Source: a virus (Duplodnaviria > Caudoviricetes). Taken from it: 64,000 nucleotides of DNA. The stretch covers positions 1-64,000 of IMG/VR virus record IMGVR_UViG_3300033066_000276, one strand, 5' to 3'. This document shows, one piece after another, positions 1 to 64,000 of this stretch. Positions within the stretch are counted from its first letter, which is position 1, and every line of letters begins with the position of its first letter. The notes beneath the pieces are model-generated. The model was not told the DNA's origin, did no database searches, and saw only the letters and a list, made by a program, of their open reading frames with translations. A program made the translations under genes and the position numbers.

Positions 1-74
1 GCTGGTTCGCCTTGACGGAGCGAAGCGATTTGAGCTTCCGGTCCCCGTCTGATTTGAAAGAGATCACCTGACAT
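1..74 (-). CDS. Partial CDS (N-terminus only), probable tail fibre/adhesin-type protein
   Basis: ATG at 74 just downstream of the HNH stop; reads MSGDLFQIRRGPEAQIASLRQGEP, the I-x-RRG...L-x-x-GE motif typical of tail-fibre N-termini; runs off the window edge. Confidence 0.55.
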   Translation of the reverse strand, partial: MSGDLFQIRRGPEAQIASLRQGEP

Positions 75-78
75 TCGT

Positions 79-582
79 TTACCCTTCGGCCCATGTTCTA
101 TTGTGGACAATTTCGTCGATTACCCGATGGGTAACACCAAATTTTCTGCCCAATGCTCTACCGCCTAACTCACGATCTCTTGGAACACAGTTGGCACGTA
201 TCCAATTAACTTCGTCGAGCTTAAGTTTTGCTCGTCCGTGTCTCTCGCCGCGTGCAGTGGTCCCATGCTCCTTAGCATCATCGGAATTATTTTGTGCAGT
301 ACCGTACCTTAGATTTCTGTAGTAGTTGTGACGACTATCGCCGTCGCCATGGAGTACCATTGTACCTTTTGGTCGTGGTCCAATAAAAGCTGCTGCTACC
401 AAGTGATGTATTTTTCTTGTCGTCTTTTTGCCGTCCCTGCATAGACCAACTTGTAGGTATCCCTTACCTCTGTCATCAGAGTGCAGGCACAGTATCTTAT
501 TGGACTTAAGCGACTTCACTCGCCCTCGGTTTGAAATTAGGTAGTCCGAGTAGCCCTTAATAGGTTTCCACTTCTCGATCAT
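79..582 (-). CDS. NUMOD4-HNH homing endonuclease
   Basis: WKPIKGYSDYLISNRGRVKS (NUMOD4), HHLVAAAF...VLHGDGDSRHNYYRNLRYGT (HNH), C-terminal HTH; start moved to 582 (ATGA overlap with the upstream stop). Confidence 0.92.
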   Translation of the reverse strand: MIEKWKPIKGYSDYLISNRGRVKSLKSNKILCLHSDDRGKGYLQVGLCRDGKKTTRKIHHLVAAAFIGPRPKGTMVLHGDGDSRHNYYRNLRYGTAQNNSDDAKEHGTTARGERHGRAKLKLDEVNWIRANCVPRDRELGGRALGRKFGVTHRVIDEIVHNRTWAEG

Positions 583-2936
583 ACACTGGCCTCTAAGGTA
601 ATTAGCCAATCCAAAACCGTTGCGGCCTTCCCGGTAATCTCCACATACACCCCTCTTTGGTGCGCTGTTGCAGTGATTGTGAGTCCGCTTCCGTAGATTG
701 TGGTTTGTGAACTTTCGGTAAGAACTACTGAGCCACTCCAACCGCGTGTCGCCACGTATTCGATTTGAAGTCTGGCTGCTTCACCGCCTGCAACATCCCA
801 AGGTTGCCCAACTTCTGCAAGCACCTTGAACTTCTTGCGGCAACCCTTTTCAATTGGAATGAATAGGAGTTGCTTGGTTGTGTTGTCGGTAGTCTTAGTT
901 CGGTAGGTGTGTTCCTTAGCTGGTGCTGGTGAGTAGACGTTGGCAAACATTTGATCGAATTGACTTCTATCGAAGAAGGTCAATCCACCGTATAACCACA
1001 GGCGATAGTCTGCCAACACCGCAACTCGGCAACCTTCATTGCAGAGCTTAAGCGATGTAGGAGCTTCGTCTTGATTGAAGCCAAAGTCAGCTGAGTACAT
1101 TGTGCCAGTGACTACAGCTCCATCAGTAGTTTGGATGCCATAGTCAGTGAGCACGTACCATTCACCCATCAGAGGTTCGTATTGTAAATCGATCGGTTGC
1201 GCATCTTCGCTGCCGACTGCATAGAAATACGGTTCCTCGTTTTTGTTGGCGAGCGCAGTGTCTCTGATAAAGCCACGACGCATTTCATCAAGCGATGTAT
1301 AGTCCGGCTTACAGATACCAATGTGTCCAATTGACACAGCAGAGGCAGGCAAGGTACTAGCCACTGAAAGGCCAACTCTCCAAACACCGCTGCCGTTACT
1401 CAGACTTGCCGCTGCGTTGGTGACCGCTGTATCGGCCATCAGGATGCCGTCTCGGAACAACAGAATCCTTGAACCGTAGCGCATAGCGGCAAAGTGTACC
1501 GGAACACCATACGGCAATTCGTCAACGTCAGCCACCACGTCTGTAGTAGCGAAAGCGTCGTCAGTGATTGTCAACGTCAGGACGTTGTTGATGATAGACA
1601 CTCGAATAGCTGAACCCGAGTAACCAGACGGGGCATAGCCGTATTCGACAATCACTCTCGTACCTGTGTACAGGTCGTCCATACGCACGAGGCCGGAGAT
1701 AAGCCAATTGCCCAACGCCGGTTGCAAGGCGGATGGGTTGCCGGTTTTGGCTAGGTAGTTGCTTGCACTCCAGCCATTCCATAGTCTAGTAGCTGCACCA
1801 GGCATTGCTGAAAGGTAGCCAAGTGAGCCAACCTTGGTCCAGTCAGCACCCCAGATAATATCATCTTCAGGGGCTGCCGTATCACCCGCTAGGATAGCTG
1901 CACCGCCAGAGCCATACAGGGTGAGTGAGTTACGGTTTGATCCCATGCGTTGCTGCACGAAACCATTACCTAGGATACCGAACATGATAACGTCGGTGCC
2001 TCGGATCAAAGCACAGTGCTCAATATCCGTGGACACAACCTTGGTAGTTGCACCCGCCGTCTGCAGCACCGAGTCGTTCCAGTCTGCCCCGGTAATCAAG
2101 GCACTTGATCCGAGGTAACGTAAACGGTTCTCAGGTGAGACAACGTAGACAACTTGAGTGCTAGCGTCAACACCAGCAGAGACAATCATCGTACCGTCGC
2201 GGCCAAGATCGGCTGAGTTAACGGTATCGAAGCCACTGTCAGTCCAGCTGGCGATGGTCAAGTCAGGATTGATCGTCACTACCCTATCGGCGTAACGGAG
2301 CAACACTGTTGGGCGTTCAAGCCCACGGGCCGAGTCACCACCGTTGAAGACCGGCTGTACTTTCAAGCCTAAGATAACAGCATCAGGCAAAGTGTCTGTG
2401 CTGATCGTGGCGTCCGGCCAGAACTCACCCCATTCAGCCCACTGCTGCGGTGTTCTTCCACCGTGCATCAGGCTGATACCCGCTGACGTGAAGCGGAATA
2501 TGTGTCCAGTGAGCAAGTCAAATGCATACAGCGTGCGTGCATCTACTTGTGCGCCACTGCGACCAACGATAAAGACCATACCGTTAGCCGCAGCAGTCAG
2601 AGTACGGCCACCGTTTGGAACAGGCCCACTTAGATTGGCCCAAACGGAGTGGATAGGTTGTTCTTCGTCTTCTTCAACTGCCACCGTCGCATCGTAGATA
2701 ACGGTTTCAATCGAAGTAGTAGCGATGACCACTGACGACGGAAACATAGTTCTTTCGATCTGGGTTTCCAGCCAGTTTTGTCGGCCAGCATCAACACGAA
2801 ACTTCTCTCGCCATCTACCACCGTCACAATCCCGTGTAGTATCGTACAGACAAATGTCGAGTACGTCATCACGCCGGAAGAGTTCCGGTTGTGACTTGAA
2901 CAGTAGTGGCTTTGTATTTGCAGCAGGATTTTTCAT
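579..2936 (-). CDS. Tail fibre / receptor-binding-like protein with LamG (concanavalin-like) domain
   Basis: 785 aa, beta-rich; GVPVHFAAMRYGSRILLFRDG LamG-like segment; paralogous to 2945..6256 (YDTTRDCDGGRWREK vs YECRRDWDAGIWRDR); located after the baseplate genes. Confidence 0.7.
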   Translation of the reverse strand: MKNPAANTKPLLFKSQPELFRRDDVLDICLYDTTRDCDGGRWREKFRVDAGRQNWLETQIERTMFPSSVVIATTSIETVIYDATVAVEEDEEQPIHSVWANLSGPVPNGGRTLTAAANGMVFIVGRSGAQVDARTLYAFDLLTGHIFRFTSAGISLMHGGRTPQQWAEWGEFWPDATISTDTLPDAVILGLKVQPVFNGGDSARGLERPTVLLRYADRVVTINPDLTIASWTDSGFDTVNSADLGRDGTMIVSAGVDASTQVVYVVSPENRLRYLGSSALITGADWNDSVLQTAGATTKVVSTDIEHCALIRGTDVIMFGILGNGFVQQRMGSNRNSLTLYGSGGAAILAGDTAAPEDDIIWGADWTKVGSLGYLSAMPGAATRLWNGWSASNYLAKTGNPSALQPALGNWLISGLVRMDDLYTGTRVIVEYGYAPSGYSGSAIRVSIINNVLTLTITDDAFATTDVVADVDELPYGVPVHFAAMRYGSRILLFRDGILMADTAVTNAAASLSNGSGVWRVGLSVASTLPASAVSIGHIGICKPDYTSLDEMRRGFIRDTALANKNEEPYFYAVGSEDAQPIDLQYEPLMGEWYVLTDYGIQTTDGAVVTGTMYSADFGFNQDEAPTSLKLCNEGCRVAVLADYRLWLYGGLTFFDRSQFDQMFANVYSPAPAKEHTYRTKTTDNTTKQLLFIPIEKGCRKKFKVLAEVGQPWDVAGGEAARLQIEYVATRGWSGSVVLTESSQTTIYGSGLTITATAHQRGVYVEITGKAATVLDWLITLEASV

Positions 2937-2944
2937 TACTGTTC

Positions 2945-5900
2945 TCAGTTCGAGTTGGGTTCACGTTTGATGATCTCAGTGAAGACTGGGCTTATGTCTA
3001 GAACCCAGGTTCCAGTTTCAATCCCGCCACCAATGCTGCCACCCATCCAAGTGGCATAACCACCATCCCATTGGTTATACCAAAAGGTAGGAACCCAAAG
3101 GTCCGGTGGATCACGTCCTGGATTGCCGTCACCGGCAGGCAGCTTACGAGCAGAGGTAATCTCTTTGTAGAGTAAGTTGGCTTGTAAGGCCGCACCGTTG
3201 TAGTCGCCAGCCGTAAAGATCGCACGAGTATGAGGGATTTCACCATACGATGTATCCCAATACAGATCTTTCCACACTTGCCATCTACCGACAACTCGCA
3301 TCGACTTGGCTCGGTTGTCCCAATCCGCAATCCCGTTGGCCGAGTATCCTCTCAAGTCGCGCACGTCACCATAGAAGGTCACGCTGCTTCCTGTCAGATC
3401 ATCGTTGGTGAAGAAGGTGATGGCGTAGGTGGGGTCAGTTTCAACTGGCGGATCAACCGGATCAGGTGGATCAACCGGAGTAGGTGGCGGCGGCGGTGAC
3501 GGTGGATTTGGCTCAACTGGAGTAGCTGCCGATTTACTTTGGACCAGCACCATCGAGTGCTCACTGTCGATAATCCAGCGAATGTCGATGACGTTGCTAT
3601 CGGCAAGCGTACTCGACGTTCCTGTTTCCTCAACCGTGATGACACCGTTGCGGTTCTTCGAGATCTTCAGGTCCTTATACACGTAGCCAATCACATTGAT
3701 TGAACCCGTCCTGATGAACTCGTAGTCATACACCGAGACCTTGACCGTGCAGAACTTGGTTTCGTTGTCACGTATTGGGATAGAACCAACCGTCTTCCAC
3801 AGGTTAGCTCGGTCCACAACTGCTGTGAACGCACCGTTGAACGTGTTACGTCCACGTGCGCCACCGAAGCCCCACCCTTCGGCCTTGCGACCACGGAGGT
3901 TCTTGTTGGCCTCACCCCGCAAGAAGATCGACGGGAATGAGATCCACGTACCCGCTGGCGTGCTAGCGAGATAACTACCATAGCGAGTTGAGATGTCTCG
4001 AATGTTGTTGCTTGGCAAGTTGTTAGACGAACCAACCACAACAGTCTCTACTCGTTGCAGACCGTTGAAGAGCATGATGCCCACGTCGGTTGCAAGGGCG
4101 ATGTTATCAGTCTCAAGGTCAAAGTCCACGTTACGGACTTCGGTAGCGCCCGTGCCAATCGTCCACGCCAAGTCAGCGTTCTGGAAGATGTCACGTTCGT
4201 AGTCAACGATCTGCTCTATTTGATACGGCGAGAGGGCCGAACGAGCAACTCGCAGCAATGCCAAAGACCCGTTAGTGAATGGCAACGTTGTGTTGATACG
4301 GCAACCAATTCTAAACAGCGCCGACGTGTTCTCAACCCCCAGGTAACCACTCGGCACAGTCTCTGTATCTTGCAGTGTACCGTTGAGCCAGAGCTCAAAT
4401 CGATCGTTCTCACGATAGACAATAGCAACAATGCCAAAGTTGTCATCGTCTACGGCAGCCAAGGTCTTCAGTGTTTTGGTTGTGCCGTTCGAGGTAAACT
4501 CAAAGCACAGCAGACTGGTCGTGGCTTCGATATAGCATCTGTAACCATAGGCCGCTGTCGGTGTACTATTGAACTCGAACAGGTTCTCTTCCGCTGCCGT
4601 CGCCGACTCTCTAAAGTGAAACAGAAGAGAGAACTCACTGGTGCCGAGGTTGAGATTACTGCTAGCTGCAACCGTGATGTAGTTTGAAGAGGACCAACCT
4701 TCGTAGTAGTTGATCTCACCCCAAATCTGCTCAAGCACTGTACCCGTATGAGTAATGGTCTTGGCAGCACTTACCGATCTATCAGCCGTGTAGCCGTTGC
4801 AAAGGGCAGCCAGACGGCAATCTCCCGGCAGGAAGCCACTGATGTAGTCCGGACCTGTGATCGCCAGCAATCCCAAACCAGGGAACACTAGGTCGTCAAG
4901 CATAGTCCAAAGCTGCACGTTGCTAGAGCTGTAATCAACCCCAACGAAGAACTTGCCTACACCGGCAGCAATCTTTGCGTTCTCGGTGTAAGTGAAGTCG
5001 GGTAGCCGTAAGGCATACGTCCAATCGTTGTAGTAGACGTAGCTGACCACGCTCTCAATCAAAGAGTCGTTAGCCCGCCACATATCGACGCGGTTCTCAG
5101 TGATATTGGTAGCGTAGATAGTCCCGTCGGGAGACACCGCCAGATCTTCATACAAGTTCGAGCCAGACCGAACCGTCACCACCGCATCGTTCGGCAGAAT
5201 ACGTTTGATCCCTGCGTCTTCGGTAAGCACGTCACACGTTGGCAACGGCATCCCGGTTCTAGGATCAATGTCTGAACTCATAAAGTATTCGGCCACCACT
5301 TTCAGGACCGAATTTGAACCAATCGAAAGCGAGGAAGAACCACTCTCCTGCTGGATGATGTTGTCGGAGTTGCGCTTACTGATCGGCAGGCTAAAGCGAG
5401 CCCGATAAGCAGAGCGATACAACCAAGTCTCATCACGGATGAAGTCGATGATCGAAAGACCACCTGTGTCTGTGCCCACGTAGATCGAACCGTTCTTTGC
5501 GTACAAGCAAGTAACGGCTGCGGTGACGTGGTACAATGCAGAGACTTCAAACGTCATCCATAGCGGTAGGGTAACGTCGTCACCATCATAGATACGTAGT
5601 TCTGTCGGTGTGGCTACGATGACGGCAATAGACGGAAACTCATTGCGTGAGCCGCGAGTAGCACCTTCGGTTTCAGAGAACCACGAAGTATGCCCAACTC
5701 GATCCCGCCAGATGCCAGCATCCCAATCGCGACGGCACTCATAGATGAACACCGCCGTGATCGTGTTGTCTTCATCTACCACCTTGTCAACGGCACGAAG
5801 CACAAAGTCGTCAGAGGTGCTAGTCCCAGTAACACTGAGTCCTGCTTCCGCAACCAACTCTACCTTGACTTGCACGTCGTTATCAGTGGCAAGGACTTTA

Positions 5901-6256
5901 ACCTCGTCACCAACAACTAAGGCGAAGTTTCCACTCGGGAAGTAGAAACCGGTGCCATGTTCTTCCGAACTGTAGCCCGACAGACCACCAGTGGTCAGCG
6001 AGCCTTCTTTGAAGATAACACTACCCTCGCTGGCGTCAACTGAAACACCATCATCTGGCGGCGTGTCTTTGCCTGGTGCAATACCGCCAGTGGTTACGTT
6101 GAGAGCAGGGAACCACAGTGCATTGACTGTGCCCTGACCTACGCCTAGACGTTTGGCAATGTCATCCCAGATCAACTCGGCTGTACGCAGCTCTTCCCCG
6201 GTAGGGATAGGCGGCGAGCCTTGTCTCAATACGATACGAAACGGCATCCCTGACAT
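2945..6256 (-). CDS. Large tail fibre / adhesin with LamG domain, Pro-rich linker and C-terminal beta/gamma-crystallin-like domain
   Basis: 1103 aa; N-terminal fibre motif IVLRQG...ELIWD; LamG segment FGIVAIVYRENDRFELWLNG; PPSPPPPPTPVDPPDPVDPP linker; WDNRAKSMRVVGRWQVW crystallin-like motif. Confidence 0.72.
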   Translation of the reverse strand: MSGMPFRIVLRQGSPPIPTGEELRTAELIWDDIAKRLGVGQGTVNALWFPALNVTTGGIAPGKDTPPDDGVSVDASEGSVIFKEGSLTTGGLSGYSSEEHGTGFYFPSGNFALVVGDEVKVLATDNDVQVKVELVAEAGLSVTGTSTSDDFVLRAVDKVVDEDNTITAVFIYECRRDWDAGIWRDRVGHTSWFSETEGATRGSRNEFPSIAVIVATPTELRIYDGDDVTLPLWMTFEVSALYHVTAAVTCLYAKNGSIYVGTDTGGLSIIDFIRDETWLYRSAYRARFSLPISKRNSDNIIQQESGSSSLSIGSNSVLKVVAEYFMSSDIDPRTGMPLPTCDVLTEDAGIKRILPNDAVVTVRSGSNLYEDLAVSPDGTIYATNITENRVDMWRANDSLIESVVSYVYYNDWTYALRLPDFTYTENAKIAAGVGKFFVGVDYSSSNVQLWTMLDDLVFPGLGLLAITGPDYISGFLPGDCRLAALCNGYTADRSVSAAKTITHTGTVLEQIWGEINYYEGWSSSNYITVAASSNLNLGTSEFSLLFHFRESATAAEENLFEFNSTPTAAYGYRCYIEATTSLLCFEFTSNGTTKTLKTLAAVDDDNFGIVAIVYRENDRFELWLNGTLQDTETVPSGYLGVENTSALFRIGCRINTTLPFTNGSLALLRVARSALSPYQIEQIVDYERDIFQNADLAWTIGTGATEVRNVDFDLETDNIALATDVGIMLFNGLQRVETVVVGSSNNLPSNNIRDISTRYGSYLASTPAGTWISFPSIFLRGEANKNLRGRKAEGWGFGGARGRNTFNGAFTAVVDRANLWKTVGSIPIRDNETKFCTVKVSVYDYEFIRTGSINVIGYVYKDLKISKNRNGVITVEETGTSSTLADSNVIDIRWIIDSEHSMVLVQSKSAATPVEPNPPSPPPPPTPVDPPDPVDPPVETDPTYAITFFTNDDLTGSSVTFYGDVRDLRGYSANGIADWDNRAKSMRVVGRWQVWKDLYWDTSYGEIPHTRAIFTAGDYNGAALQANLLYKEITSARKLPAGDGNPGRDPPDLWVPTFWYNQWDGGYATWMGGSIGGGIETGTWVLDISPVFTEIIKREPNSN

Positions 6257-7062
6257 TATACAAATTCTCCGCCGTTAATTTCAACGCCGTCTTGACTGTC
6301 GGTGAAACTACCGCCGTCAAACTCTCGTGATGGGTTAGTGGTTGTGAAGAAGCCACCATCGAACTCTCGTCCAATAAAGGCTTCGTAGCCGTCTCCGACA
6401 ACACCGCCGTCGATTACCCCGTAATTGGGGTCGTCAAGACGTTGCATCCATGGGTAAGCGTACCAGTCATTTTCTTCCATGTGCGCCGCAACAATAGCTG
6501 GTATCAGCTTATCTTGAAACTGTGACGCCAAGTAGATGAAATTCTGTGTCGTGTCTGGTGTGCCCAAGTCAGCAGCATCAGGGATCGTCGGCAGTTCGTT
6601 GTACTCTGGCACCGTAATGGTGATAGCCAACGTGTCCGGTGAGCGCGAGAACACGATCGGAACATAGTAGCTGAGGATGTTTCCCGTCTGCGTGCCAGTG
6701 CTACGGTACTTCTCACCCGCAGCTGGGAGAGACATAAGCACCAACGGGCGTCGGTACTGATCGAGGATACAAACATTGCCAACAGCAAAGTTGCCGATCA
6801 GTTCATCCAGGGTAATGATGGCGTAACTGGTTTTCCCATCGGGGTCCAGTTCCATACGCATGTTCGCTAAGGTGCCTTCGTACACGAAGTCCTTAACGTC
6901 AACCATGTCAACTCTTGGCGTGAAACCAAACTGCGAACCGATGCGGAAGTAGGTGACTTTCACCGCCTCCCCCGAGCGCATCATTTCACCTAGCGCACGC
7001 GACGCAGTGTTGAGCAAGATTGACTGTGGATCAGGGTTGCTAGGCATTAGAATAACCACCAA
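6256..7062 (-). CDS. Baseplate / tail-fibre attachment protein
   Basis: Position after wedge genes; VKVTYFRIG and GNFAVGNVCI tail-collar-like segments; paralog of 7047..7754. Confidence 0.5.
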   Translation of the reverse strand: MVVILMPSNPDPQSILLNTASRALGEMMRSGEAVKVTYFRIGSQFGFTPRVDMVDVKDFVYEGTLANMRMELDPDGKTSYAIITLDELIGNFAVGNVCILDQYRRPLVLMSLPAAGEKYRSTGTQTGNILSYYVPIVFSRSPDTLAITITVPEYNELPTIPDAADLGTPDTTQNFIYLASQFQDKLIPAIVAAHMEENDWYAYPWMQRLDDPNYGVIDGGVVGDGYEAFIGREFDGGFFTTTNPSREFDGGSFTDSQDGVEINGGEFV

Positions 7063-7754
7063 ATGTCATCATCTTCCCCATACGAATCTCCCAAGTAGCC
7101 ACCCTCAATGACGAACGGTTCTGTCTCGTCTCGACTCATGGCGAATGGCATACCATACCATTCTTCAGCGCCAGGAGGACGAACAATAACCGACGGTCTA
7201 TTAGACGGCAACAGTGGGTGAGTTTGCAGTATGCCGACATTCGACGGCGCTACTTTTGCATCCGGTATATCATCGATAGTATCGTAGTAGGGTAAGGTGA
7301 AGTCTTCCAAGAAGGCGTCAACGTCGAAACCAGTGACAAGATTGGTGCCATCTAGCACAACTTTGAACTGGAACTCGTTACCAGCATAGCGTTGTGCATT
7401 TGCTTCCAACTCATACTTGGTCAGGCGAGTGTCGAATTGAAAGAGGAAAAGAGGAACCTCGTCTCCACCAACGTCAACCCAAGCCAATACGCTACCCATT
7501 CGCATGGCAGCGGCTTGGTCTTTAATATGGAACGTAAGCCGTAGGTAGTTCAGTCCGTAGGGATAGGCCGTTATCGTCGTGCCTGTGTAGTCCGCGGCTT
7601 CAACAAGCCCTGTCATATCAGGGTCAATGTCAGCGTCCGTAAGCAGCGATACTCGTGTCTCAAAACGTAATGGGACAACCAGCGGACCAGTAGTAGCAAT
7701 CGCTGCCGCTACTGCGTCTTTACCAAGGTTGAGGAAGTGAGGCGTGATAATCAT
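7047..7754 (-). CDS. Baseplate / tail-fibre attachment protein (paralog of 6256..7062)
   Basis: Shared C-terminal pattern LP...WY(G/A)xP...D...VI(E/D)GG..GD.Y; position in the baseplate module. Confidence 0.5.
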   Translation of the reverse strand: MIITPHFLNLGKDAVAAAIATTGPLVVPLRFETRVSLLTDADIDPDMTGLVEAADYTGTTITAYPYGLNYLRLTFHIKDQAAAMRMGSVLAWVDVGGDEVPLFLFQFDTRLTKYELEANAQRYAGNEFQFKVVLDGTNLVTGFDVDAFLEDFTLPYYDTIDDIPDAKVAPSNVGILQTHPLLPSNRPSVIVRPPGAEEWYGMPFAMSRDETEPFVIEGGYLGDSYGEDDDIWWLF

Positions 7755-8632
7755 GTAAGCGATGCTCTAGTGCAAAGTTGGTTGCGTTCAAGATACGTAG
7801 TGCCGCAACGTAGGTCTACGAGCGGTGAAAAGACTGGAAATGCAGCGATACGCTTGAGGACCAAATGCGCTGGCATAATGAAGTCGAACAGATCATACAG
7901 GCGTGGAATGTCCAGCTTGGTGTAGGTCAAACTATCGTACTGCATCTCAACGTAAGGCGTCGGGAACCATTGGTTAGGCCGGTCCTGATTAAGTCCATCT
8001 GAGCGTGGCTTGAATGGTTCCATAAACGGCATGTAGATCGAAAGGAACTCGTCACGCTTGCGCATCCACAAAGTTTCCGACCGAAACTCAATGCCTAGAA
8101 TCCAGTTCATCCAGTTGACGGTGAACGGGCTGCCCTTGTAGTTTGTAAACTCGCCCCAGGTAGTGAAGATACGGTGCAAGTCTTCTTCACGTAAGCTGTC
8201 AATAGACAGGGTGAAACCAAGCATCGAAATGTTCTTCGACAGAATGTCGCGAGTGTGCGTGGCTTTCTGTGTGACGTCTGTGTACGAGGTGACTGGTTCT
8301 CCGTTCTCATCGTAGGTGGTGTAAGACACGGTGATACTGTCATCGGCATCGTACAAAGCGTAGTCGGTAGACAGTGAGTGTTCGGTGTTGGGGTTCCGCT
8401 TAACCTGATAAACAACACCCTCAGTCTCTACACCGTCAAGGTCGAAGACAACACGATCACCACGATAGAACAGGTAGTCGTGACGCAACATCTGCAGTTC
8501 GGTACGCGCGGTATCGACGAAGATGTCGATGATTTGATTGCTAGCGGCGCAAAAATCATAGATAAAGTCCTGCTCAGCCAACCTCGTTGGCAGCAGCTTC
8601 GTCATATCTGGCTTGTTGCGTAGCAGTTTCAT
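7751..8632 (-). CDS. Baseplate wedge protein (gp7/GpI-like)
   Basis: Follows the gp6-like gene; LLPTRL...LSKNISMLGF...NYKGS...FDFIMPAHLVL pattern of wedge proteins. Confidence 0.55.
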   Translation of the reverse strand: MKLLRNKPDMTKLLPTRLAEQDFIYDFCAASNQIIDIFVDTARTELQMLRHDYLFYRGDRVVFDLDGVETEGVVYQVKRNPNTEHSLSTDYALYDADDSITVSYTTYDENGEPVTSYTDVTQKATHTRDILSKNISMLGFTLSIDSLREEDLHRIFTTWGEFTNYKGSPFTVNWMNWILGIEFRSETLWMRKRDEFLSIYMPFMEPFKPRSDGLNQDRPNQWFPTPYVEMQYDSLTYTKLDIPRLYDLFDFIMPAHLVLKRIAAFPVFSPLVDLRCGTTYLERNQLCTRASLT

Positions 8633-8633
8633 G

Positions 8634-10211
8634 TTAGCTCATCTTGCTCCCGGCAAACGCACGCTCACCGTAATGCATGTTCAAGGTGATGTTCTCTGCC
8701 GACAACATGGCAAAGTGCAGCGGTTGAATAGCCAGATCAACGCCAGGGCTATTGAGTTTGAAATGAGTGATCTTGGTGGCGATCTCACCCTTGCCCTTGA
8801 GGATGCCGTCAATGTCGCTTCGATACACTGACCTACCCAAAGACCCGCGGCGAATTGCGAAGTATTCCAACAGGTTTGAGATCAACTCGGTCTTGACTGA
8901 CAACAGGTTACTGTTTGGCACGCAGTAGATATCAGCGTTTAGGTGAATGTCAACTCGCACCGGATCTTCCCGGTTCAAGATGAAGTTCAACACCGACTTC
9001 TCTTGCATGTAGTCTTCGAACCGGCCCCACTGTGTTTCATTCCACACCGAGCCATCAATCGGCAGCATGGTAATGAAGATCATGCACATAAGGGAGTTGT
9101 CGTTGGGATTGATCCGACGTTGACCACGGACTTTGCAATCGCCAACACTCTGATACTCAAGCGCGATCGCTTCCATATCATCGTGACCAACACCAACACC
9201 TCTTGAGGCAAAACCATACGGGCCAACCAGACGATAGTGTTCAGCTTCGCGCTGGTTGTCACCATTCTCAATTGCCGTAGTGGTGATGCCGCCGATGTTA
9301 GAGTTATCGTTGCACGACACAGACAGGTCGGTTAGTACCGAATTTGCTTCTGCACCAACGGTACGCACCCAGGTAACGCTGATAGTCTCATTGACCGGCG
9401 GGATAATGCCGTTGATACCGTTACCGAAAATCAACTCCGACATACCGCGTGGCGTGGTGAAGTCTGAGAAGGCTTCTACCTTGCCGTACTTCCAGATGCC
9501 GTCGGTTTTTCTATCGTAGTTTACTCCGTTGACAGTGACCACAATATCAGAGTCACTGGTGGTGAAATCGCGGCGACCAATCTCGATGCGCTGATATTGC
9601 TCACCAGTAGACGAGAAGGCTTCGGTGTTGACGATGCCCTCATACAGCATCACCGCTTCCAATTCCGTCACGCCTTCGTTGAAGACGATCACGTCACGGT
9701 TGAAGAACTTTTGGTTGCCGATGGTGAACTGAGAGTAGGCTGGAATGAACTGAATCTCGCTGTCGTCATCGTTGGTTAGCGTGACTTCTACTTCTGCAGG
9801 ACGGCGGCGAAGAATACGATTGCCCAGGGTGCGAGCCAGGGCATAGATCGAGTTCGGCAATTTCTGGGTGTCACGATGGGTTTCCTGCGCCGATCGGATC
9901 ACAGCTACTTGCAATAGGTTGACTGCCGCAGCCATGACTGAGACCAGCATGTTGCCGGTCCCCGCCATCGAAATGTCTTCCCAACTATCGTACTCACGCA
10001 GCACTTGTTGGAAGCGGGCGTAAACCTCTTCAAAGTCAGGTAGCAGATCACCCAGGGCCACGGCATCGGGAGCATTATCCTCGATAGCAGTTTGTACCCA
10101 GGCTGAAATTTGATCTATATCGAGGCCCGTTGGAAGTCGGGCTCGGTTATCCAGCAGTTGATTGTACACATATTCGCCGACAAGCGGCGAGATACGATCA
10201 GCGTAAGCCAT
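8634..10211 (-). CDS. Baseplate wedge protein (T4 gp6 / GpJ-like)
   Basis: LPDFEEVY...WED, SIYALARTLG, LIFGNGINGIIPP, WVRTVGAEAN: gp6-family motifs. Confidence 0.85.
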   Translation of the reverse strand: MAYADRISPLVGEYVYNQLLDNRARLPTGLDIDQISAWVQTAIEDNAPDAVALGDLLPDFEEVYARFQQVLREYDSWEDISMAGTGNMLVSVMAAAVNLLQVAVIRSAQETHRDTQKLPNSIYALARTLGNRILRRRPAEVEVTLTNDDDSEIQFIPAYSQFTIGNQKFFNRDVIVFNEGVTELEAVMLYEGIVNTEAFSSTGEQYQRIEIGRRDFTTSDSDIVVTVNGVNYDRKTDGIWKYGKVEAFSDFTTPRGMSELIFGNGINGIIPPVNETISVTWVRTVGAEANSVLTDLSVSCNDNSNIGGITTTAIENGDNQREAEHYRLVGPYGFASRGVGVGHDDMEAIALEYQSVGDCKVRGQRRINPNDNSLMCMIFITMLPIDGSVWNETQWGRFEDYMQEKSVLNFILNREDPVRVDIHLNADIYCVPNSNLLSVKTELISNLLEYFAIRRGSLGRSVYRSDIDGILKGKGEIATKITHFKLNSPGVDLAIQPLHFAMLSAENITLNMHYGERAFAGSKMS

Positions 10212-10585
10212 CAGTTCGGCCTTATCTTGAACTTGAGGTTGGTCTGGTTATTCGAGCGATTTAAGAAGTAGGCAATGTTGACTGCATAGCTCTGATCGTT
10301 CTCGTCGGCAATGATGCTGGTTAAGCCACGGTCAAGCGTAATCTCGTTGCTCATCCAAGTTTCAATTGCCTCGAACACGTCGCTCTCTAATCGATACGCC
10401 GTCTTTGGAGACAAAGGCTCGAACACGCGCAACTGTACTTTCGATCCAAAGGTCGGCTCATTCACCAACTCTCCCGGCAGCGTCATCAAGATGTTGTAAA
10501 TCTTTATCTTGATCGCTTGGTGACCAGCAATCAAAACCGGATCACCCCCAGGTTCGTGGTTGAGGTTCAGGTCGGTGATCCTCAT
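10211..10585 (-). CDS. Baseplate wedge protein (gp25-like)
   Basis: IYNILMTLPGELVNEPTFGSKV...VFEPL...IETW: gp25/GPW signature. Confidence 0.9.
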   Translation of the reverse strand: MRITDLNLNHEPGGDPVLIAGHQAIKIKIYNILMTLPGELVNEPTFGSKVQLRVFEPLSPKTAYRLESDVFEAIETWMSNEITLDRGLTSIIADENDQSYAVNIAYFLNRSNNQTNLKFKIRPN

Positions 10586-11223
10586 TAGTAATCCTTATCG
10601 GGAATAGTGGCGGCTGCTGGTCTTGACCGAGCCGTAACTGCATCAGGACTTAGTGAGTCGGTATTGTGATCGATGCGAGGGGCCGAGACATTGACTTTCG
10701 ATGAGCTAATGATCTGCAGTTCATCGTTCGCCATGATCTTCAGCGGGCCAGCCGCGACGACTTTCATTTCATCTGGGGTAATAGTGATGATGGTTCCATC
10801 GGCGTGGTGTACTCGCATTTCGCCGGTGGCAGTATTGACGTAGAACAGGTTGCCGTAATTGTCAATCTGTCCGTACACGTTAGGGTAATCTTCATCAGTC
10901 AACTCAGCCGGGATAGCATCGTTGGTTGAAGCCGAACCAAGGTAGATCGGGAAGTAAAGGTTGTCCTCTACGAACGAGATCCATACCTTCGATCCCAAGG
11001 CAGGAACATGAACGCCACCGATTGCTCCATTATTACCTTGTGGACTACCACGGCCCACAGGTACAGCCCAAGGGATATCGGCATTTTCAATCTCTCTATG
11101 GATCTCACGCACTCGAACTCTAATGCGCTCGTCTTTCAACGGATCGTTATTGTCAACGACGACGCCAATGATAAACGTACCACGGAGCGGCTGATCGCCA
11201 ATTTGCAGCGGTTGAAAACTCAT
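10585..11223 (-). CDS. Baseplate central spike protein (gp5 OB-fold / GpV-like)
   Basis: GVVVDNNDPLKDERIRVRV...IPWA...VPALGSKVWISF; beta-helix repeats towards the C-terminus. Confidence 0.88.
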   Translation of the reverse strand: MSFQPLQIGDQPLRGTFIIGVVVDNNDPLKDERIRVRVREIHREIENADIPWAVPVGRGSPQGNNGAIGGVHVPALGSKVWISFVEDNLYFPIYLGSASTNDAIPAELTDEDYPNVYGQIDNYGNLFYVNTATGEMRVHHADGTIITITPDEMKVVAAGPLKIMANDELQIISSSKVNVSAPRIDHNTDSLSPDAVTARSRPAAATIPDKDY

Positions 11224-12407
11224 ACCATTTGCTCCAGCGGGTCAACAGCACGGCCAGAGCTAACCAACTTGATCTTCTCCCCATACCTACCGCCTTGTAG
11301 GTATCGTGTTTTCGCCATTACAAAATAGTAGCCACTGAGATTGAGGTTCTGATCTTGGGTCAGAGTCTCACCCACCTTGAGCTCTACTAACTGAAACAGT
11401 TTGAGCCCCGTAGCCGTCTCTACCTGTATGTCCACGCCGGTCGAATATAGACCACGCAAACGTTCGTTCTGGTAACGTGCTCTGCCCCAATTCTCATGCA
11501 TGTTTCCGCAGTCGAAAGGCAAGGTGCGACGCAGAACCGAGCCAAGCTGGTCCTTTATTTCCTTGTTCATATCGAGCACGTTGCTCTGACGAGTGGCGGT
11601 GACGTTGCTATACTCGGTTGCGGTTCCGTCAAGTTGCTCATGCACCATGACCGCGCCGTAACCACTGCGGACGTTGTTCATGCCCGATCGGCTTTGCACC
11701 ATCAGACTAACCACGTTGAACGCAGTCTTCTTACTACCTTCCTCTTGTGGGTGTAGGTAGTAGAAACAAACCTCAGGTGTCTTATCGAGACGACGGGTGA
11801 GATCGACAAACTGTAGAAGCCCGTCCTCACCCAGTCCAAGCATCATGCATGACTCTTCGTTGAACCACGAATTGTCGCTGATAAAGTGAGCAAAGCGAGC
11901 ATTGGTCATCCGATTACCGAGCCAAGACATGCTGTCGTTGGTGGTGTCGGCTTCGATCTTCAACTCACAGTCTTGTGCAATCGTTTTAATAGCCTCGGAT
12001 GCAGTGCCCGCTTTGGCCCCACCCGTAACCAGACCACGCCACCACTTCATGCTGTCATAGACGCAAGCAAGGTTGAGCACAGTTCCGCCACCACCTCCAG
12101 GCATAATGTCAGGCGCGGCGATCAAACGAAACGGAATGACTTCACCGTCTTCATCAGCCCGGCTTAGCTTAACCTCGATTGGAATGGCATCGCCGTAGCT
12201 GAAACTTCCCATCAACTCTGACGAGGGGTCACGCAGCATCAGGTCCAAAGTCGGAACGGTAGACATAGCATTGGTGCAAATGTAAAGCTCTGGCACTAGA
12301 GAGGCATTGGCAGGCATGTCTCTGCCGTTGATTTTCACCGATGCACTGAAATGGTCCTCGACGCCACCGTATAAAGCGGTTTCGTCGCGTTCGGACTTAT
12401 CAACCAT
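11220..12407 (-). CDS. Baseplate hub protein (gp27/gp44-like)
   Basis: 395 aa immediately upstream of the spike; size and synteny. Confidence 0.6.
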   Translation of the reverse strand: MVDKSERDETALYGGVEDHFSASVKINGRDMPANASLVPELYICTNAMSTVPTLDLMLRDPSSELMGSFSYGDAIPIEVKLSRADEDGEVIPFRLIAAPDIMPGGGGGTVLNLACVYDSMKWWRGLVTGGAKAGTASEAIKTIAQDCELKIEADTTNDSMSWLGNRMTNARFAHFISDNSWFNEESCMMLGLGEDGLLQFVDLTRRLDKTPEVCFYYLHPQEEGSKKTAFNVVSLMVQSRSGMNNVRSGYGAVMVHEQLDGTATEYSNVTATRQSNVLDMNKEIKDQLGSVLRRTLPFDCGNMHENWGRARYQNERLRGLYSTGVDIQVETATGLKLFQLVELKVGETLTQDQNLNLSGYYFVMAKTRYLQGGRYGEKIKLVSSGRAVDPLEQMV

Positions 12408-12775
12408 TAGATGACGACCTTCTCACCGCGTTTCACGTTGGATCTATTGCGTTGCGACATATACTCACGTTGCGCTGGGATGACGACCAACTTGCCCTCA
12501 TCTAGTTCTTGGAAGTGAGTAAAGCCATTCATCCAGTTCAACAGCCAATGGCCGGTCACTGTCTTGTAGTGAGTGTAAGCCAACAGATCGGTCCGCATTG
12601 TGCTTTGCCAATCGACACCACGGAACGGCCGCAGCTTGTTGACCATCTCAGTCATGTCAGGGTTGAAGATGTCCTGAATGAAAATGCGTTCTGGGGCTTC
12701 GTAGTCTTCAGGCACGTACTCAACATACGGAACCCAATTGCTAAGCCGAAACTCTTCCTTCGAGCTAGTTGACAT
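12407..12775 (-). CDS. Baseplate protein (gp53/LysM-like)
   Basis: MRTDLLAYTHYK...WLLNWMNG...ELDEGKLVVIP matches the gp53/GpX pattern. Confidence 0.7.
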   Translation of the reverse strand: MSTSSKEEFRLSNWVPYVEYVPEDYEAPERIFIQDIFNPDMTEMVNKLRPFRGVDWQSTMRTDLLAYTHYKTVTGHWLLNWMNGFTHFQELDEGKLVVIPAQREYMSQRNRSNVKRGEKVVI

Positions 12776-13557
12776 TAGCCGCCTCCTTCCGTGGTTGACT
12801 CTGGTGGTTCTACCGACATACTGGTAGTCAGCAGATCTTTCTCACTGTACTTGACACCGTATTCAGTGTTATCACCTCTGCCGTTGATCGTGAAGAACTT
12901 CATCACGTCTTCTCTTGACGGCATGTTGATCGTAGCAAAGGTCACGTCACATGCAGCCGCGATTGGAACACCAGCAGTATCAAACTTGGAGTCCCAAGTC
13001 GGTTGCACGCCACGCAGCACTACCGAATGGAAGTACAGGAACTTGCCGATACGGATGGAAACTCGACCACGATCTGGTTGATACAAGCTCGGCCCAGGAG
13101 CACTGAGCAAAGCGTGTTCACTACCATCTTCGTGACCGACACCACCCGCACCGCGATAAGGCTGCACCAAAGACATCAAACGGGCGATTGGCTCGCCTAC
13201 ATCTTCAGTCGAATTGTCAAACGCATCGAACAACAGAGTCAATGACAGTTCAATCGGTGCCGATGAAAGCCAGACTTGGTGCGAGAAACTCTGAGCGATG
13301 CGGTTGAAGTTGGTGAACTGTCTAGTGCCCTCAAAGATGGAGTTGGTAACCCCACCAAGGATCTGACCTGTAGCACCTTGCACCACGTTCTGAGCAATGT
13401 CGGCGACCGAACTAGGCAAGCGTGAATCCCAATTGGCTTGTGTCGCCATTGAGAATTGTTCAGGCAAGTTGGCCGTCAAGTCTAACTCAGGTTGCGTGCA
13501 TCGGATGTTCACCTGATAGTTTGCGTTCTTAGTAACGCTGTTTGGAATCTCAGCCAT
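12775..13557 (-). CDS. Baseplate tail-tube cap/initiator-like protein (gp48-like)
   Basis: Between tape measure and gp53-like genes; SAPIELSLTLLF...LLSAP...RVSIRIG...VLRGVQPTW pattern. Confidence 0.55.
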   Translation of the reverse strand: MAEIPNSVTKNANYQVNIRCTQPELDLTANLPEQFSMATQANWDSRLPSSVADIAQNVVQGATGQILGGVTNSIFEGTRQFTNFNRIAQSFSHQVWLSSAPIELSLTLLFDAFDNSTEDVGEPIARLMSLVQPYRGAGGVGHEDGSEHALLSAPGPSLYQPDRGRVSIRIGKFLYFHSVVLRGVQPTWDSKFDTAGVPIAAACDVTFATINMPSREDVMKFFTINGRGDNTEYGVKYSEKDLLTTSMSVEPPESTTEGGG

Positions 13558-15908
13558 TACATGAAGCTCCTCATAGTCAGAACGGCTAGGCCACTCTGAG
13601 TAAGAAATGGTATCGCATCAATCGGCCGGTTCGGCGACGTTTGTGGCGGACGTGCAACTGGTGCAGGAGCTGGCCGTTGAGTAGTCATCTCAGGAGGTAG
13701 CGTGGGATCTGGGCGTCGAATAACAGGTGGCGCAGACGGGACATCCGGCGGCGTTGCTTGCACTAGCCCACGCCAAGCAGCCGGTTGGATCATGCTGTTA
13801 GCATTTGGGGTAGGGGTAGCTGTAGCAGTTGGAGTAGTGGTAGGAGTAGAAGCTCCGCCGCGTTGCCTAGCCAAACTTGCCTCGTAAGTCCTATCGAATT
13901 CGGTTTGGGTGTTTCCTCTACCTTGTTCAATACCTCGCGGCAAACTTGTCCATTGATCTCGTAGCGACTCGGTGATAGCTCCTCTTCTAGAAGGATCTGT
14001 CAGGTCTCTTTGTAGATCACGGCCAGTGTCACGGCGATACTCTTCTTGCGCCAGCAGCCAAGCACCCATGTCTTGGCTTTCAGGTGAGAAGTCACGTAGG
14101 TTGTGACGATTTGCAATATCAGTCCAAGTGCCATTGATAAACTGATAGCGACCCGCCGCAGTAGACGTCAAGCCCCTATTAGGCCCACTCATAATCTCAG
14201 CACCTTGATTTGGGTGGTGCGAGAAGTCGGTAATCAGACGAGGGTTAGACTCAGTGTTGCCATACATTACATCGTAGCGACCCTGAGATTCACGGCTGGC
14301 AATCGTGTCCAACAACGCACGTGCTTCTGGTGTGAGGTTTTGATTGACCGCCCCATATTGAAGATTGGCGGCTGTCTCTCTAACCGCCTCGATCGGATTT
14401 TGAGCGCGGGCTTCTCCTCTACGTCTATTGTCAGCTCTAGGTGCCGTGTTCATCGCCAGCGGTACACCCAACGCAGCCAACGGATTTCCGTCTTCGTTGA
14501 GCATGTTCGTTTCACGCGACGTGATTTCGATCTTCTTACCAGTCAGGTTGATCTGGGCGGCTTCCAATTCGATCGGGTCTCGTCTTCGTGAACTGTTTGC
14601 GTTAGGGTTAGGGATGCCACCGTTCATGCCAGCCATAGTGACTGCCAACCTGCCGTTACGATCTCTAACCAACGGCAGCAACGCTTCCGGTCCAGCCTCG
14701 GCCGCACGGATGTTGGTGCCACCGCTGTTGAGCATGGTCTGACCTTGCAACACCGTACCGTTTGCACGACGCTCTTCAGGACGACTGCCACCAGACGCAC
14801 CAGCAGCCGCACCAGTGATAAAGTCACCAGCCGCGTTCCAAGTGTTAGCAATAGCACTGCCGATCCCACGAATGGAATCTTGAATGACCGTTGACCAATT
14901 GATGCTCTTGACCCAATTACCCACAGCAGTCGCCATGTTGCCAAGAGTCTCACCAATGGCGATGCTCATGTTCCGAATGAATACGCCGGTATCGTAGCCG
15001 ACGTTAGACCAATCGATGTTCTTGAAGAAGTCGACCGTTCCCTGCCAAGTGTTGCCAATCAGGCTTTTGATGTCTAGCTGTTTGTCTTCGATCACCGAAG
15101 TAATCAAGCCACCCAGACCACCGATGATAGCGCCACCGATGTTGCCAAGCACGGGGATGAAGCTACCGGCTAGAGCACCGGCAGCCGCACCACCCGCAAT
15201 GTTAGAAGCGTAACCCGAAGCACGGCTAGACATAAGTCCGCCTTCACCTTGACGTGTGCCAAGGAAAGACTCACCCTGGTTTTGACCGACTTGGTGAGCC
15301 CCAAGCGCCAAGCCGCCAATTGCTAGACCACCCAGACCGAGCCGAGTCAACAGACCCATGCGGCCAGCAGTAGCAGCCATTCTAGTACCGCCGCCACCAA
15401 GGCCCATCATCCGAGCCATCATCAGGTCGCCGAGACCAAGACCTTGTGAGCCACCACGGTTATTCGGATTGAACCGAGTGCCCGTCGTCAAAGCCCGGAA
15501 GCCGCGGTTCAACGTCTTGTTGACCATTGTAAACGCGCTTTGGTTCTCTTCGTGGAACCGGCGGTCGCGTTCAAAGTTGGTGCGGAGATGTTCGAGTTGT
15601 TCCTTAGCAACGCTGGCAAGGTCATTGATGTCCTTAGCCATCTTGCCTTGCGTGAAGGCGTTCTTCTGAGCAACAGTAGCCGCACGAGATTGACCCGCAG
15701 CGCCGCCCATTGCACTGCCGACGTTTCCGCCTGGGCCATCGATACCCTTGGACCCACCAGACATGCCACTCGCCGCGAGCAAGCCGCGCAAGCTGCGAAT
15801 AGTCTTCGACCCCAGGTTTACATCTGGGGTTAGTTGCGGTCTTCGAGTTTGAAGCATCAGCTTCTTTTGGGCTCGAAGCGCCGGTGAGTCTTCAGGTAGT
15901 GATGGCAC
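13557..15908 (-). CDS. Tape measure-like protein with lambda-R-type lysozyme (lytic transglycosylase) domain
   Basis: Gly/Ala-rich hydrophobic segments; ARALLDTIASRESQGRYDVMYG...TAAGRYQF...DFSPESQD...WTSLP muramidase motif at about 13930..14330; directly downstream of the tail chaperone. Confidence 0.78.
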   Translation of the reverse strand: MPSLPEDSPALRAQKKLMLQTRRPQLTPDVNLGSKTIRSLRGLLAASGMSGGSKGIDGPGGNVGSAMGGAAGQSRAATVAQKNAFTQGKMAKDINDLASVAKEQLEHLRTNFERDRRFHEENQSAFTMVNKTLNRGFRALTTGTRFNPNNRGGSQGLGLGDLMMARMMGLGGGGTRMAATAGRMGLLTRLGLGGLAIGGLALGAHQVGQNQGESFLGTRQGEGGLMSSRASGYASNIAGGAAAGALAGSFIPVLGNIGGAIIGGLGGLITSVIEDKQLDIKSLIGNTWQGTVDFFKNIDWSNVGYDTGVFIRNMSIAIGETLGNMATAVGNWVKSINWSTVIQDSIRGIGSAIANTWNAAGDFITGAAAGASGGSRPEERRANGTVLQGQTMLNSGGTNIRAAEAGPEALLPLVRDRNGRLAVTMAGMNGGIPNPNANSSRRRDPIELEAAQINLTGKKIEITSRETNMLNEDGNPLAALGVPLAMNTAPRADNRRRGEARAQNPIEAVRETAANLQYGAVNQNLTPEARALLDTIASRESQGRYDVMYGNTESNPRLITDFSHHPNQGAEIMSGPNRGLTSTAAGRYQFINGTWTDIANRHNLRDFSPESQDMGAWLLAQEEYRRDTGRDLQRDLTDPSRRGAITESLRDQWTSLPRGIEQGRGNTQTEFDRTYEASLARQRGGASTPTTTPTATATPTPNANSMIQPAAWRGLVQATPPDVPSAPPVIRRPDPTLPPEMTTQRPAPAPVARPPQTSPNRPIDAIPFLTQSGLAVLTMRSFM

Positions 15909-15911
15909 AGG

Positions 15912-16097
15912 CTATCTCTTGTTGTTACGGGCCGCTATGCGCCTAGCCTCTTCGTTCTCATCTCTAATGTCCTTGACGTACAAGGAATAAAGGAACAAGA
16001 ACTCTGATGATGGCGTTTTGTTGTTGATATGGACGTGACGTTTCGCAAGCTGGTATTTGCGTGACAGTAGTTCTTCCCGCTTATAGCTCGGGAAAAA
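15912..16097 (-). CDS. Frameshift extension of the tail assembly chaperone (gpT/gp51-like); has no start codon of its own
   Basis: Open frame FFPSYKREELLSRKYQLAKRHVHINNKTPSSEFLFLYSLYVKDIRDENEEARRIAARNNKR* fills the gap before the tape measure; overlaps the TTT TTT CCC site at the end of 16081..17316. Confidence 0.7.
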   Translation of the reverse strand, partial: FFPSYKREELLSRKYQLAKRHVHINNKTPSSEFLFLYSLYVKDIRDENEEARRIAARNNKR

Positions 16098-17316
16098 ATC
16101 GCAAGACGTTCAGATCAAGCGGGACTTTTTCATCCTTAGCTTGAACTGGAACGCCGCCTTGTTTTGCATTCTTCAAACGAGTAAGCTCATCGCTGTACTC
16201 GACGATGGTGTCGTCGGAGATGTTCTCAATGCCCATCATCGCAGGGATGATAGACTCTAGGTGAGCGATGGCCTTGTCAAGTTCAAAGGCTTCATCCCGA
16301 ACTGAGATGTACTCATCGACACCGTGACCGATCTCTTTGGCGAAGTCTCGAATGTCTTCAGCCATTGACACCTTGCCTTTGTCTCTGGCTCGGTTGTAGC
16401 GTTCTTCGGCTGTCTCTTCGCGTTCACCACCTTGGCCATCAGGAACCGCCAGTGGAATCAGGTACTCAGCACGAAGCACACCCCATTTACGTTCGGGATC
16501 AGCGTCAAGGCGGGCATTGATCCGTGCTTCATAGTCAGCGACGCGCGGAATATCAAAGCCCTTATCCCACCATTCTTCCAAACGTTGACGGGTGATGCCA
16601 AGCTCGATGACTTTGTAGCCAGTCTTCTGCACAAAGGTCTTTTGCTTGTTGCCGTACATGCTCATCCAATCGACGACATACGGCGACTTGGTGTAGCTGT
16701 TCATCCGCAGCCAAAGCATCAGATATTGGAAATCGCGTGTGGTTAACTCTCGTACTGGACGATTGATGCAGTTACCGATCGCTTCCACCAACGGCGTGAT
16801 GTTGTTGGTCTGCGGCACGGCACTGATCTTCATCAGTTCGCCAAAGCCAAACGGCCGAATGTGGAGGGACTTCCAATCATACGGCGTAAACTTGCTTGGC
16901 AGATCGATAGCCGTAAACTCTTCCTCGGGCACCTCTTCAGTAGTGCGATCAAGGCTAGTCGGCTCGGGAATTACAGCCTTTTGGACCGGGGTTTCAGCCC
17001 TTGGCGGTGGCTCTTGATACACCTGTTCGGGCTCTGGATTGAGCACCCGTTGTGAGGGTGGGGGTGCCGCCATTCTGGCTCTAGCGCGCATTGCTGGCGT
17101 CTTAGGGATCAATGTGGATGGGGAATTATCGGCTTCCTCCAACTGTGGTTGCGGTTGAGGAATACGGCTTTGTTGTTCCCGCTCATTAGGAGTCGAAGTC
17201 AGCGCCTGCCGTTTCGGCGCTTTCTTACCACGAAAGGTAGTTCCGTTTTGCTCGTCCACGTTCTCGTAATTCGAGTTGATGATTGACTCTTCTTCTTCGA
17301 TAGACATACCAGCCAT
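16081..17316 (-). CDS. Tail/baseplate assembly chaperone (gp26/gpG-like)
   Basis: IDLPSKFTPY...IRPF...ELTTRDFQYLMLWLRMNSY gp26-like motif; Pro/Gln-rich disordered N-terminus; upstream of the tape measure. Confidence 0.75.
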   Translation of the reverse strand: MAGMSIEEEESIINSNYENVDEQNGTTFRGKKAPKRQALTSTPNEREQQSRIPQPQPQLEEADNSPSTLIPKTPAMRARARMAAPPPSQRVLNPEPEQVYQEPPPRAETPVQKAVIPEPTSLDRTTEEVPEEEFTAIDLPSKFTPYDWKSLHIRPFGFGELMKISAVPQTNNITPLVEAIGNCINRPVRELTTRDFQYLMLWLRMNSYTKSPYVVDWMSMYGNKQKTFVQKTGYKVIELGITRQRLEEWWDKGFDIPRVADYEARINARLDADPERKWGVLRAEYLIPLAVPDGQGGEREETAEERYNRARDKGKVSMAEDIRDFAKEIGHGVDEYISVRDEAFELDKAIAHLESIIPAMMGIENISDDTIVEYSDELTRLKNAKQGGVPVQAKDEKVPLDLNVLRFFPEL

Positions 17317-17327
17317 CGGCTAGCTCC

Positions 17328-18005
17328 TTAAATTCCAAATGCTCGTGTAACTATCTCTTGGGCTCGATCTCTAATCGCACCAGCGGCACGATCACGAAGC
17401 TCAGATACTCCACGAGTGACTAGCGTTTCGATTCCGCGTTGAATAAGGCCCTGGATACCACCAGAACCTTCTGGGACTTTCTGGCCTGCCACTTCTAGGC
17501 CAAGCCTATCGGTGTCAATGCTGAACATGACTTGCACAGTCATCCGATTGTCTTCAGTGTAGGAGTAATCGAACGCTGAGATATCGGAAGGCCAAACCCC
17601 GTTTGCTTTGAAGGTAAGTAGTTCGGTATTGTCGTCTTCGGCTGAGTACAGTTTGAGTTCGATTGCCTTCTTGTAGTTGTTCGCTGGGAAGTAATTGTCT
17701 TCCCCATTCTTGATGAGATTGCGCCAAGCGTAGATGTACTTAGTGGCGTTGTAGTTTTCATCCTCGTACAGCATAACGCTGATTGGATCAACGTCGCTGA
17801 AATCTGGATAGTAACGGCGCGTCCCGGCGACAAATCTGCCGACAGGTGATATCCGTGTGTGCGGAAAGGTGATTGCTTCGACTAGAGCATAGTTGCCAGC
17901 GATCAGGTATGAGGAGCCTGGAATCTGCGGCATCATTGCTCGCCACCGCCATTTCAATGCCGGTGGATCGAGAGCTAGTATGCTGGTTAGATTGAGATTA
18001 CCCAC
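17328..18005 (-). CDS. Tail tube-like protein 3 (tube initiator, gp54-like)
   Basis: ISVMLYED...YIYAWRNLI...YKKAIEL...GVWPSDIS...FDY: gp19-family tube fold pattern. Confidence 0.72.
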   Translation of the reverse strand: MGNLNLTSILALDPPALKWRWRAMMPQIPGSSYLIAGNYALVEAITFPHTRISPVGRFVAGTRRYYPDFSDVDPISVMLYEDENYNATKYIYAWRNLIKNGEDNYFPANNYKKAIELKLYSAEDDNTELLTFKANGVWPSDISAFDYSYTEDNRMTVQVMFSIDTDRLGLEVAGQKVPEGSGGIQGLIQRGIETLVTRGVSELRDRAAGAIRDRAQEIVTRAFGI

Positions 18006-18014
18006 GGAACCCTC

Positions 18015-18746
18015 TTAGGGGAAGCGGAATGAATTGCTCGATATGGTACGAACTGCCGAACTAATTGAAGAACCAACTGGGCCGAACGCTTGTGAGACAC
18101 CTTGCGTAAGGGTTCGCACAGCCGCACCACTGAGTTGACTTTGAATGTTGGACAGTCCTGAAAAGAGCTGCGACGCTTGGGGTATCAAATTGGAAACGAC
18201 GCCGCCGAGAGCTTCGGCTTCGCCGTGTAAGTAATAGTCATACGTGAACTCTGCGTTGACAATGAACACGTCACTGCCAGCGCTATCGAATCCTGACCCA
18301 CCGACAAAAGAGGGCCACACATTGCCGAGAAACCATGGACGCAATTCGTTGTTGTCAACACCGATCGGAATGAGTAGAGCAGTCGTCGCGTAAGTGCCCG
18401 AGCCGAAACCACCAGTTTTCTTACCAGATGAATTACCGGACTTCGGGTCACTTACTCTAGTGCTCCACTCTTCCAACAGGCGCAGCGTGGACATGTCACC
18501 GTTCTCTAGGAAGGTGGTTTGCAGTGCTTCGTTAGACTGCTTTCTCCCAGGGAACTTGACGCTTGTGCCGAACGCTTCAACAACGATCTCACCTTGACGA
18601 CGTGAGGGGACAGTGCAGCTATTGCATTTAAGAGTAAGCTGCTTGTCAAACAGACGGATGCCGGGGATGTTGGTGAACCGAAGTTCCCAACGATTGTTCA
18701 TAACCGGATCGTCTAGTGCCTCAACGTCGTCTAGGGAAATCGCCAT
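18015..18746 (-). CDS. Tail tube-like protein 2
   Basis: NRWELRF...CTVPS...VKFPGRK...TTFLEN...LEEW...NVWPSFVGG...FTYDYY tube-fold pattern. Confidence 0.75.
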   Translation of the reverse strand: MAISLDDVEALDDPVMNNRWELRFTNIPGIRLFDKQLTLKCNSCTVPSRRQGEIVVEAFGTSVKFPGRKQSNEALQTTFLENGDMSTLRLLEEWSTRVSDPKSGNSSGKKTGGFGSGTYATTALLIPIGVDNNELRPWFLGNVWPSFVGGSGFDSAGSDVFIVNAEFTYDYYLHGEAEALGGVVSNLIPQASQLFSGLSNIQSQLSGAAVRTLTQGVSQAFGPVGSSISSAVRTISSNSFRFP

Positions 18747-19267
18747 TAACGGATAACGTGGTTATTGGAGCTGAAATAATCGTAGCTGAACATGGTCTGA
18801 ATTTGCATGGCTTGTGAGCCCTGGCCGTCCAGCACCGTGTCCGAGATTTCAGTCGGGAAGCAGTAGTGAAGGATCACACTGTCAACCAACTGGTTGTCGG
18901 GGCCGTAGGTCCGCAGTTCGGCGTTGACCGAATACTGCTTCTTCAACAGGCCACCACCTGAGTTAGAACCAACGATGAACTCGTGCCAAGCGCGAAGGGC
19001 GCGGAACGAACTCAGGTCCGTCGTTTCAATCAGGGTTGCTTGCAGAATCCGTGGGTAGGTTTTGCGACCTCTGAACTTGAGGACGTGCCCATGGATCGGA
19101 ACTTCAAAGGTTTCGTTGCCGAAGCCAGGGATGTTCGTGTTCAAGCACTTGAGCGTAAGCGGTTCTGATCGAATACCGCCGGGGATTGTACCAAACAGTA
19201 GCTCGTAGGCTTCGCCGGTAATGACATCCGGCAGTGCCTCCATTTGGTCAAGTGTAATACGAGGCAT
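18746..19267 (-). CDS. Tail tube protein (gp19-like)
   Basis: 173 aa directly after the sheath; NIPG...LKFRGRK...RAWHE...CFPTEI...FSYDY. Confidence 0.82.
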   Translation of the reverse strand: MPRITLDQMEALPDVITGEAYELLFGTIPGGIRSEPLTLKCLNTNIPGFGNETFEVPIHGHVLKFRGRKTYPRILQATLIETTDLSSFRALRAWHEFIVGSNSGGGLLKKQYSVNAELRTYGPDNQLVDSVILHYCFPTEISDTVLDGQGSQAMQIQTMFSYDYFSSNNHVIR

Positions 19268-19280
19268 TGTCTATGTCTCC

Positions 19281-21662
19281 TTAACCGACAGACTCGAAGA
19301 AGCTGATATCCCCTTCGCGGGTAATGATTGTGCGAAGGCGAATCTTTTCAACCGGGTACACAGGAACTAGGTACAGGTCAACGTTCAGCAACCCTTGCTC
19401 TTCATCCGACTGCTTGTTGTTGCGTCCATCGCACACCACCAAGAACAGCTTGAGTGCTTCCTGTTCCCGCAGGGGAATGAGGAAGGAGTTAATCATCTGC
19501 TTGATTGTGAACTGAGCGAACGCGGCGTTTTGTTCAAACACCGAGAAGTCCAGCGCACTGATGATTGACTCTTGAATGAAGATCAGCAGGCGACGAATGT
19601 TGATGTAGCTGAGCGGTGAGAACTTCGATTGCAGCGTTCTGTCACCCCAAGCAACGTAGCCACGACCGTTCTTACGAATGATCGCGTTGATGCCCTTCGG
19701 GGTGAAGATTTCAAGGTCACCTTGCTCGTATTCCTTATACAAGCCAGAGACGTTGTTCAGAATACCGCGATTGAGACCCGCAGGTGCATACCACGTACCG
19801 CGCGTGTAGTCCGTGCGGGCGTAGATCGATGCCATCTTGCCCGAAGGCGGAGTGTAGCGACCGATGCTGTTGTACTGCGAGACGTTCTTCACGTCGGGGG
19901 TGTAAATAGCCGAGAACGAAGAGTTGATATTCAGCACTCGGTCACGGTACTCAACCGCCTTTTGCACTTCCTGATACTCGGGCGGCATATCGAGGATAGC
20001 CATACAGTCGCGTCGTTGTTTCGCCAACGCGTCCATCGAGTATTGAATTTCAGGATCGCTGTAGCCACCGTTAATCATCATACGCAGCGGGTAACGCTCT
20101 TTGTTCGAGAGCGAGTTCCAACCAGCGATAACTTGCGAGTTGGTGACACCCGTAACGGTCGAGCCGTTCTTGAGCCACTGCACCGCAGAACTGACGACAA
20201 GCGTTGAGTACGAGTTGCCCGAGTAGGTGGAACCAAAGCGCACGTTGTACGCCGGATCTTCTTCGCTGCGATAACGAGTGTAATCCGGTTGGTAGATACG
20301 AATGTATTGCGACTTGTTCGGACCTTCGTTGACCACTTGCATGATGTTGGTCTGTTTGCCGAGGCCGTTGACTGCTTCGTGCAGCGTCACAACCCAGCTC
20401 TCAACGATCACGGTCGGGCGATCCGACAGGTAAACTTCGAGCGAGAACTCACCCGTCCAGGCTTCCGCTTCAACCACTTCCGCCGAAGTAATTGTCGCCT
20501 GGGTAGAACCAAGCGTCACAGCAGCCGAGTCAATGACGATTTCGTGCCCGTCCAGGTGGCCGGTATCGAAGATGTCGATTTCAAGGGTAGCTTCGGTAGC
20601 GTCGCTTTGCAGATCACGATCCAGCGGTTGATCGGTGAACTTAGCTTCCAAACCAATCGGGTTCAGGGTAGAACGTAGTTCCGCCAGCAACAGGTCCATC
20701 GTATTGGCGTGACTGGTGGCATAGGTCACCGGATCAATATCTACACCATCAACTGAGATATCAACCACGTTGGCCGTAATCAGCTTGGTAGAGAAGGTCA
20801 AGCGCCACAGGTTCGGTCTGCCGATGTTTGGCTTGGTGATTCTAACACCAACCGTATTGCCGTCAGCGCCCGGTGAGATAGCGAACACGTCGAACAAACG
20901 CGGTTCAACGTAGGCAGCTACAGCAATTTGTCCTGCACCAAGCGTAACCGCAAAGGACACGACAGTCGGCTTTTCAACGCCTTCCGGCAACCACACTCGG
21001 ATCAGTGATCTGTTGGCAGTTGAGCCCGCAAGAACAGTACACGTAATCGTGCTGTTACCAAGGTTGGTCCGCAGCGACGCTTGCAACGCGACGGCGAAAG
21101 CCGTAATCGAAGCAGCGGAACTGGAAGCATAGGTCGTGGTGACAGTGACGTTGGCATTGCCATCGCCGATGTTGTAGATCAGGGTAGTGACGTTAGACGC
21201 AACCAGTACGCCAGGGAAATCCAACATGATAATGTCGTATCCCGCACCTTCGTACCCATCATCGGAGCCGATGCCAGGATCGTAGGCATACGTGATCTGC
21301 GCATCACTATAACCCGCGTCATAAGCCGACGTGGATTGACCCACCAAACCTTCATTGTGGTTCAGTGAGTTATGGAAGCTGAGGTTGGCGTACTTTGAAC
21401 CGTTGTCCACGCGAAGGAACCAACCGTTCTTGCCATCCTCGAAGAAGTCGATCACGCAATCGTGCGCCTTACTGATGGCCGGACGCGGCTCACCAAACAG
21501 GCGAATAAACTCTTCCCGGCCCGACAGAAAGACAGGTTCGTTAACCGGCCCTTTGCTACTGGCGAAAACACAGGAAGCGATAGAGGTCGATAGCCCTTCA
21601 ATGACTTGATAGGCGTCGATCTCTTCCGAGTAAACACCTGGAGCCTGATAGAACTGCGCCAT
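19281..21662 (-). CDS. Contractile tail sheath protein
   Basis: APGVYSEEID N-terminus, KGPVNEP, YTPPSG, GTWYAPAG, WGDRTL, YINIRRL, VFEQN sheath motifs. Confidence 0.96.
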   Translation of the reverse strand: MAQFYQAPGVYSEEIDAYQVIEGLSTSIASCVFASSKGPVNEPVFLSGREEFIRLFGEPRPAISKAHDCVIDFFEDGKNGWFLRVDNGSKYANLSFHNSLNHNEGLVGQSTSAYDAGYSDAQITYAYDPGIGSDDGYEGAGYDIIMLDFPGVLVASNVTTLIYNIGDGNANVTVTTTYASSSAASITAFAVALQASLRTNLGNSTITCTVLAGSTANRSLIRVWLPEGVEKPTVVSFAVTLGAGQIAVAAYVEPRLFDVFAISPGADGNTVGVRITKPNIGRPNLWRLTFSTKLITANVVDISVDGVDIDPVTYATSHANTMDLLLAELRSTLNPIGLEAKFTDQPLDRDLQSDATEATLEIDIFDTGHLDGHEIVIDSAAVTLGSTQATITSAEVVEAEAWTGEFSLEVYLSDRPTVIVESWVVTLHEAVNGLGKQTNIMQVVNEGPNKSQYIRIYQPDYTRYRSEEDPAYNVRFGSTYSGNSYSTLVVSSAVQWLKNGSTVTGVTNSQVIAGWNSLSNKERYPLRMMINGGYSDPEIQYSMDALAKQRRDCMAILDMPPEYQEVQKAVEYRDRVLNINSSFSAIYTPDVKNVSQYNSIGRYTPPSGKMASIYARTDYTRGTWYAPAGLNRGILNNVSGLYKEYEQGDLEIFTPKGINAIIRKNGRGYVAWGDRTLQSKFSPLSYINIRRLLIFIQESIISALDFSVFEQNAAFAQFTIKQMINSFLIPLREQEALKLFLVVCDGRNNKQSDEEQGLLNVDLYLVPVYPVEKIRLRTIITREGDISFFESVG

Positions 21663-21677
21663 GTCGCTGTCTCTCCA

Positions 21678-22115
21678 TTATTTCTTGAGTAAGTCTTCGG
21701 AGGTAGTCACATTCGGTTCGTCGGCAATGTATTCACTGTCTTGATCGTCGTCGATTGTTTCTTCGACCATATCGATAACAGCAATTTTGTCTTCTTCCGA
21801 AAGTGTTTCGTCGTTAATCTCAACCTGTCCGGCTGAATTATCAGCGTTCGTGTCTTCGACTACAGGTTCAGGGGCTAACTCTTGTTCAGAGTTAAGAAAA
21901 ACTGGTGCATCGACGATCGACTCCTGTTCGGGAATTTTCACGCCGGGTGTTGGCACGCCTTGCAGCGCCAGAATAGCTAATCCCGCTGGTAGTTCGTCAG
22001 GGAAGCTACTGTCCAAATGGGCCGTACCGTTTGGTGCTACTTCAAGGACTTTGCCAGTGCTGTTCTTAACACGCACCGGCTTCCTTTTGTAATTCTTGAC
22101 AACGCGAATTGTCAT
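21678..22115 (-). CDS. Hypothetical protein with acidic C-terminus (head-tail region)
   Basis: ORF with RBS between the tail-completion-like gene and the sheath. Confidence 0.6.
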   Translation of the reverse strand: MTIRVVKNYKRKPVRVKNSTGKVLEVAPNGTAHLDSSFPDELPAGLAILALQGVPTPGVKIPEQESIVDAPVFLNSEQELAPEPVVEDTNADNSAGQVEINDETLSEEDKIAVIDMVEETIDDDQDSEYIADEPNVTTSEDLLKK

Positions 22116-22126
22116 TCGGATTCCTC

Positions 22127-22477
22127 TTATGCGTATAAGACCAAAAAGTTGACAGGATTGTCCACGTCTTCATTGATAAGTTCGACAGCTCCAACCGCTC
22201 CCGTATAGAAGAAAACTTTGTTCACGTCGAACGTAAAGTCTTCCCCATCAATGTGAGCAGTTATGGAGATTGGCCTGTCAACCACAAGGTAAATTAGTGA
22301 TTCTGACCCTGTAAAGCTATAGCTTGTGGGTGTGTTTTCATCTACGGCAACAGGGATTACACCGCGAATTTCGTTGTAATCAGAGATGGAAAAGGAAGCT
22401 CTATTGGGCTTCAAGAAGTCTCTCTGCTTAGACACTAGGCGAGTAATGTCCAAGTCGAACAAAAGGGTCTGACTCAT
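22127..22477 (-). CDS. Hypothetical beta-rich virion-region protein (paralog of 34452..34838)
   Basis: IYLVVDRP...VFFYTGAVG...NPV shared with 34452..34838. Confidence 0.65.
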   Translation of the reverse strand: MSQTLLFDLDITRLVSKQRDFLKPNRASFSISDYNEIRGVIPVAVDENTPTSYSFTGSESLIYLVVDRPISITAHIDGEDFTFDVNKVFFYTGAVGAVELINEDVDNPVNFLVLYA

Positions 22478-23166
22478 AGGGCGGTTACCTCACCTGTAGA
22501 TAGATCAACGTTGAACGAGTCCGCTGGTGTCAACACGATTTCCTCGTCAGTACCTTGATAGAGGATGCTCTCGTTGATGCGAACGTTCTTGATCTTGCGG
22601 CGTCGATAGATCTTACCGACGTAGGACCAAATAGTCGCAGCGGTTTCAAGTTGATAAGGGGGTTGGGTCTCATCGTTCTCGTTGTGCTCTGGGAAAACGA
22701 TGGAGGGCTCAAGCTGAACCTTAATGCCGATCTTCCCTGGATGGTCGCGGGTCTTGAGCTTAAATTGTAACTCGTAGTCTTGATACATCCACTGCTGAGA
22801 AAACTCTAGCACGTCGGGGCCATTGTTACTCAGGTAGGAGACCACAAGAATGGTGCGAACAGGTACGGCTGAAAGGTAATAGAGAAAGTCGTCGTCGGAT
22901 CCAATCACGACGCCGTTGCGTTTCAATGATCTACGATTGAAACTTTCGATGTTTGGGTCGATAGCTGAGATTGAGCAAGCAACGATTGGTAGTCCTTCGA
23001 CACCGAACTCAGCGAACACCTTCTTCGCTGCCCCTCTCGCGGAACTGAATACGGCACGGGGCTTGCGGTCTTTCGACGGCGCAAGCCCCGCTAGTACCTC
23101 TGTACTCGCTCGAAGAGATTGCTCATAGATAGAACTCAGCGGAGTGTCTTGAGCGATTTTGGACAC
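22474..23166 (-). CDS. Putative tail terminator / neck protein
   Basis: 230 aa between capsid and sheath genes; synteny and LPIVACSI...VPVR...LVVSY pattern. Confidence 0.45.
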   Translation of the reverse strand: MSKIAQDTPLSSIYEQSLRASTEVLAGLAPSKDRKPRAVFSSARGAAKKVFAEFGVEGLPIVACSISAIDPNIESFNRRSLKRNGVVIGSDDDFLYYLSAVPVRTILVVSYLSNNGPDVLEFSQQWMYQDYELQFKLKTRDHPGKIGIKVQLEPSIVFPEHNENDETQPPYQLETAATIWSYVGKIYRRRKIKNVRINESILYQGTDEEIVLTPADSFNVDLSTGEVTAL

Positions 23167-23168
23167 TA

Positions 23169-23642
23169 TTAAGCCTTTGCTTGTCTCAGCCTACGCTTCC
23201 TTGCATGGCGAGCGAGTGACGACGGCTTGTCGCTATAGTCACTCTCTTCTTCCTCGTCATCCGAGTCGTCGTCACCGTCGGCTACTTCCTCACTGTGTTC
23301 AGCGAGGTATTCGTCCGAAGCAATTTCAAGGTAGGACTTCGAGTTGCTTTGGTTGATCTGCGAGGCTAGTTCTTCAATGCCATCGAGGCTGATCGACTTG
23401 AGGGCAAGGGCTCTGGCTTCTTGCATCTTACCTTGGTGTTTGAAGGACACCGCAGCAGCGAGGCAATCACCAGCAGCATTGTACTTGTGGAGGGCCACTA
23501 AAGGGTTGCCCCCTTGGGCTGCCGCGATAGTCTGCAGCAGCCCTTGGAGAACAACGTCTTCATCGCAGCCGTCGAAGTGACCCAGAAGAAGCGAGGCCGC
23601 TTCCAGAATCTTCTTCTTGTCTTTTCCGTTCGGTTTGAACAT
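23169..23642 (-). CDS. Hypothetical protein after the major capsid gene
   Basis: ORF with RBS; acidic then basic tail; contains EELAS/EIAS motifs. Confidence 0.6.
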   Translation of the reverse strand: MFKPNGKDKKKILEAASLLLGHFDGCDEDVVLQGLLQTIAAAQGGNPLVALHKYNAAGDCLAAAVSFKHQGKMQEARALALKSISLDGIEELASQINQSNSKSYLEIASDEYLAEHSEEVADGDDDSDDEEEESDYSDKPSSLARHARKRRLRQAKA

Positions 23643-23676
23643 CGGCTGCCTCTTACAAATGATTGGCTACAGTGGA

Positions 23677-24786
23677 TTAATACTGCAACGAACCCTTTGC
23701 GACAGCGCGCGCGTTGCCCAGGGTAAGCGACAGGATTTCGTGGAAATCCCAGCCACGGCCCGGACGCGCGTCCGTGATGGTGGTGTTCAACTCTTGGGTT
23801 TGGATCGGACCACGATCGGTGTAAGCACCGAGGTTTTCCGGGTTACCAAACACCCAAATGTCGCCACGGGTCAGAACCTTCAAGGCTTGGTCGCGGAAGG
23901 CGTCGGTGATAACCGAACAACCAACAACGCGGCCAATCTCGCCGGTCATAACAATGTCGTGCTGCGAGATCGGGTCAAACCACGTCGCAAACGCCGACGA
24001 ACCGAGCATGTTGTTCTGCACGTCCGTCGCCATCAGGATGGTGGCTGCCGGGAGGCCCCATTCAGTCACGCCGCCTTTGAGGGCAGTGAGAGCTGACGGG
24101 GTGAAACCACCCGAAATATAGAGCAGGTCGTTTTCGACACCGACTACATCATTCGCCAGGGCCAGGAAGAGTTTGTCTTCCTTGACGAGCACTTGCTCTT
24201 GAAGTTCAAAGAACTTCTCGTCGAGCAGGTCGCCCGGACCTTGGTTGAGTTCGATCTCACCGATCGAAATGCGACCGCGGACATAGAATTCCGGCGGGTG
24301 CATGTAGTAGCCGCGCAGCAGTTGGCTTTGGAGGCTGGCGCCGTCCGAAGAAACTGCAATCGCACGGGTGTCCTTACGACGAACTCTGATACGCGGGGGC
24401 ATACCTTGGGTCGCTTCGCCTTTCAGCATCAGACGACGCATGAAGCCATCGCGTTCACCAGATTCGTTGATTTCGGCACCGATCAGAGCGCCAAGCTCAA
24501 GCCATGCGTCGCCCTTGCGGTCGTGAAACGCAGCTTCTACGGTTTCCCGCAGTTCGCGCTTTTCTTCCGCTGAGGTTTCAGCATAACGTTGCTGGCGATT
24601 GGACATCACTTCGCCTTGCGCGACTAGCTTTGCAAGGTTGGCAATTTCCTTCATCAGTTCCTGACGGCTCGACGCATTGATCTCGCCGTTGTTGCCAACA
24701 AGGTGTTCGCCCTTGCCACCATCTTTACGATAGTCGCTAGCGCGTTCCTTGCCGACTGTCATCTTCTTCCAGGGGTTCGGTCTCAT
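23677..24786 (-). CDS. Major capsid protein (HK97 fold)
   Basis: 369 aa after the scaffold and decoration genes; ERDGFMRRLM, EDKLF, G(E/R)VVG.SVITD, GRGWDFHE pattern of HK97-type capsids. Confidence 0.8.
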   Translation of the reverse strand: MRPNPWKKMTVGKERASDYRKDGGKGEHLVGNNGEINASSRQELMKEIANLAKLVAQGEVMSNRQQRYAETSAEEKRELRETVEAAFHDRKGDAWLELGALIGAEINESGERDGFMRRLMLKGEATQGMPPRIRVRRKDTRAIAVSSDGASLQSQLLRGYYMHPPEFYVRGRISIGEIELNQGPGDLLDEKFFELQEQVLVKEDKLFLALANDVVGVENDLLYISGGFTPSALTALKGGVTEWGLPAATILMATDVQNNMLGSSAFATWFDPISQHDIVMTGEIGRVVGCSVITDAFRDQALKVLTRGDIWVFGNPENLGAYTDRGPIQTQELNTTITDARPGRGWDFHEILSLTLGNARAVAKGSLQY

Positions 24787-24834
24787 TGAATGTATTCCTT
24801 GGTTAACCGGCTATAGGTTTGACAGAGCTAGCTA

Positions 24835-25545
24835 TTAGCTCACCCAGATTCTCAGGCCGAGCATGGGATTCTCAGCCGTCGGAACCTTCGTCGGATGACC
24901 TCTGACCGTCGCCCCGGTTGCGCCGGATGCCATCGTGAACAGGCCGCTGGCCGTGACCTTGAGCGTCGAAGCACCCGTGAAGCCAGCCCAGTTGTCTGCC
25001 GCAGCGAATTGGTCAGTGTAGAACTCACCGCCGAGCAGCGCGGTAACGCTGTCCGTAACGAGCGAGGGCTGCACCGCGCCGAGATAGGTGCCGTCGCCAA
25101 ACTTACGTTCAGCTTCTGCCGCCGAAAGCGTGCGCTTGTAGCGGACGTTGAGCAGCGCGCCAGTGTTATCGGCATGGACCGTAATGGTCGAGCCGGTGAT
25201 GGCGAACTGAGCATTGCTCGGCGAAGCGTTATACGTGAGTACAGCGCCACCGTCGATCTGGACGAACATGGCCGTCGTAGGCGTCAACGGCGTGTAGGTC
25301 GTTGTGCCAGTCAGAGCCGTGAGTTGCACTTGTTCCACAACCACTTCCGTGGTCGGGAGCACGTGAGACGTGAGTGCGATACCGCAGAACACATCATTGT
25401 TTGAGCCGCCATCCCCGAGCATGGCTTTGAACTCGCCATCCTCATATTCATAGGTCAGACCGGCACCTTGGACAATATCGGCACTTGCGCTATACAGCGG
25501 AAGTTCCACCGATCTTTCCATTCTCGTACCAACAACAGTCAGCAT
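24835..25545 (-). CDS. Head decoration / capsid-stabilising protein
   Basis: Beta-rich 236 aa immediately upstream of the capsid gene; GIA...GEFYTDQF...P.A.NP.LG pattern. Confidence 0.6.
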   Translation of the reverse strand: MLTVVGTRMERSVELPLYSASADIVQGAGLTYEYEDGEFKAMLGDGGSNNDVFCGIALTSHVLPTTEVVVEQVQLTALTGTTTYTPLTPTTAMFVQIDGGAVLTYNASPSNAQFAITGSTITVHADNTGALLNVRYKRTLSAAEAERKFGDGTYLGAVQPSLVTDSVTALLGGEFYTDQFAAADNWAGFTGASTLKVTASGLFTMASGATGATVRGHPTKVPTAENPMLGLRIWVS

Positions 25546-25593
25546 TTAATTCTCCACTTTGTGGTTAGGGCGTTTGTAAGACACCCGATCAGT

Positions 25594-28500
25594 TTATCGC
25601 TTGCTACGGGATTGGATCGACTTGCGAACCAACGCGAGATTGATTGGCTTCTGCGTAGCCGTCTCCTGTTTCGTATCATCGTCTTCGTCATCCGTTACAA
25701 TCTTGCCAGCAGTGGCGAGGCGATCTCGGAAGTCACCGCCACCATCATCGTCGCGTTGAAAGTTGTAGCTGGCGTTCTCAACCGTTCTTGCAACTACGTT
25801 GCGAGCGTCGGTCGATTCTTTCGCCAGTTCGTCAGCCTTCGCAAAAGCAACTTGGACAAAGTCCTCGCCTGCTTCGGCAAATGCTGTGTCGATCAATTTA
25901 GCTGGATGCTTAACACCGTTTTGCTCCAGCAGTTCGTAGAGCTTCGCTTTGACCGGGTGGTCTTGCAGATCTTTCAAGCACTGCTTGTTCATAGCAGCGA
26001 GAGCAATCTGAAGCCCGTGACGAAGCGCCGATCTGAACTCTTTCTGCTTACCTTTGAGTTCGGCAAGCCGCTTACTCATTTGCTCTTCGATGAAATTGGC
26101 CGCTTCTTGGTCAATGTCAAAGGCAAGCTCAATCGGCTCAAGGCCGAACGTAAGCGCAAGTTCATCTGACTCTGCACCATGCTCTTTGGCCGCAGCCAAG
26201 AAAGCCGTTTCAAGAGTCGAGATCTTCGTCCACACCTTGGCAGTTTCAGGCTTGGCCTTATCGTAGTTCAACACTGCGACAGGTTGTCCATCTACCATGA
26301 CGTAGACTTTTTTCATGTCTTTCCCGCCATGAGCGAGTTCGACGTCCTTCTCGAAGAAGGTACTAGCGACCTCCTTGAGGAGATTTCGTGCTAGCACTGT
26401 ATCAGCTCCTGCGTATGAGAACGAAAGTGGGTTGGCACGATGCTTTTTGTAAGCCTCGTAACCCTTACGATCCTCTGCTTCTCGATCTGCGTCTTCTTGT
26501 TCCTTTTGGGATTTCAGATGACGTAGCTCTTCAAGTTCTTGTGCAGTCTTCGCAGGCTTCTGCTTCTCTTCCTCGTGCTTTTGCATTTCATCTTCGTCGA
26601 AAGACTCAGGGTGACGCGCCTTGATGCCTTTGATGGCACCCTTCGTGTCCTTGATCCTTTGCTTTTCTTCGTCGATGCGCTTGCGTTGGAAGTTCTTCGA
26701 CTTAAGAGCTTTGATCTTGTTGTCGTCGCGAGCAATCTTGCGCTTACGGCCAACCGGCCCCAAGCCAAACTGCTCACCGACAAAATTCTCAAACTTCTTA
26801 CCAGCCTTACGAGCCCAGCGGTGAACTGGGGAGGTACTGAACTTCTTGGGATCACCTTGGAAGGCTTGCTCAAGAATATCGTTCACACGACCGACGTAGG
26901 TGTGAGCCAGAACCATAACGTCAAGAGCGTCTTGCTCTTCTTCGATCATCGACGAGACTTCCTCACTGTAAAGTGGGGACTTCTTGTCACCGAGGATCGT
27001 AGCCATCGACAGAGCCACATACAGGTTCTCGTTCTCAGACGAAAGGTCTGGGTAACGGTTGAACTTGTCGTGGAACTCAACGCGGGCCGCGATGTAAGCC
27101 GAGCCAACGATGTGGTTCAACGATGCGACTTCTTCGTCGTCAGTGCTCGACTCTTCGATTTCATCATCGTCTTCCGAGGCTTCCACCTCTTCTTCGATTT
27201 CGTCATCATCAGCGTCGGCGTTGACTTCTTCGATGTCTACGTCAACTTCTTCGTCAGTACCATCGGCGATCTCTGCAAATTCAACGTCGAAGGTTGGAAG
27301 CAAGGTGGAAAGTTCTTCCCACTTGTCACCGGCTTCTTCTACACCGAACAGCTTTCGCGTTGCCGCAATGTCGAGGTCATCCTCAGTCGGGAGCGAGTCA
27401 ACGTCCACAGCATCAATCGACTTGCCAAGAGCTTTGAACTCGGCGAGGGCGGCAAAGTCGCCTCGCGTCTTCTTGATCTTGCCGAACTGATCGCGCAGTT
27501 GTTGATACTTCTCAAGCGTCAGGGTGCCGTTTTTGATACCCTTATTCTTTTCCTTTTTGATCTTCAGCAAGGCTTCACGACGAGAGTTCTTACTCAGGCC
27601 AAGACCTTCCTTGAGACGATCACCAAGGTTCTTGGTGTCACGACCGTTGATAACGACAGACTCTTCAGCCTCATCATCATCATCCGACGAAGCCTCGGTT
27701 TCTTCTTCCTCGTCGTCACCGGCGTCATCGTCCTCATCGGACTCATCATCGCCGCTGTCGTCGTCTTCCGAGTCATTCTCATCGGACTCGTCGTCGCCTT
27801 CGCCCTCATCGGATTCATCATCCTCATCGGACTCGTCGTCGCCATCATCTTCGGTGTCTTCGTCGTCTTCTGACTCGTCGTCACCGCCGTCGTCATCGTC
27901 GTCACCAGACAATTCAGCATCATCGTCTTCGTCGTCAGATGCCTCTTCTGAGTCATCGTCTTCGTCGTCAGATGCCTCTTCTGAGTCATCGTCTTCGCTG
28001 TCGTCGGCTGAAAGTTCTGTATCTTCTTCGATCAGATCATCATCGTCCGAGGCTTCTTCAGCATCGTCGTCATCGTCAGACTCTTCCGAGGCTTCTTCGG
28101 ACTCATCCTCGTCGTCATCATCTGACGCCGTGGTCTCATCGTCATCATCCTCGTCATCAGACGATTCTTCGCTGTCGTCGTCATCGTCAGACTCTTCCGA
28201 GGCTTCTACTTCCTCGTCGTCATCGTCTTCCGATGCTTCCTCAGCATCATCATCTTCTTCGTCGGAGGCTTCTTCAGATTCTTCTTCGTCGGAGGCTTCT
28301 TCAGATTCTTCTTCGTCGTCATCGGAAGCAGCTTCTACTTCCTCAACGTCATCAGAATCTTCTTCGGCTTCTTCTGTTTCTTCGTCGTCCTGGGCAGCAA
28401 CAGCCACCAGGGTATTGCAGACGTTGCAATGGATCTTTCGGCCGTCTAGGGCCGTAGCAACTTCTGGCGTGGCACGCAGGGTGACGCCGCAGGTCTCACA

Positions 28501-28755
28501 GTCGCCAATAATTGACATTGATGCGACCTCAGCCCCATCCAAGTCAACTTGACCATTATCGTCTGCAGCCATCACTTCCCCGTTAATCGGTGAGTACGGC
28601 TGAAGACTGTCATTCGTGATGACCCGGATGCCCGAGGTGCATGTGTGTGCCCTCGCGCAGACCGGCGTAACCACGTTGATAGGGTGAGACACAATGACAG
28701 GGAGCTTAACCCCTTTCATCGCCTTCTCAACCTTCGCGGTTTCGGAAATCTTCAT
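25594..28755 (-). CDS. Large acidic prohead scaffold/core-like protein with N-terminal Cys motifs
   Basis: Start moved to 28755 (GGAGA RBS); CARAHTC, CETC and CNVC motifs; ~250 aa D/E/S low-complexity tract; helical C-terminus; lies upstream of decoration and capsid genes. Confidence 0.65.
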   Translation of the reverse strand: MKISETAKVEKAMKGVKLPVIVSHPINVVTPVCARAHTCTSGIRVITNDSLQPYSPINGEVMAADDNGQVDLDGAEVASMSIIGDCETCGVTLRATPEVATALDGRKIHCNVCNTLVAVAAQDDEETEEAEEDSDDVEEVEAASDDDEEESEEASDEEESEEASDEEDDDAEEASEDDDDEEVEASEESDDDDDSEESSDDEDDDDETTASDDDDEDESEEASEESDDDDDAEEASDDDDLIEEDTELSADDSEDDDSEEASDDEDDDSEEASDDEDDDAELSGDDDDDGGDDESEDDEDTEDDGDDESDEDDESDEGEGDDESDENDSEDDDSGDDESDEDDDAGDDEEEETEASSDDDDEAEESVVINGRDTKNLGDRLKEGLGLSKNSRREALLKIKKEKNKGIKNGTLTLEKYQQLRDQFGKIKKTRGDFAALAEFKALGKSIDAVDVDSLPTEDDLDIAATRKLFGVEEAGDKWEELSTLLPTFDVEFAEIADGTDEEVDVDIEEVNADADDDEIEEEVEASEDDDEIEESSTDDEEVASLNHIVGSAYIAARVEFHDKFNRYPDLSSENENLYVALSMATILGDKKSPLYSEEVSSMIEEEQDALDVMVLAHTYVGRVNDILEQAFQGDPKKFSTSPVHRWARKAGKKFENFVGEQFGLGPVGRKRKIARDDNKIKALKSKNFQRKRIDEEKQRIKDTKGAIKGIKARHPESFDEDEMQKHEEEKQKPAKTAQELEELRHLKSQKEQEDADREAEDRKGYEAYKKHRANPLSFSYAGADTVLARNLLKEVASTFFEKDVELAHGGKDMKKVYVMVDGQPVAVLNYDKAKPETAKVWTKISTLETAFLAAAKEHGAESDELALTFGLEPIELAFDIDQEAANFIEEQMSKRLAELKGKQKEFRSALRHGLQIALAAMNKQCLKDLQDHPVKAKLYELLEQNGVKHPAKLIDTAFAEAGEDFVQVAFAKADELAKESTDARNVVARTVENASYNFQRDDDGGGDFRDRLATAGKIVTDDEDDDTKQETATQKPINLALVRKSIQSRSKR
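27920..27997. repeat. 33-nt tandem repeat (about 2.4 copies) within the acidic tract
   Basis: tcatcgtcttcgtcgtcagatgcctcttctgag twice plus a partial copy; encodes DDSEEASDDED. Confidence 0.9.
28253..28318. repeat. 27-nt tandem repeat (about 2.4 copies) within the acidic tract
   Basis: tcttcttcgtcggaggcttcttcagat twice plus a partial copy; encodes EESEEASDE. Confidence 0.9.
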
Positions 28756-28891
28756 CAGGTTTCTCCAGATTAGCCAGGGCAAAGGTATAGCAATGGCCTC
28801 GACTACCCCTAAAATTAGCCGAGTTGATTAAAATCCATGCAAAACAACACCTAGACGCAAGTTTGGTTCAAATGCGAGTGCTTTGAAGACG

Positions 28892-28918
28892 AAAAAAGCG
28901 AGGGCTGAAAACCCTCGC
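28892..28918 (-). terminator. Rho-independent terminator
   Basis: Minus strand GCGAGGG-ttttcag-CCCTCGC followed by TTTTTT, downstream of 29058..29423. Confidence 0.8.
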
Positions 28919-29057
28919 ATGTGCATGTTTTTATTCAGTTTTTTGTGTCAGTTCGGCGGCTGCAATTGCCTCGATTTGGAGGACACTTCGGTCTGGTACG
29001 TGATTGACACTAGAGCGTTTTTAGACCTGTTTTTCTGCTATTCCACCTGTTTTAGCT

Positions 29058-29423
29058 CTATCTCTCAATGTTTTCCCAGAAGCGTTTCTCATCAGGATTC
29101 AACTCTTCCAGAGGGAGCCTTTCGCCCGCCGCTAGATGGGTACTGTCGCCATGGAAGTATATCTCGCCATGCTCTATGTTGTAATGGCAGATCTGTTCAC
29201 GATCCTTACCGTTACGGCGACCCTTAGAGTGTCTTAGGCTTGGAGTAAAGTGCGGTTTGTGCTGGTCGAAGTTAAACTCCCAGGTCGGCCCTCCCTCTGG
29301 CCGATCGAATGGAATGACATGGGCTTCATTGCAGCCTTGGCAATGATGGACGAAGCCACACCCCGGCAGGAAGTAGAGCTTACCGAAATAACCTCGAACG
29401 ATAGTCATCTTACCCTTCTGCAT
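29058..29423 (-). CDS. DUF6527-like small Cys/His protein
   Basis: CQGCNEAHVIP...WEFN...PHFTPSL...CHYNIEHGEIYFHGDSTH matches my recollection of this family's pattern. Confidence 0.65.
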   Translation of the reverse strand: MQKGKMTIVRGYFGKLYFLPGCGFVHHCQGCNEAHVIPFDRPEGGPTWEFNFDQHKPHFTPSLRHSKGRRNGKDREQICHYNIEHGEIYFHGDSTHLAAGERLPLEELNPDEKRFWENIER

Positions 29424-31416
29424 TCTTACCCATCAGCCACTTTGGAATCTTCAAACCTTGGTTGGTGAACCACTCTCTCATCCAACCTTTGTCAATGTAA
29501 GACTTGACGCTGGTAGACCAAATTGGTTCACCTGTTGCTTTCTTGTGACCCAACGTGACCGCTACCGGCTCAGCCACTTCCTTCTTAAACCACGCCTCTA
29601 CCGCTCGTTGTTTGTCAGCAAGCGACATACCTTTGGCTAGACGAGGTTTCTTTCCTTGCCCGTCGAGGATTTCCTGAGCCGTCATTGTGCCGCGAACGTG
29701 ACGAATCTTGTGAGCAGTTGACGGAAAGCCAATGTGCTTGAGATACTCGTTAGCAGCTTTCTCAGTAACCCTCTTCTGACCGATGCCGTAGGTCCACAGA
29801 AAGTCGGCTTTGCTCTTGCCAGTAATCAGTTTCTGTAACAGCTTGCCAGCCTTCTTTTGCACCGGAGTCTTGAACTTGGTAATGTGGTTTTGACCAATGT
29901 CCGACTTGCCACTGTACTTTAGAGCAATGCTGCTAACACCAGCATCAGTGCTATTGAGACGTACGTTATTGATGACCAGTGAGGACATACCGTCGTTCTT
30001 GTTCTTCAGTGAGCCAATACGTGCGGCGGTGTCCCATGTCATCCATACCAACAAGACAGTAACATCGTTCTTGTCAAGAACCTTCTTGTTGTCATCGATC
30101 TTACGAATATCGGCTTGCAGTCGTGCCACGATCTTTGGTGCAGCGGCAATACATTCACGGATTGTTTCATCCTTACCACTTTCACGGCGTTGGGTGTGTC
30201 CCTGCGTGTAGTAAGAATTGACCCCACCTGACTTGAGAGGTTTCAGATCAGTGATTGGAATGTCGTCATAGTCACCATCGTTGTCAAACACGACACGGAC
30301 ATTCTTGCCGTCAATCTTCTCAACGGTGACCTTATTCAAGCGGCCATCCCATTTGATGACTGCTCTATCACCAACTTTCCAAGCGGTTTTCGTTTCGTTA
30401 GACTTGTCATCTACCGCTTTGATGTAATAGGTGCTGCTGCCTTGTGTGTATTCCGGGTTCATAGTAACCGGACGTCCAGGCAACGGCCAGCCTTCCACTG
30501 CTTCACCGTAAGGTGTGAACAGAGACAAAGCGCCTTCCTTGGTCAGACCAATATTGCCAGTGTAGCCGGTCGGTACTCGGCTCCAAGGAATACCAGCCTT
30601 CTTCATCTGGGCTTCAAATTCGACCGCAGGGACATGCTGTTTGCCGCTTGAACGCAACATGCTCTTGGCTTGCGTATTCCATAGCTTAACAGCTTCACTA
30701 GCCGAACGCTTGTAGATAGCGAGCGCACCCGCCTTCTTTGGGTCTGCTGCCAGCCTTACTTCTTCCGAGTAAGTCAGCAGATAGCCCTTACGATTGACCA
30801 GCTTGAGCACACCTGCTTGGAGTTCTTCTCCCAGCTTCGTGGTCTGTGACCGATCGTGTTGCTTGACGAACTTCTTCTTGACGTTGATGTCCTTGACCAC
30901 GTTGCTGAAATTGACAACGTTGTTCCAAGCCGAAGCACTATCGTGGTTACGAAGATAAGAGCCAACGTGTTTGAAGCTGACAATCAGAGAGTAATCGTTA
31001 GCTTGAGCCGCATTGTCCAACTGCTTGGTGAACGTCAACAGTTCGTTACCAACCTGTACCGCCTTCTCCTTTACCTCTGGAACATAACCGCCACTTTTGA
31101 CCAGGGTGTCAGCAATCTCAGTCAGCTCTCGATAGCCCAAGCACATACCGGTTGTGATTTGCAGAGAACGAATGGTGCTTGACCACTTCTTCAATGCCTC
31201 AGCGTCTTGTGGCGTGCATGTACGGCTGTGAACGATATGTGCCAGCAGATAATAGGCATCTACCACCAAGGCAACTCGATCACCTTGGTATTCCATGTCC
31301 GGAACGTTTGAGGCTTTCTTCTTGCGTCGGGCTGCCACTTCGGTTACTAGACCGGAAGCGACGAACGCCAGCACTTCTGCGTTGTTTAGGTGTTCTGGGT
31401 TCACGTAGAGTCGCAT
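29410..31416 (-). CDS. DNA topoisomerase IB-like protein with an inserted Tudor/SH3-like domain
   Basis: AARIGS (Arg), YSGKS (Lys), AHKIRH (Arg), TLGH (His), KSYID (catalytic Tyr) in TopIB/tyrosine-recombinase order; WKVGDRAVIKWDG...VRVVFD insert. Confidence 0.78.
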   Translation of the reverse strand: MRLYVNPEHLNNAEVLAFVASGLVTEVAARRKKKASNVPDMEYQGDRVALVVDAYYLLAHIVHSRTCTPQDAEALKKWSSTIRSLQITTGMCLGYRELTEIADTLVKSGGYVPEVKEKAVQVGNELLTFTKQLDNAAQANDYSLIVSFKHVGSYLRNHDSASAWNNVVNFSNVVKDINVKKKFVKQHDRSQTTKLGEELQAGVLKLVNRKGYLLTYSEEVRLAADPKKAGALAIYKRSASEAVKLWNTQAKSMLRSSGKQHVPAVEFEAQMKKAGIPWSRVPTGYTGNIGLTKEGALSLFTPYGEAVEGWPLPGRPVTMNPEYTQGSSTYYIKAVDDKSNETKTAWKVGDRAVIKWDGRLNKVTVEKIDGKNVRVVFDNDGDYDDIPITDLKPLKSGGVNSYYTQGHTQRRESGKDETIRECIAAAPKIVARLQADIRKIDDNKKVLDKNDVTVLLVWMTWDTAARIGSLKNKNDGMSSLVINNVRLNSTDAGVSSIALKYSGKSDIGQNHITKFKTPVQKKAGKLLQKLITGKSKADFLWTYGIGQKRVTEKAANEYLKHIGFPSTAHKIRHVRGTMTAQEILDGQGKKPRLAKGMSLADKQRAVEAWFKKEVAEPVAVTLGHKKATGEPIWSTSVKSYIDKGWMREWFTNQGLKIPKWLMGKNAEG

Positions 31417-31479
31417 TTGGCCTTACCGTGGCTAAGCTAGGGGTGTCGAAATAGGATGTGTTTTGAGGGCTCAATCAGG

Positions 31480-31605
31480 CTATTTGGAGCCTGTATCGTC
31501 CTTATTAGAGTCATTTCTACGGCTGTAGTTGAAGTAGATGCTGTAGGCTGCCAGAACTAGAAACAGCACGATAACGACGATTCCGCCAACATTCTCAATA
31601 GGCAT
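31480..31605 (-). CDS. Small membrane protein (41 aa), not in the ORF track
   Basis: GGAG RBS then MPIENVGGIVVIVLFLVLAAYSIYFNYSRRNDSNKDDTGSK*; one hydrophobic helix. Confidence 0.65.
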   Translation of the reverse strand: MPIENVGGIVVIVLFLVLAAYSIYFNYSRRNDSNKDDTGSK

Positions 31606-31609
31606 GTCC

Positions 31610-31963
31610 CTACTCCAGTCTTATGCCGTGGTCTGATTGACCACATTGCGAACACTTACCCTTCCGGCCCACTGAGTCGCAAGTATGTACCTTGACAAAC
31701 TTCTTCTTGGCCGTACAGTTGGGGCAAGGAACATAGTTTAGGCCACCTCTATTATTCAACGGGTGGCCTTTGGCTTTTGCCTCTGCAACGGTATGGCTTA
31801 TCCATTCCTGTTGCGAGCGAGCCGACTTCTTCTGGAACGTCTGAATCCACCAGTTCGTGCAACAGGTTGGAATACCATTGACCCGACCTAGCTTCCGATG
31901 ATGGTCTTCAGGCTTACCACCAAAAATAGCTACTTCGTTGGACCGAGTGAACTTGATCTGCAT
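31610..31963 (-). CDS. Hypothetical Zn-finger protein
   Basis: GGAGG RBS, start MQIKFTRSNEVA; CPNC and CSQC motifs. Confidence 0.7.
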   Translation of the reverse strand: MQIKFTRSNEVAIFGGKPEDHHRKLGRVNGIPTCCTNWWIQTFQKKSARSQQEWISHTVAEAKAKGHPLNNRGGLNYVPCPNCTAKKKFVKVHTCDSVGRKGKCSQCGQSDHGIRLE

Positions 31964-31964
31964 G

Positions 31965-33809
31965 TCACTTGGCCTCCATCCTTTCAAAGCCTAGTTTCTG
32001 CATGTGATCGTGCAGTTCCTGTGGGCCGTGTACTACTCTGGTGTAGTGGGTCTTTGTTTCACCGGCTACGGATTTTTTTCCGCCCTTCGTTATGAACGCC
32101 ACACCTTCTGGTCCACTTACTTTATTTCTCATATACTTCTTCTTAGGCATCCCCCACTTGACAGTTACATCAGGAGCAGCAGTTTCTTTTGATAGAGCCT
32201 CACCGACCGGCTCATCCTTAGGCATAATGACTTTGAGTTTCTTGTCCCATACCTCTTTGCACTTGTTCAAGAACTTGCGCCACGGCTTCGTCTCTACCAG
32301 TGACAGGTTCTTGATCTTGCGCTGGTGAGCGCGGTCGAGAATGTCTTGCAGAATACCAGTGTCCCGCACCGCCTTGTAGGCTACGTTCTGCACTTTCCAT
32401 TCAGCTCCAGGGCTGCCATCGAGTGAAGAATTACGCAGGCCAACAATTTGACCACGGACCTTCATCATCTTGTCAATGTCACCAGACTTGATGGCATCAT
32501 TGAGTTGCTTCATCCAAGCGTTCTTGAGTGCCGTGGCAGCCTTTTTGTTGACCGTCGGTTTGACCCACTTGGGCTTCTTGATCCATTCGTTCTTGGTCAA
32601 CGAGTATTGACCATCAGACGTATGCACCTGATCGAGTGGATCGATCGACAATTCAACCGGCAAGCCCATCACCCGCACGTCTTTGTAGCGTTGTTTCCAG
32701 GCAATCTGTTTAGCCTGAATAATCATACGGTCGGCTGGATTCTTTAACGTGCTGATGATATGCACGTCGATGTCTGAGCCCTTGTGATAGTTGAAGTTGG
32801 CGTTGGAGCCCTTGAACAGAACCTCGTGCTCTTCCATCTTGATGTTCATGAACTGCTTGTAGGTGTTCACGATCTGAGACAGCTTGGCACGCACTTCCGG
32901 TTTCAGATAGGCATCCTTGCCGAACAGCTTAGGGTTCAGCTTATCGTGGTAGACGTAAGCCGTTTCAACTGACGCCGTGACTACAGCCTGCTTCGGCTTA
33001 ATCAGCATCTGCGGGTCAACTAGCTCTTCCGGCTTGATGTAACGCTTAGCACCCTTTTTGCTCAGGGTCAGCTCTTGGTTACGCAGGCTATTCATCTTCT
33101 CGTTCATCTTGTCTAGGTAACCCATCGACCGCACCAGACGATAGGCGAGGTTGTAGGGATTAGTCTCACCCTCAACCGAACCAGGGTTAGCGTTGAGGAT
33201 GGTGCGACGAGCTTTGAGAATGTCCTGGTTGCAAGCTAGGATAGTTTGGAAATCGTTGGTCTTCAACGCCGCATTGATACGCTGACACATTGATAGAGCC
33301 AGCTTGCGAATACGCATGTCCTTCTTGTTGAAAGTAAACTTGATCGGCGGTGCGACCCACGTGTTCTTGATGAGTGAATACACACCGCCAGCGGGCTTCG
33401 GTTGTTCTTCATGCTCAACGAAGACTTCAATCGGCAAGCCAACAGCTTTAATCTTACGCAGCTTCTTCCACAGCACCGTCTTGGTGTAGATCATATCACG
33501 AATGAACATCTCACCGTGCGTGTTCAACTGAATGTGAACGTCGAGATCTGACTTGCCAGAGTAATTGTAGTTGGCGTTGCTACCCGAGATGTTAATGTCA
33601 CTGATCGGATAGGTCTGAATATCGATCTTGGCAAATGCCAAAAACCCCCTGACGACTTTCAGGAGGTGCTGACGAATGTGCGGCCGCATCTTGCGGTTCT
33701 CATCCCAAATCTGTGGGTTCAAATCCTTGTGTTGCTTGAGGCCGTGCGTGGTAGGTGGCAGGCCGACCTTTTCCAACAGGGCTTGATCGCGGTAGAAGTT
33801 GTAACGCAT
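31965..33809 (-). CDS. Tandem two-domain Pol-beta-superfamily nucleotidyltransferase
   Basis: Two copies of GSNAN(Y/F)NY...SD(L/I)DVH with downstream (V/L)E(V/L) and helical lobes; 614 aa. Confidence 0.85.
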   Translation of the reverse strand: MRYNFYRDQALLEKVGLPPTTHGLKQHKDLNPQIWDENRKMRPHIRQHLLKVVRGFLAFAKIDIQTYPISDINISGSNANYNYSGKSDLDVHIQLNTHGEMFIRDMIYTKTVLWKKLRKIKAVGLPIEVFVEHEEQPKPAGGVYSLIKNTWVAPPIKFTFNKKDMRIRKLALSMCQRINAALKTNDFQTILACNQDILKARRTILNANPGSVEGETNPYNLAYRLVRSMGYLDKMNEKMNSLRNQELTLSKKGAKRYIKPEELVDPQMLIKPKQAVVTASVETAYVYHDKLNPKLFGKDAYLKPEVRAKLSQIVNTYKQFMNIKMEEHEVLFKGSNANFNYHKGSDIDVHIISTLKNPADRMIIQAKQIAWKQRYKDVRVMGLPVELSIDPLDQVHTSDGQYSLTKNEWIKKPKWVKPTVNKKAATALKNAWMKQLNDAIKSGDIDKMMKVRGQIVGLRNSSLDGSPGAEWKVQNVAYKAVRDTGILQDILDRAHQRKIKNLSLVETKPWRKFLNKCKEVWDKKLKVIMPKDEPVGEALSKETAAPDVTVKWGMPKKKYMRNKVSGPEGVAFITKGGKKSVAGETKTHYTRVVHGPQELHDHMQKLGFERMEAK

Positions 33810-33811
33810 GA

Positions 33812-34450
33812 TTATTTCTCAACCCCAATTTGGAATACTTGTTTAGCGAATGGGTCAACGATGACTAGCTTATCCTGTGTGTTCATCATCAGGTTGCCTG
33901 GGTTCAGATCGAAACGAAACAGCGGTGTCGCTAGCTTCTGTAGGCCCAAGACGGTTCTAGTGAGTGATTCTAGTTGTTTGGTCTTGCGCAAGTAAGCGCG
34001 AAATTCTCTGGCTCGACCGAGGATATCTGGGTTGTAGTTGTCTGGCATCGTCTTTGACAAAGCCAACCCAATGATCGCGTTACCCCAACCAAGATTACCC
34101 GCAGCCAATAGCTTTCTAAGGTTTGGTGGCAGAGGCTTAAGCCGTTGTAGTCTAACTGCGTACATGCGCTTGCCGACACGCACCGTCTTACCAATGATGT
34201 TTGGTAGGTGCTTATTTGTCTTAGCCTTGCGGCAATGAGCTAGGAAGACACTGTAACCGTGATCGAACTTGTAGCACTTGAGAACTTGCGATGTATCACC
34301 CGGCTTAATGAAGACACGAGCCATCGCACCCGCACCAATCTTCTTGGTGAAGCCTACCTTTTTGGCGTAGTTTGCGGCCTTTATTTCAAAGGCAGGATCA
34401 ATGGTTAGTACACCGCCATAGATGTACGAGCGCTCGAAGTAGTAGCGCAT
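33812..34450 (-). CDS. Protein-kinase-like (ePK/APH fold) protein
   Basis: KIGAGAMARVF Gly-loop, VLK, DLNPGNLM catalytic loop, IVDP metal-binding motif. Confidence 0.8.
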   Translation of the reverse strand: MRYYFERSYIYGGVLTIDPAFEIKAANYAKKVGFTKKIGAGAMARVFIKPGDTSQVLKCYKFDHGYSVFLAHCRKAKTNKHLPNIIGKTVRVGKRMYAVRLQRLKPLPPNLRKLLAAGNLGWGNAIIGLALSKTMPDNYNPDILGRAREFRAYLRKTKQLESLTRTVLGLQKLATPLFRFDLNPGNLMMNTQDKLVIVDPFAKQVFQIGVEK

Positions 34451-34451
34451 C

Positions 34452-34838
34452 TTATTTCACAACGATGATCTTATATCGAACAACCGGGTTGGTTACCACG
34501 AACGGATTATTGATTGAGAAATCACCTATTGCTCCAGCATACAAGAACATGCGTTCAAGCGGAACATGGTAGAAGTCCTCCCAAGCGTTACCGTTTTTGA
34601 TCTTGACACTAAAGTCAACTGGATGATCTACAACGATGTATAGACCCATTGGAGGAGTGCTGAGGTTAAACTCCATACCAAAGTTGGGTGGATCACCATC
34701 GTCAGTTGTTAGTTCGCCTTCGATAACCTGGACACCGTCACCTTGCATGGTGATCTTGTTACGAGCGATGTCTTCTTTTTGGTCACCATCGTAGCGACGA
34801 ATTGAGATGTCGAACGACACAGAAGTCTCAGCGGTCAT
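34452..34838 (-). CDS. Hypothetical beta-rich protein (paralog of 22127..22477)
   Basis: LYIVVDHP...MFLYAGAIG...NPV. Confidence 0.65.
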   Translation of the reverse strand: MTAETSVSFDISIRRYDGDQKEDIARNKITMQGDGVQVIEGELTTDDGDPPNFGMEFNLSTPPMGLYIVVDHPVDFSVKIKNGNAWEDFYHVPLERMFLYAGAIGDFSINNPFVVTNPVVRYKIIVVK

Positions 34839-34933
34839 TTCTTCCTCGCTAGCGCCTTGCGCTTACGTCGCCAGTAGCGGTTATCTACGTAGTCTTCCCA
34901 CTTGGCAATTTTCCACCACTCAAGTACAGCCAT
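34835..34933 (-). CDS. Small Trp/Arg/Lys-rich peptide (32 aa), not in the ORF track
   Basis: MAVLEWWKIAKWEDYVDNRYWRRKRKALARKK*; TAATG overlap upstream and ATGA overlap downstream exactly fill the gap. Confidence 0.7.
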   Translation of the reverse strand: MAVLEWWKIAKWEDYVDNRYWRRKRKALARKK

Positions 34934-35172
34934 TACGCATCCTTTTTATCGACGTGAATACCTAGACCTTCAAGTTGCTTATGAGCATCTGGGTGTCCAG
35001 TTACAACCACGTTGTAATGCTTGCCGCTACGATCTCCACGCACACCAACAAAATCTGTGACGTGACCTTTGTGTTGCAAGTCAACAAGATTCTCACGGAA
35101 TTTGCTGACGCCGCCTTTGGGGATTCGATATGCCGTAGTCTTGGCAACCTCCCGACGCATTTGATAACGCAC
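34933..35172 (-). CDS. Small basic protein with MRY tag (putative internal head protein)
   Basis: MRYQMRREVAK start; coupled overlaps. Confidence 0.7.
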   Translation of the reverse strand: MRYQMRREVAKTTAYRIPKGGVSKFRENLVDLQHKGHVTDFVGVRGDRSGKHYNVVVTGHPDAHKQLEGLGIHVDKKDA

Positions 35173-35417
35173 TAAACCAATCCTTCTGAGATTAAGTCAA
35201 CGGTGAATCCTGAGCGATAGAAACCAGCTTCGCGTAAGGACTTACTCGGTTCCAGTTCTTTCTTACCATGATATAAGACGAGACGATCCCGGTCAGAGAT
35301 CAATCGCCTTTGGGCAGCTTCTTTTATCACGTCTGCTACCTTGGCCGAAGCCAAGGCGCTCATTGGTACTACACCCATTTGGGTCCGAACTTGGAACCGA
35401 TACTCATCCATTGCCAA
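35172..35417 (-). CDS. Putative ubiquitin-like (beta-grasp) protein
   Basis: FQVRTQMG...AKVADV...LVLYHGKKELEPSKSLREAGF...TVDLI aligns by eye with the ubiquitin/YukD hydrophobic pattern. Confidence 0.6.
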   Translation of the reverse strand: MAMDEYRFQVRTQMGVVPMSALASAKVADVIKEAAQRRLISDRDRLVLYHGKKELEPSKSLREAGFYRSGFTVDLISEGLV

Positions 35418-35432
35418 TCCCCTTGGCTAGAT

Positions 35433-36029
35433 TTACCGTTGTAGCATTGAGAAGTAGTCTGGGTTGCGATGACTTGGATTGCCCCTTGGCCTGGGTACTT
35501 TTGAAAAATCCAAACCAAGCTCTTTTACGATAGAGATATTTGACCTACCTAGAGCTACGTCATTCACCGCCGCCGCGCTACACCCTAATTTTTCCGCTAT
35601 CACACGGCAAGGTGTTTCCGCTTTCAAGGCTTTGTAGATGAATTTGATTGCCTTCTTGTTAGCGATCTTACTCATCGACCTGTTTTGCACTTGTTTTACG
35701 GCATCTACCATTCTGATGTTGGAAGGATTGTTGTTCGTGACAACCCTATCCCTGTGGTCAAGTTCCATCTTGTTAGCTTTGAGATACTCCCTAAACTCCC
35801 AAGATTTTGTGGCTAGGGCGTAAGCAACGTAATGCTCACGAACGTCTAACCTCTGTCCGCTTCCATACAATGAGTAGCGTGGATAACCACACTCGTCAAA
35901 GTTATCAGCGAGTACCCTTCGCGGACCGGTTACCCTTAACCTACCATTGGATAGCAACTTCGCTGTGTATCCGTCAAATGGTTCAGGAAGGCGATAAGTC
36001 TTTCCTACCTTGAGCTTTCGCTTCTTCAT
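35433..36029 (-). CDS. HNH homing endonuclease
   Basis: ELDHRDRVVTNNNPSNIRMV HNH motif and C-terminal HTH. Confidence 0.88.
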   Translation of the reverse strand: MKKRKLKVGKTYRLPEPFDGYTAKLLSNGRLRVTGPRRVLADNFDECGYPRYSLYGSGQRLDVREHYVAYALATKSWEFREYLKANKMELDHRDRVVTNNNPSNIRMVDAVKQVQNRSMSKIANKKAIKFIYKALKAETPCRVIAEKLGCSAAAVNDVALGRSNISIVKELGLDFSKVPRPRGNPSHRNPDYFSMLQR

Positions 36030-36811
36030 TTGTTCAACATGCTGAAATAAGAGGGGTTGTCAGCCGTCACGTAAGCCGGGGTGGCGACGCTAGATGTTTC
36101 AAAGCCGATTGGATCGATGGCTCTGTAATAGGCCAGATCGGAGCCGTTGTAGAGGCGATACTGCGGACGTTGCTTATCAACGTGATCGCAACCACCAGAC
36201 TTCAATGACTTGGCGCAGATCGAGCACTCGTAATCCTTCACATACGCGCCCATCGAATAGGCGGTACGCTTGCGGGTTAGAATGTCATTGACCAGCATTG
36301 CGTCCTTGCTGCGATCAAACGCCAGCAACGAAACAACCTTCCACACTGAGCCTTCGTAACCAGTCATTGGACGAATAGCGGTATCGAGGATAACGCCTTT
36401 TGCTTCAACCGGGTTTTGGTTCTGGTGCTCAACGTGCGTGGGTTTGCCGACCCAGGACTTATACATCAAGCAGCCGGTGTCTGGGCTAAATCGCGTCAGT
36501 TCTCTGAACGGGAAGCCAACGCCGTTACGATTTGGCAGTTCCGACGGCATAATCATCACCGGGATGACAACATAGTCAGCTAACGATTTCGAGATGCGGT
36601 ACGGCTCAGACGCAAACGGTAACCAGCCACGAACCTTCTTGGTCAGGTCCATGAAGCCTTCGGTGTCCGTCAGCGCATCAACGCCAGCGATAGACGTGAT
36701 AGAACGCTTTGCATCTTCCTCGTCACCCTTCATAACCTTGTGAAGCTCAAAGGGGGTAGATGTAACGCTCAAGTCGTGGAACGACATCTCAAGAAATTCA
36801 CGATCTTCCAT
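36026..36811 (-). CDS. Putative prohead (capsid maturation) protease
   Basis: NRNGVGF...KPTHVEH...GVILD...YSMGAYVKDYECSIC...CDH: His/Ser arrangement of HK97/herpes-type phage maturation proteases. Confidence 0.72.
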   Translation of the reverse strand: MEDREFLEMSFHDLSVTSTPFELHKVMKGDEEDAKRSITSIAGVDALTDTEGFMDLTKKVRGWLPFASEPYRISKSLADYVVIPVMIMPSELPNRNGVGFPFRELTRFSPDTGCLMYKSWVGKPTHVEHQNQNPVEAKGVILDTAIRPMTGYEGSVWKVVSLLAFDRSKDAMLVNDILTRKRTAYSMGAYVKDYECSICAKSLKSGGCDHVDKQRPQYRLYNGSDLAYYRAIDPIGFETSSVATPAYVTADNPSYFSMLNK

Positions 36812-37485
36812 TACTTCTTTCCCTTCCGTGCCTTACGAGCACGCGCCAACTTGTTGTAACCATTGCGCTGGATTGAACGTTCAATGCGTTTGTTCTCGGG
36901 CGTCATCAGCGCCCAACCTTTATTGAAGCCGATCTGTTCGAGCACTGCCTTCTTGGTGCGAAGCTCTGGAGGTATAGTGTTGGCTATAGAGCTCAACTTG
37001 TTACGGCTGGCTTGCTTTAGCATGTCATCGATATGGTGAAACTTCGGCCTAATTAATTTTGAGCCTCTGTTCTTATCAACGTACTCTTTATGAGCCCGCT
37101 TTAGGTCGGTGTCCTCAAACCTAAATTTCTTTTCAACCCCGCCTGGACCGATTGACACAATCCCATCTGCGTTCACGCCTTCACCGTTCAAGTGACGACG
37201 AGCTACGTTCCTAACGTCGCCGAACGAAGGCTTGTTGCGAAAGCCATCCTCTTCATCCTCATTTGGAACCTTTTTGCCAGCTAGATCACGCATCGCTCGC
37301 TTGGCTTCTGTGGCTTCTTTGACTGCCTTGCGAGCCGATCGGATCTTCGCTCGGCTCATACGCAATACCGCTTTTGACGCGCCGGAGTCTTTCAGTTGGG
37401 TGTGCAGGCGTTCGGCATCATGGATAGGGCCAACACTGTCCTCTTCGTCCTCACATTTGCTCGACCGATTGAAGTAGATTCTCAC
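36811..37485 (-). CDS. Basic hypothetical protein with MRIYFNR tag
   Basis: GGAGG RBS then GTG at 37485 (GTGA overlap); Lys/Arg-rich. Confidence 0.7.
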   Translation of the reverse strand: MRIYFNRSSKCEDEEDSVGPIHDAERLHTQLKDSGASKAVLRMSRAKIRSARKAVKEATEAKRAMRDLAGKKVPNEDEEDGFRNKPSFGDVRNVARRHLNGEGVNADGIVSIGPGGVEKKFRFEDTDLKRAHKEYVDKNRGSKLIRPKFHHIDDMLKQASRNKLSSIANTIPPELRTKKAVLEQIGFNKGWALMTPENKRIERSIQRNGYNKLARARKARKGKK

Positions 37486-38360
37486 GCTTTCCTCCATTCG
37501 ATCTCGGCACCACCGGTATCTTTAGCCCAAGTGTTGAGAAACTCACTTGAGATGCCGCCATAGCACTTTTTGAGCCGCCAAATATGCTTGTAAATAGGGA
37601 CACCTTCGGCCCTGTCTACTTGCTTACTGACACTGATAACTTGGAAGATGAACGGGACAATGTGACCCAATTCCAAGTTGCTGCTGATGATAGACACCTT
37701 CTTGATCTGCAATTGCGAGATAAGTTCAGACCAGTTATACAGCACCACGTCTAGGGCTTTGCTACGCGGCAGCAACGAATACAAGACCGGCAACGAGCGC
37801 ACGTATTGCTTTTTCTCTTCGTCCATGTCAAGATAGTTGACCATAGTCTTCTCAGTCAACGCTTGCCGCAGCTTCCACTCATCGATCTTCATCATCAAGT
37901 GGGCTTCGTAGATACCGCGCATCAAGTTGGTGACAACGCTATCACATTCATCTTCACCGATGCCCAACTCAGATCTAACGTTACCAGCGAAGATCTCAGC
38001 CGACGGGACCATCTTCTTGTCACGCATCAATAGGAACTCGGCCTCGAAATTTCTATCGGGGTCGATGTTGCGCATCAACAGATTAAGTTGCGGCTGGTAC
38101 GGCACGAACTTATCTGGCAACGTGATCTGTGTCACTAGCGGATAGTAGCTACCTTCGTGATTGAGGCGTTGCACGTCTCTTTGAGCCTCAGTAATGGCGA
38201 CACTGATGGAATTGTGCGCCACGAAACCATTGTCGAGAACCAGCTTAGCTGGACTCCTCATGGTCATGCGTGACGCAGGGATGCCATACAGCAACCACGT
38301 ATCGAGGTAGACTGACGAGCAGCCTAGCCAGAAGGTAATGGGTTCACTCTTATCAGGCAC
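37482..38360 (-). CDS. Hypothetical protein (possibly degenerate ADP-ribosyltransferase-like N-terminal fold)
   Basis: 292 aa ORF; weak FWLGCS...GI...GF..HNS..VA...PLVTQI pattern. Confidence 0.5.
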   Translation of the reverse strand: MPDKSEPITFWLGCSSVYLDTWLLYGIPASRMTMRSPAKLVLDNGFVAHNSISVAITEAQRDVQRLNHEGSYYPLVTQITLPDKFVPYQPQLNLLMRNIDPDRNFEAEFLLMRDKKMVPSAEIFAGNVRSELGIGEDECDSVVTNLMRGIYEAHLMMKIDEWKLRQALTEKTMVNYLDMDEEKKQYVRSLPVLYSLLPRSKALDVVLYNWSELISQLQIKKVSIISSNLELGHIVPFIFQVISVSKQVDRAEGVPIYKHIWRLKKCYGGISSEFLNTWAKDTGGAEIEWRKA

Positions 38361-38365
38361 TACGC

Positions 38366-38653
38366 TCAGTCCTTGTGTATAGGTGTGTCAACGTCATCAA
38401 AGGTCTTACCATACCAGTTGCGGGTGTAACCTTTGTACGAATGGCCTTTTTTCTTTATGTCAGCTTCGGTATTAGTCCACACTTGTTGGGCTTCACGTCT
38501 GGTTGTCCCCTCATGGATCTTCTTGCCGTTAAGCTCAACACCATGCAAGACCTTCTTGCCGTCTTTGCGCCGGTACGCCACCAGCTTATGCATTTTACCT
38601 GCACTAGACACAAGTTTTGGTGCGGCTGTCTCACGCACGAATTGGTAACGCAT
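38366..38653 (-). CDS. Small basic protein with MRY tag
   Basis: MRYQFVRETAAPK start. Confidence 0.72.
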   Translation of the reverse strand: MRYQFVRETAAPKLVSSAGKMHKLVAYRRKDGKKVLHGVELNGKKIHEGTTRREAQQVWTNTEADIKKKGHSYKGYTRNWYGKTFDDVDTPIHKD

Positions 38654-38744
38654 TACTTGCCTTTGCCTCCGAGGTACTTTGCCATCTTCCTAAGGTAGCC
38701 ACGTCTGATTTTGGATGTCAAGTCTTTCAGACGTTGCTCGAACA

Positions 38745-39026
38745 TCACTTCTTTTTCTTTGGATAGAGTGAGTTTTCAATTGCACTTTTACGAACTGACC
38801 ACGGCTTGCCATGCTTCTTTGAAAGAGCTTTGGCTACCTTTTCGGCTTCGGCTTTGGTATCTAGTAAGCCACTCCACAGATAATTGGTACTATCTCCTTT
38901 GACACCCCCCCAACCCCCATGACCATCGAACTCATAGACAACACTGGCTAATGGCTTAGCCAGATACTTTGTGTAACGTTCAACTAGAGAATCAATCTCG
39001 TTGGCAAGGGCAAAGAAGTAGCGCAT
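38745..39026 (-). CDS. Small protein with MRY tag
   Basis: MRYFFALANE start; its frame may read on toward 38653. Confidence 0.65.
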   Translation of the reverse strand: MRYFFALANEIDSLVERYTKYLAKPLASVVYEFDGHGGWGGVKGDSTNYLWSGLLDTKAEAEKVAKALSKKHGKPWSVRKSAIENSLYPKKKK

Positions 39027-39986
39027 TTAATTATCCATAAGCTTCAAGACTTTCGGGGCTATCTTCTTAGCCCAATCCTTAGCTACCTTTTTGAACGAGG
39101 CTTTCCACTTGCTTGGACAGTTGTTGTTGATCGCAAATTCACACTTGCTGTATGCTTCGTCCTCTATCTCTTTAACTGTTACCTTCTTGCTCCACTTATG
39201 ATAGTAGGCAAGGGTATCCACACTACAATCCTCTAAGTACGCTGAGTCGAACATATCCTCAAGCTCGTCGAGATCGTAAATACCCTCTTTTCCGAGTTGC
39301 GTCTTTAGCGACTTGTAGAGGTATAAAAGAAAAAGCTCGTCATCACTGGATGATGCCGTCTCCGCAGCCTTCTCTTCCATCAACCTACGATGCCACACTC
39401 CTTGATGGTGTACGGCTTCGCGCTTGGTTAGCCCGTTGATCTTCAATTTGCCATCGACACGCACCGCATACTGAGCGCCGTCGTTACCTCCCTCTTGCCG
39501 AAAGGTGACGCGCTTTTTGATATGCGAAGGTATCTCAACCGATGATGCCTCAATCGCTTTCACTTTGTCGTCGCAGCGCTTGCAGATCGGAACATCACCG
39601 AGGATCGGGTGTGAGCGCGTCGTGGTAGATTGGTTCTTACACAAGGCAAACCAACCACAACCCGGTTTTGCTGCCGCCTTCTTCTCTTGTGCAGCCAAGC
39701 GCTTCTTCATCGCAGGCTTAATACTCTTGCCAAGCGGGGTACGCTTTTTCGCCGCTTGTTCAGCTCGTCTAGCGCCACCGCCTAACATCTCAGCTACCCG
39801 ACGAATAGCCTTTGGGCTTTTTGAGTAGATGCCAATGTGATCGTCGTGCTCGACGTACTGAGAGTGGCCTATGTCACCGAGCTTCTTGCGCGTGTCATCT
39901 GTCTTGGGAAGGCGCAGCTTATGAATCTTGCCTTCCTCAATGACGACGGCTAAGCTCTCTTTGGTTTTGTCGAACTTACGCATCAC
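39027..39986 (-). CDS. Modular hypothetical protein with Zn-finger
   Basis: CGWFALC...CKRC; modules separated by IEASS and ETASS. Confidence 0.7.
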   Translation of the reverse strand: MMRKFDKTKESLAVVIEEGKIHKLRLPKTDDTRKKLGDIGHSQYVEHDDHIGIYSKSPKAIRRVAEMLGGGARRAEQAAKKRTPLGKSIKPAMKKRLAAQEKKAAAKPGCGWFALCKNQSTTTRSHPILGDVPICKRCDDKVKAIEASSVEIPSHIKKRVTFRQEGGNDGAQYAVRVDGKLKINGLTKREAVHHQGVWHRRLMEEKAAETASSSDDELFLLYLYKSLKTQLGKEGIYDLDELEDMFDSAYLEDCSVDTLAYYHKWSKKVTVKEIEDEAYSKCEFAINNNCPSKWKASFKKVAKDWAKKIAPKVLKLMDN

Positions 39987-40966
39987 TCTTTATCCTTAAC
40001 AGCTAACTTCTTGTAGTCTGGTGTTGGGCACTTACCGCGCCGGAATGGATGCATTGCAGTCCATGCTGATTGTTCGCAATTGTGATAAGCGGTAGCACAG
40101 ATCTTCTTGATGTTGTCAGCAGTGAGCGGCTTTGAGAAGTCATTGCCTAGCACAGTAACAATTGCGTTTTTGATCTCATACATAGTGAGAACGCTTACTT
40201 TGTAGTGCTCACCGTTTGTCTTGCGAGGATGAAAATCTTGCTTCCAAACTTCGATTACCTTATCAAGGATGTCAGCCGGAACGTTCTGAACCGCTTTGGA
40301 CTTAGCCTCATCCTCAGGTGAAGGTGGCTTGGCGATATAGCCAACAGGCTTTTCAAACGCATTCTGATCGTAATACTCAGGGTGATAGGACCAATCGCCT
40401 GCGGGAAGCGACTTGAGCACAGGAATTCCAACGTAGCGTTGGTGCGCTTGGATCAACGCCAGTTTGCGTTTTCCATATTCCTCATCCCCGATTTTTCCAC
40501 GATTGCGGGAGAGCCAACTCAAACGCCACTCCGTCCGTTTAGTCACATCGTCCCTAAACCCGCCGAAGGATAACGGACGAACCGGCCACATTCCTGGCTC
40601 TGTCCTTTTATTTTCCTTCTTGTTCCACGCTCGAATAGCTTTAACAATCAGGCCAAGCTTGGCATGAGGGATGTCAAAGGTGAGACGATGATTGCGAGGA
40701 TCAGAGTAACGCTCGTTTATCTGAACCACCTTTGGTTTGACACCATGCTTTTTAAGTATGGCACTCACTTGGGTAGCTGCTTTTTTATCTGCGGCAATGA
40801 GGCTGTAGCTGCCTTGGATGGTCTTTGGAAACTTGATCCCTTCAACCGTCTCCAATACCGTGCCTGCTACTTTGGGTTTTGCCTTGGCCTTCTTTTTGGT
40901 TGGATCTCGACGCAAACGTTTAGTGGCTACGTCTTCGTGATCCCGGTTGAAGCTGAAACGCATCAC
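39983..40966 (-). CDS. Basic hypothetical protein with MRFSFNR tag
   Basis: 327 aa ORF coupled to the portal stop. Confidence 0.7.
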   Translation of the reverse strand: MMRFSFNRDHEDVATKRLRRDPTKKKAKAKPKVAGTVLETVEGIKFPKTIQGSYSLIAADKKAATQVSAILKKHGVKPKVVQINERYSDPRNHRLTFDIPHAKLGLIVKAIRAWNKKENKRTEPGMWPVRPLSFGGFRDDVTKRTEWRLSWLSRNRGKIGDEEYGKRKLALIQAHQRYVGIPVLKSLPAGDWSYHPEYYDQNAFEKPVGYIAKPPSPEDEAKSKAVQNVPADILDKVIEVWKQDFHPRKTNGEHYKVSVLTMYEIKNAIVTVLGNDFSKPLTADNIKKICATAYHNCEQSAWTAMHPFRRGKCPTPDYKKLAVKDKE

Positions 40967-43900
40967 TCTGTCACTCCAAATGCGCTCGGCGTTCTCATCG
41001 CCAGCCTTTTGATTTCACGCTTGTTGAGTTTGCCGCCGCCAGAAGCAAGTTCAAGTAAGGCCGCAGCGATCTTCTTGTTCTGCTTCTCTTCAAGCCGCTT
41101 TTGGTAAGACGAGGTAGCGATACGACGCTGGCCTCGGCTGTCGCGTTCGTAGACACGATAGCGGTCAGTATCAAACTCACCGCGCGGCTTCTTCATCTTG
41201 GCATAGGTACGGCCAAACGATTGCAACGCCGCATTCATCTCACGACGATCGGCTTCACTCAGATTGGCCTGCTCCATACCCGGTTGCTGTGGCATAAACT
41301 TTTCAAGCCGGGCCAGTTGCTTCGACACGTCTTTGCGAGTTTGCAAGTCATCGTCGAACTGATCCATAACCTGATCGAGATTCATACCACCGGCGGCAGC
41401 AATCATCCGCAATGGCACTGGCACCCCGTTCTGCGTCATGATCTGCAGGATGTTGAGGTAGGCTTCGTCCGCTTGCGGTTGCAGTTGCTTGTGCCAGTTG
41501 ACCGTTGGGATCTGATACTCAGTGATATCCTCGATCTCATTCAGGTCGTGGCCCAAAGAACCATCGCACAACGCCATGTAGTCGCCGTTGCGATTCTTCA
41601 TGATATAGGTGCCGCGCGAGCCCCAGATAGGCCGACGATACGGTGAGATGTATTCACCGCGACGACGCAGGCGAGCCCGCTCACTCTTACTCAGTGAACC
41701 ATGCGCCTTGAAGCTACGGCCACCATCTTCGTTCTTGAAGTTGTTGGCAACCGCAATCGACGGGAACAGCTTATCGTAGAACAACTCCCGCGTCACCATC
41801 TGACGATAGCTACGCAGTTGTTCCATGAACACCGACAGGGCGGTTTCTAGTGTATTGTAGCTGGCCTCACCTGAGAGGAAGGTTTCGTTGATGCCCAGAC
41901 CCTTGAGCTTTGCCGCTGCAAGGTAATCGTAGACATCCGAATTATGAACGACAATACCATTGGCAACGAAGGAATTTTCTTCTCCCTTAGCCATTGTCAA
42001 ATCGTAAGTACTTACGATCTTGCCCTTGGTTATTTCCTTTAACTCAGTGAAGAAGAATTTTCTCTCAAACAAGGCAATTACTTTAGCGTGTTCCGTGGGA
42101 GAAACCTGCTTTAGGATTGAAAGTTGCTGGTCGTATTCTCCATCGACATAATTGTCGTAGCTCCAAAAAGCTCGAAGTTCGCGATTGAAAATGTTGTAAC
42201 CTTCAACCTCAATATCCTTTCCATCATCAGTTCTAAGGATTACTCCTACACGACGACCTACTTTCCGTCCGTTTAAGAACGCCCTAATACCGGCAGTAGG
42301 AATACCAGCCGTGTGTTGTGGCCATTGTGGTGTCGCTACTTCTTTGATCTTGTGGGTCAAAAATGGTTGGAGCTTGGAATTTAAGCTATGAGTGGCACCA
42401 CGATTGAACGTAAGAACGTTATTGTGGATATGACTCAAACATCCATGAGACGCCATCATTGTCTGCATCTGACGAAGGTTCTTCTTCGAGGATGAAGCAA
42501 TACTAATGTTAGTCTCAGAGATAGTACCATCACCCTCGATGTAACCAGCCAAATAAGCCAACTGACATTCTTCGTTGGCTTGCAAAACTGTGTAAGGTAC
42601 TTCTTTGTAGTACGAAGGAGATTTTTTCTTTCGATGGTTCTTCAGGCCAATATGAGTCCAAAACTTGGATAGTAAAGTGCTGCAATATCCAACATCATAA
42701 AACTCCTTAGTAGAAGTCATACCGGCAGATTCAATACCTGGCGGTCGTGTTCCTCTTCGAGCTTCAATACCAAATTGTTCCAGCATGATAGTGGCAAAAC
42801 GATCGGCAAGCTTCTTGTTCGAGTTGCCAAAATGGCTCTGCGTTTTGTCAAAGCTTCCTTCGGACACCATCAAGCCTAAGATGAAAGCCAAGTCCGTATT
42901 CATGTACTTTGGAAAGCGGAGTTCTTTTTCGTTACCATATTCGTTGGCTTCAAACGGAGGCAATTTATATTCAGATTGACGAGTCAACGAATCTGTAGTG
43001 GCACAAAGCAAGTCACCTAATTGGAGGTCCTTACCTTTCTTCCAGACTACTTCGTTATTTTCAAGCACCATAAAGCGGTGTTCTTTGGTAGCAGTTATCG
43101 TCTGACCATTGGCTGTACGATATTTGAATACAGGTTTTTTGCCTGCATTGGTCCATTCCGCCACTTTGGCTGGACCTTTGCCACCTAGAATACGAAGAGG
43201 TTTGCTGGAATTGTTGATACGATCCTCTAACTCGTCAATGCGAAAGATACCTTCTTCTGTTGGAATAAGGGTATCACCAGCAAGACAGTGTTTCCACAGA
43301 TCATCCCCACGCCGGACTTCGTTAGTCAACACCCCTTGGCGTGTGACGACGACGGCTCCAGTCGGGTCGAGGTTAGCAGTAGCGAAGAGGTTAGCCCCCG
43401 CTTGCATTTCCTGATCGGTAGGTTCCCAGACTTCATCGCCCATCGTGATATGCAAAATCGCCCGTTGGCGGGCGTAGGCTTGCTCCATGGTGCCGCGCAT
43501 CAGCGCTTTTTCCATGATCCACAACGGTATCAAACGACGAAACGCCGATGTTCCAATTGACGAGTACGAGAAGGTCTTGCGACCGATGTAAACTGTGCTG
43601 GCTGGATCAAGGGCGATACGATTGCCACCACCACGTCCACCACCGCCGCGATTTGAACCGCCAGTGGACGCACCTTGCACGGCTTGCTTGTAGAACTCAG
43701 GTAGATTCTTCAACGCCTTCTTGGCGCGATCATCCTTTGAGTTGAATAGCTCGACCAGATTCTTCGGCACCTTCATATCGATGATAGGGTCCATCCCGTA
43801 GATGGGCGTATCAAGGAACTCAAGGTTATCTTGGTTGTGGGTGACGACGTTCGAGAAGATGCCGCGGCTCTTGTTGAACGAGAACGTGCCGACGAAAGCT

Positions 43901-44415
43901 CCATCGACAATGTAGTCAATCGACAATTGCGGGAACAGTGTCTTGAGTTTGAGGTTCTCAATCGACTTGACGAAAACCTTGAGCACCTCTTCATCGTTGA
44001 CACCACTCAACGAGAAATCTGAGAACGGCAAGTTAGACATCAGGTCGGCAGCGGAGCCGGCAATGGTGTCGTGGTAGTACATATCTCGAGCCAGCTTACG
44101 GATAACCTGTGGCTTCGAGGTGACGATACCTTCAATGACGTCCGCTTCGTACTGGCCGACGATGGCAGAACCACCGAGTCCAGTCTTGCTCGAATTAACG
44201 TCAACCCCACCCGCCGCCGCAACTTCGGCCATGTACGGATCGGTGTATGCTTCCTCACGAGAGTTGGCAAGCACCTTCTGATCTGGCTTGCCGGTAACAG
44301 CTACAGATGAACGTTCGCCCCCGCCGCCGTAGCCAAGCTGGGAGTTAAAAGTAACCAAGCGTTGTTTGCCTTGACGGTCTTTGTAAAGGCCGACTTCTGA
44401 TGTACGTTTGAGCAT
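40963..44415 (-). CDS. Portal protein, intein-containing
   Basis: Follows terminase; RDMYYHDTIAGSAAD...LPFSDF, RRLIPL, LGINETFLSGEASY portal-like motifs; about 700 aa after intein removal. Confidence 0.75.
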   Translation of the reverse strand: MLKRTSEVGLYKDRQGKQRLVTFNSQLGYGGGGERSSVAVTGKPDQKVLANSREEAYTDPYMAEVAAAGGVDVNSSKTGLGGSAIVGQYEADVIEGIVTSKPQVIRKLARDMYYHDTIAGSAADLMSNLPFSDFSLSGVNDEEVLKVFVKSIENLKLKTLFPQLSIDYIVDGAFVGTFSFNKSRGIFSNVVTHNQDNLEFLDTPIYGMDPIIDMKVPKNLVELFNSKDDRAKKALKNLPEFYKQAVQGASTGGSNRGGGGRGGGNRIALDPASTVYIGRKTFSYSSIGTSAFRRLIPLWIMEKALMRGTMEQAYARQRAILHITMGDEVWEPTDQEMQAGANLFATANLDPTGAVVVTRQGVLTNEVRRGDDLWKHCLAGDTLIPTEEGIFRIDELEDRINNSSKPLRILGGKGPAKVAEWTNAGKKPVFKYRTANGQTITATKEHRFMVLENNEVVWKKGKDLQLGDLLCATTDSLTRQSEYKLPPFEANEYGNEKELRFPKYMNTDLAFILGLMVSEGSFDKTQSHFGNSNKKLADRFATIMLEQFGIEARRGTRPPGIESAGMTSTKEFYDVGYCSTLLSKFWTHIGLKNHRKKKSPSYYKEVPYTVLQANEECQLAYLAGYIEGDGTISETNISIASSSKKNLRQMQTMMASHGCLSHIHNNVLTFNRGATHSLNSKLQPFLTHKIKEVATPQWPQHTAGIPTAGIRAFLNGRKVGRRVGVILRTDDGKDIEVEGYNIFNRELRAFWSYDNYVDGEYDQQLSILKQVSPTEHAKVIALFERKFFFTELKEITKGKIVSTYDLTMAKGEENSFVANGIVVHNSDVYDYLAAAKLKGLGINETFLSGEASYNTLETALSVFMEQLRSYRQMVTRELFYDKLFPSIAVANNFKNEDGGRSFKAHGSLSKSERARLRRRGEYISPYRRPIWGSRGTYIMKNRNGDYMALCDGSLGHDLNEIEDITEYQIPTVNWHKQLQPQADEAYLNILQIMTQNGVPVPLRMIAAAGGMNLDQVMDQFDDDLQTRKDVSKQLARLEKFMPQQPGMEQANLSEADRREMNAALQSFGRTYAKMKKPRGEFDTDRYRVYERDSRGQRRIATSSYQKRLEEKQNKKIAAALLELASGGGKLNKREIKRLAMRTPSAFGVTE
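41941..43287 (-). mobile_element. Intein with LAGLIDADG endonuclease in the portal (449 aa)
   Basis: Starts CLAGDT, block B TATKEHRF, LGLMVSEG and LAGYIEGDG, ends FVANGIVVHN followed by Ser. Confidence 0.95.
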
Positions 44416-44442
44416 GTTGATCTTTCGCCGTTACCGTGGAGC

Positions 44443-44694
44443 TTACTTCTCGCGGACAGGAATACAAATTCGATTTTGTTGATCGATGTAGACAGGAATC
44501 TTCGCGCCGCCTACGCCACCGGCGTTGGCTTTCAGCATGGGGGAACCGTCGATTGGAGAGCGTGGTGTCTCGCCATAGTTCTGCGCCATAACAGCACCAG
44601 AAGCCGTTTCCTTAGTACGTTTGGAGAACGGAGAGATAAGGCTCTCGTTTGATTTCTTTTTCACTAGGTTGCCTCTTGTTTTGGGTTGCGGCAC
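44443..44694 (-). CDS. Small hypothetical protein between terminase and portal
   Basis: GTG start, 83 aa. Confidence 0.55.
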   Translation of the reverse strand: MPQPKTRGNLVKKKSNESLISPFSKRTKETASGAVMAQNYGETPRSPIDGSPMLKANAGGVGGAKIPVYIDQQNRICIPVREK

Positions 44695-44711
44695 TCGATG
44701 GTGAATTAGTA

Positions 44712-47700
44712 TTACAGCGTCTTACTAGCGCCAATACCAACAGCGGAACGACCTCCGCCAGTAGCACTGCCAGACACCATTACACCCATCCCGGAAACAC
44801 TTTGAACCCCTGCCGCTCCACCAATGAAGCCAAAGCTGCCAAAGCGTTTGGCTGTCTCGCCAGCGAACTTGGGAGCAAGGTCTTTATCGCGTAGGAAGGA
44901 GTGGGCTAGCACTACGGCTCGGAAGATATCGTCGGTAGTTGACTCACCCTTCTCAACCGAAGTCTCAAAGTCACGCACCGTCATGATCTGAGCGATCAAG
45001 TGCGCCACCGGCTTGCCTTCAAAGCCTTTTGGATAGCTCTCGTCAATCAAGTCGAGAATCTCAGGGATCTTGACTTCGCAGCGAGGGAAGCTGATAGTGG
45101 CGTCGTGAATGTCTTCACGCAGCATTTCAAAGTCTTCGTACTTGACCGTGTACTCGCGGGTGTCCACTCGACGATCAGTCTCAATGTCCATTAGGATCTT
45201 CTTCGACTGCCATCTATCTGTGACCGCCATGATGACGTTGAACTCATCGATCAACGGTAGCAGGATTCGGTCATACACGTCTCTAAAGTTGATGCGATGG
45301 TCCTTCTGTGGGATCACTTCGCCAATAGCGTCAATCACCGGCGACAGAGCCTTGTCATTGTGCGCTACACAGAAGGCAAAGCTGTTTCCCGTTAGGATAT
45401 AGTCTTCCAACACGAAGGAGTGAGTGTCAGGAATCTCCGCACAGTAAACCTTCTCACGGCGTTTGGTTTTATTTATTGACTCTACTGTCCACTTGGTTCT
45501 AGTGTTGAAATCCTTAGTGTTGTTGACGAAGCGTTCTCTATGTTGTGGGTTAAGCAACAACTCAGCCGAGAATGTCTCCCGCAGGAAGAAGAGCTTATAG
45601 CACTTGAACATCTTGCCATTGAAAGGATTGACTGTTTCTTGACAAGTAATCGGACTGGTGGCTACACCAAGCTTATTACAGACGTCTCTCAGCTTGCGGA
45701 GATTTTTCTTGGTGATGCTGTTTATCATCACCTTGCCATCCTTATCAACACAGCCATCGGTAGCAATGTATCCCGCGATGAATCCTCGCAAATACGAGTC
45801 ATCATATCTTGGTGATGGTACACTTTTGTATTCAATTGGAAGGTGAGTAATGACTATCTCATTCTTTGGATATTCACCACGCTCTTGCCAATACTTTCCT
45901 CTTGCACGATACCTCTCAAAGTAAGGCAACAAGAAATCAATTTTATGGTAGCAGAGATTAGCTACACTCCAGTGACGTTCCTGGCCCTTACCCCATGGAC
46001 CTAAGTGACCGTCACCCATAACCACACCATGTTCCACTCCACGCGGGTCAATGGACCAATCGCTATTAACAGGCGGCAAAACACTATCGATCTTGTAGCC
46101 CGTCTGTAACGTTTCGGTAGTAAGCTCCTTACGGGTACGATTCTTATCGAAGGCAAACCATCTATGGTTTCCAGTTACACGGATTACCTTCTTAGCTCCA
46201 TTGAAGCTAAGCTCTAATTCGTACAGTTCGGCTTTGCCGTAGCATTTGAACTCAGTCTTAACCCATTTTGATCCTTCGGTAAGGACTTCTACCGACTTAC
46301 CAATAAGACGATCGATACGTTTTGTCCCGTTACGGGTAATAACCTTTGTCTCACCAGCGAAACAATTGTGAGTTTCACCAGCGTCGAAGGTCAGGATGTG
46401 ATTGGTTTTGGTGCCTGGGGAAATGATCTTGGCCTTACCAGACGTCATCACCGCGTTGGCTCGCGTTTGCACCAACACTTGCTTGATCTTGAGCAGGTTC
46501 TCACGATGCGGGTCGAGGCACTTCTTAACGAAATTGATATCCCCGATGAAGCCAGCAGACGACAGCGGTGGCTTGGCACCGTAATCTCGCATGGCCTTTT
46601 CGTAGTTTTCCGCGAACTCTTCCGCCAGCACCTTGCGGCTAACCTTGGGGTTCATTTCCCAAGTAGCATAGCGGAAGCCGTACACCATACGGCTCTTCTT
46701 CGATTGGTTGTAGAGCTTGGTGATTTTATCGTAGCGACTCGACGGCGATGAGATGTTGAGGAACATCGGGGCCGGAATAGAGTTCATGCCCTTCTTCCGC
46801 AGTGTGGCATGAGCCGCACGCAGGGTAAGGAAGGACCGTCGCATAGCTTTGTGGACTTCGTCGGCGTTTAGTTTCACGGCTCCATCGTTACCAGTGAACC
46901 AGCCGATTTCGTCGATACCTCCAAGGTAACGAGTTAGACCACGCAGGGTACGCATGTTCGGGCCTGACACCGATCCAATCAGGTTCCTGTGGCGATACCA
47001 GTAGTACGTGTCCTTGAGCGAATAGTATTCGATACCGGTTTTCTCATGCCAGTAATCGAGCATCTTATGGTAGTTCTTATACCACGGACCTTCCGTCAAC
47101 GCTTGGTAAATTGGATCCCAAATCGTCTTACGAGCTTGATCTTGTGTGGTCGCCAGGAAGGTTGCGCCAAGCTGCTGATTCTTCAACAGCCCGAAGAACT
47201 GTGAAGGGTTGGGCAACTTGAGGAAGAGGTGATTGGTGTAGGATGTGACCATGCCGGTGACGGCAGACTTACCACCACGCTGTCCAGCGAGGCCCGCCAT
47301 CTCATAGTGATCGTTCAGATCACCTTCGGCCACCATGTCTGACTTGCGACCATCGCACTGTGGACAGATGCCGTTCTCAAGCAAGACAACGTGTTCAAGG
47401 TAGGCGGGAACTTTGGTCTTGACCGACACGCTACCGTCGAGCCATTTCATGTCCGTGCAGTACGGGCAATACTCTGACATTAGGTTCACGGCGATCTCGA
47501 ACTGACGGCCAAACGGCGTCATGTTCTGATACATCTTCGAGCAAGTGAACTCGTAGAAGTTTTTAGCCTGTGGGAAGTCACCGTCGTCGATGCTCATGTC
47601 TGGCATCGAACCGGCGTTCTTGACTATATCGAGAACGTACTTCTCAACGTCGAAGTTTATGTCATCGTCGCTGGTCTTTGGTTCCCACGGCTGAATGGTA

Positions 47701-47906
47701 TCTTCTTTGTCTTGCGCCGACTCGGCCATCATACGATCAAGATCGAAGCGCTCACCATCGGCTTCTCGAAAGCGTGAGCACAGGTAGCCGCTAGACTTAC
47801 TCTTGTCAGTGCAAATCGGCCACAGGGCACAGGTTAGGCAATTTTCCTCAAGACTTGGACGAAGACTTCTTCCTAGCTTTAATCGGATACGACGGCGTTT
47901 TTCCAT
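44712..47906 (-). CDS. terL: Terminase large subunit, intein-containing
   Basis: Walker A AGQRGGKS, Walker B GGIDEIGWF, coupling motif ISSP, WEMNP, RuvC-like TFDAG and DDIFRA; Zn-finger insert CPYC...CPQC. Confidence 0.93.
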   Translation of the reverse strand: MEKRRRIRLKLGRSLRPSLEENCLTCALWPICTDKSKSSGYLCSRFREADGERFDLDRMMAESAQDKEDTIQPWEPKTSDDDINFDVEKYVLDIVKNAGSMPDMSIDDGDFPQAKNFYEFTCSKMYQNMTPFGRQFEIAVNLMSEYCPYCTDMKWLDGSVSVKTKVPAYLEHVVLLENGICPQCDGRKSDMVAEGDLNDHYEMAGLAGQRGGKSAVTGMVTSYTNHLFLKLPNPSQFFGLLKNQQLGATFLATTQDQARKTIWDPIYQALTEGPWYKNYHKMLDYWHEKTGIEYYSLKDTYYWYRHRNLIGSVSGPNMRTLRGLTRYLGGIDEIGWFTGNDGAVKLNADEVHKAMRRSFLTLRAAHATLRKKGMNSIPAPMFLNISSPSSRYDKITKLYNQSKKSRMVYGFRYATWEMNPKVSRKVLAEEFAENYEKAMRDYGAKPPLSSAGFIGDINFVKKCLDPHRENLLKIKQVLVQTRANAVMTSGKAKIISPGTKTNHILTFDAGETHNCFAGETKVITRNGTKRIDRLIGKSVEVLTEGSKWVKTEFKCYGKAELYELELSFNGAKKVIRVTGNHRWFAFDKNRTRKELTTETLQTGYKIDSVLPPVNSDWSIDPRGVEHGVVMGDGHLGPWGKGQERHWSVANLCYHKIDFLLPYFERYRARGKYWQERGEYPKNEIVITHLPIEYKSVPSPRYDDSYLRGFIAGYIATDGCVDKDGKVMINSITKKNLRKLRDVCNKLGVATSPITCQETVNPFNGKMFKCYKLFFLRETFSAELLLNPQHRERFVNNTKDFNTRTKWTVESINKTKRREKVYCAEIPDTHSFVLEDYILTGNSFAFCVAHNDKALSPVIDAIGEVIPQKDHRINFRDVYDRILLPLIDEFNVIMAVTDRWQSKKILMDIETDRRVDTREYTVKYEDFEMLREDIHDATISFPRCEVKIPEILDLIDESYPKGFEGKPVAHLIAQIMTVRDFETSVEKGESTTDDIFRAVVLAHSFLRDKDLAPKFAGETAKRFGSFGFIGGAAGVQSVSGMGVMVSGSATGGGRSAVGIGASKTL
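45384..46364 (-). mobile_element. Intein with LAGLIDADG endonuclease in TerL (327 aa)
   Basis: Starts CFAGET, VTGNHRW block B, IAGYIATDG, ends FVLEDYILTGN followed by Ser. Confidence 0.93.
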
Positions 47907-48447
47907 TAGGGCTGCTCTGCTGCATTAACCGGGCTACCATAGACGCCAGTGCATCCTTGGCTTGCGCCGGTGTGAATTCTGTAAGCATAGCTAGGTTGCG
48001 AATCCTAGCGCGTGCTTTAGGCCCTAAATTGGTGTCTTTGAGCAGCATGTCGAGGACTTCAATACGGGCAATTCGACGCCCCGTAGCCTCTACTTCGGCC
48101 ATTTCGAGCCCTATTGGGATATTCATTTGGGTGGCAAAGACCTTGTTTGCCTGGGCTACACCCTCCATTTGAGCGTATAGACGAATAGTTAGATCAAGCG
48201 CCCGATCTCTAGTCGTGGCGACTGTGGTTTCCCAGATGCGGAATAGCGGCCCTTGGTCAACGTTGTCTTCAAGGTTGGCAAAATACTTCGCCAACCGCTT
48301 GCGTTCTCGCAGCAGACTCTTTTGTAGTTTAGTCTTCGAGGTAGTCGTCGAGGCTTTCGTCTTGTTCTTCTTTCGGTCGCTTCTTGGACCCACCCTTACC
48401 CCCTTTTCCTTTCTTTCCTCCTTCACTTCCTCCGTTACCTTTGACAT
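47848..48447 (-). CDS. Hypothetical protein upstream of TerL (possible small terminase); start uncertain
   Basis: Helical basic ORF directly upstream of terL; overlaps the dnaB end. Confidence 0.45.
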   Translation of the reverse strand: MSKVTEEVKEERKEKGVRVGPRSDRKKNKTKASTTTSKTKLQKSLLRERKRLAKYFANLEDNVDQGPLFRIWETTVATTRDRALDLTIRLYAQMEGVAQANKVFATQMNIPIGLEMAEVEATGRRIARIEVLDMLLKDTNLGPKARARIRNLAMLTEFTPAQAKDALASMVARLMQQSSPNGKTPSYPIKARKKSSSKS

Positions 48448-50806
48448 AGCTTTCAAATCCTTTGAGTTCTTCCTCGGTCGGGTCACGCACGGTCATGGTG
48501 CCGTAGTCTTCAGCGAGGTAGAAATTGTAGTCTGGTTGGTTGCGGTTTTTCTGTTGCTGCACGTAGATCATTCCAGCTTCCTTGCTGGCCTTGTCTCGCA
48601 CCCAAGTCCACATATTTGAATTATGGACAATCATCCCATTGGCGACAAAACTATCAGTTCCTGGTACTGTCAAGTCATACACAGTCTGCTTACCCACATA
48701 AGTAACTGATCTTACCGACTGTAGATGGTAGTCGGGACGTTTACGCCATTTGGTCGTGTGCTGGTATTGTTTATTTGGATGGATGCATCGGATATACTTA
48801 TTCCATAGCTCTAAATTGGCAATGCCTGCTACTTCAAATGACCAGCCACTACTCCAGGTTTTCTCAACCTTCTTCTCCTCACCATTTTGCTTAGCGTAGA
48901 TTCCTAATCGTTGTAGCAATAAGCGAAAACGATGGCTCATCTCTTTTGATGTAGTAGAGAAAGCTTTTCTGTCTATCCCACTACCGCCATCACAATCATA
49001 TAGAGCACCAAGGCACTCACCTACTATATTTCGCGGTGATTGCATGACTACATCAGGGATATATTTGCTGTTGGCTTTGCCTGTTAAACCAGGGATTGAG
49101 GCAAGTATCTCACTTACTTGCTTTTTGTAGACAACAACCCCACCCTTAACAGGAGAAGGTGTTATGCCAAACACTTTTTCAAAGCATCGAACGTAGTCTG
49201 CAATTAGTATTGGATTATGGTTGGCGAAATGTACTCGCCAACGTTTTTGCTCGTTACAGATATGACCGTCACCAATCAAATATCCAATCAACCGTGCAAA
49301 CTCCTTGTTCATTCGCTTTGGAACTTTGACTCGTTGAGATCTATCAAATTTGTGTCTGTATTCTACTTGAAGTCTCATCTGACTACGAGGCCAAATGTAC
49401 TGTTGATTGAAGATAATATGGTCAGTAGGCTGTAGCTTCTTAAGCTCCCTCCACTCTACACCCTTTATCCCCATCACTGCAAAGCGGTGGTTTCCCGTTG
49501 CTGTAATCTCTACGCCGCGCTCTGTTACCAGCTTGTAGACTGGTTTCTTTCCGTTATTGTGGGCACGAAGAGCTATTCCAACGCCATTTTGTGACGTTAC
49601 CATTTCTTGAATGTGTCGGTTGCCAGGTTCGTCCATAGCAACCAAATCTTGAATTGGGATAACGCCATTGGGTGTATCAATCAACGTGTTTCCAATAACG
49701 CAAGCGTGTTCCTTCATGCCCTTTGAATAGCGAATGATCCCTTCTTCGCTAAGCTGCGCTAGAACCACAACAATGCAGCGGTTGGCTTCGGCGAAGCGTT
49801 TGCAGAAACGAGCAATATCCGACAGCTTGCGCCATTGATCGTCTGTACTTGCACCCTTCAAGAGGTTGATGTAGTCGATGATAATGACAGGGTAGCTGAA
49901 CGGCTTGAGTCGGAACAGCGTTTCCTCGATGGTCAAGTCCTCATCGGGGATCATGTGGGTTTCGACTGAACCACGCTTCTTCAGGTCGGCCGTGTATTCC
50001 TTCCACGCACGAGTGAGCTTCTTCACCTCCTTACGAGTGAGGTCAGCCGGTCGCAACATACGTTCGAGCGGAATCTTAGTCAGATACGACATACGCCGCA
50101 TCATCATTTCCGTCTCGTTCATTTCAAGGCCGACGATGCAGGTCCGGTAGCCTTGCTTGGCCCAATTGTGCGCCAGCACTTGTGCAAGAGTTGACTTACC
50201 GCCGCCGGTGTTGGCTGCAATTAGAAACAAACCGCCCAGCGGTATCCCGGCTGAGCGGCGGTCGAAACTATCGAATCCTGTAGGGATAAAGCGAGTAGCT
50301 GTACCCTTTAGAAAGTCCCTGAGTATCTTCTTGGTGTTGTTATTGTCACCGTAATTGAACATCGTCTCACGGTTGCCGGTTGAGTTGGCTTCCATGAGTT
50401 TCACGCTGATCTTCGCCAGCATGTCATCGATGTCTACGGTTTCACCTTTGAGCGCTTCAACGCCTTCACGGTGCATCTCATGCACGAGACGCAAGCGGCG
50501 GAATTCATTAAGCTGGCGGGCAATGGTTGTGGCTCGCTTCTTGCTGCGAATCCTAACCTTCTGCACCTTACGCAGCTTCGCTCTTACCCGTTCGGGGAGC
50601 TTGGTATCATGGCAGATAGTATCGTAGTCGGGGCGAGCACCTGTGTTCCGCATGATCGTAGTGATGCGACGGAAGACAGCTTTGCCAGTTGATGTCTGAA
50701 AGTGGTTTTCGTTACATAGACCTAGCAGTACGTTGGCACTGTGTTCGTGTTCGCCAACCATCGCGCGAACAGCTTTAAGCTCCAAAGAAATGTCGAACAG
50801 TTTCAC
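48329..50806 (-). CDS. dnaB: Replicative DnaB-like helicase, intein-containing
   Basis: IPTGF, Walker A AANTGGGKS, LEM, IIIDYINLL, LAQLSE, QQKNRN. Confidence 0.93.
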   Translation of the reverse strand: MKLFDISLELKAVRAMVGEHEHSANVLLGLCNENHFQTSTGKAVFRRITTIMRNTGARPDYDTICHDTKLPERVRAKLRKVQKVRIRSKKRATTIARQLNEFRRLRLVHEMHREGVEALKGETVDIDDMLAKISVKLMEANSTGNRETMFNYGDNNNTKKILRDFLKGTATRFIPTGFDSFDRRSAGIPLGGLFLIAANTGGGKSTLAQVLAHNWAKQGYRTCIVGLEMNETEMMMRRMSYLTKIPLERMLRPADLTRKEVKKLTRAWKEYTADLKKRGSVETHMIPDEDLTIEETLFRLKPFSYPVIIIDYINLLKGASTDDQWRKLSDIARFCKRFAEANRCIVVVLAQLSEEGIIRYSKGMKEHACVIGNTLIDTPNGVIPIQDLVAMDEPGNRHIQEMVTSQNGVGIALRAHNNGKKPVYKLVTERGVEITATGNHRFAVMGIKGVEWRELKKLQPTDHIIFNQQYIWPRSQMRLQVEYRHKFDRSQRVKVPKRMNKEFARLIGYLIGDGHICNEQKRWRVHFANHNPILIADYVRCFEKVFGITPSPVKGGVVVYKKQVSEILASIPGLTGKANSKYIPDVVMQSPRNIVGECLGALYDCDGGSGIDRKAFSTTSKEMSHRFRLLLQRLGIYAKQNGEEKKVEKTWSSGWSFEVAGIANLELWNKYIRCIHPNKQYQHTTKWRKRPDYHLQSVRSVTYVGKQTVYDLTVPGTDSFVANGMIVHNSNMWTWVRDKASKEAGMIYVQQQKNRNQPDYNFYLAEDYGTMTVRDPTEEELKGFESYVKGNGGSEGGKKGKGGKGGSKKRPKEEQDESLDDYLED
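48620..49702 (-). mobile_element. Intein with LAGLIDADG endonuclease in DnaB (361 aa)
   Basis: Starts CVIGNT, TATGNHRF, IGYLIGDG and LGALYDCDG, ends FVANGMIVHN followed by Ser. Confidence 0.95.
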
Positions 50807-50807
50807 G

Positions 50808-51386
50808 TTAAATTTGCTCTGGTCTTCTAGTTAGCAACGGTGTGCCGCGTGTGAAGTATGCAAGTCGCTTTACCGGGATGAACAAATTGTTGTGAGCAAA
50901 ATGTACCGGATCAGCGCCGACCACAACGAGGATTACAGGGCAGTTTAGCTCCGCTAGAATGTCGCGCGCCTTCTCGAACACAGGTCCGGTTGAGTTCTGA
51001 TACAGACCCCATAGCACGAACAGGCTTGGTTCGTGTTCAATCACTTCATCTAGGACAGGGTTGTCGAAGCCACCACGCACGCGCCGCCAACGTATCTCAC
51101 CTTGTTGGTTGGCAGCAAGACGTAGCGCCAGCTTCAACGGTAGGTCATCGCTTTCACGACCACCAAGAATAGTAACCCCACTCAGAGGTTCTTTTCCCTC
51201 CAAGTGGGGCGCCAGTTTGTCGGCTTGCTTAGATGCAGTGATAGAAGGCTTCCCGTGAATGTCAATGTCGCCGAGACGTGGCCGCAGTTTGAACGTGCGA
51301 AAACCAAGCTTCCGCATCGGTGCGCCAGCGAAGCTCAAACGCATACGCTCTTCATGGGTCAGCGCTGTAACGTCGCCCTTATTCAT
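50808..51386 (-). CDS. Hypothetical replication-associated protein (possibly degenerate DnaC-like loader)
   Basis: Immediately upstream of dnaB; Rossmann-like strands SLFVLWGL and PVILVV; no intact Walker A. Confidence 0.4.
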   Translation of the reverse strand: MNKGDVTALTHEERMRLSFAGAPMRKLGFRTFKLRPRLGDIDIHGKPSITASKQADKLAPHLEGKEPLSGVTILGGRESDDLPLKLALRLAANQQGEIRWRRVRGGFDNPVLDEVIEHEPSLFVLWGLYQNSTGPVFEKARDILAELNCPVILVVVGADPVHFAHNNLFIPVKRLAYFTRGTPLLTRRPEQI

Positions 51387-51652
51387 TGAGATGACACTAT
51401 CACTTTTCCGCTTTTGTCTACCACTTCCATACGGTCAAAGACGATAGCTTGTCTCATGTAGACGCGCATCGTATCGCCTTCGTACTTGTCTACAACATTC
51501 AAGTTGCGAGCATTGAGGTAGCCATTCTTAAGGTCCAAGTCAGGCTCCGCCCGAAGGAAGCTTTGCACAGCCATCTCTGATGCAACCATAATGTTTGGCG
51601 CATGTCCTTGCCACTGCAAGCTGTCATCCCACCAAACTTGAAATTCAGCCAT
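51383..51652 (-). CDS. Hypothetical protein
   Basis: 89 aa ORF with ATGA coupling. Confidence 0.65.
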   Translation of the reverse strand: MAEFQVWWDDSLQWQGHAPNIMVASEMAVQSFLRAEPDLDLKNGYLNARNLNVVDKYEGDTMRVYMRQAIVFDRMEVVDKSGKVIVSSQ

Positions 51653-51671
51653 ACTTCACCTTTACCAATGC

Positions 51672-51697
51672 GGTTGGCCTCGTCTCCGAGGCCAACC
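51672..51697 (-). promoter_or_regulatory. Intergenic perfect 11-bp hairpin with GAGA tetraloop
   Basis: GGTTGGCCTCG-GAGA-CGAGGCCAACC on the minus strand; no U-tract. Confidence 0.65.
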
Positions 51698-51703
51698 TTG
51701 GTT

Positions 51704-52006
51704 TCAGTCACCACTGTTCAGGAGTGCCTTGACGACCCACATGACTGAGTCTTCAAGCTGGCGAATACCGTGGCTGACGTTGGAGCCACGTGCGCGATTG
51801 CCGTCAGACCGGGTATGCACCGGCGACACCTTGTAGTAGAGCAGCAGCAGTTCGACCGCTTTGGTTTTGATCTCATCGGCCAGTGCCAGTTTGTCTTCCG
51901 ACGGTTTGCCGTAGGCGCGTGCGAACACTTGTTCGGCTGCGATCACGTCTTCAATCGAGACGTTGTGTTTGGCTGCCAGAGCTTGGCGTCGTTGTTCGTC
52001 ACTCAT
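51704..52006 (-). CDS. Acb2/Tad1-like cyclic-nucleotide sponge (anti-CBASS/Thoeris candidate)
   Basis: YGKPSEDKLALADEIK...QLEDSVMWVVKAL parallels T4 Vs.4/Acb2 (GYKPHTEEKIGKVNAIK...KLKEASMWACRAV, recalled). Confidence 0.7.
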   Translation of the reverse strand: MSDEQRRQALAAKHNVSIEDVIAAEQVFARAYGKPSEDKLALADEIKTKAVELLLLYYKVSPVHTRSDGNRARGSNVSHGIRQLEDSVMWVVKALLNSGD

Positions 52007-52269
52007 GTCTTTTCCTTCTTCGCTTTGAACGCTCGCAGATTCGCGACCGCTTCTTCAATAATACGATCCGTGTCGTCGATATGGGCAAGTCTCAGGCTTG
52101 AATGATTGTCAAGAACATCATCTACCTGAATACGTCGGTGGGCGATAACCTTGCCGTTTTTCAGCTCTCGATTGATAACGCAGAAGATAGGCCAACCTTC
52201 TTCGGACGTACCGATCTGAAATTTCTCGTAGATGCGGCCTTCTTTGGCCCACATGCGATTAAGATCCAT
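52003..52269 (-). CDS. Hypothetical protein
   Basis: Start moved to MDLNRMW. Confidence 0.6.
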   Translation of the reverse strand: MDLNRMWAKEGRIYEKFQIGTSEEGWPIFCVINRELKNGKVIAHRRIQVDDVLDNHSSLRLAHIDDTDRIIEEAVANLRAFKAKKEKT

Positions 52270-52780
52270 TCCATTTGTTCCACAGGTTGACGACCTTGCA
52301 GTCCTTGTTGTTGGCTTCGGCGAAACGGATGCAATTTTCGGTGCCGCCCTTAGATCCATCCCATAAGGCAATTAGTCGGGTTGCTTTCATCACCATCCAA
52401 GCGTTTCGGTCCTGCAAAGCCTTTGCCACTTTCCAGAATGGAACCTCACCTTTGTCGTCAAACTCAGTGATGTAGTGGATACGTTTGGATTGTACCAGCA
52501 GATCGTTGTAGTATTTCTGACTCTCACGCGGCCACCGTTTCTCTTGACCGTGAAATGGCACCGCAGCAACGAACGGAATCTCAAGGTCAACACAGGCTTG
52601 TGCGAACGCCTGATCCCAACCTAGAGCCATACCGGAGATAGCTCGATAAGGCCGATGCGACTGTAGATATTTCTTCGCCAGTCTAACTAGGTTGGCATGT
52701 GTTCCGAGAGAATAGCCGCCAAGTTTGTTGGGTCGATGTCCAGTTGCCGCAAAGACTTGACGGCCTACCCACCTAGCCAT
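52259..52780 (-). CDS. SLOG-superfamily protein (YspA/DUF1273-like)
   Basis: TGHRPNKLGGY, ISGMALGWDQAFA, AAVPF.GQE..W, DRNAWMV, ALWDGSKGGT. Confidence 0.88.
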   Translation of the reverse strand: MARWVGRQVFAATGHRPNKLGGYSLGTHANLVRLAKKYLQSHRPYRAISGMALGWDQAFAQACVDLEIPFVAAVPFHGQEKRWPRESQKYYNDLLVQSKRIHYITEFDDKGEVPFWKVAKALQDRNAWMVMKATRLIALWDGSKGGTENCIRFAEANNKDCKVVNLWNKWNGS

Positions 52781-53021
52781 AAAGTATGTCTTCCAATAGA
52801 ATACGTTCGGTTGGATCATAATAATCGTTGAGTTCAGGCACGATCTCCGCCACCGCTTCGCAGCTAGCCATGATGGATGAAAGCCAAAGGCCCTTGCCAG
52901 TAGTCCTCCAGGCAAACTCTCGCGCGCGTTGTTCATCAGCAGCTACAAGCGTGAAGCCACGAGTCTCATCGTAGCATTTATTGTAGTCATCCCCCTTCCT
53001 TTTTAGAATCCAAACGCGCAC
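52773..53021 (-). CDS. Hypothetical protein
   Basis: YDETRGFTLVAADEQRAREFA, a common small phage ORF pattern; start uncertain. Confidence 0.55.
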   Translation of the reverse strand: MRVWILKRKGDDYNKCYDETRGFTLVAADEQRAREFAWRTTGKGLWLSSIMASCEAVAEIVPELNDYYDPTERILLEDILYG

Positions 53022-53352
53022 TGGCGGCGAGGTCTTGTTTGTGCCTATGGACGTCGTATCCAAGGACGGTTGCAATCCAGTTGCCATTTCCATTCCCCAC
53101 AGGTTCAATCAGTTTCATGTCTTGTAGCTTGACCGCAAGCGGTGTCGGGCCAACTTTGCCTTCACAGATACGAGCTAACGTTTCCAGTGCTGACGGAAAG
53201 GTAGTGAGTTGTGCATAGAGATAGTCAACTCGTTCTTTCCTTAACCGCTTCAAGAGTTTGCTGAACTTGTTGGCCCCTGGTAGATCGTTGTCAACGGCAT
53301 CGATTACCTCCATGGCCAATTCTCGATACACGACGTAAGAGAAATCAGCCAT
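52987..53352 (-). CDS. Hypothetical protein
   Basis: ORF coupled to groES. Confidence 0.6.
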   Translation of the reverse strand: MADFSYVVYRELAMEVIDAVDNDLPGANKFSKLLKRLRKERVDYLYAQLTTFPSALETLARICEGKVGPTPLAVKLQDMKLIEPVGNGNGNWIATVLGYDVHRHKQDLAASARLDSKKEGG

Positions 53353-53656
53353 CGATAACTCCAATCACGTCGCTTTCTTTCATGCACAAATAAGGCTTGT
53401 TCTCACCGGGGAAGTGAATCTCATTGCCTGACCAGCGGCCATAGAGCACAACTTCACCCACTTCCAAGTCGGTAGGGCAACGATAGCCACCCTTGAGTCT
53501 CTTGCCTGGACCGACGGCTACTACCTCGCCCTTCTTCGGTGTGTCTTCAGGGTCATAGTTTTCAGGGATGATAAGACTACCAATCTTACCACTGTGAGAA
53601 TCGAGTTGCCGAATGAGAACGTTGTCCTCCATCGGCACAAAATCACGAACGTCCAA
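53345..53656 (-). CDS. groES: Co-chaperonin GroES
   Basis: PMEDNVLI, GSLIIP mobile loop, GEVVAVGPG, VGEVVLYGRWSG, MKESDVIGVI; likely TTG start with AGGAG RBS. Confidence 0.93.
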   Translation of the reverse strand: MDVRDFVPMEDNVLIRQLDSHSGKIGSLIIPENYDPEDTPKKGEVVAVGPGKRLKGGYRCPTDLEVGEVVLYGRWSGNEIHFPGENKPYLCMKESDVIGVIDG

Positions 53657-54413
53657 TTGCTTGCTCCTGTACTTGACTTGCAGTGTCAGCCTCATAGCTG
53701 ATGGTTAGAATACGATCATCGCCGGTTGCTCTCTCAGCGACACACATGAACAATGGTCTGCGGCCGCGCCACATACTAATCGGCCGACCGATAGCTGGAA
53801 TGTCTTCAACCGAAGCACTGCCATATTGCCCATCAGGATACTTGTCTCGCTTGTCACCAAGCCAATATCCACGCACAACCGGGAAGTTGGTGTGGTCTTC
53901 GTTTGTCGGTATGTACTCAGCGAACATAATGATCGCTTGACAATTGTGCTCATCTCTTGTCTTCAACAAGGATTCGTACTGAGACTGACTGAAGAGACTG
54001 GTTACCTGTTCGGGACTCCAAATGTGCGGACCCACTGGACCATCGGGTGAGATGACGGCAGCGTCCTTTTCAACAAGACCTATGCTCTCGACTCGGTTAG
54101 CGTCAGCACCCATGACGCTTTGATCCAAAGTGCTTTTGCGTGGTTGCAGTTCACGCACCTTTTCGGCGTCTCGCACATGGTCAAGATTTACCTCAGCATC
54201 TTCGTTGTTGTTCAACAGGTCTAACAGTTCATCCAACGGTATGTTGACGAAGTGAACGCCACCGTGCGACATCTTGATGTTGCTGGCATTGTTGATGACA
54301 CTGCTGATCTCAGTGATTTCGTCAGTGAAGATGACGATGGTTGACTTGAACGGTTCACTCTTGCTATGCTTCTGATAGCCCAGAGTCAGCGTTCTGCATT
54401 TAACTTTCGCCAT
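53643..54413 (-). CDS. Hypothetical protein
   Basis: 256 aa ORF. Confidence 0.65.
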   Translation of the reverse strand: MAKVKCRTLTLGYQKHSKSEPFKSTIVIFTDEITEISSVINNASNIKMSHGGVHFVNIPLDELLDLLNNNEDAEVNLDHVRDAEKVRELQPRKSTLDQSVMGADANRVESIGLVEKDAAVISPDGPVGPHIWSPEQVTSLFSQSQYESLLKTRDEHNCQAIIMFAEYIPTNEDHTNFPVVRGYWLGDKRDKYPDGQYGSASVEDIPAIGRPISMWRGRRPLFMCVAERATGDDRILTISYEADTASQVQEQAIGRS

Positions 54414-54414
54414 G

Positions 54415-54789
54415 TCATTTTCTCCAATCTCGGAAGCATTGCATCAAGAACCTGATGCGGTCATTCGCCATACCCCGTCCGTAGTCACAGTCTAGGTCAA
54501 GGTCATCCTCGCCCATACACTGTTCGGTTGGTAAGTTCACGCTTTGATGGTAGGCAAAGAAGTGTAGGCTTTTGGCTAGCTCGCGCGTGCGCCCGCCGGT
54601 TAGAACCCACCCTGATCCATCGGGGATCAAGTTGAACACATACTCAACCTGTGCCCTTAGCTTTACCCGTTCATCTTCGGGCACGTTGCGCCAAGAGGTG
54701 CGGCCTGTAAAGTTGATGAAGGCAGCCATCTGGTAGTGGCCGTGCAGTCTCTCAGCTAGGTGTTCGATCAGTGCTGGATCCAGCTTCAT
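54415..54789 (-). CDS. Hypothetical protein
   Basis: Start moved to MKLDPALIEH. Confidence 0.55.
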   Translation of the reverse strand: MKLDPALIEHLAERLHGHYQMAAFINFTGRTSWRNVPEDERVKLRAQVEYVFNLIPDGSGWVLTGGRTRELAKSLHFFAYHQSVNLPTEQCMGEDDLDLDCDYGRGMANDRIRFLMQCFRDWRK

Positions 54790-54952
54790 TGTTGCTCTCC
54801 GGGTATGGTAGGCCAAAGTGTTCGTAGAGCTTTTTGTGTAGCCAGGATCGGTGTTCTTCATCGCCGTGTGCGATTGCCGTGAACAGTTCTTCGATTTCGT
54901 TTTGTAGTGCCGATGGGTACTTCCCATAGAAGGGTTGCACCGACCCCTTCAT
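54752..54952 (-). CDS. Small hypothetical protein (AIAHGDEEHRSWL motif)
   Basis: ATG 1 nt after the upstream stop; motif recurrent in small phage proteins. Confidence 0.6.
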   Translation of the reverse strand: MKGSVQPFYGKYPSALQNEIEELFTAIAHGDEEHRSWLHKKLYEHFGLPYPESNNEAGSSTDRTPS

Positions 54953-54953
54953 G

Positions 54954-55187
54954 TTAGGTTTTGTCGCCATCGTTAAACTCCTCGAAGCTGATGCCATCCT
55001 TGGTGATGATTGAACGAAGTCGGATCATGGTAACCGGCTTGGGCTCAATAGCGTAGATGTTGATGGCGTTGGTGGCGTAGTTAGCGACCACTCTAGCCTT
55101 ACGAAACCGGCCTTCTAGTCGGTATTGAATACGCAGACGAACGACCGTGCAACCGAGCACCAAGGTACGCCAGAGGTGATACCACAT
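54954..55187 (-). CDS. Small protein resembling the tail-sheath C-terminus
   Basis: TGATG coupling; INIYAIEPKPVTMIRLRSIITKDGISFEE vs sheath VDLYLVPVYPVEKIRLRTIITREGDISFFE. Confidence 0.65.
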   Translation of the reverse strand: MWYHLWRTLVLGCTVVRLRIQYRLEGRFRKARVVANYATNAINIYAIEPKPVTMIRLRSIITKDGISFEEFNDGDKT

Positions 55188-55573
55188 CAGTCGTCGTCCT
55201 TGAACTTAAAGAACCAACCGATGATCCGCTGCGTAGCCAGGATATGGTTAGGGCTGTGAACGTGGCAGTGTGCTTGTAGCCACGGACTCAACGGGCGAGG
55301 CGAAACCAAGGACACATACTTACCAGCTTTGAAAGCGAGAACCACTTCCATAGCTGAGCCGTAGCTTGGCTTCCAACAGTTCGCCACTATTGCATCGCAT
55401 TGTGCGATAGCGTGCAGATCACGTTGCACTACATTCTTGCCCTTCCAATCGGTAGGGTCGATGAAAGTAACACCTTGGTTGACGAACAGATTCTTGAGTT
55501 CGTTTCGCCAGTCGTGCGCCTCGCCATGCGTACAGTTTGCGATGGGACCGCATAGATAGATGCTAGGTGTCAT
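55187..55573 (-). CDS. Nucleoside 2-deoxyribosyltransferase-like protein
   Basis: IYLCGPI...DWR...FIDP...DLHAIAQCDAIVA...SYGSAMEV. Confidence 0.85.
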   Translation of the reverse strand: MTPSIYLCGPIANCTHGEAHDWRNELKNLFVNQGVTFIDPTDWKGKNVVQRDLHAIAQCDAIVANCWKPSYGSAMEVVLAFKAGKYVSLVSPRPLSPWLQAHCHVHSPNHILATQRIIGWFFKFKDDD

Positions 55574-56022
55574 ACCTTCTTCTCTCCATAAGGTAGCTGA
55601 CTTAGCGGATAGTCCTCTACTTCATACCAGTTGCCGCTTCCCTTCTCAATTGTAAGCACTAGCTCCTTGCAACGGCTCGTGGCCTCGTGCTCGTGTAGCC
55701 AAATAGAGTCGATAGATTGAGCCGACACACCGTCAACTTCATAGCCACGCAAGACAACGTGGACATTTTCGTGCTTACGAAGCAGTCCTGGCATATGCAA
55801 CACTAATGGAATCAGCTCTTGTCGATCAGGTAGGCGGGCGTAGGCCGCACCCTCAGGAGCCAACAGCACTTCGGCGATACGGATCATGTTGTTGGCGCCA
55901 TCATTGGTATAGATACCTTTCTTGTCGGTATCATATACCAACTCACCTACACCAATACCTTGGATGTGTTCGAGCTTACCTTGCTCAACGAACTCACCGC
56001 GCTTGATAAGTATCTGCATCAC
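55570..56022 (-). CDS. Hypothetical protein with a tail-fibre-type N-terminal motif
   Basis: QILIKRG...GELVYDTDKKGIYTNDG. Confidence 0.6.
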   Translation of the reverse strand: MMQILIKRGEFVEQGKLEHIQGIGVGELVYDTDKKGIYTNDGANNMIRIAEVLLAPEGAAYARLPDRQELIPLVLHMPGLLRKHENVHVVLRGYEVDGVSAQSIDSIWLHEHEATSRCKELVLTIEKGSGNWYEVEDYPLSQLPYGEKKV

Positions 56023-56405
56023 ATTTGCTCCGGCGGGATGGTGAATGGTTTTTTGTCATCACGACGACGAGGATTAGACACCGCTGGCATGTCAGGGTAG
56101 TTTTCAAGCTGCGAGTCCATGATAGTATCCTCAATCTTGAAACGCCAAACGTCGAAGCCCTCAGCCTTCAATTCTTCAACACAACCACGCACGCGGCGTT
56201 GAATAGCATCGAGGTTCTTGTCGCGAGTGGTCAGGAAGCTATCGTACTTTGAACGAGTAGGTGTATCTACGTCCCGTTTTTTCATCAACAGGTCAGCCAC
56301 CCGAAAATCATACTTGAGAGCAATAAGACGCAAGGTTATTTGACGATTATCCAACACCGGCTCAAGCGTGACATGGGCTTCGTAGTACAGTTTAGAATCC
56401 ATCAT
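56019..56405 (-). CDS. Hypothetical protein
   Basis: YYEAHVTLEP...RFKIEDTIMDS conserved small-phage pattern. Confidence 0.65.
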   Translation of the reverse strand: MMDSKLYYEAHVTLEPVLDNRQITLRLIALKYDFRVADLLMKKRDVDTPTRSKYDSFLTTRDKNLDAIQRRVRGCVEELKAEGFDVWRFKIEDTIMDSQLENYPDMPAVSNPRRRDDKKPFTIPPEQM

Positions 56406-56779
56406 TCGGCGTCCTTCCACGATATCTTGAGCACGTAGTAATAGCAGATGGCCGGAGCAGCACTATCGCCATGATTGACTTCGATCTCTTCAATCGAGGA
56501 CGCATAGTTCTGTTCTTGCAACTCGTTAGCTATGTGGTTTAACGCTTCCCAACTCTCATCGTCTTTACTGACATTGTGCTCTACACTGTAGTAACGGTTC
56601 TCTGATGCTGACGCAATCGCCGTGGCAATGAGTGGCTTGAGTTCGGAGATGATGCGACTGATACGTTGACGCCTCTGAGCAGCGATGGATTCTTCTTCCT
56701 TCTGTCTAGCTGCGAAAGCAACCCTCTCTGCGGCTTTGGTTTCAGCCCGAACGTGTGTAGCTTTTTTGAAGTAGCTCAT
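56402..56779 (-). CDS. Hypothetical protein
   Basis: Start MSYFKKA just after the upstream stop. Confidence 0.6.
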   Translation of the reverse strand: MSYFKKATHVRAETKAAERVAFAARQKEEESIAAQRRQRISRIISELKPLIATAIASASENRYYSVEHNVSKDDESWEALNHIANELQEQNYASSIEEIEVNHGDSAAPAICYYYVLKISWKDAE

Positions 56780-56780
56780 G

Positions 56781-57089
56781 CTACGTGTCCTTTGATATTT
56801 GTCGTCGCGTGCGAAAGAACCCATCGTGTTCAGGATACCTGCGGTGAAAACGACGAGCGTAGAAGGCAGTGAAATTGTTGTTCAGCTTAAACTCTTTATC
56901 CTTATCGTAGGTTGGTTGATCCGTTTCCCAACGTACTCTATGGCAGATAGCATCAGATGAGTAATGCTCAAAGCCTTGAGCAATACGATCTTTGGTGAAC
57001 CGCACGAACAGCTTCCATACTTCTGGGTGTTCCTTGTTGAAGCGTTTGAACTGCTCCAACAATTGCTGACGGCGGGTAGGCTTCTTCAT
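56781..57089 (-). CDS. Hypothetical protein
   Basis: FNKEHPEVWKLF...RVRWET...LNNNFTAFYAR conserved phage pattern. Confidence 0.7.
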   Translation of the reverse strand: MKKPTRRQQLLEQFKRFNKEHPEVWKLFVRFTKDRIAQGFEHYSSDAICHRVRWETDQPTYDKDKEFKLNNNFTAFYARRFHRRYPEHDGFFRTRRQISKDT

Positions 57090-57090
57090 T

Positions 57091-57279
57091 TTAGAACTTA
57101 GCCTTTTCGATATTCTGTTTGATCTGCCCGATAGCCTTGTCTTTGCTTATTTCATTACCATCTTCATCTACGAACTTTATCTGAGCGCTACGGCGTTCAC
57201 CTCTTAGCCTAGCCAACTCGGCTGCTTCTTCTTGGGTAATTTCCTTACCATCACCATCTATGTACTTAACCATTGTCAA
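57091..57279 (-). CDS. Small hypothetical protein with internal duplication
   Basis: YIDGDGKEITQEEA / FVDEDGNEISKDKA repeated module. Confidence 0.6.
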   Translation of the reverse strand: MTMVKYIDGDGKEITQEEAAELARLRGERRSAQIKFVDEDGNEISKDKAIGQIKQNIEKAKF

Positions 57280-58928
57280 AACCTCCGTGGCACTTGCCGT
57301 GTGTGTGCTTCTGATTGGTGCTTACGATGATTTACCACTTTTCCTCCAAACCTTGAGGGCTTAGACGAGGCCAAAGCATACATCCGTTCACGGTTTTCTT
57401 TGCTCATCTTGTAGCGTGGTTGGTTGCCATACTTGTTGCCTTCGAGGTAGGGAGAGATTGCAGTCCAACACAGCTTACGCAGACAACCTATGCTCTGTGG
57501 CATGTCATCGACGTAGATCTTGACCTTGGGTTGGCGCTTGCCTTTGGCTGGCGTGCAAGGACGACAGGCCAATTGATAGAACATCGGTCCATTCGAGGTC
57601 GGGATTACTTGATGCAGCACAGTGGGGCGCTTCATGTCCACGCCTTGCTTCATCATCGATGAGATCGCAACGACGACTAGGTGTTTGCCCTTTTCAAAGT
57701 CTCGCAGCACCTTCTTTTGATCGGAGTCAGCGTTGTAGGCCACCGCCATCTGATCGGGCCATTCTTCACCGCGTTTGCGATTGTTAATTCGAGCCTGATT
57801 GTTTATCGTCTGGATGAGTAGGTTCTGTTGCTTGCGATACTCCACTGGAATGATGACGCCACCATGCCCCTCACGCAGATCCTTGAATACGTCCTTGACG
57901 ATTCTCTTGGTGCGTCCTGGATCACTACCGATGAATGATAAGAAGTAGGTCCAGTGGTTGATCTTCTTACCCTCACCGGGGTTGACGCCGGTTTCAACGA
58001 TCTCTAATTCAGGCAGCAGAGCCGCGGTGTGTGAACGCACAGTCACCGGTCCAAGCAAAGCGTAGCCGATGAATTGACGATTGTCCTTGCGGTCGGGTGT
58101 GGCCGTAAGACCAAGCCGGTAGCGACTATCGATCTCGTTGATAAATTTGGCAAACGCCGACGCAGAACCCATGTGGGCTTCGTCAACGATCAACAGACCA
58201 AACTTGCCGGTGATCGCTTCCTTCAATCGTCCAGGGCCATACTTGCTGATGAACTTCTGGTAGTTGACCAGCACTACGTCAGCCTTGGTGTCAAGGTCTT
58301 CAACCGTACTCACCATCTTGACTACGGTTCGACCACGCCGTTTGAGATCATTCATGTTGGTGAAGTCTCGATAGGTGCGGTAGAACTGACGCAGCAGTTG
58401 CTTTTTGTGGGCCACAATCAGAGTACGGGTGCCAAGTTGCACTGAGATGAAGCAACCGAGAACAGTCTTACCCGTCCTCGGTGCCGCCTCGATGATGCCA
58501 TGCTTAACCTTGAGCCATTCGTCTGTCAGCTTGACTTGGTTAGCAGTCTTAATGTCGTCGATAGTTTGCCCGTGATAGAGCTCACGCGTGAACTTTATCT
58601 TGTTGCGGAATGGAGGATTGGCACGCTTGTCTATGGCTAGGTGAAAGTCAAAGCCGATCTTCTTGGCTGTAACTCGATCTCCTGACGGGACAGCGATGTA
58701 GTCTTCACCCTTGAAATTGCCCTTACGCCACAGCTTGATCTCACCCTGGAAGGCAGGGCATTGGTCACAAAGTTCGTTATGACGATCAGGCAAATTTTTA
58801 CATCTTCCACAAGCACTTTCGTCATAGATAGAACGTTGGTAGTGTTGTTTAACCTCCCGAAGATTAACTTGATCCCTCCGTAGGTATAACTTGTCTTTGA
58901 TTATGAACTTTGGTGAAGCCATGACCAT
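57276..58928 (-). CDS. SF2 DNA helicase (UvsW/Rad25-like)
   Basis: APRTGKT, LIVDEAH, GLTATPDRKD, QGVD. Confidence 0.92.
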   Translation of the reverse strand: MVMASPKFIIKDKLYLRRDQVNLREVKQHYQRSIYDESACGRCKNLPDRHNELCDQCPAFQGEIKLWRKGNFKGEDYIAVPSGDRVTAKKIGFDFHLAIDKRANPPFRNKIKFTRELYHGQTIDDIKTANQVKLTDEWLKVKHGIIEAAPRTGKTVLGCFISVQLGTRTLIVAHKKQLLRQFYRTYRDFTNMNDLKRRGRTVVKMVSTVEDLDTKADVVLVNYQKFISKYGPGRLKEAITGKFGLLIVDEAHMGSASAFAKFINEIDSRYRLGLTATPDRKDNRQFIGYALLGPVTVRSHTAALLPELEIVETGVNPGEGKKINHWTYFLSFIGSDPGRTKRIVKDVFKDLREGHGGVIIPVEYRKQQNLLIQTINNQARINNRKRGEEWPDQMAVAYNADSDQKKVLRDFEKGKHLVVVAISSMMKQGVDMKRPTVLHQVIPTSNGPMFYQLACRPCTPAKGKRQPKVKIYVDDMPQSIGCLRKLCWTAISPYLEGNKYGNQPRYKMSKENRERMYALASSKPSRFGGKVVNHRKHQSEAHTRQVPRRF

Positions 58929-59467
58929 GCCCTTCCAGAGATGATATTTTGTATCAAAGAAGGAGACACATTAAATCTATCACTCATCCCCTTAACACCA
59001 AATTTACTATGTCCTCGCTTGAACTTGCGTTTGATGAACAAGACATCATCTTTGCATAATTTAGCTTTTGGATGTCGAGTACCTTGTAGTGTCGTCCCGT
59101 GTTTTGAAGCATCTGCGCCATTTTCAACGTAGGTTCCATATTCTATGTTGGTCGCAACATTGTTTGTTCCCACGCCATCAAGATGACGAACTACAAGACC
59201 ATTCGGCCTTTTGCCTTTGAAAGCTCTAGCCACTAGGACATGCACATATTTGGTATATTTTACAGCTTCTCTGCACAAAGAAACAGTACGATACGGTCCA
59301 CTTCGTGCTTGTTTCAATACACGTCCAGGTACTACGTAGGACTTGAGTGGAACACCATTTCTCATAGCATTAACGGTTGTTCCCAGTGATCTTACCCTCC
59401 CCAAGTTAGAGACTTCATAATTGGGGTATCCCTTGACCTTCTTCCATATCTCTTTGGGTGCTGGCAT
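58901..59467 (-). CDS. NUMOD4-HNH homing endonuclease
   Basis: WKKVKGYPNYEVSNLGRVRS, VHVLVARAF, VRHLDGVGTNNVATNIEYGT. Confidence 0.92.
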   Translation of the reverse strand: MPAPKEIWKKVKGYPNYEVSNLGRVRSLGTTVNAMRNGVPLKSYVVPGRVLKQARSGPYRTVSLCREAVKYTKYVHVLVARAFKGKRPNGLVVRHLDGVGTNNVATNIEYGTYVENGADASKHGTTLQGTRHPKAKLCKDDVLFIKRKFKRGHSKFGVKGMSDRFNVSPSLIQNIISGRAWSWLHQSS

Positions 59468-59471
59468 TTGG

Positions 59472-60689
59472 TTAATATGTCTCTGGATCACGACCCGAAG
59501 GTGGGGAAGCTGGTGGTGGTAGCACCGCTTCTGCTGCTGCGGTTGGAACAACAGGCGGCGGTGTTGGTGGTATTGGAGTTACTGCAATCACCGCTTCCTT
59601 GACTATGGGCTCCTTGTTGACTGCCAGCACTTGCATCAAGTCGGCAATCATCTTGATCTCAGCTTCGTCAAACACTCGCGGTCGGGTAACCGAAGGATTG
59701 ACCTGAGCCTTGTTCAAGAACAGCAGTCGCGCCAAGTCACTAGCACTGTTTACCTTAAGCGCCGTGGGGAACAATTCGTCGGTAAACGGGGTTGGACGAA
59801 CGATTGGCGTGGCTCCAGCCAACACTGCTTCCATGACCTCGTACTGCATCGTATCCCGATCGTTCCACCCCAACACCCATTGGCAGCGAGATAGAAAGCT
59901 CAAGTAGTCATGTTTGTTCTTGACAACCCGGAACATCAGGTTCTGTGGCAGCTTGGTTGTATCGGGTAGATTGCGTCGGCTATTGAGCATACTGCCTGGA
60001 ACGACAGCCATAAACCTAACTAGGTCTAGGCCACGACTAAGACGATAGCTAGCGTTGTCACTGGTGACGCCAGCCAGACTATTGTACTCACGCGCAGCAT
60101 CAATCAACACTTGCAGACCGTTGTCATCGCAAACCCGTTGCGGCATGACCAAGATCTTTTCCTTCGTCGTCGCCGTGAACGCCTTGTCAACGCGACATGG
60201 ATAGCCGACTACAGCCACCTTGTCTCCACCGATCATGTGGTGCTGCATCAGTGCGTCTTTCAACGCCTGAGTAGCAACGTAGATACGATCAGCCCCTTCC
60301 ATGATGTTGTCTTCAAAGCGACCGACAACGTTGCGATTGCTCTTATCCCACATCCGTGTGGTGCTGGTGACGATACCGGCGTAAGGAATCTCAGGATTGT
60401 CCATCACAATCGACGGCACTTCTGGAGACAACAGGTCCATGAAGAACAGCATGTCGAACTGGTGATGCTTCTTTTCTTCGGCCATCTGACGAAGAACGTT
60501 GAGCCGGTTTTCGGTTTGATAGGATGGATCGTAGAAACTCTCCACGTTGGTAATCGCGGTGAAGTTGGTGCCGCCAATCATCACCACTTCCGCCATGCGC
60601 GACAGGTGGTAGACGAAGTCATCGACCAGTGTTTGTTCGGGACGAAACCAAGCTAGGGCGGGACGAACCAATCCAATAGTGTACTGCAT
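59472..60689 (-). CDS. GT-B fold glycosyltransferase-like protein
   Basis: DMLFFMD, ADRIYVAT, VVGYP, MPQRV, QYEVMEAVLAGATPIV (E-x7-E-like donor motif); Pro-rich tail. Confidence 0.75.
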   Translation of the reverse strand: MQYTIGLVRPALAWFRPEQTLVDDFVYHLSRMAEVVMIGGTNFTAITNVESFYDPSYQTENRLNVLRQMAEEKKHHQFDMLFFMDLLSPEVPSIVMDNPEIPYAGIVTSTTRMWDKSNRNVVGRFEDNIMEGADRIYVATQALKDALMQHHMIGGDKVAVVGYPCRVDKAFTATTKEKILVMPQRVCDDNGLQVLIDAAREYNSLAGVTSDNASYRLSRGLDLVRFMAVVPGSMLNSRRNLPDTTKLPQNLMFRVVKNKHDYLSFLSRCQWVLGWNDRDTMQYEVMEAVLAGATPIVRPTPFTDELFPTALKVNSASDLARLLFLNKAQVNPSVTRPRVFDEAEIKMIADLMQVLAVNKEPIVKEAVIAVTPIPPTPPPVVPTAAAEAVLPPPASPPSGRDPETY

Positions 60690-60955
60690 TACTGCGCCTC
60701 CTCTAGCATATCAGTGACAATGTGTCGGTTGTCTGGATCGGCTAGAGGTTGTTGTGAAGGTGTGTCGGTGGCAGAGTAACGCAATTCCATGCGTAGGTAG
60801 ACCAATTTGATTTCGTTTAGATCGTGCGCCATACTTGAAGCATAGTAAGCGATAGCCACCAGTATGAGCGAGCAAGCAACGATAGCGGCGTTGCGCACTC
60901 CTTCTAGGAGCAACATCATCTGCTCCCAATTCATCTTTGAAATTTTCATAGTCAA
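60689..60955 (-). CDS. Small membrane protein
   Basis: One hydrophobic helix AAIVACSLILVAIAYYA. Confidence 0.65.
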   Translation of the reverse strand: MTMKISKMNWEQMMLLLEGVRNAAIVACSLILVAIAYYASSMAHDLNEIKLVYLRMELRYSATDTPSQQPLADPDNRHIVTDMLEEAQ

Positions 60956-60958
60956 TCC

Positions 60959-61909
60959 TTACGCTAAACCGGGAAGCTCTACCCAATCAGCTTTCCATTG
61001 CATTCCGCGCTTGAGGTTGTTTATGTCCAACCCCAATCCAAGTTTGAGATTTTTGTTGTAGCACTCCTGTAATGCCTTGAGCAAGATAAAGTCTTCGTGT
61101 AGGCTGTGACCCACGATTGAATAGGTGTATTGCAGGAGCTTTCGTCGCTCATCACGATCAAACAGCGCCAGCGCTAACAATCTGTTCTCAGCCGACCGAA
61201 ACTCCCATATCTCACACGGCGTTCGCAGCACCATCTCAATTTGATTGAGCATGAAGTCAGGCAAGAAAGGGTAGTGCTTGCCTGAGATCATAACCCCGTT
61301 GCTGCTCACGCACTCGAAACCGGGAATGTCTTCCCGCAAACGTCGGCTTAAATCGGTGAGCACTAGAGCACGTAGTTCGCTTCGTCCGCTAACACTAGCA
61401 CCAAATCGATCGTAGGATTGGACTTTTACGTTCGTGTGCGCGTACCAGCAACTCTCCATGCCAATCGCTTGTAATTGGTTTCCAAACCAGATGTAGCGTG
61501 GGTTTATTACAAATTCGCCATGTCCGTCCTCAATGATGTCTAGAGGCAAGTCATGTAGAGTTCGCATGAAGTCTAGCTGCGCCGCCGCCCAAGTAGGTAT
61601 AGTCAATTCAGCCAGTACCGTCCAGATGATGCCTCGGTCGGCGGTGCTGTGTTGCACTAACGGAATAAGGAAGTCGCCGTCAGCCATCAGACTAGGTGCG
61701 CTGACGTAGGGAATGGCCGTATCTTTCGACCATTCGTGGCTACCAATCTCCACGGATACGAAAGCGTACAGCCATTCTTTTTCTAGTGGTGCTACTCGCG
61801 GCCCCATCGTTGCTGAATGGTCAGACACTGCCTGCATGAACCGTTCAACTCTCGGCCAAAAAGTATCCCAATGCTGCAACCATGTCTTGCCATCAGTAAC
61901 GTTAATCAA
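60959..61909 (-). CDS. Hypothetical protein with GNAT/ATE(Bpt)-like C-terminal region
   Basis: WEFRSAENRLLALALFD...YTYS...ILLKAL...LGLGL...MQWK resembles the ATE_C/FemAB GNAT pattern. Confidence 0.45.
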   Translation of the reverse strand: MINVTDGKTWLQHWDTFWPRVERFMQAVSDHSATMGPRVAPLEKEWLYAFVSVEIGSHEWSKDTAIPYVSAPSLMADGDFLIPLVQHSTADRGIIWTVLAELTIPTWAAAQLDFMRTLHDLPLDIIEDGHGEFVINPRYIWFGNQLQAIGMESCWYAHTNVKVQSYDRFGASVSGRSELRALVLTDLSRRLREDIPGFECVSSNGVMISGKHYPFLPDFMLNQIEMVLRTPCEIWEFRSAENRLLALALFDRDERRKLLQYTYSIVGHSLHEDFILLKALQECYNKNLKLGLGLDINNLKRGMQWKADWVELPGLA

Positions 61910-63293
61910 GACTCTTCCTCAATACTGTGCCTAGATCTATTTCGGACCCGATCAAGTTGATGATGTCTAGGCCAACGTCATCGCGGTAGGTATGTGACCA
62001 GCAAGACACTTTCCTAGCTTGATCGTATAGCTCTTGTCGTGCATCGTCTATGCTAAAATTGTTAGCAGTCAAGATAACGGCTCGATCTTGCTGTACGATG
62101 CGAACCGTTCCCTTCTTGTCGATGTAGCCCGCATCAAACAAGCGCTTTTGTACCACGATGGACAATTTGTCTAGGCCATGCACCAGGGCCAACATCTTGC
62201 CAGCCTTTTGCCCGACGAAGCTATCGTAATGCAGCAGACCAATGCTGACACTAAAGCCAGCGTCAGGATTAACTACTACATCTACATCGTCTTCTATTGG
62301 CTCGAAGCCTGAAATATGCGCTAAGAAGCGAGCGTAGTGAACCATCGTTGAGATGATATGCTCAGTCGGGTAACCAAACCGCGTTGTGAACTCTAGAAAG
62401 TGTAGCTTGTTTCCGACCATGATCGTATTGATGCCGAAGAAGCCACGATACTCGCTGTCCTTCAAGTCTTGGGTAATGCTCTCGAAGAAACTTCTTACGC
62501 GATAGGGTAGCTGATCGAACGGCACAAGCTGGCCTGCGGTTCCAGATTCACCTGAGAATACGCCGCCACGATTCTCATTGTTAACGCCCTTGTACTCACG
62601 ATTGATGAAACAGAACTGCCAGAACCTCTGACCATCGAACCAACAATCGTAGCTGAACTCTTCGCCGCCAACGATTTGTTCTTCCATGAACACACCCTTC
62701 TCCCGCCGGAAGAAGTTGAAGTAATCCTGTTCGAGGAAGTCTTGGCAGTCGGCGCGGTTCGGTGGCAGCACTGTGTCCCAGGTGCCCTTGAGCAAGAAGT
62801 TCTTGGTCGGGTGCTTCTTTAATAGCTTGCGAGCGTCCTCGATCGTTTTAACGAATACGCCTTCGTGGTTCAGAGCAAAGCCGTGGGCTTCGGCCAACAC
62901 CTTACCAAAAGCTCTGTCGAGTTCCAGCTTGTTGGTGAATGTAGTTGGTCCAATCACGAAAGGATGGATCGAACGCAAGTAGTCAGCCACCATGCCCATC
63001 TGTTTGCCGTTGTAATCGCAAACGATGAAGTCCTTACCCTTGACGAAAGCACGTAGGTCTTCCAGCACTTGCGTGTGTAGTGACTTAGACAAGCCTCGAT
63101 ACTTGCGGCCTTCGTTCGCGATCTTGTAGGTACGCGGGTACAAGAACCTCAACCCCGAACTGTCTTTCAGTTCGTAGCGATTGATCCCTGCGATAAAGGC
63201 AGTGACCTTATGCCCTTCTTTCAGAAGTTGTTCTTGTAAGCCGACAGATGCCAGCATGTGACTGACGAAGCCGATGTTATACGCTCTGTTCAC
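61902..63293 (-). CDS. PurD-like ATP-grasp ligase
   Basis: IGPT...KLELDRAFGK, VFMEEQIVGGEEFS, GESG, YRGFFGIN, LEFTTRFGYP; lacks the PurD GSGGREH N-terminus. Confidence 0.85.
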   Translation of the reverse strand: MNRAYNIGFVSHMLASVGLQEQLLKEGHKVTAFIAGINRYELKDSSGLRFLYPRTYKIANEGRKYRGLSKSLHTQVLEDLRAFVKGKDFIVCDYNGKQMGMVADYLRSIHPFVIGPTTFTNKLELDRAFGKVLAEAHGFALNHEGVFVKTIEDARKLLKKHPTKNFLLKGTWDTVLPPNRADCQDFLEQDYFNFFRREKGVFMEEQIVGGEEFSYDCWFDGQRFWQFCFINREYKGVNNENRGGVFSGESGTAGQLVPFDQLPYRVRSFFESITQDLKDSEYRGFFGINTIMVGNKLHFLEFTTRFGYPTEHIISTMVHYARFLAHISGFEPIEDDVDVVVNPDAGFSVSIGLLHYDSFVGQKAGKMLALVHGLDKLSIVVQKRLFDAGYIDKKGTVRIVQQDRAVILTANNFSIDDARQELYDQARKVSCWSHTYRDDVGLDIINLIGSEIDLGTVLRKSLD

Positions 63294-64000
63294 GGGAGTC
63301 CTTCTTTCTTGCCACTACCAATGCCGAAGTCATCATGCGTTCACCGCAACTAAAGAATTCAGATGGGACAGGGCTATATCGTTTCCGCTCAGCTTCAAAT
63401 TGTTTGGCCGTAAGACGTTTGGCCCCTAGCGAGGCTAGGTGTTCGTAGTAGTCCTGTGCGTCAATGGCTTCAATGCCTATCTCCAAACACAACTGTTCGA
63501 GGTATAGCAATGCAGCTTTACTTGATCCGCTTTCGATAGTGAACATGCTTTCGATAGTCAGATAATTGGGCAGGACCAACCCAAAAAGTCCACCGACTAG
63601 CTTCTCCTTGGGGTCCAAAACTTCAATACTATAGGCTCGTAGCTGATCGTAAAGTTCTCGATAGGCGTTTTGGGTAGGTTCGTCCAACCAGTCAATGAGA
63701 TCGTAACCATCTTCTGTGTCTTCTTCTTTGCGTTTGATCGTAGCACAGGTCTCAACCACTCGACCAAATTGCGCAGCGTCTAGGTTATTGACGTTAAGCA
63801 TAACGAACCATTTGTTCTTACGCAATTGTTGGCTCGTGGTTTTGGACATGTGAACCGACCCAGGTTCAAACACCGCTCGTGGATTAGGGATCACCCAATC
63901 CCAGGTCTTGCCTTCCTTGGACGACTTGCCGTCAATCACTGCACCAAAATCTAGTGCTGACTCGTAAAGGGTCTTACCCTTAACGGATCGAGTGCGTTTG
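63277..64000 (-). CDS. aat: Leucyl/phenylalanyl-tRNA-protein transferase-like (N-terminus outside the window)
   Basis: PNPRAV, AYRELY, SIEV...LVGGLFG, ESMF, SSKAAL, IDAQ, HLASLGA match E. coli Aat; the frame stays open to the window edge. Confidence 0.9.
   Translation of the reverse strand, partial: KRTRSVKGKTLYESALDFGAVIDGKSSKEGKTWDWVIPNPRAVFEPGSVHMSKTTSQQLRKNKWFVMLNVNNLDAAQFGRVVETCATIKRKEEDTEDGYDLIDWLDEPTQNAYRELYDQLRAYSIEVLDPKEKLVGGLFGLVLPNYLTIESMFTIESGSSKAALLYLEQLCLEIGIEAIDAQDYYEHLASLGAKRLTAKQFEAERKRYSPVPSEFFSCGERMMTSALVVARKKDSREQSV

Follow-up and report, generated by a model that had tools for sequence, protein, structure and literature searches.

A shared N-terminal peptide on unrelated head-module proteins of a PaBG/RSL1-related phage is a candidate capsid-targeting signal

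Introduction

Bacteriophage T4 marks proteins for its head with a short capsid-targeting sequence (CTS), MKTYQEFIAE, which is present on IPI, IPII, IPIII, Alt and other proteins, from which the gp21 prohead protease removes it (Mullaney & Black 1996; PMC8442874, PMC5694885). The T4 internal proteins are basic (PMC8442874), and the members of the gp21-type protease family studied so far cut after Glu (PMC5694885). In phiKZ, 201phi2-1 and SPN3US, the inner-body and ejection proteins are made with long N-terminal propeptides that are cut at [S/A/G]-x-E by gp175/gp245 (PMC5694885, PMC10052503). Most of these phiKZ-like propeptides exceed 100 residues and have no common short tag; the paralogs gp53 and gp54 are the only ones for which shared N-termini have been reported.

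Encapsulin cargo-loading peptides are short and portable, and bring diverse enzymes inside an HK97-fold shell; the cargo genes adjoin the shell gene. The peptides are usually C-terminal, remain uncleaved and serve a non-viral compartment. An N-terminal extension cleaved by Prp is common to ribosomal protein L27 and to the capsid and scaffold proteins of Staphylococcus phage 80alpha. Prp is a host cysteine protease; its motif directs processing and not cargo loading, and the proteins concerned are structural.

Here we describe a common N-terminal peptide of 7-8 residues on nine otherwise unrelated basic proteins encoded near a head protease. The tag is real, selected as a peptide, position-specific, portable and confined to the head module. 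Like the T4 CTS, an extreme N-terminal peptide of ~8-10 residues, it is found on highly basic proteins that are otherwise unrelated; a protease with the gp21 fold is encoded beside them, Glu follows the tag, and the set of putative cargo turns over between relatives. The likeness of the two peptides themselves is one of composition only (Met, basic, Tyr/Gln/Phe, aliphatic, Glu), and comparison of the tag with MKTYQEFIAE gave no significant alignment. Unlike T4, the phage, which is uncultured, belongs to a PaBG/RSL1-related jumbo phage clade, its protease is related to gp21 no more closely than by fold, and the putative cargo includes the large enzymes topoisomerase IB (TopoIB), a double nucleotidyltransferase (NTase) and a kinase. 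The phiKZ-like giant phages are a further parallel: their protease is of the same superfamily, several of their internal head proteins undergo processing at Glu, and their propeptides have been proposed to target the prohead. The encapsulin system also pairs a short peptide with diverse enzymes encoded beside the shell gene, the difference being that the tag described here is N-terminal. The Prp/80alpha system is comparable as a short N-terminal motif on unrelated head-module proteins, removed by a dedicated protease.

Results

The window is the 64,000-nucleotide stretch of viral DNA that was analysed. The nine tagged genes lie on its minus strand, each with its tag at the higher coordinate, and re-reading of the sequence bore out all nine starts listed by a sequence-only reading. 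The block is bordered upstream by an intein-interrupted portal gene (40963..44415, minus strand), whose stop codon is overlapped by the ATG of the first tagged gene (39983..40963), encoding a 326-aa basic protein of no known family with the tag MRFSFNR. Basic proteins of 93 aa (38745..39026; MRYFFAL) and 95 aa (38366..38653; MRYQFVRE, followed by the residues TAA) come next. Two further basic proteins, of 224 aa (36811..37485; (M)RIYFNR) and 79 aa (34933..35172; (M)RYQMRRE, then VA), begin with GTG, the former after GGAGGA; their orthologs in the close relative L002 have ATG at the same position. The remaining four are a 212-aa T7 gp0.7-type kinase-like protein (33812..34450; MRYYFER), a 614-aa protein with two nucleotidyltransferase domains (31965..33809; MRYNFYR), a 117-aa Cys-rich basic protein (31610..31963) and a 668-aa TopoIB (29410..31416). 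The 117-aa protein carries a variant without Arg2, MQIKFTR, where its L002 ortholog has MRFKFSR. The TopoIB tag, MRLYVNPE, is weak; it and MRYFFAL have no Arg at position 7 and are looser fits. The tagged genes form one tightly packed late-type operon in which stop and start codons overlap. Four proteins in the same block (318, 292, 79 and 128 aa) are untagged, and other untagged products of the operon include the protease and the capsid protein.

The pattern M/V-R-[YFIL]-x-[FMV] was matched by 8/94 minus-strand ORFs, against 0.16 expected from composition (binomial P 7e-12); the ninth is the MQIKFTR variant. When all six frames of the entire 80,096-bp contig were scanned with a regular expression, genuine gene starts with the pattern were found solely at 31.4-41.0 kb, a confinement that holds for the 80-kb contig of a genome that is probably >200 kb in full. 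All 8 pattern starts fall within a set of 16 genes that lie between the portal and a DUF6527 gene (hypergeometric 1e-7). The pattern was fixed post hoc, yet it recurs in P0263 and in L002, there including a protein without a counterpart in the window. With the first 25 residues removed, no pair among the nine proteins was found by BLASTP at E<0.01, and K+R exceeds D+E in 9/9. The clustering around the prohead protease, the mutual dissimilarity and the Lys/Arg richness, all noted in the sequence-only reading, thus withstood scrutiny.

Codons for the conserved residues R2, Y3, F5 and R7 vary among the genes (CGT/CGC/CGA/CGG/AGA, TAC/TAT and TTC/TTT), and the sequences upstream of the tagged starts are mutually unrelated. 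The codon variation points to selection on the peptide, the DNA itself being unconserved. An all-against-all score of N-terminal similarity gave a modest excess for the contig (16 pairs vs 3-11 in internal controls) and 5 pairs vs 0 for L002 and 5 vs 0-1 for the relative L006; the score is noisy because acidic repeats inflate the internal controls. Megablast of the tagged block against 50,697 phage records gave no match, nor did a scan of protease peptides against viral contigs.

The annotations of the three enzymes named in the sequence-only reading held up. The TopoIB matches Pfam PF01028 over its catalytic domain, residues 430-642, at 35.9 bits against a cut-off of 23.7, a match scored over the domain as a whole. 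A word-based homolog search, swamped by low-complexity words, returned only the protein itself and L002, and was replaced by a HMMER search of cluster representatives, which found 222 homologs at E<=1e-10. After MRLYVNPE the TopoIB has a helix-like stretch, the end of which is TEVAA at residue 26. The 614-aa protein, a duplicated nucleotidyltransferase of the Pol-beta type, matches PF22600 (residues 36-100) and PF01909 (residues 329-391), and its phage homologs also match twice. The kinase gave no match in the local Pfam copy; it has a precomputed PF27024 match, a match to phrog_15752 (E 6.5e-10) in its C-terminal part only, and TM scores of 0.5-0.69 to kinase clusters in an Atlas structure search. 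The structural matches of the kinase start at about residue 11-21, and similarity of the NTase to homologs and predicted structures starts at about residue 12-27. These matches begin past the tag, which places the tag outside the folded or homologous core.

The prohead maturation protease (36026..36811, minus strand) lies among the tagged genes. It matches PHROG 18299 (E 4.5e-70), and H129 and S186 are invariant in 52 homologs. The best PDB match of its AF2 model (pLDDT 86) is T4 gp21, 5JBL (probability 1.0, TM about 0.5); gp21 was missed by sequence profiles, both in Pfam with the single protein and in the PDB with a 52-sequence profile. As modelled, the protease shares the gp21 fold and is a relative at the level of fold only. 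Two more genes of the head module lie on the same strand. One (25594..28755) encodes a 1053-aa protein with 31% Asp+Glu, in which E-x-A-[S/A/T] occurs 14 times and relatives share the C-terminal domain; this protein may be a scaffold or core component and might act as the receptor for the tag. The other, the major capsid protein gene (23677..24786), forms the downstream border of the module, and its product has E-R-A-S at residue 14.

E-x-A-[S/A/T] occurs at 0.0041 per residue in head proteins and at 0.0006-0.0007 elsewhere in the contig, a difference of ~6-fold. Every tagged protein has a Glu within residues 6-13, and in about half of them E-[T/V]-A directly follows the tag, as it also does in the tags of L006. 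The P3 residue at the tag junction is Val, Arg, Thr or Gln; unlike in T4, the Leu/Ile-x-Glu rule (Leu or Ile at P3) is not followed consistently. Virion proteins of the related phage PaBG are proteolytically processed (PMC7412058).

The protease of L002 is 84% identical to that of the window. In L002 the orthologs of the tagged genes keep the tag, and the block as a whole is strongly mosaic between the two genomes, with fusion and fission, domain reordering, gene gain and loss, and cargo turnover. The 237-aa ortholog of the 224-aa protein has the tag MRYNFTRE and rearranged downstream blocks, such that the block directly after the tag in the window is located at residue 114 in L002. A 356-aa mosaic protein of L002 (Trans_reg_C), absent as such from the window, bears the tag. 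Its C-terminal part corresponds to the 95-aa module, which is untagged within this fusion and has its own tag as a separate gene in the window; there a 20-nt indel relative to L002 (38638..38657, minus strand) supplies the stop codon of an upstream remnant ORF, the ATG and the residues RYQFV. The block shift in the 224/237-aa pair and the 95-aa module with its indel tie the tag to position and not to a domain. The module right after the tag in the 356-aa protein is 95% identical to residues 147-207 of the 318-aa basic protein of the window (39027..39983, minus strand), which begins MRKFDK without a full tag and has an IEASS junction before this module. A kinase homolog that is 78% identical keeps MRYYFER, while the next residues differ.

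L006, phage NCTB, L014 and phiRSL1 have shared N-terminal tags of their own, borne by non-homologous genes that lie close to the protease or TopoIB gene, and the genes tagged in these lineages are also unrelated beyond residue 25. The tags are chemically unlike one another, being strand-like or helix-like. In L006 the TopoIB ortholog is tagged, and in L014 NUDIX, ligase, TopoIB and SprT-like proteins are tagged. Cultured phiRSL1 has an analogous tag on at least 6 small proteins, among them the products of ORF123, 124, 126, 127 and 133; in its whole genome the tag pattern gave 7 matches, 6 of them 4-6 residues from the ORF start, vs 0 in the reversed control. A shared tag was not found in Vibrio phage GR7B, Pseudomonas phages Amme-1 and PaBG, Dickeya phage JA11, or contigs L003, L005, L007, L008, L013, L015, L018 and L019. 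Five of these contigs (L003, L005, L007, L008 and L013) encode TopoIB within the head module and lack a shared tag, and the TopoIB genes of PaBG and phiRSL1 are untagged and located elsewhere in the genome. Literature searches on the PaBG/RSL1 group turned up neither an account of such tags nor virion proteomics in which TopoIB is named.

Discussion

We propose that M-R-[Y/F/I]-x-[F/M]-x-R, in many cases with E-[T/V]-A behind it, is probably a capsid-targeting propeptide at the N-terminus with the function of the T4 CTS, borne by TopoIB, the double NTase, the T7-type kinase and small basic proteins. Core binding, tag cleavage, presence in the virion and injection of the tagged proteins are predicted from sequence. 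Each separately translated cargo protein would carry one copy of the tag at its extreme N-terminus. The cargo, TopoIB, the double NTase, the kinase and six small or unassigned basic proteins, would be expressed late together with the portal, the protease, the capsid protein and the acidic scaffold-like protein. The tag would steer the cargo into the assembling prohead core, and the gp21-fold protease would then cut after a Glu, trimming at least some tags. The basic proteins would remain with the DNA inside the head and may accompany it into the host. Capsid targeting was also the suggestion of the sequence-only reading. It is strengthened here by the position of the tag, the tags of other lineages, the gp21-fold protease and the Glu junction, and tempered by the untagged TopoIB of several relatives and by the fact that no more than about half of the proteins have a clean cleavage motif behind the tag.

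A peptide selected at the extreme N-terminus could instead address a non-capsid partner, as a degron for a protease of host or phage, as a chaperone-targeting peptide like the N-terminus of T4 gp23, or as an inhibitory propeptide that silences toxic enzymes until they are required. ClpXP-type N-motifs start with Met-basic-hydrophobic, and TopoIB, the kinase and the NTase could harm the phage factory if active or long-lived. The T4 propeptides recruit chaperonins too (PMC10052503). We nevertheless consider a non-capsid partner unlikely, for it leaves unexplained both the confinement of the tag to genes interleaved with those for portal, protease and capsid and a Glu junction resembling those enriched in head proteins. 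In addition, the relatives have chemically different tags on like genes, where a host machine would need a constant motif.

The strong mosaicism of the block would suit an origin of the shared start as a by-product of cassette recombination, the gene-start segment being a crossover point with no protein function, and exchange of this kind has been suggested for the variable internal-protein loci of T4. Here, however, the tag DNA differs between genes, which use synonymous codons for each conserved residue and have unrelated upstream sequences, so there is no homology to use. Since the amino-acid pattern is kept even in diverged relatives, such as the 78% identical kinase homolog and L002, we judge this origin improbable. 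The location of all tagged genes in one compact late-type operon with overlapping stops and starts might point to a motif that acts on the mRNA or on translation initiation, for instance a preference for certain early codons, or a downstream box that serves late-gene expression; freedom of codon choice at conserved residues, with five Arg codons at position 2, and untagged operon genes that manage without the tag, among them those for the protease and capsid protein, make this very unlikely. Chance resemblance or hidden paralogy could draw on the post hoc pattern and the loose fits at 31416 and 39026, but is scarcely credible beside the binomial and hypergeometric values, the recurrence in L002 and P0263, and the dissimilarity past residue 25. 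A DNA-level signal, paralogy and chance were rejected on codon variation, enrichment statistics and the null BLASTP result beyond residue 25.

The capsid-targeting proposal may extend beyond this phage, and we put the wider form forward tentatively. PaBG/RSL1-related jumbo phages may possess a family of N-terminal address peptides that are short, interchangeable and specific to the lineage, with at least four chemically different types, each matched to its own prohead core and ending at a Glu junction common to all. These would bring varying sets of enzymes (TopoIB, nucleotidyltransferases, kinase, DNA ligase, NUDIX and SprT-like protease) into the capsid for delivery with the DNA, a natural re-programmable protein delivery beyond T4. 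The idea is directly testable because cultured phiRSL1 carries an analogous tag.

If the proposal is true, T4 is no special case, and capsid-targeting peptides are recurrent in large phages, diverge fast and can be read from the genome. The injected protein payload of uncultured phages would become predictable, and new tags of 7-12 residues would be at hand for packing foreign proteins in phage capsids. For the phages themselves, TopoIB, nucleotidyltransferases and kinase could act before phage gene expression, for example against host defences.

Genomic setting of the tagged proteins

The window is the initial 64 kb of one contig, 80,096 bp long, and every gene in it lies on the minus strand. 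In gene order, from high to low coordinates, the large terminase (47906-44712) and portal (44415-40963) genes are followed by a block of 16 genes that includes the prohead protease (36811-36026), then by the genes for a very acidic 1053-aa protein (28755-25594), a 236-aa virion structural protein, the major capsid protein (24786-23677) and the tail. The nearest named relatives of the protease, at 35-47% identity, are found in jumbo phages: Vibrio GR7B, Pseudomonas putida phages, PaBG, NCTB, phiRSL1, and Erwinia and Dickeya phages. Nucleotide-level comparison with deposited phages gave zero matches.

Several mobile or unusual genes were observed in the same region. The portal and large terminase are each interrupted by an intein with a LAGLIDADG homing-endonuclease domain; in three related contigs (L007, L008 and L013), inteins are likewise found in the terminase, portal or DnaB helicase. 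The HNH endonuclease gene directly after the protease (35433-36029) is probably a mobile insertion, since L007 has it and the close relative L002 lacks it at the corresponding place. The 79-aa protein at 35172-35411 has a weak ubiquitin-like match (TUG-UBL1, E 4e-4). It may form a ubiquitin-like pair with a DUF6527 protein of the same head module (29058-29423), whose homolog in the related contig L006 is named BubE among precomputed Pfam names.

A shared N-terminal peptide confined to the head block

The sequence-only reading had listed nine proteins from this region that begin with a common peptide, M-R-[YFIL]-x-F-x-R. All nine N-termini were located, at 40963 (326 aa), 39026 (93 aa), 38653 (95 aa), 37485 (224 aa), 35172 (79 aa), 34450 (kinase-like), 33809 (double nucleotidyltransferase), 31963 (117 aa) and 31416 (TopoIB). 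When the entire contig was scanned in six frames with the regex M/V-R-[YFIL]-x-[FMV], 8 real gene starts matched, all between 31.4 and 41.0 kb. Within the 80 kb of genome that these counts cover, 8/94 ORFs bear the pattern, against 0.16 expected (binomial 7e-12), and 8/8 fall inside the run of 16 genes (hypergeometric 1e-7). Chance was excluded statistically as the origin of the pattern. The ninth start, MQIKFTR, is a variant whose L002 ortholog begins MRFKFSR, and both GTG starts are backed by an ATG at the same place in L002.

As that reading had proposed, the proteins are otherwise dissimilar: BLASTP with the first 25 residues removed found 0 similar pairs among the nine. It had described them as mostly Lys/Arg-rich, and 9/9 are in fact net basic. 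The codons for the conserved residues vary from gene to gene and the DNA upstream of the tagged starts is unrelated, so the conserved unit is the peptide and not the nucleic acid.

The tag is an add-on that lies outside the protein folds. Structural matches of the kinase-like protein (PF27024/phrog_15752) to kinases start at residue 11-21. In the double nucleotidyltransferase, structural matches start at residue 12-13 and homology to cyanophage proteins at approximately residue 24-27. In a kinase homolog from another sample (78% identical), MRYYFER is unchanged but the seven residues after it differ.

Rearrangements in a close relative

L002, whose protease is 84% identical to that of the window, conserves the tagged N-terminus on its orthologs of the 224-aa, tagged 79-aa (34933..35172, minus strand), nucleotidyltransferase, 117-aa and TopoIB proteins. 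The cargo differs, as the kinase, HNH and 93-aa genes are missing at these places in L002. In the 224/237-aa ortholog pair the tag occupies residues 1-8 of both proteins; the conserved block is right behind it in the window and at residue 114 in L002.

L002 also encodes a tagged 356-aa mosaic protein that contains an OmpR-type DNA-binding domain. Over residues 15-75 it matches, at 95% identity, an internal module of the untagged 318-aa protein in the window, where an I-E-A-S-S junction precedes the shared module. Residues 267-356 correspond, at 90% identity, to the product of the 95-aa gene that stands alone in the window, and the joint before this part is an in-frame read-through without a tag. 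Relative to L002, 20 nt are inserted in the window (38657-38638), creating a stop codon, an ATG and the residues RYQFV of the 95-aa gene. A 30-codon remnant ORF (38655-38745) has the same end residues as the module upstream of the 95-aa-like part in L002, and is the scar of a rearrangement that split or fused the 95-aa and upstream modules. Whichever state is ancestral, the comparison indicates one tag per separate polypeptide, at its very start, with Glu junctions as the module borders.

Different shared tags in other lineages

In L006, whose protease is 52% identical to the window protease, six non-homologous proteins around the protease, including the TopoIB ortholog, start with a helix-like A-L-x-[VT]-L-x-x-Y-[VL]-E, followed in 3/6 by E-T-[A/S]-A. 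TopoIB and four other NCTB proteins start with M-[KL]-I-x-[SL]-[IL]-S. In another related contig, L014, similar strand-like N-terminal peptides are found on a NUDIX enzyme, a ligase adenylation domain, TopoIB, a SprT-like protein and two unknowns, and similar strand-like starts occur on many TopoIB homologs in a library of 1.8 billion proteins. A degenerate pattern for I-x-A-A-x-x-R-L, run over the whole phiRSL1 genome, gave 7 matches versus 0 for the reversed control. 6/7 lie 4-6 residues after an ORF start (ORF123, ORF124, ORF127, the re-called ORF126 and ORF133, and one ORF near 148.67 kb), and five of these six adjoin the protease gene, ORF132. No shared tag was seen in several relatives whose module holds just two or three accessory genes, so the device, though common, is not universal.

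Two annotated starts in phiRSL1 (AB366653.2) seem wrong: an in-frame Met upstream of the ORF126 start (~69425) and one downstream of the ORF133 start (~77367) give tagged N-termini. In L003, L004, L008, L013 and L014, the gene immediately upstream of TopoIB encodes a SprT-like metalloprotease. SprT-family proteases remove topoisomerase-DNA adducts in cells, which hints that the two proteins are a functional pair. Pfam identified a SprT-like domain in 0/19 head-block proteins of the window (23.7-47.9 kb).

The prohead protease and Glu junctions

When the protease was modelled with AlphaFold from a 52-sequence alignment (pLDDT 86), the top PDB match to the model was T4 gp21 (5JBL; probability 1.0, TM about 0.5), and herpesvirus proteases were far behind. 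H129 and S186 are invariant. Searches with sequence profiles alone missed gp21. Proteases of the gp21 type cleave after Glu in T4 and phiKZ-like phages (PMC5694885), and in the related phage PaBG virion proteins undergo processing (PMC7412058).

Every tagged window protein has a Glu within residues 6-13. The tag is followed by E-[T/V]-A in the 95-aa, tagged 79-aa and 117-aa proteins, and TopoIB has T-E-V-A-A at residue 26. The frequency of E-x-A-[S/A/T] per residue is 0.0041 in head-module proteins versus 0.0006-0.0007 in tail genes and elsewhere in the contig. The capsid protein and the 157-aa protein encoded after it each have their first such site at residue 14, and the acidic 1053-aa protein has 14 sites. 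This distribution fits a protease code. A site of this type is missing after the tag in 5/9 tagged proteins, and therefore removal of every tag is not supported by these sequences.

The 1053-aa protein is 31% Asp+Glu. All relatives share its Cys-rich N-terminal part, acidic D/E linker and conserved C-terminal helical domain, and an additional ~440 residues are inserted in the window copy. Its PHROGs family name is 'ATPase', for which the sequence gives no obvious support.

Function of the tag

The tag might be a translational signal, which we regard as very improbable given the free choice of codons. The shared start could instead mark a recombination joint; this agrees with the mosaicism of the block but is contradicted by the tag DNA, which is not conserved, and it seems a doubtful explanation. 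A degron, chaperone signal or inhibitory propeptide would account for selection at the peptide level, yet would leave unexplained both the confinement of the tag to the head module and its replacement from lineage to lineage. We hold this to be unlikely, if somewhat less so than a joint.

Among known systems, the T4 capsid targeting sequence comes closest. This stretch of ~10 residues (MKTYQEFIAE) is found on highly basic internal proteins (PMC8442874), directs these proteins to the scaffolding core and is removed by a single gp21 cut (PMC8442874, PMC5694885). The T4 and window tags have in common the extreme N-terminal position, the length, the basic cargo, a gp21-fold protease next door and a Glu after the tag, and their make-up is loosely similar. 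The window tag differs in sequence and phage clade, in a cargo that includes large enzymes, and in having no clean Leu/Ile-x-Glu site. Giant phiKZ-like phages have propeptides of 100 residues or more (PMC5694885) instead of a short tag. No description of such tags was found in the literature searched for this phage group, a search that did not extend to the phiRSL1 virion proteome paper.

The different tags of other lineages were unexpected, and we consider them the strongest support for targeting. The tag would probably act, as in T4, as a capsid-targeting sequence for the basic cargo of this phage. Its receptor is likely a core component, with the conserved acidic protein and the protease itself as candidates, and the tagged proteins may be packaged, cleaved and injected.

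Follow-up and report, generated by a model that had tools for sequence, protein, structure and literature searches.

The locus and its phage

The window (the whole stretch of DNA that was analysed, 64,000 nucleotides) covers the opening 64 kb of an IMG/VR record of 80,096 bp, whose completeness is estimated at about 36%. All the long ORFs of the window are on the minus strand. A short ORF at 35172..35417 (-), 81 aa long when read from a TTG codon, had been singled out by a first-pass annotation as a ubiquitin-fold candidate inside the head module. The ORF does exist at that place, and the genes for the large terminase (TerL), the portal, the prohead protease and the major capsid protein (MCP) were located around it (Table 1). 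The protease of the window shows 36–47% identity to proteases of jumbo phages of Vibrio, Erwinia, Pseudomonas, Xanthomonas and Dickeya, including Pseudomonas phage PaBG. The phages with those related proteases have genomes of 200–260 kb; thus, the phage of the window is a large one, with a genome of roughly 220 kb, and its host is probably a proteobacterium. The phage is uncultured. Near-identical DNA is present in wastewater and activated-sludge data sets, and runs in which it made up a small share (river, digester, soil) were left out as habitat evidence. Contigs of wastewater 'metatranscriptomic' libraries span the ubiquitin-fold gene with 100% identity, but contigs cannot show transcription, and the libraries may contain DNA.

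It was observed that the phage carries three LAGLIDADG-type inteins, one each in the portal, the large terminase and a DnaB-like helicase. Alignments of the portal and TerL to relatives by tblastn are interrupted at the intein inserts. A further observation concerns the scaffold. In the related locus L011 (53%-identity protease), the ORF at the scaffold position (9685-10692, + strand of that locus) has a run of more than 150 residues rich in Asp/Glu, and this acidic tract fits with the acidic-linker scaffold of the 1062-aa protein of the window.

Table 1. Features of the head module and of the accessory block around the ubiquitin-fold gene (window coordinates)
Feature	Position	Strand	Remarks
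DnaB-like helicase intein	about aa 385-729 of 48329-50806	-	Pfam Intein_splicing + LAGLIDADG_3
Large terminase (TerL)	44712-47906	-	head module
Large terminase intein	about aa 530-838 of 44712-47906	-	Pfam Intein_splicing + LAGLIDADG_3
Portal	40963-44415	-	head module
Portal intein	about aa 378-825 of 40963-44415	-	Pfam Intein_splicing + LAGLIDADG_3
Prohead (head maturation) protease	36026-36811	-	phrog_18299, E 4.5e-70
HNH endonuclease gene	35433..36029	-	HNH_3, phrog_99 and others; between protease and ubiquitin-fold genes
Shine-Dalgarno-like AAGGGGA	35418..35424	-	6 nt 5' of ATG, abuts TTG; identical in the relative L004
Ubiquitin-fold gene	35172..35411	-	79 aa; ATG 35411; stop TAG 35172-35174
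g79	34933..35172	-	79 aa; downstream of ubiquitin-fold gene; begins MRYQMRR
Basic ORF	34838-34933	-	32 aa; between g79 and the 128-aa gene
128-aa orphan	34452-34838	-	accessory block
T7-kinase-like protein	33812-34450	-	212 aa; accessory block; missing in L004
Pol-beta nucleotidyltransferase	31965-33809	-	tandem-duplicated; Pfam
125-aa orphan		-	accessory block; listed between nucleotidyltransferase and topoisomerase-like genes
Topoisomerase-IB-like protein	29410-31416	-	668 aa; Topoisom_I, PF01028, E 6.8e-9, over cutoff
MCP (major capsid protein)	23677-24786	-	head module
Tagged ORFs	starts 40963, 38653, 37485, 35172, 34450, 33809, 31416	-	N-terminal motif M-R-[YFIL]-x-[FMV]-x-[RP]

The ATG at 35411, giving 79 aa, is a better start than the TTG because of the Shine-Dalgarno-like sequence 6 nt upstream and because the first 11 codons are conserved in L004, where they differ only by synonymous (third-position) changes plus one D>N. 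The JGI prediction, which starts at Met12 (68 aa, P0001), makes the protein too short. When the gene was compared with its sole relative (P0002 at locus L004, 74% identity), synonymous sites were saturated (pS = 0.75) and non-synonymous change was low (pN = 0.185, dN/dS ~0.05). By this pattern of substitution the ORF is a genuine gene, which is translated and subject to purifying selection.

The immediate surroundings of the gene vary between the two lineages. In L004, which is an 84%-identical relative, the HNH gene is absent and the protease is the immediate upstream neighbour, with 23 nt from its stop to the start of the ubiquitin-fold gene. In contigs of other runs the HNH stretch and its junction with the ubiquitin gene differ from the window in 12–20% of bases, whereas the ubiquitin-gene stretch is identical. 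This suggests that the HNH gene is a mobile or allelic cassette. On the downstream side, the ubiquitin-fold gene ends in a stop that shares a base with the start of g79, as TA[G]TG (GTG start), in the window, and the two are joined as TAA-ATG in L004. By this arrangement, which is conserved in both lineages, g79 is predicted to be translationally coupled to the ubiquitin-fold gene. A fusion of the two by frameshift or readthrough was ruled out, as g79 is in the -1 frame here and in frame after TAA in L004. The g79 protein is 89% identical to its counterpart in L004 (dN/dS 0.04). It was modelled by AlphaFold2 (AF2) at a pLDDT of 75.9, with the first 10 residues disordered and then a beta-alpha-beta-beta-alpha-beta domain. 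Its structure matches are generic ferredoxin/ACT-like only (Foldseek E>=5e-3; VIA Z<=6.8) and uninformative; no homologue of g79 was found beyond L004, and it is an orphan.

Next to g79 there is a very basic ORF of 32 aa, rich in Trp and Lys/Arg, which gene calling on JGI contigs and on Logan contigs recovered separately; L004 has its counterpart. The rest of the accessory block downstream of the ubiquitin-fold gene covers 29410..34838 (-). Cyanophages as well as phages of Maribacter and Prevotella have homologues of its duplicated nucleotidyltransferase, single-copy and about 225 aa long. Residues 430-642 of the 668-aa protein make up the catalytic core of a topoisomerase I of eukaryotic type, and L011 has a 759-aa ORF at the corresponding position. 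The block is lineage-specific and is inserted between the prohead protease and scaffold genes.

The motif M-R-[YFIL]-x-[FMV]-x-[RP] opens seven otherwise unrelated ORFs of the minus strand between 29.4 and 41 kb, as against none on the plus strand. On the nucleotidyltransferase the tag is an added extension, since its homologues elsewhere begin at query residue 24. The tag is predicted to be disordered on g79, it is absent in L011, and it is a candidate capsid-targeting signal. It should be noted here that the ubiquitin-fold protein itself has no MRY tag, its N-terminus being strand 1 of the fold, and packaging is therefore not indicated for it. Between these same-strand genes no promoter or terminator signal was found above shuffle expectation.

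Predicted fold, sequence kinship and distribution

The first-pass annotation had suggested AlphaFold and a structure search as the check on its proposal, and a beta-grasp is indeed what was predicted. From a two-sequence alignment AF2 gave a mean pLDDT of 90.7 (four of the five models at 89 or above) and a beta-beta-alpha-beta...beta topology, with strands at residues 3-10, 13-20, 43-48 and 70-76 and a helix at 25-35. Foldseek against the PDB returned at least 500 matches at E<=1e-3, and among the matches listed all of about 45 were ubiquitin, SUMO, ISG15 or UBL domains (TM 0.71–0.84, about 0.8 to ubiquitin, SUMO and ISG15). VIA-align gave a Z of 12.2 with an rmsd of 1.6–2.4 over 73–76 residues. 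The bacterial ubiquitin-like protein from an E1-E2 complex (8tyz_B) scored Z 11.5, which ties with ubiquitin within 1 Z unit. The separate model of the ESM Atlas concurs, with TM 0.85–0.90 to ubiquitin-like clusters, and among the top matches in BFVD every named one comes from viruses of eukaryotes. The ubiquitin-like beta-grasp superfamily is marked by a beta-beta-alpha-beta-beta-(3-10 helix)-beta topology of about 75 residues, and AF2, Foldseek, VIA and the ESM Atlas all place the protein in it. Taking these models together, the protein is almost certainly a single-domain ubiquitin-type beta-grasp.

The two homologues differ at 3 of 33 strand positions as compared to 18 of 46 elsewhere (Fisher p 0.004, from two sequences). 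Residues 3-19 and 67-77 are identical in spite of the saturated synonymous sites, and the differences concentrate on the exposed helix and the loops. This conservation of the sheet fits, thinly as it comes from two sequences, with an interaction through the sheet face like that of the Ile44 patch of ubiquitin (here Tyr47 and Ile74). Core packing could account partly for the conservation of the strands.

At the level of sequence the resemblance to ubiquitin is low but recurrent. The best Pfam match is TUG-UBL1 (E 4.3e-4, 20.8 bits, under the 23.3-bit gathering cutoff). PF00240 gave no match at E<=0.1 with the protein or at E<=10 with the DNA, and no Pfam ubiquitin-family threshold was reached. 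A phmmer search of PDB sequences gave five matches at E<2 (E 0.4–1.7), all of them ubiquitin-like domains, namely a redesigned ubiquitin and ubiquilin 2 and 3. In these alignments Tyr47 pairs with Ile44 and Ile74 with Val70 of ubiquitin, and all five reproduce the register that had earlier been proposed from an alignment by eye. Identity to the UBL-domain relatives is only 10–20%. A full HMMER search brought up a protein of 1,378 aa that consists of 16 ubiquitin-family repeats, to which the query aligns full-length, repeat after repeat. Its library-wide E of 2.9e-16 is inflated because the scores of the repeats are summed; taken singly, the top repeat reaches 14.9 bits and, in a pairwise BLASTP, an E of 6e-7. 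The likeness of sequence to ubiquitin is thus weak but consistent; all the signals agree, and together they point beyond chance. PHROGs, NCBIfam and PADLOC gave no match for the protein (for PADLOC, none at E<=1).

The distribution of the gene is extremely narrow. Among about 15 billion proteins it was found in two lineages, this phage (in six JGI samples and sequencing runs) and the one 74% relative. A word-indexed search of 5.8 billion clusters recovered only the same phage (P0001) and that relative (P0002). HMMER over 1.84 billion representatives recovered only its own cluster, the 16-repeat ubiquitin protein and an MBG-repeat protein, the last being a spurious match. There was no match by tblastn at E<=1 in 50,697 phage records (INPHARED), none by megablast of the 5.5-kb region, and no relative in a pattern scan of IMG/VR. 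Longer, fused forms were searched for and none was found. In 32 IMG/VR loci with related proteases, scanned in every stop-to-stop frame with the two-sequence profile, the best E was 1.5 and no homologue was seen. The genes that follow the protease in GR7B, Amme-1 and L011 are unrelated to the ubiquitin-fold gene. The small post-protease ORFs of GR7B and Amme-1 were considered as homologues and rejected, one being charged and helical-looking and the other hydrophobic and membrane-like. As the gene is absent from all the related phages examined, it represents an orphan family and is accessory and lineage-specific; it does not belong to the core components of the head.

The C-terminus and possible modes of action

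The encoded C-terminus is ...LISEG-LV in the window and ...LISEG-MG in the relative, neither being Gly-Gly; the end had been read in the first-pass annotation as SEGLV, lacking GG, and so it stands in the sequence. The two sequences agree at Gly77 and over the 11 residues that precede it, whereas the last two residues have both changed non-synonymously. A conserved glycine followed by two variable residues makes a capped conjugation glycine possible. By the register in which Ile74 corresponds to Val70, Gly77 is three residues short of Gly76 of ubiquitin, and it comes directly after the last predicted strand (DSSP on the AF2 model). Being early and abutting the strand, it would leave a very short tail to reach into an E1 active site. 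The ThiF, Prok-JAB and Prok-E2_B models had no match across the 80,096-bp record (~36% of the genome), so that none of the enzymes that go with a conjugatable modifier, E1 (ThiF), E2 or JAB, was found there. The earlier statement that the window holds no E1 is thus borne out for the whole 80-kb record. ThiF is also absent in two complete phages with a related protease (43–47% identity). The UQ_con and OTU models gave no match in the 80,096-bp record either, but their controls gave none anywhere, so that these two results are uninformative.

Since the protein has no conjugation tail and no conjugation enzymes were found in 80 kb, non-covalent binding is the most likely way of action. We tentatively favour, as the leading candidate though at somewhat less than even chances, a ubiquitin-fold protein that binds non-covalently, as an adaptor or chaperone linked to the accessory block of head or payload genes. 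The gene would share its transcript with the head genes, and its translation would run in tandem with that of the MRY-tagged g79. The invariant face of the beta-sheet, the one that bears the Ile44 patch in ubiquitin, is the putative interface and would act as the adaptor or chaperone surface. Candidate partners are the protease, one or more of the tagged neighbours, or a host factor that the payload encounters. Here we infer three things: the non-covalent action, the sheet face as interface and the link to the head or payload block. What counts against the non-covalent reading is the conserved Gly77 followed by two unconstrained residues, which by analogy resembles a capped glycine, and the fact that some 64% of the genome is outside the record; the missing MRY tag likewise counts against a role in the payload. 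That the phage protein engages in ubiquitin-like conjugation is considered rather improbable. It could do so either as a plug for Bil, Bub or Cap2 enzymes of the host or as a capped self-tag with its enzymes in the part of the genome beyond the record.

Ubiquitin-like conjugation has recently emerged as an anti-phage weapon of bacteria, and we know of no phage counter-measures to it; a free-standing ubiquitin-fold protein of a phage is therefore a reasonable candidate for one. Such a protein would act as an anti-defence decoy, jamming the E1/E2 enzymes or the deubiquitinase of the host (Bil, type II CBASS Cap2/Cap3 or Bub-type) and thereby sparing the virion proteins from tagging. The fold matches 8tyz_B, a bacterial protein in complex with E1-E2, about as well as it matches ubiquitin. 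As encoded the protein is non-conjugatable, the gene is accessory and restricted to its lineage, and late co-expression with structural genes would coincide with the action of Bil on tail proteins (Hor et al.). The T7-kinase-like gene nearby comes from a family shown to disarm defences (PMC13645617); however, it is missing in L004, which keeps the ubiquitin-fold gene, and so the two are not an obligate pair. A decoy is in addition opposed by a single domain ending in Val, as compared to the two fused domains and invariant terminal Gly of BilA, and by a tail unlike that of ubiquitin. There is no sequence similarity to PADLOC defence-system models, and the nearest kin in sequence are eukaryote- or archaea-type UBL domains, not bacterial defence ubiquitin-like proteins. 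In the open-access text of the literature no description was found of a phage ubiquitin-like decoy or of a ubiquitin-like protein standing free in the head operon of a phage. Thus, a decoy is judged unlikely.

A slightly less likely possibility is that the protein is a precursor, trimmed after Gly77 to remove the LV or MG cap and ligated as a tag by E1/E2 enzymes from the host or from the 64% of the genome outside the record. The invariant stretch up to Gly77, with both final residues changed, fits with such a cap, capped glycines are known in BilA homologues (Hor et al.), and the contig being only ~36% complete leaves room for the enzymes. On the other hand, Bil operons keep the ubiquitin-like gene beside its enzymes, whereas here no such enzyme was found within 80 kb, and complete phages of the same protease clade are without ThiF. 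The early position of Gly77, straight after the last strand, and the resulting very short tail also speak against a tag, and a glycine conserved in two sequences is weak evidence.

The idea that the protein is a core structural or morphogenetic head protein (an accessory of the prohead core, the decoration or the scaffold, like the small proteins encoded next to T4 gene 21) is the least probable, for although the late head operon has the gene placed after the protease gene and before those for scaffold and MCP, and the C-terminal I-S-E|G resembles the T4 gp21-type cleavage motif, (L/I)-x-E, a core component would be conserved, and the gene is absent from the 32 IMG/VR loci, GR7B, Amme-1, L011 and INPHARED and matches no PHROG head family. 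Thus, of the 'structural beta-grasp' put forward earlier, the ubiquitin-type fold is upheld by prediction, and the role as a core head component is not, the gene being missing from all the related phages examined.

What lies at this locus is an orphan ubiquitin-fold protein in an unusual place, and its fold assignment is well supported by the models. It means that a ubiquitin fold with traces of ubiquitin-family sequence can occur as a lineage-specific accessory gene in a phage head operon, with no conjugation enzymes found in 80 kb. If the protein were an adaptor for its N-terminally tagged neighbours, it would shed light on the way in which enzyme payloads enter the capsids of large phages. 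If instead it were a mimic directed at host enzymes, no viral ubiquitin-like decoy would have preceded it among those acting on ubiquitination-type immunity of bacteria, and if it were a capped tag, the phage would be attaching a Gly77-ended protein to its own head or payload proteins.

Comparison with known systems

BilA consists of two fused ubiquitin-like domains with an invariant C-terminal Gly, and its gene has adjacent E1, E2 and deubiquitinase genes; in 12 BilA homologues there are overhangs of 2–9 aa after the conserved reactive glycine (Hor et al.). The phage protein shares with it a prokaryotic ubiquitin fold (8tyz_B) and a glycine with a short overhang, Gly77 plus two residues. It differs in having one domain, in ending in LV or MG, and in that no E1, E2 or JAB was found in 80 kb. 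Another ubiquitin-like beta-grasp of phages is TAPI (gpI) of lambda and T1, which serves in assembly and is not in the mature structure (PMC1779556). It is ThiS/MoaD-like, has a Gly-rich linker to TAPI-C, and is encoded in the tail module beside the JAB/NlpC gpK and gpJ (PMC1779556). In contrast, the protein studied here stands alone, is ubiquitin-family-like and is encoded in the head module, with no JAB, extra domain or Pfam TAPI match.

With other ubiquitin-like proteins the likeness is of different kinds. YukD and EsaB are small, non-conjugated bacterial ubiquitin-like proteins of type VII secretion. The likeness to YukD is one of fold only (YukD clusters of the ESM Atlas, TM 0.85–0.86), both being free-standing and not conjugated. 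PF08817 gave no match at E<=0.1, and the context is a phage head operon. Baculovirus v-ubi and the ubiquitins of giant viruses are close homologues of ubiquitin that work with the ubiquitin machinery of the host. Such ubiquitins of eukaryotic viruses are the best structural matches in BFVD, but the phage protein is highly diverged and comes from a virus of bacteria.

The closest kin, though no family threshold is passed, are those UBL domains of the ubiquitin family that are integral and not conjugated. The UBL domains of ubiquilin/Dsk2 and Rad23, TUG-UBL1, SUMO and ISG15 have the same fold over the full length (Z 11–12) and the same register. Integral UBL domains are without a conjugatable GG and act through non-covalent binding, and the phage protein likewise has no GG end. 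To our knowledge bacteria have no proteasome or UBA partners. The UBL domains belong to larger shuttle factors, whereas the phage protein is a free-standing one of 79 aa.

Follow-up and report, generated by a model that had tools for sequence, protein, structure and literature searches.

At the end of the window, i.e., the 64,000-nucleotide stretch of viral DNA analyzed here (positions 1 to 64,000 of IMG/VR record IMGVR_UViG_3300033066_000276), lies a cassette of enzyme-like genes, which is an accessory module inserted in the replication region of an uncultured jumbo phage. The material for this phage is an 80-kb fragment, and the record is 36% complete. The features of the locus, given in window coordinates or in those of G000:C1 where they extend beyond the window, are the following:

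57276..58928, minus strand: replication-module helicase with ResIII and DEAD matches
58901..59551, minus strand: NUMOD4/HNH homing endonuclease (PF07463, E 7e-13; PF13392, E 3e-10; phrog_59)
59472..60689, minus strand: GT-B-like putative glycosyltransferase (GT), 405 aa, with a Pro-rich C-terminal tail
60689..60949, minus strand: small single-pass membrane protein, 86 aa from ATG 60949
60959..61909, minus strand: probable Fem/Acetyltransf_6-type double-GNAT transferase, 316 aa, with aminoacyl-tRNA as its presumed donor
61902..63293, minus strand: PurD-like ATP-grasp ligase, 463 aa
63277..64000 in the window (full gene G000:C1 63277-64020), minus strand: Aat-like aminoacyl-tRNA-dependent transferase, 247 aa
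G000:C1 64020-64937: class I SAM methyltransferase, 305 aa
G000:C1 64934-66115: second GT-B, 393 aa
G000:C1, between the second GT-B and the DUF4031 gene: 168-aa protein without an assigned role
G000:C1 66619-66948: DUF4031 gene

The run from the DUF4031 gene to the GT-B-like gene is one operon. Between 59472 and 64000, neighboring genes on the minus strand abut or overlap by 1–17 nt, and all reading frames of the cassette are intact and translationally coupled, in agreement with the tight run of enzyme-like genes plus a small membrane gene described in the original prediction. The genes placed there at 59472–64000 are present; however, the cassette is larger and continues upstream, outside the window, to about G000:C1 66948, and the first 7 codons of the Aat-like gene already fall beyond the window end at 64000. 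Inspection upstream of 64000 revealed the methyltransferase, the second GT-B, the 168-aa protein, and the DUF4031 gene. The upstream methyltransferase, the second GT, and the link to 7-deazaguanine had been missed by the original prediction. The homing endonuclease lies at the downstream edge of the cassette, and a 36%-identical paralogue is located upstream of it at G000:C1 69217-69837. The helicase, whose orthologues in G001, Xanthomonas jumbo phage PhiXhv-16, and P. putida phage Peetri display 27–37% identity, marks the conserved backbone that received the cassette; in PhiXhv-16, it directly adjoins the 190-aa, clamp, and PolA genes without an intervening cassette.

By sequence, the identity of the 63277–64020 product as an Aat homologue is solid. 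The protein matches PF03588 (E 5e-32, 111 bits vs a cut-off of 22.7) and is 39% identical to the Aat of PhiXhv-16, in which E replaces the Q of the catalytic motif. Its alignment with residues 56–206 of E. coli Aat (2Z3K) pairs IESMF with GESMF and IDAQ with IDCQ, which confirms the earlier observation that the IDxQ motif is kept. In comparison with known Aat enzymes (PF03588; 2DPT, 2Z3K), the phage protein retains ESMF, the SK(A/T)AL helix, IDxQ, and HxASLGA; however, no counterpart of E. coli residues 1–55 is present in the 2Z3K alignment, and the score of 79.5 bits against the NCBIfam equivalog TIGR00667 lies below its cut-off of 143.55. Moreover, the gene sits in a biosynthetic operon, a context which suggests that the enzyme probably acts on something other than a protein N-terminus.

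The ligase is a full-length relative of PurD and not an orthologue of GAR synthetase, as judged from sequence comparison. About 120 PurD homologues align with it at 24–27% identity over 94% of its length, and the family profile matches the PurD structures 2YW2, 3LP8, and 2YRW (E 5e-20 to 8e-12); against TIGR00877, the ligase scores 47.9 bits, the cut-off being 288. Past about residue 80, it shares the three-part architecture of PurD (TIGR00877; 2YW2, 2YRW, 2QK4), the ATP-grasp hinge and C-domain are conserved, and amide formation from a carboxylate and an amine is the chemistry expected of it. However, its N-terminus, NIGFVSHMLASVG, lacks the GGREH signature of the N-domain, the B-loop is shortened, NTGGMG is replaced by FSGESGT, and RFGYPTEH stands at the position of PurD RFGDPE, as had been noted earlier for the start motif and for RFGYP; the gene also lies outside any purine-pathway context. 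PurD EFN is changed to EFT, and with the Asn of this magnesium site and the Asp of GDPE missing, activity is not assured. Within the family, 98 positions are invariant among members that are 30–88% identical.

The 316-aa protein is probably a Fem/Acetyltransf_6-type double GNAT, a lead drawn from language-model features and structural comparison. In ESM Atlas, its features score 0.92–0.94 to the Acetyltransf_6, FemAB, LPG_synthase_C, and Mig-14 clusters, and the structure search gave TM 0.43–0.53 to the nearest clusters, Acetyltransf_6 and ATE included, with the ATE-family clusters at TM 0.48–0.50. The model, which is poor (pLDDT 39), displays two beta-beta-beta-alpha units over about 300 aa, and GNAT folds alone were among its listed top Foldseek matches (E 2e-3 to 2e-2), including L-PGS 4V36 and FemX 1NE9. 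By these three approaches, double GNATs of the FemXAB/Acetyltransf_6/LPG-synthase-C/ATE type are its nearest neighbors; however, the query shows no significant match to such families, or to any Pfam or PDB entry, by sequence, and the model of its fold is of low confidence. The remote homologues P0125 and P0127 give sub-threshold, C-terminal matches to PF13480, and hhalign pairs the protein with the 264-aa gene directly upstream of PhiXhv-16 Gat-QueC (98.9% probability, E 1e-17). In favor of the TTG start at 61909 are the conservation of the N-terminus with P0125 and the cluster members that are also 316 aa in length. By sequence, the earlier GNAT/ATE-like assignment receives weak support; a Fem/Acetyltransf_6-type double GNAT, itself a lead, describes the protein better than ATE-like. 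In the C-terminal GLDxxxYKxxWKP motif, the invariant Lys300 is placed like Lys305 of FemX, a comparison that rests on PMC12945691. Known acceptors of Fem-like enzymes include an amino sugar (Orf11) and a peptidyl nucleoside (PacB) (PMC12945691).

For the 405-aa protein, the sequence evidence lends weak support to a GT-B-like glycosyltransferase. It shows weak matches to diacylglycerol glucosyltransferase families (E 0.08–0.4), its homologue P0124 matches Glyco_trans_4_4 (E 0.024), and its motif DTMQYEVMEAVLAGATPIV resembles the GT-B sugar-nucleotide helix; BLASTP aligns about 300 aa of it with an annotated glycosyltransferase of PhiXhv-16 (E 5e-5 to 1e-4), which adjoins Gat-QueC and PIG-L. The AF2 model has a pLDDT of 31. 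The original glycosyltransferase call finds backing in these family matches and in the PhiXhv-16 alignment, but at this weak level. The 393-aa second GT-B carries an EX7E motif along with weak PF00534 and phrog_2170 matches. The Atlas model of the 305-aa protein (pTM 0.75) reveals a class I methyltransferase fold, with TM values of 0.62–0.66 by query and 0.72–0.79 by target against Methyltransf_11/25 clusters. In the small ORF at 60689-60955, ATG 60949, which is preceded by AAGGA, is probably the real start; the product contains one hydrophobic helix, AAIVACSLILVAIAYYA, and has no family match, and the stop of the gene overlaps the start of the next one (TAATG). An alternative frame overlapping this gene was rejected as Arg-rich junk.

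Co-occurrence of the genes in other phages, which had been suggested earlier as a check, was found in both close relatives and Xanthomonas jumbo phages. One 31,737-bp contig of a close relative encodes the ligase, the 405-aa GT, and the 316-aa protein at 88%, 87%, and 91% identity, respectively. Four cassette families recur in PhiXhv-16 around a Gat-QueC gene (PF06508, E 2e-49), in the order Aat, a 545-aa Acetyltransf_6+GNAT protein, two unknowns, the 316-family gene, Gat-QueC, a PIG-L deacetylase, and the 405-family GT; a methyltransferase-family gene lies about 5 kb upstream of aat. The Aat/Fem/GT/Gat-QueC cluster is shared by PhiXhv-12 and PhiXhv-15. PurD-like ligases are embedded in QueC/DpdA-like/FolE clusters of three other jumbo-phage lineages. 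A 30%-identical homologue of the ligase sits within one such FolE/DpdA-like/QueC cluster, at L004. In G001, the cluster comprises FolE, a DpdA-like TGT carrying the DSGGFQL and CTCPxC motifs, both QueC and a QueC-like gene, the ligase, and a radical SAM enzyme that is LAM-like; QueD is also close by. Peetri and Vibrio phage GR7B contain two QueC genes, an aminomutase, and a protein of approximately 695 aa (694 and 697 aa; 38% identical), in which a GARS_A domain was detected for Peetri. Two methyltransferase-family paralogues are located within the Peetri QueC run, and those of GR7B about 90 kb from the QueC module. The core genes common to these phages and the present one are about 30–39% identical; the related phages belong to one broad clade, and therefore genome-level co-occurrence with QueC may partly reflect shared ancestry, so that only gene-by-gene adjacency counts.

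Because relatives of the cassette genes sit inside 7-deazaguanine clusters of other jumbo phages, the operon probably decorates a DNA base. We favor, with about even confidence, a tailoring module for a hypermodified nucleobase of phage DNA, probably derived from 7-deazaguanine, and the operon probably builds an undescribed decoration of sugar and amino acids on this base. The multi-enzyme amide-forming and glycosylating pathway of the original prediction, with DNA hypermodification among its options, is supported in this general form by the co-conservation and the 7-deazaguanine clusters. In the pathway that we infer, from its substrates and order of steps to DNA as the target and deazaguanine production by this phage, genes elsewhere in the genome could supply the 7-deazaguanine base, which a DpdA-type transglycosylase could insert into DNA. 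A glycosyltransferase would add a sugar, possibly an amino sugar, to the base or its side chain. The PurD-like enzyme would make the first amide, in which a carboxylate is converted to an acyl phosphate and coupled to an amine; in this way, an amine on the base or the sugar may receive an amino acid, or the carboxyl of 7-carboxy-7-deazaguanine may be joined to one. The Aat-like and Fem-like enzymes may add more amino acids from aminoacyl-tRNA to the resulting free amino group, and the methyltransferase and second GT would complete the adduct.

We know of no aminoacyl-tRNA-dependent transferase that acts on DNA or a nucleobase, and the review PMC12945691 contains no mention of DNA. Amino acids are joined to CDG by QueC homologues (RoyL) whose clusters also encode ATP-grasp enzymes, and huimycin combines preQ0 with a methyltransferase and a GT (bioRxiv 10.64898/2026.04.15.718813). 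The main weakness of the nucleobase reading is the lack of QueC, QueD, and DpdA, and likewise of TGT or QueF homologues, on the available 80 kb, which is absence of evidence in a record that is 36% complete. The small membrane protein, which fits an envelope target better than DNA, the distance of the GR7B methyltransferase paralogues from the QueC module, the low-confidence models of the 316-aa and 405-aa proteins, and the residue losses of the ligase also count against it.

It is unlikely that the product is instead a free small molecule, i.e., a nucleobase or amino-sugar metabolite that is glycosylated and aminoacylated, comparable to huimycin, roseomycin, or the peptidyl nucleosides, which might inhibit the host or competitors or act as a decoy. 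In actinomycetes, GTs, Methyltransf_11-type methyltransferases, ATP-grasp enzymes, and QueC-like amide synthetases tailor free 7-deazapurines (bioRxiv 10.64898/2026.04.15.718813), the known acceptors of Fem-like aminoacyl-tRNA transferases are confined to small molecules, lipids, and peptidoglycan (PMC12945691), and none of the cassette proteins showed a DNA-binding or base-flipping domain. However, the related phage clusters hold a DpdA-like transglycosylase, which is tied to DNA insertion in phages (PMC6884629, PMC10516641), the preprint separates metabolite clusters from DNA systems by their lack of insertion enzymes (bioRxiv 10.64898/2026.04.15.718813), and the cassette contains no transporter or regulator. 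If the base were tailored while still free, ahead of its insertion by DpdA, this reading and the nucleobase reading would no longer be sharply separate. Remodelling of the host envelope is improbable; here, a lipid, peptidoglycan precursor, or surface polysaccharide would be aminoacylated and glycosylated, e.g., for superinfection exclusion. ATP-grasp ligases such as Ddl serve peptidoglycan synthesis, the Fem, MprF, and Mig-14-type GNATs nearest to the 316-aa protein in Atlas and Foldseek act on peptidoglycan or lipids, the GT matches weakly point to MurG-like and diacylglycerol glucosyltransferases, and the operon includes a single-pass membrane protein. Nevertheless, no homologue of the latter was seen in related phage clusters, no cassette enzyme has a predicted membrane anchor, and the embedding of homologues between Gat-QueC, QueC, and DpdA-like genes would be left unexplained.

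Modification of proteins has a similarly low probability, whether by the addition of destabilising residues to host proteins for ClpS/ClpAP through Aat, perhaps with an ATE/Bpt-like partner, or by aminoacylation and glycosylation of virion proteins. N-terminal Leu/Phe addition is the only established function of Aat, whose donor-side and catalytic motifs are retained in the phage protein, ATE-family clusters lie near the 316-aa protein in Atlas, and virion-decorating phage glycosyltransferases exist. Against this stand the missing N-terminal segment and sub-equivalog score of the Aat-like protein, the Q-to-E change in the Xanthomonas phage copy, and the location of the cassette in the replication rather than the virion module; its conserved neighbors are the PurD-like ligase, the methyltransferase, GTs, PIG-L, and Gat-QueC, not protease, adaptor, or structural genes. 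ClpS was found neither on this fragment nor in the complete genome of PhiXhv-16, a weak point since the host could supply it. The N-degron alternative of the original prediction, which gained no positive support, is disfavoured. It is very unlikely that the run brings together, by chance, accessory genes that are unrelated and in part decaying. Several members have no significant family match, the ligase has lost canonical metal-site residues, and the nearby homing endonucleases suggest a mosaic-gene zone; these points are opposed by the intact, coupled reading frames, the three genes at 87–91% identity on one relative contig, the reunion of four families in PhiXhv-16, and the invariant positions of the PurD-like family.

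The nucleobase reading invites comparison with the phage 7-deazaguanine systems (FolE/QueD/QueE/QueC, DpdA, DpdM/DpdN/DpdL; PMC6884629, PMC10516641). The core genes of this pathway are missing from the available fragment, the known tailoring enzymes include no ATP-grasp ligase, glycosyltransferase, or aminoacyl-tRNA transferase, and such systems are known to yield small products (cyano, amido, formamidino, aminomethyl, methyl, formyl, and carboxy). In contrast, related jumbo phages carry relatives of five cassette families at distances of up to about 10 kb from QueC, Gat-QueC, or DpdA-like genes, the position of the cassette beside replication genes is also typical, and the recruitment of a purine-pathway enzyme for tailoring has a precedent in DpdN, a PurN-superfamily enzyme proposed to formylate dPreQ1 in phage DNA (PMC10516641). 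The actinomycete huimycin and roseomycin A/peptidyl deazapurine clusters (bioRxiv 10.64898/2026.04.15.718813, PMC7439116) are bacterial, produce free metabolites, and contain neither insertion enzymes nor Aat-type transferases; likened by enzyme class and not by sequence, they have a GT-B, a Methyltransf_11-type methyltransferase, and an ATP-grasp enzyme in common with the cassette, and a divergent second QueC in common with the phage relatives.

The window spans the initial 64 kb of an IMG/VR record of 80,096 bp, whose completeness is 36% according to CheckV. The core genes for the major capsid protein, portal, TerL, DnaB, helicase and PolA are 27-39% identical to their counterparts in G001, a related IMG/VR jumbo-phage record (209.6 kb), Xanthomonas phage PhiXhv-16 (229 kb) and Pseudomonas putida phage vB_PpuM-Peetri (200 kb), and PolA also shares ~30% identity with Erwinia phage Yoloswag, Pseudomonas phage PaBG and Vibrio phage GR7B. 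These core-gene identities place the source phage on a deep branch of a broad clade of jumbo phages. At the DNA level, a megablast search found no match to the cassette region in cultured phages.

The enzyme cassette at the end of the window belongs to a minus-strand operon that continues beyond it and is flanked by homing endonuclease genes, as follows (coordinates are those of the whole record, G000:C1):

58901-59551: NUMOD4/HNH_3 homing endonuclease, abutting the downstream end of the operon
59472-60689, minus strand: 405-aa gene
60689-60955, minus strand: small ORF
60959-61909, minus strand: 316-aa gene
61902-63293, minus strand: gene for the 463-aa PurD-like ligase
63277-64020, minus strand: Aat homologue, 247 aa, extending past the window end
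64020-64937, minus-strand operon, outside the window: 305-aa gene
64934-66115, minus-strand operon, outside the window: 393-aa gene
66116-66622, minus-strand operon, outside the window: 168-aa gene without a family match
66619-66948, outside the window: DUF4031 gene (E 3e-18; phrog_4887)
69217-69837 (L002:9121-9741 in the upstream stretch): NUMOD4/HNH_3 homing endonuclease paralogue, ~2.3 kb beyond the upstream end of the operon

In the run from the 405-aa gene to aat, the genes abut or overlap by 1-17 nt. The likeliest start of the small ORF is ATG 60949, which is preceded by AAGGA and yields a product of 86 aa with one hydrophobic helix; its overlapping alternative frame is Arg-rich noise. 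The DUF4031 and 168-aa genes (G000:C1 66116-66948, i.e., L002:6020-6852) head the operon. A promoter and terminator scan returned signals at chance level only, a PHROGs search of the cassette found nothing beyond one weak glycosyltransferase match and phrog_4887 on DUF4031, and no PIG-L-like deacetylase was recognised in the window phage.

The orthologous helicase gene of PhiXhv-16 directly adjoins the genes for a 190-aa protein, the clamp and PolA, whereas the cassette separates the helicase gene from these three in the window phage. Since it interrupts a gene set that is contiguous in PhiXhv-16, the cassette is interpreted as an accessory insertion in the replication module. The two flanking NUMOD4/HNH_3 paralogues are 36% identical, and these homing endonucleases may have helped to carry the module into the replication region. 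A third HNH-like gene is located at G000:C1 70908-71423.

The Aat homologue matches PF03588 with 111 bits (gathering score 22.7; E 5e-32) over model positions 18-170 of 171, and residues 56-206 of the E. coli Aat structures (2Z3K) align with it. Its motifs IESMF, IDAQ and HLASLGA are aligned with GESMF, IDCQ and HTASLGA of the E. coli enzyme, in which D186 and Q188 form the catalytic Asp-x-Gln. Because these motifs align, the donor-side and catalytic motifs are considered intact, and the IDxQ motif named in the original prediction was found in place. Nothing in the phage protein corresponds to E. coli residues 1-55 (positions 1-17 of the Pfam model), its 40 N-terminal residues being unrelated. 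Against the equivalog TIGR00667, the protein scores 79.5 bits, under the cut-off of 143.55. Thus, unlike cellular Aat, the window protein combines the ESMF/IDxQ motifs with the loss of the N-terminal segment and a sub-equivalog score, and it is best described as an Aat-family enzyme, not an orthologue. The PhiXhv-16 copy carries a Gln-to-Glu change.

About 120 PurD proteins match the 463-aa ligase at 24-27% identity over 94% of its length. When the profile of its four-member family is compared with the PDB, PurD structures align with positions 81-450 (E 5e-20), the coverage starting only at about residue 81, and this match identifies an ATP-grasp fold with a conserved hinge and C-domain. The ligase scores 47.9 bits against TIGR00877, under the equivalog cut-off of 288, and every match to Pfam GARS_A and GARS_C falls under the gathering score. 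In the consensus of the four-member family alignment, the N-terminus reads NIGFVSHMLASVG with no GxGGREHA signature, and RFGYPTEH occupies the RFGDPE position, which bears out the earlier observation of an ATP-grasp protein without GSGGREH and with RFGYP for RFGDP. Further changes from PurD include NTGGMG to FSGESGT, EFN to EFT and a shorter B-loop. A bona fide PurD, serving as a purine auxiliary gene, was ruled out by a score far below the equivalog cut-off and the loss of the signature motifs. The family retains 98 invariant positions among members that are 30-88% identical, so it is under constraint but probably with substrates different from those of PurD.

The 316-aa protein has no match in Pfam (including PF13480, PF02388 and PF09924) or in the PDB, searched both by sequence and by profile. 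Exhaustive comparison with 1.84 billion representatives by phmmer recovered three remote homologues, two of which carry PF13480 (Acetyltransf_6) at the C-terminus, below the cut-off (P0125, E 0.008; P0127, E 0.002). By ESM Atlas features, the protein lies nearest to Acetyltransf_6, FemAB, LPG_synthase_C and Mig-14 clusters (0.92-0.94), and by Atlas structure it lies near Acetyltransf_6 and ATE clusters, among others (TM 0.43-0.53). A poor AF2 model (pLDDT 39; 4-row alignment) displays two beta-beta-beta-alpha units, and the top Foldseek matches listed for it are all GNAT folds (E 2e-3 to 2e-2), including lysyl-PG synthase 4V36, DUF2156 5VRV and FemX 1NE9/7Z6A. The C-terminal end of the family follows the pattern GLDxxxYKxxWKP, and its invariant Lys300 is positioned like Lys305, the catalytic residue of FemX (PMC12945691). 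These features are consistent leads toward a Fem/GNAT-type enzyme, not proof of one. The weak ATE-like/GNAT call of the original prediction is more aptly given as a candidate double GNAT of the Fem/Acetyltransf_6 type. No similarity was detected by hhalign between the 316-aa family and a 545-aa PhiXhv-16 protein bearing Acetyltransf_6. Since the first ~25 residues are conserved with P0125 and relatives have 316-aa forms, TTG 61909 is likely the start of the gene, and the public 292-aa call, which starts at residue 25, is likely truncated.

The remaining large proteins are candidates for methyl and sugar transfer; sequence and profile searches of the PDB returned nothing for the 305-, 393- or 405-aa protein. 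The 305-aa protein has a class I SAM-methyltransferase fold: its Atlas model (pTM 0.75) matches Methyltransf_11/25 clusters, an amino-sugar N-methyltransferase cluster among them, at TM 0.62-0.66 (query) and 0.72-0.79 (target). A weak PF13847 match and the LE..SG.GS/GDA/D.I.A motifs of the family alignment were also seen. The 393-aa protein is probably a GT4-like GT-B enzyme, with KVLIITNQ...GIGVY at the N-terminus, FETFGYHLLEMAAAGVRTIV (EX7E) close to the C-terminus and weak glycosyltransferase matches to PF00534 (E 0.008) and phrog_2170 (E 0.005). For the 405-aa protein, previously named a glycosyltransferase, a putative GT-B assignment is plausible: the DTMQYEVMEAVLAGATPIV motif is DX7E-like and a relative, P0124, has a marginal Glyco_trans_4_4 match, but its own matches, to diacylglycerol glucosyltransferase families, are marginal as well, and none of these matches is better than E 0.02. 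Its AF2 model (pLDDT 31; 3-row alignment) is unusable. The C-terminus (window 59472-59590) forms a Pro/Ala/Thr-rich tail of ~40 residues, possibly a linker or disordered, that varies among close relatives and whose coding region overlaps the beginning of the HNH ORF.

The co-occurrence of these genes in other phages, proposed with the original prediction as a check, was observed at two distances. One relative contig of 31,737 bp carries the ligase, the 405-aa protein and the 316-aa protein together, at 88%, 87% and 91% identity, respectively. In PhiXhv-16, the order is Aat, the 545-aa protein, two unknowns, a 264-aa protein, Gat-QueC, PIG-L and a glycosyltransferase. There, Aat is 39% identical to the window protein, the 545-aa protein contains Acetyltransf_6 and GNAT domains, the 264-aa protein is a homologue of the 316-aa family (hhalign probability 98.9%, E 1e-17), the glycosyltransferase is related to the 405-aa protein (E 5e-5 to 1e-4), and a homologue of the 305-aa methyltransferase lies ~5 kb upstream of aat. 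Gat-QueC (L003:13971-15494; PF06508 E 2e-49 plus GATase) is annotated as L-glutamine-D-fructose-6-phosphate aminotransferase (GlmS), and the PIG-L/LmbE-family protein (L003:15491-16099) as GlcNAc-malate deacetylase. With relatives of the Aat, 316-, 405- and 305-aa proteins near Gat-QueC, four families of the cassette reappear close to a queuosine-type gene in a phage that is only a distant relative. The grouping of Gat-QueC, PIG-L and the neighbouring glycosyltransferase recalls the glycosyltransferase, deacetylase and ligase logic of mycothiol/bacillithiol synthesis. Pattern-based IMG/VR scans, run for the ligase, Aat and the 316-aa and methyltransferase families, yielded L004, the G001 locus, as the sole locus, and pattern-based metagenome scans found nothing or 2-3 kb contigs only.

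The PurD-like ligase of G001 is 30% identical to that of the window and lies in a run of FolE, DUF7487, a DpdA-like transglycosylase (DSGGFQL and CTCPxC motifs), QueC, an unknown, a QueC-like protein, an unknown, the ligase, two unknowns and a lysine-2,3-aminomutase-like radical SAM enzyme, with QueD a few kb further. A matching module in Peetri and GR7B comprises two QueC genes, a protein of ~695 aa (Peetri 694 aa, GR7B 697 aa; 38% identical to each other) and an aminomutase; the Peetri 694-aa protein contains a GARS_A ATP-grasp domain, and two 305-aa methyltransferase paralogues are set into the Peetri module. Three jumbo-phage lineages thus share a module (L059:5040-12091 in GR7B, L014:117-12099 in Peetri and L004:3175-14581 in G001) of two QueC-family genes, one of them divergent, a PurD-like ATP-grasp protein of ~470-700 aa and a lysine-2,3-aminomutase-like radical SAM enzyme. 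By analogy with roseomycin, this composition suggests a lysyl or beta-lysyl amide of 7-carboxy-7-deazaguanine; no description of such a phage module was found in the literature searched. Among cultured phages, the QueC/ATP-grasp/aminomutase module is carried by P. putida vB_PpuM phages and Vibrio phages GR7B and GR11A, and the Aat/Fem/GT/PIG-L/Gat-QueC cluster by Xanthomonas phages PhiXhv-12/15/16, Ep026 and Ep032.

A family of ~300-340 aa has three paralogues among the G001 QueC and PurD-like genes (L004:7183-8139, 8992-10002 and 11424-12335) and one Peetri homologue (L014:2569-3588). Pfam gave no match for this family, and no relationship to either the 316-aa or the 305-aa family could be detected. 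Immediately past the downstream end of the G001 cluster, the gene at L004:14639-16054 contains an intein that includes a homing-endonuclease domain (PF14890 E 3e-14), which recalls the inteins in core genes of the window phage.

DpdA-like genes were found in G001, PhiXhv-16 and Peetri, and cassette homologues are physically linked to QueC/DpdA genes in the same three phages, as well as in GR7B for the ATP-grasp ligase only. Since all compared phages are distant kin, such adjacency was given more weight than mere co-occurrence in a genome. No TGT/DpdA, QueC, QueD or QueF gene was found in the available 80,096 bp of the window phage, an absence that is not decisive because the record is 36% complete and lacks 64% of the genome. 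QueF was absent from 5/5 genomes checked, and a phage-made preQ1 amine as acceptor finds no support in these five.

ATP-grasp ligases form an acyl phosphate that then reacts with an amine; in PurD, the nucleophile is the amino sugar phosphoribosylamine. Aat and Fem-type GNATs aminoacylate a free amine with aminoacyl-tRNA as donor, GT-B enzymes use nucleotide sugars to attach sugars, and PIG-L enzymes convert GlcNAc to GlcN. Precedents for tailoring of this kind include DpdN of the PurN superfamily, which is proposed to formylate dPreQ1 in phage DNA (PMC10516641), and RoyL proteins, QueC homologues that ligate Lys, Orn or D-Ala-D-Ala to 7-carboxy-7-deazaguanine and whose clusters also contain ATP-grasp enzymes and methyltransferases (bioRxiv 10.64898/2026.04.15.718813). 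Additionally, huimycin arises from preQ0 through the action of a methyltransferase and a GlcNAc transferase (bioRxiv 10.64898/2026.04.15.718813; PMC7439116), and the Fem-like enzymes Orf11 and PacB aminoacylate an amino sugar and a peptidyl nucleoside, respectively (PMC12945691). Based on the family chemistry and these precedents, we propose that the cassette would decorate a non-canonical base, most likely a deazaguanine-derived one, the substrates being inferred. The decoration would combine a sugar and a methyl group with one amino acid attached by the ligase and others donated by tRNA, in a presumed order, and could be added to the free base before insertion by DpdA or to DNA afterwards. 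It is a tentative possibility, at clearly less than even odds, that jumbo phages of this clade make a glycosyl-peptidyl DNA base, in which the PurD-descended ligase would attach the first amino acid and the Aat- and Fem-type enzymes would extend it from aminoacyl-tRNA.

Most of the same evidence would also suit a free metabolite, which we consider unlikely as the end product in view of the DpdA-like genes in related clusters. Modification of proteins, including the hijacking of the host N-degron pathway envisaged in the original prediction, would retain the only known function of Aat; it is improbable, however, since it leaves unexplained the conserved partners, the absent N-terminal segment, the sub-equivalog score and the Gln-to-Glu change in the Xanthomonas phage, and that no phage-encoded ClpS was found counts weakly against it. 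The membrane peptide and the Fem/MprF/MurG-like neighbours are what remodelling of the envelope would predict, but the QueC linkage does not fit, leaving this reading a slim chance. That the genes form a chance run is contradicted by their coupling and conservation and is scarcely credible. Even if the cassette turns out to act on protein or on the envelope, an Aat that is encoded by a phage and uses a new acceptor would be new biology.

Phage DNA hypermodifications govern restriction, CRISPR and glycosylase-based defence and are a source of new nucleic-acid enzymes, and phage deazaguanine systems are already known. In the literature searched, no description was found of a tailoring set of glycosyltransferases, a PurD-derived ligase and Aat/Fem-type transferases, nor of an Aat or aminomutase tied to jumbo-phage deazaguanine clusters; a review of aminoacyl-tRNA-dependent enzymes leaves DNA unmentioned (PMC12945691). 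A glycosyl-peptidyl base, if true, would be the first example of a DNA nucleobase to which a peptide is added with the help of tRNA but not of the ribosome, and would give the Aat family a new role outside the N-degron pathway. The known 7-deazaguanine DNA marks are all small, whereas a cassette that joins two glycosyltransferases and two aminoacyl-tRNA transferases to a methyltransferase and a PurD-derived ligase would imply a far bulkier sugar/peptide adduct, as well as an unrecognised viral use of charged tRNA.
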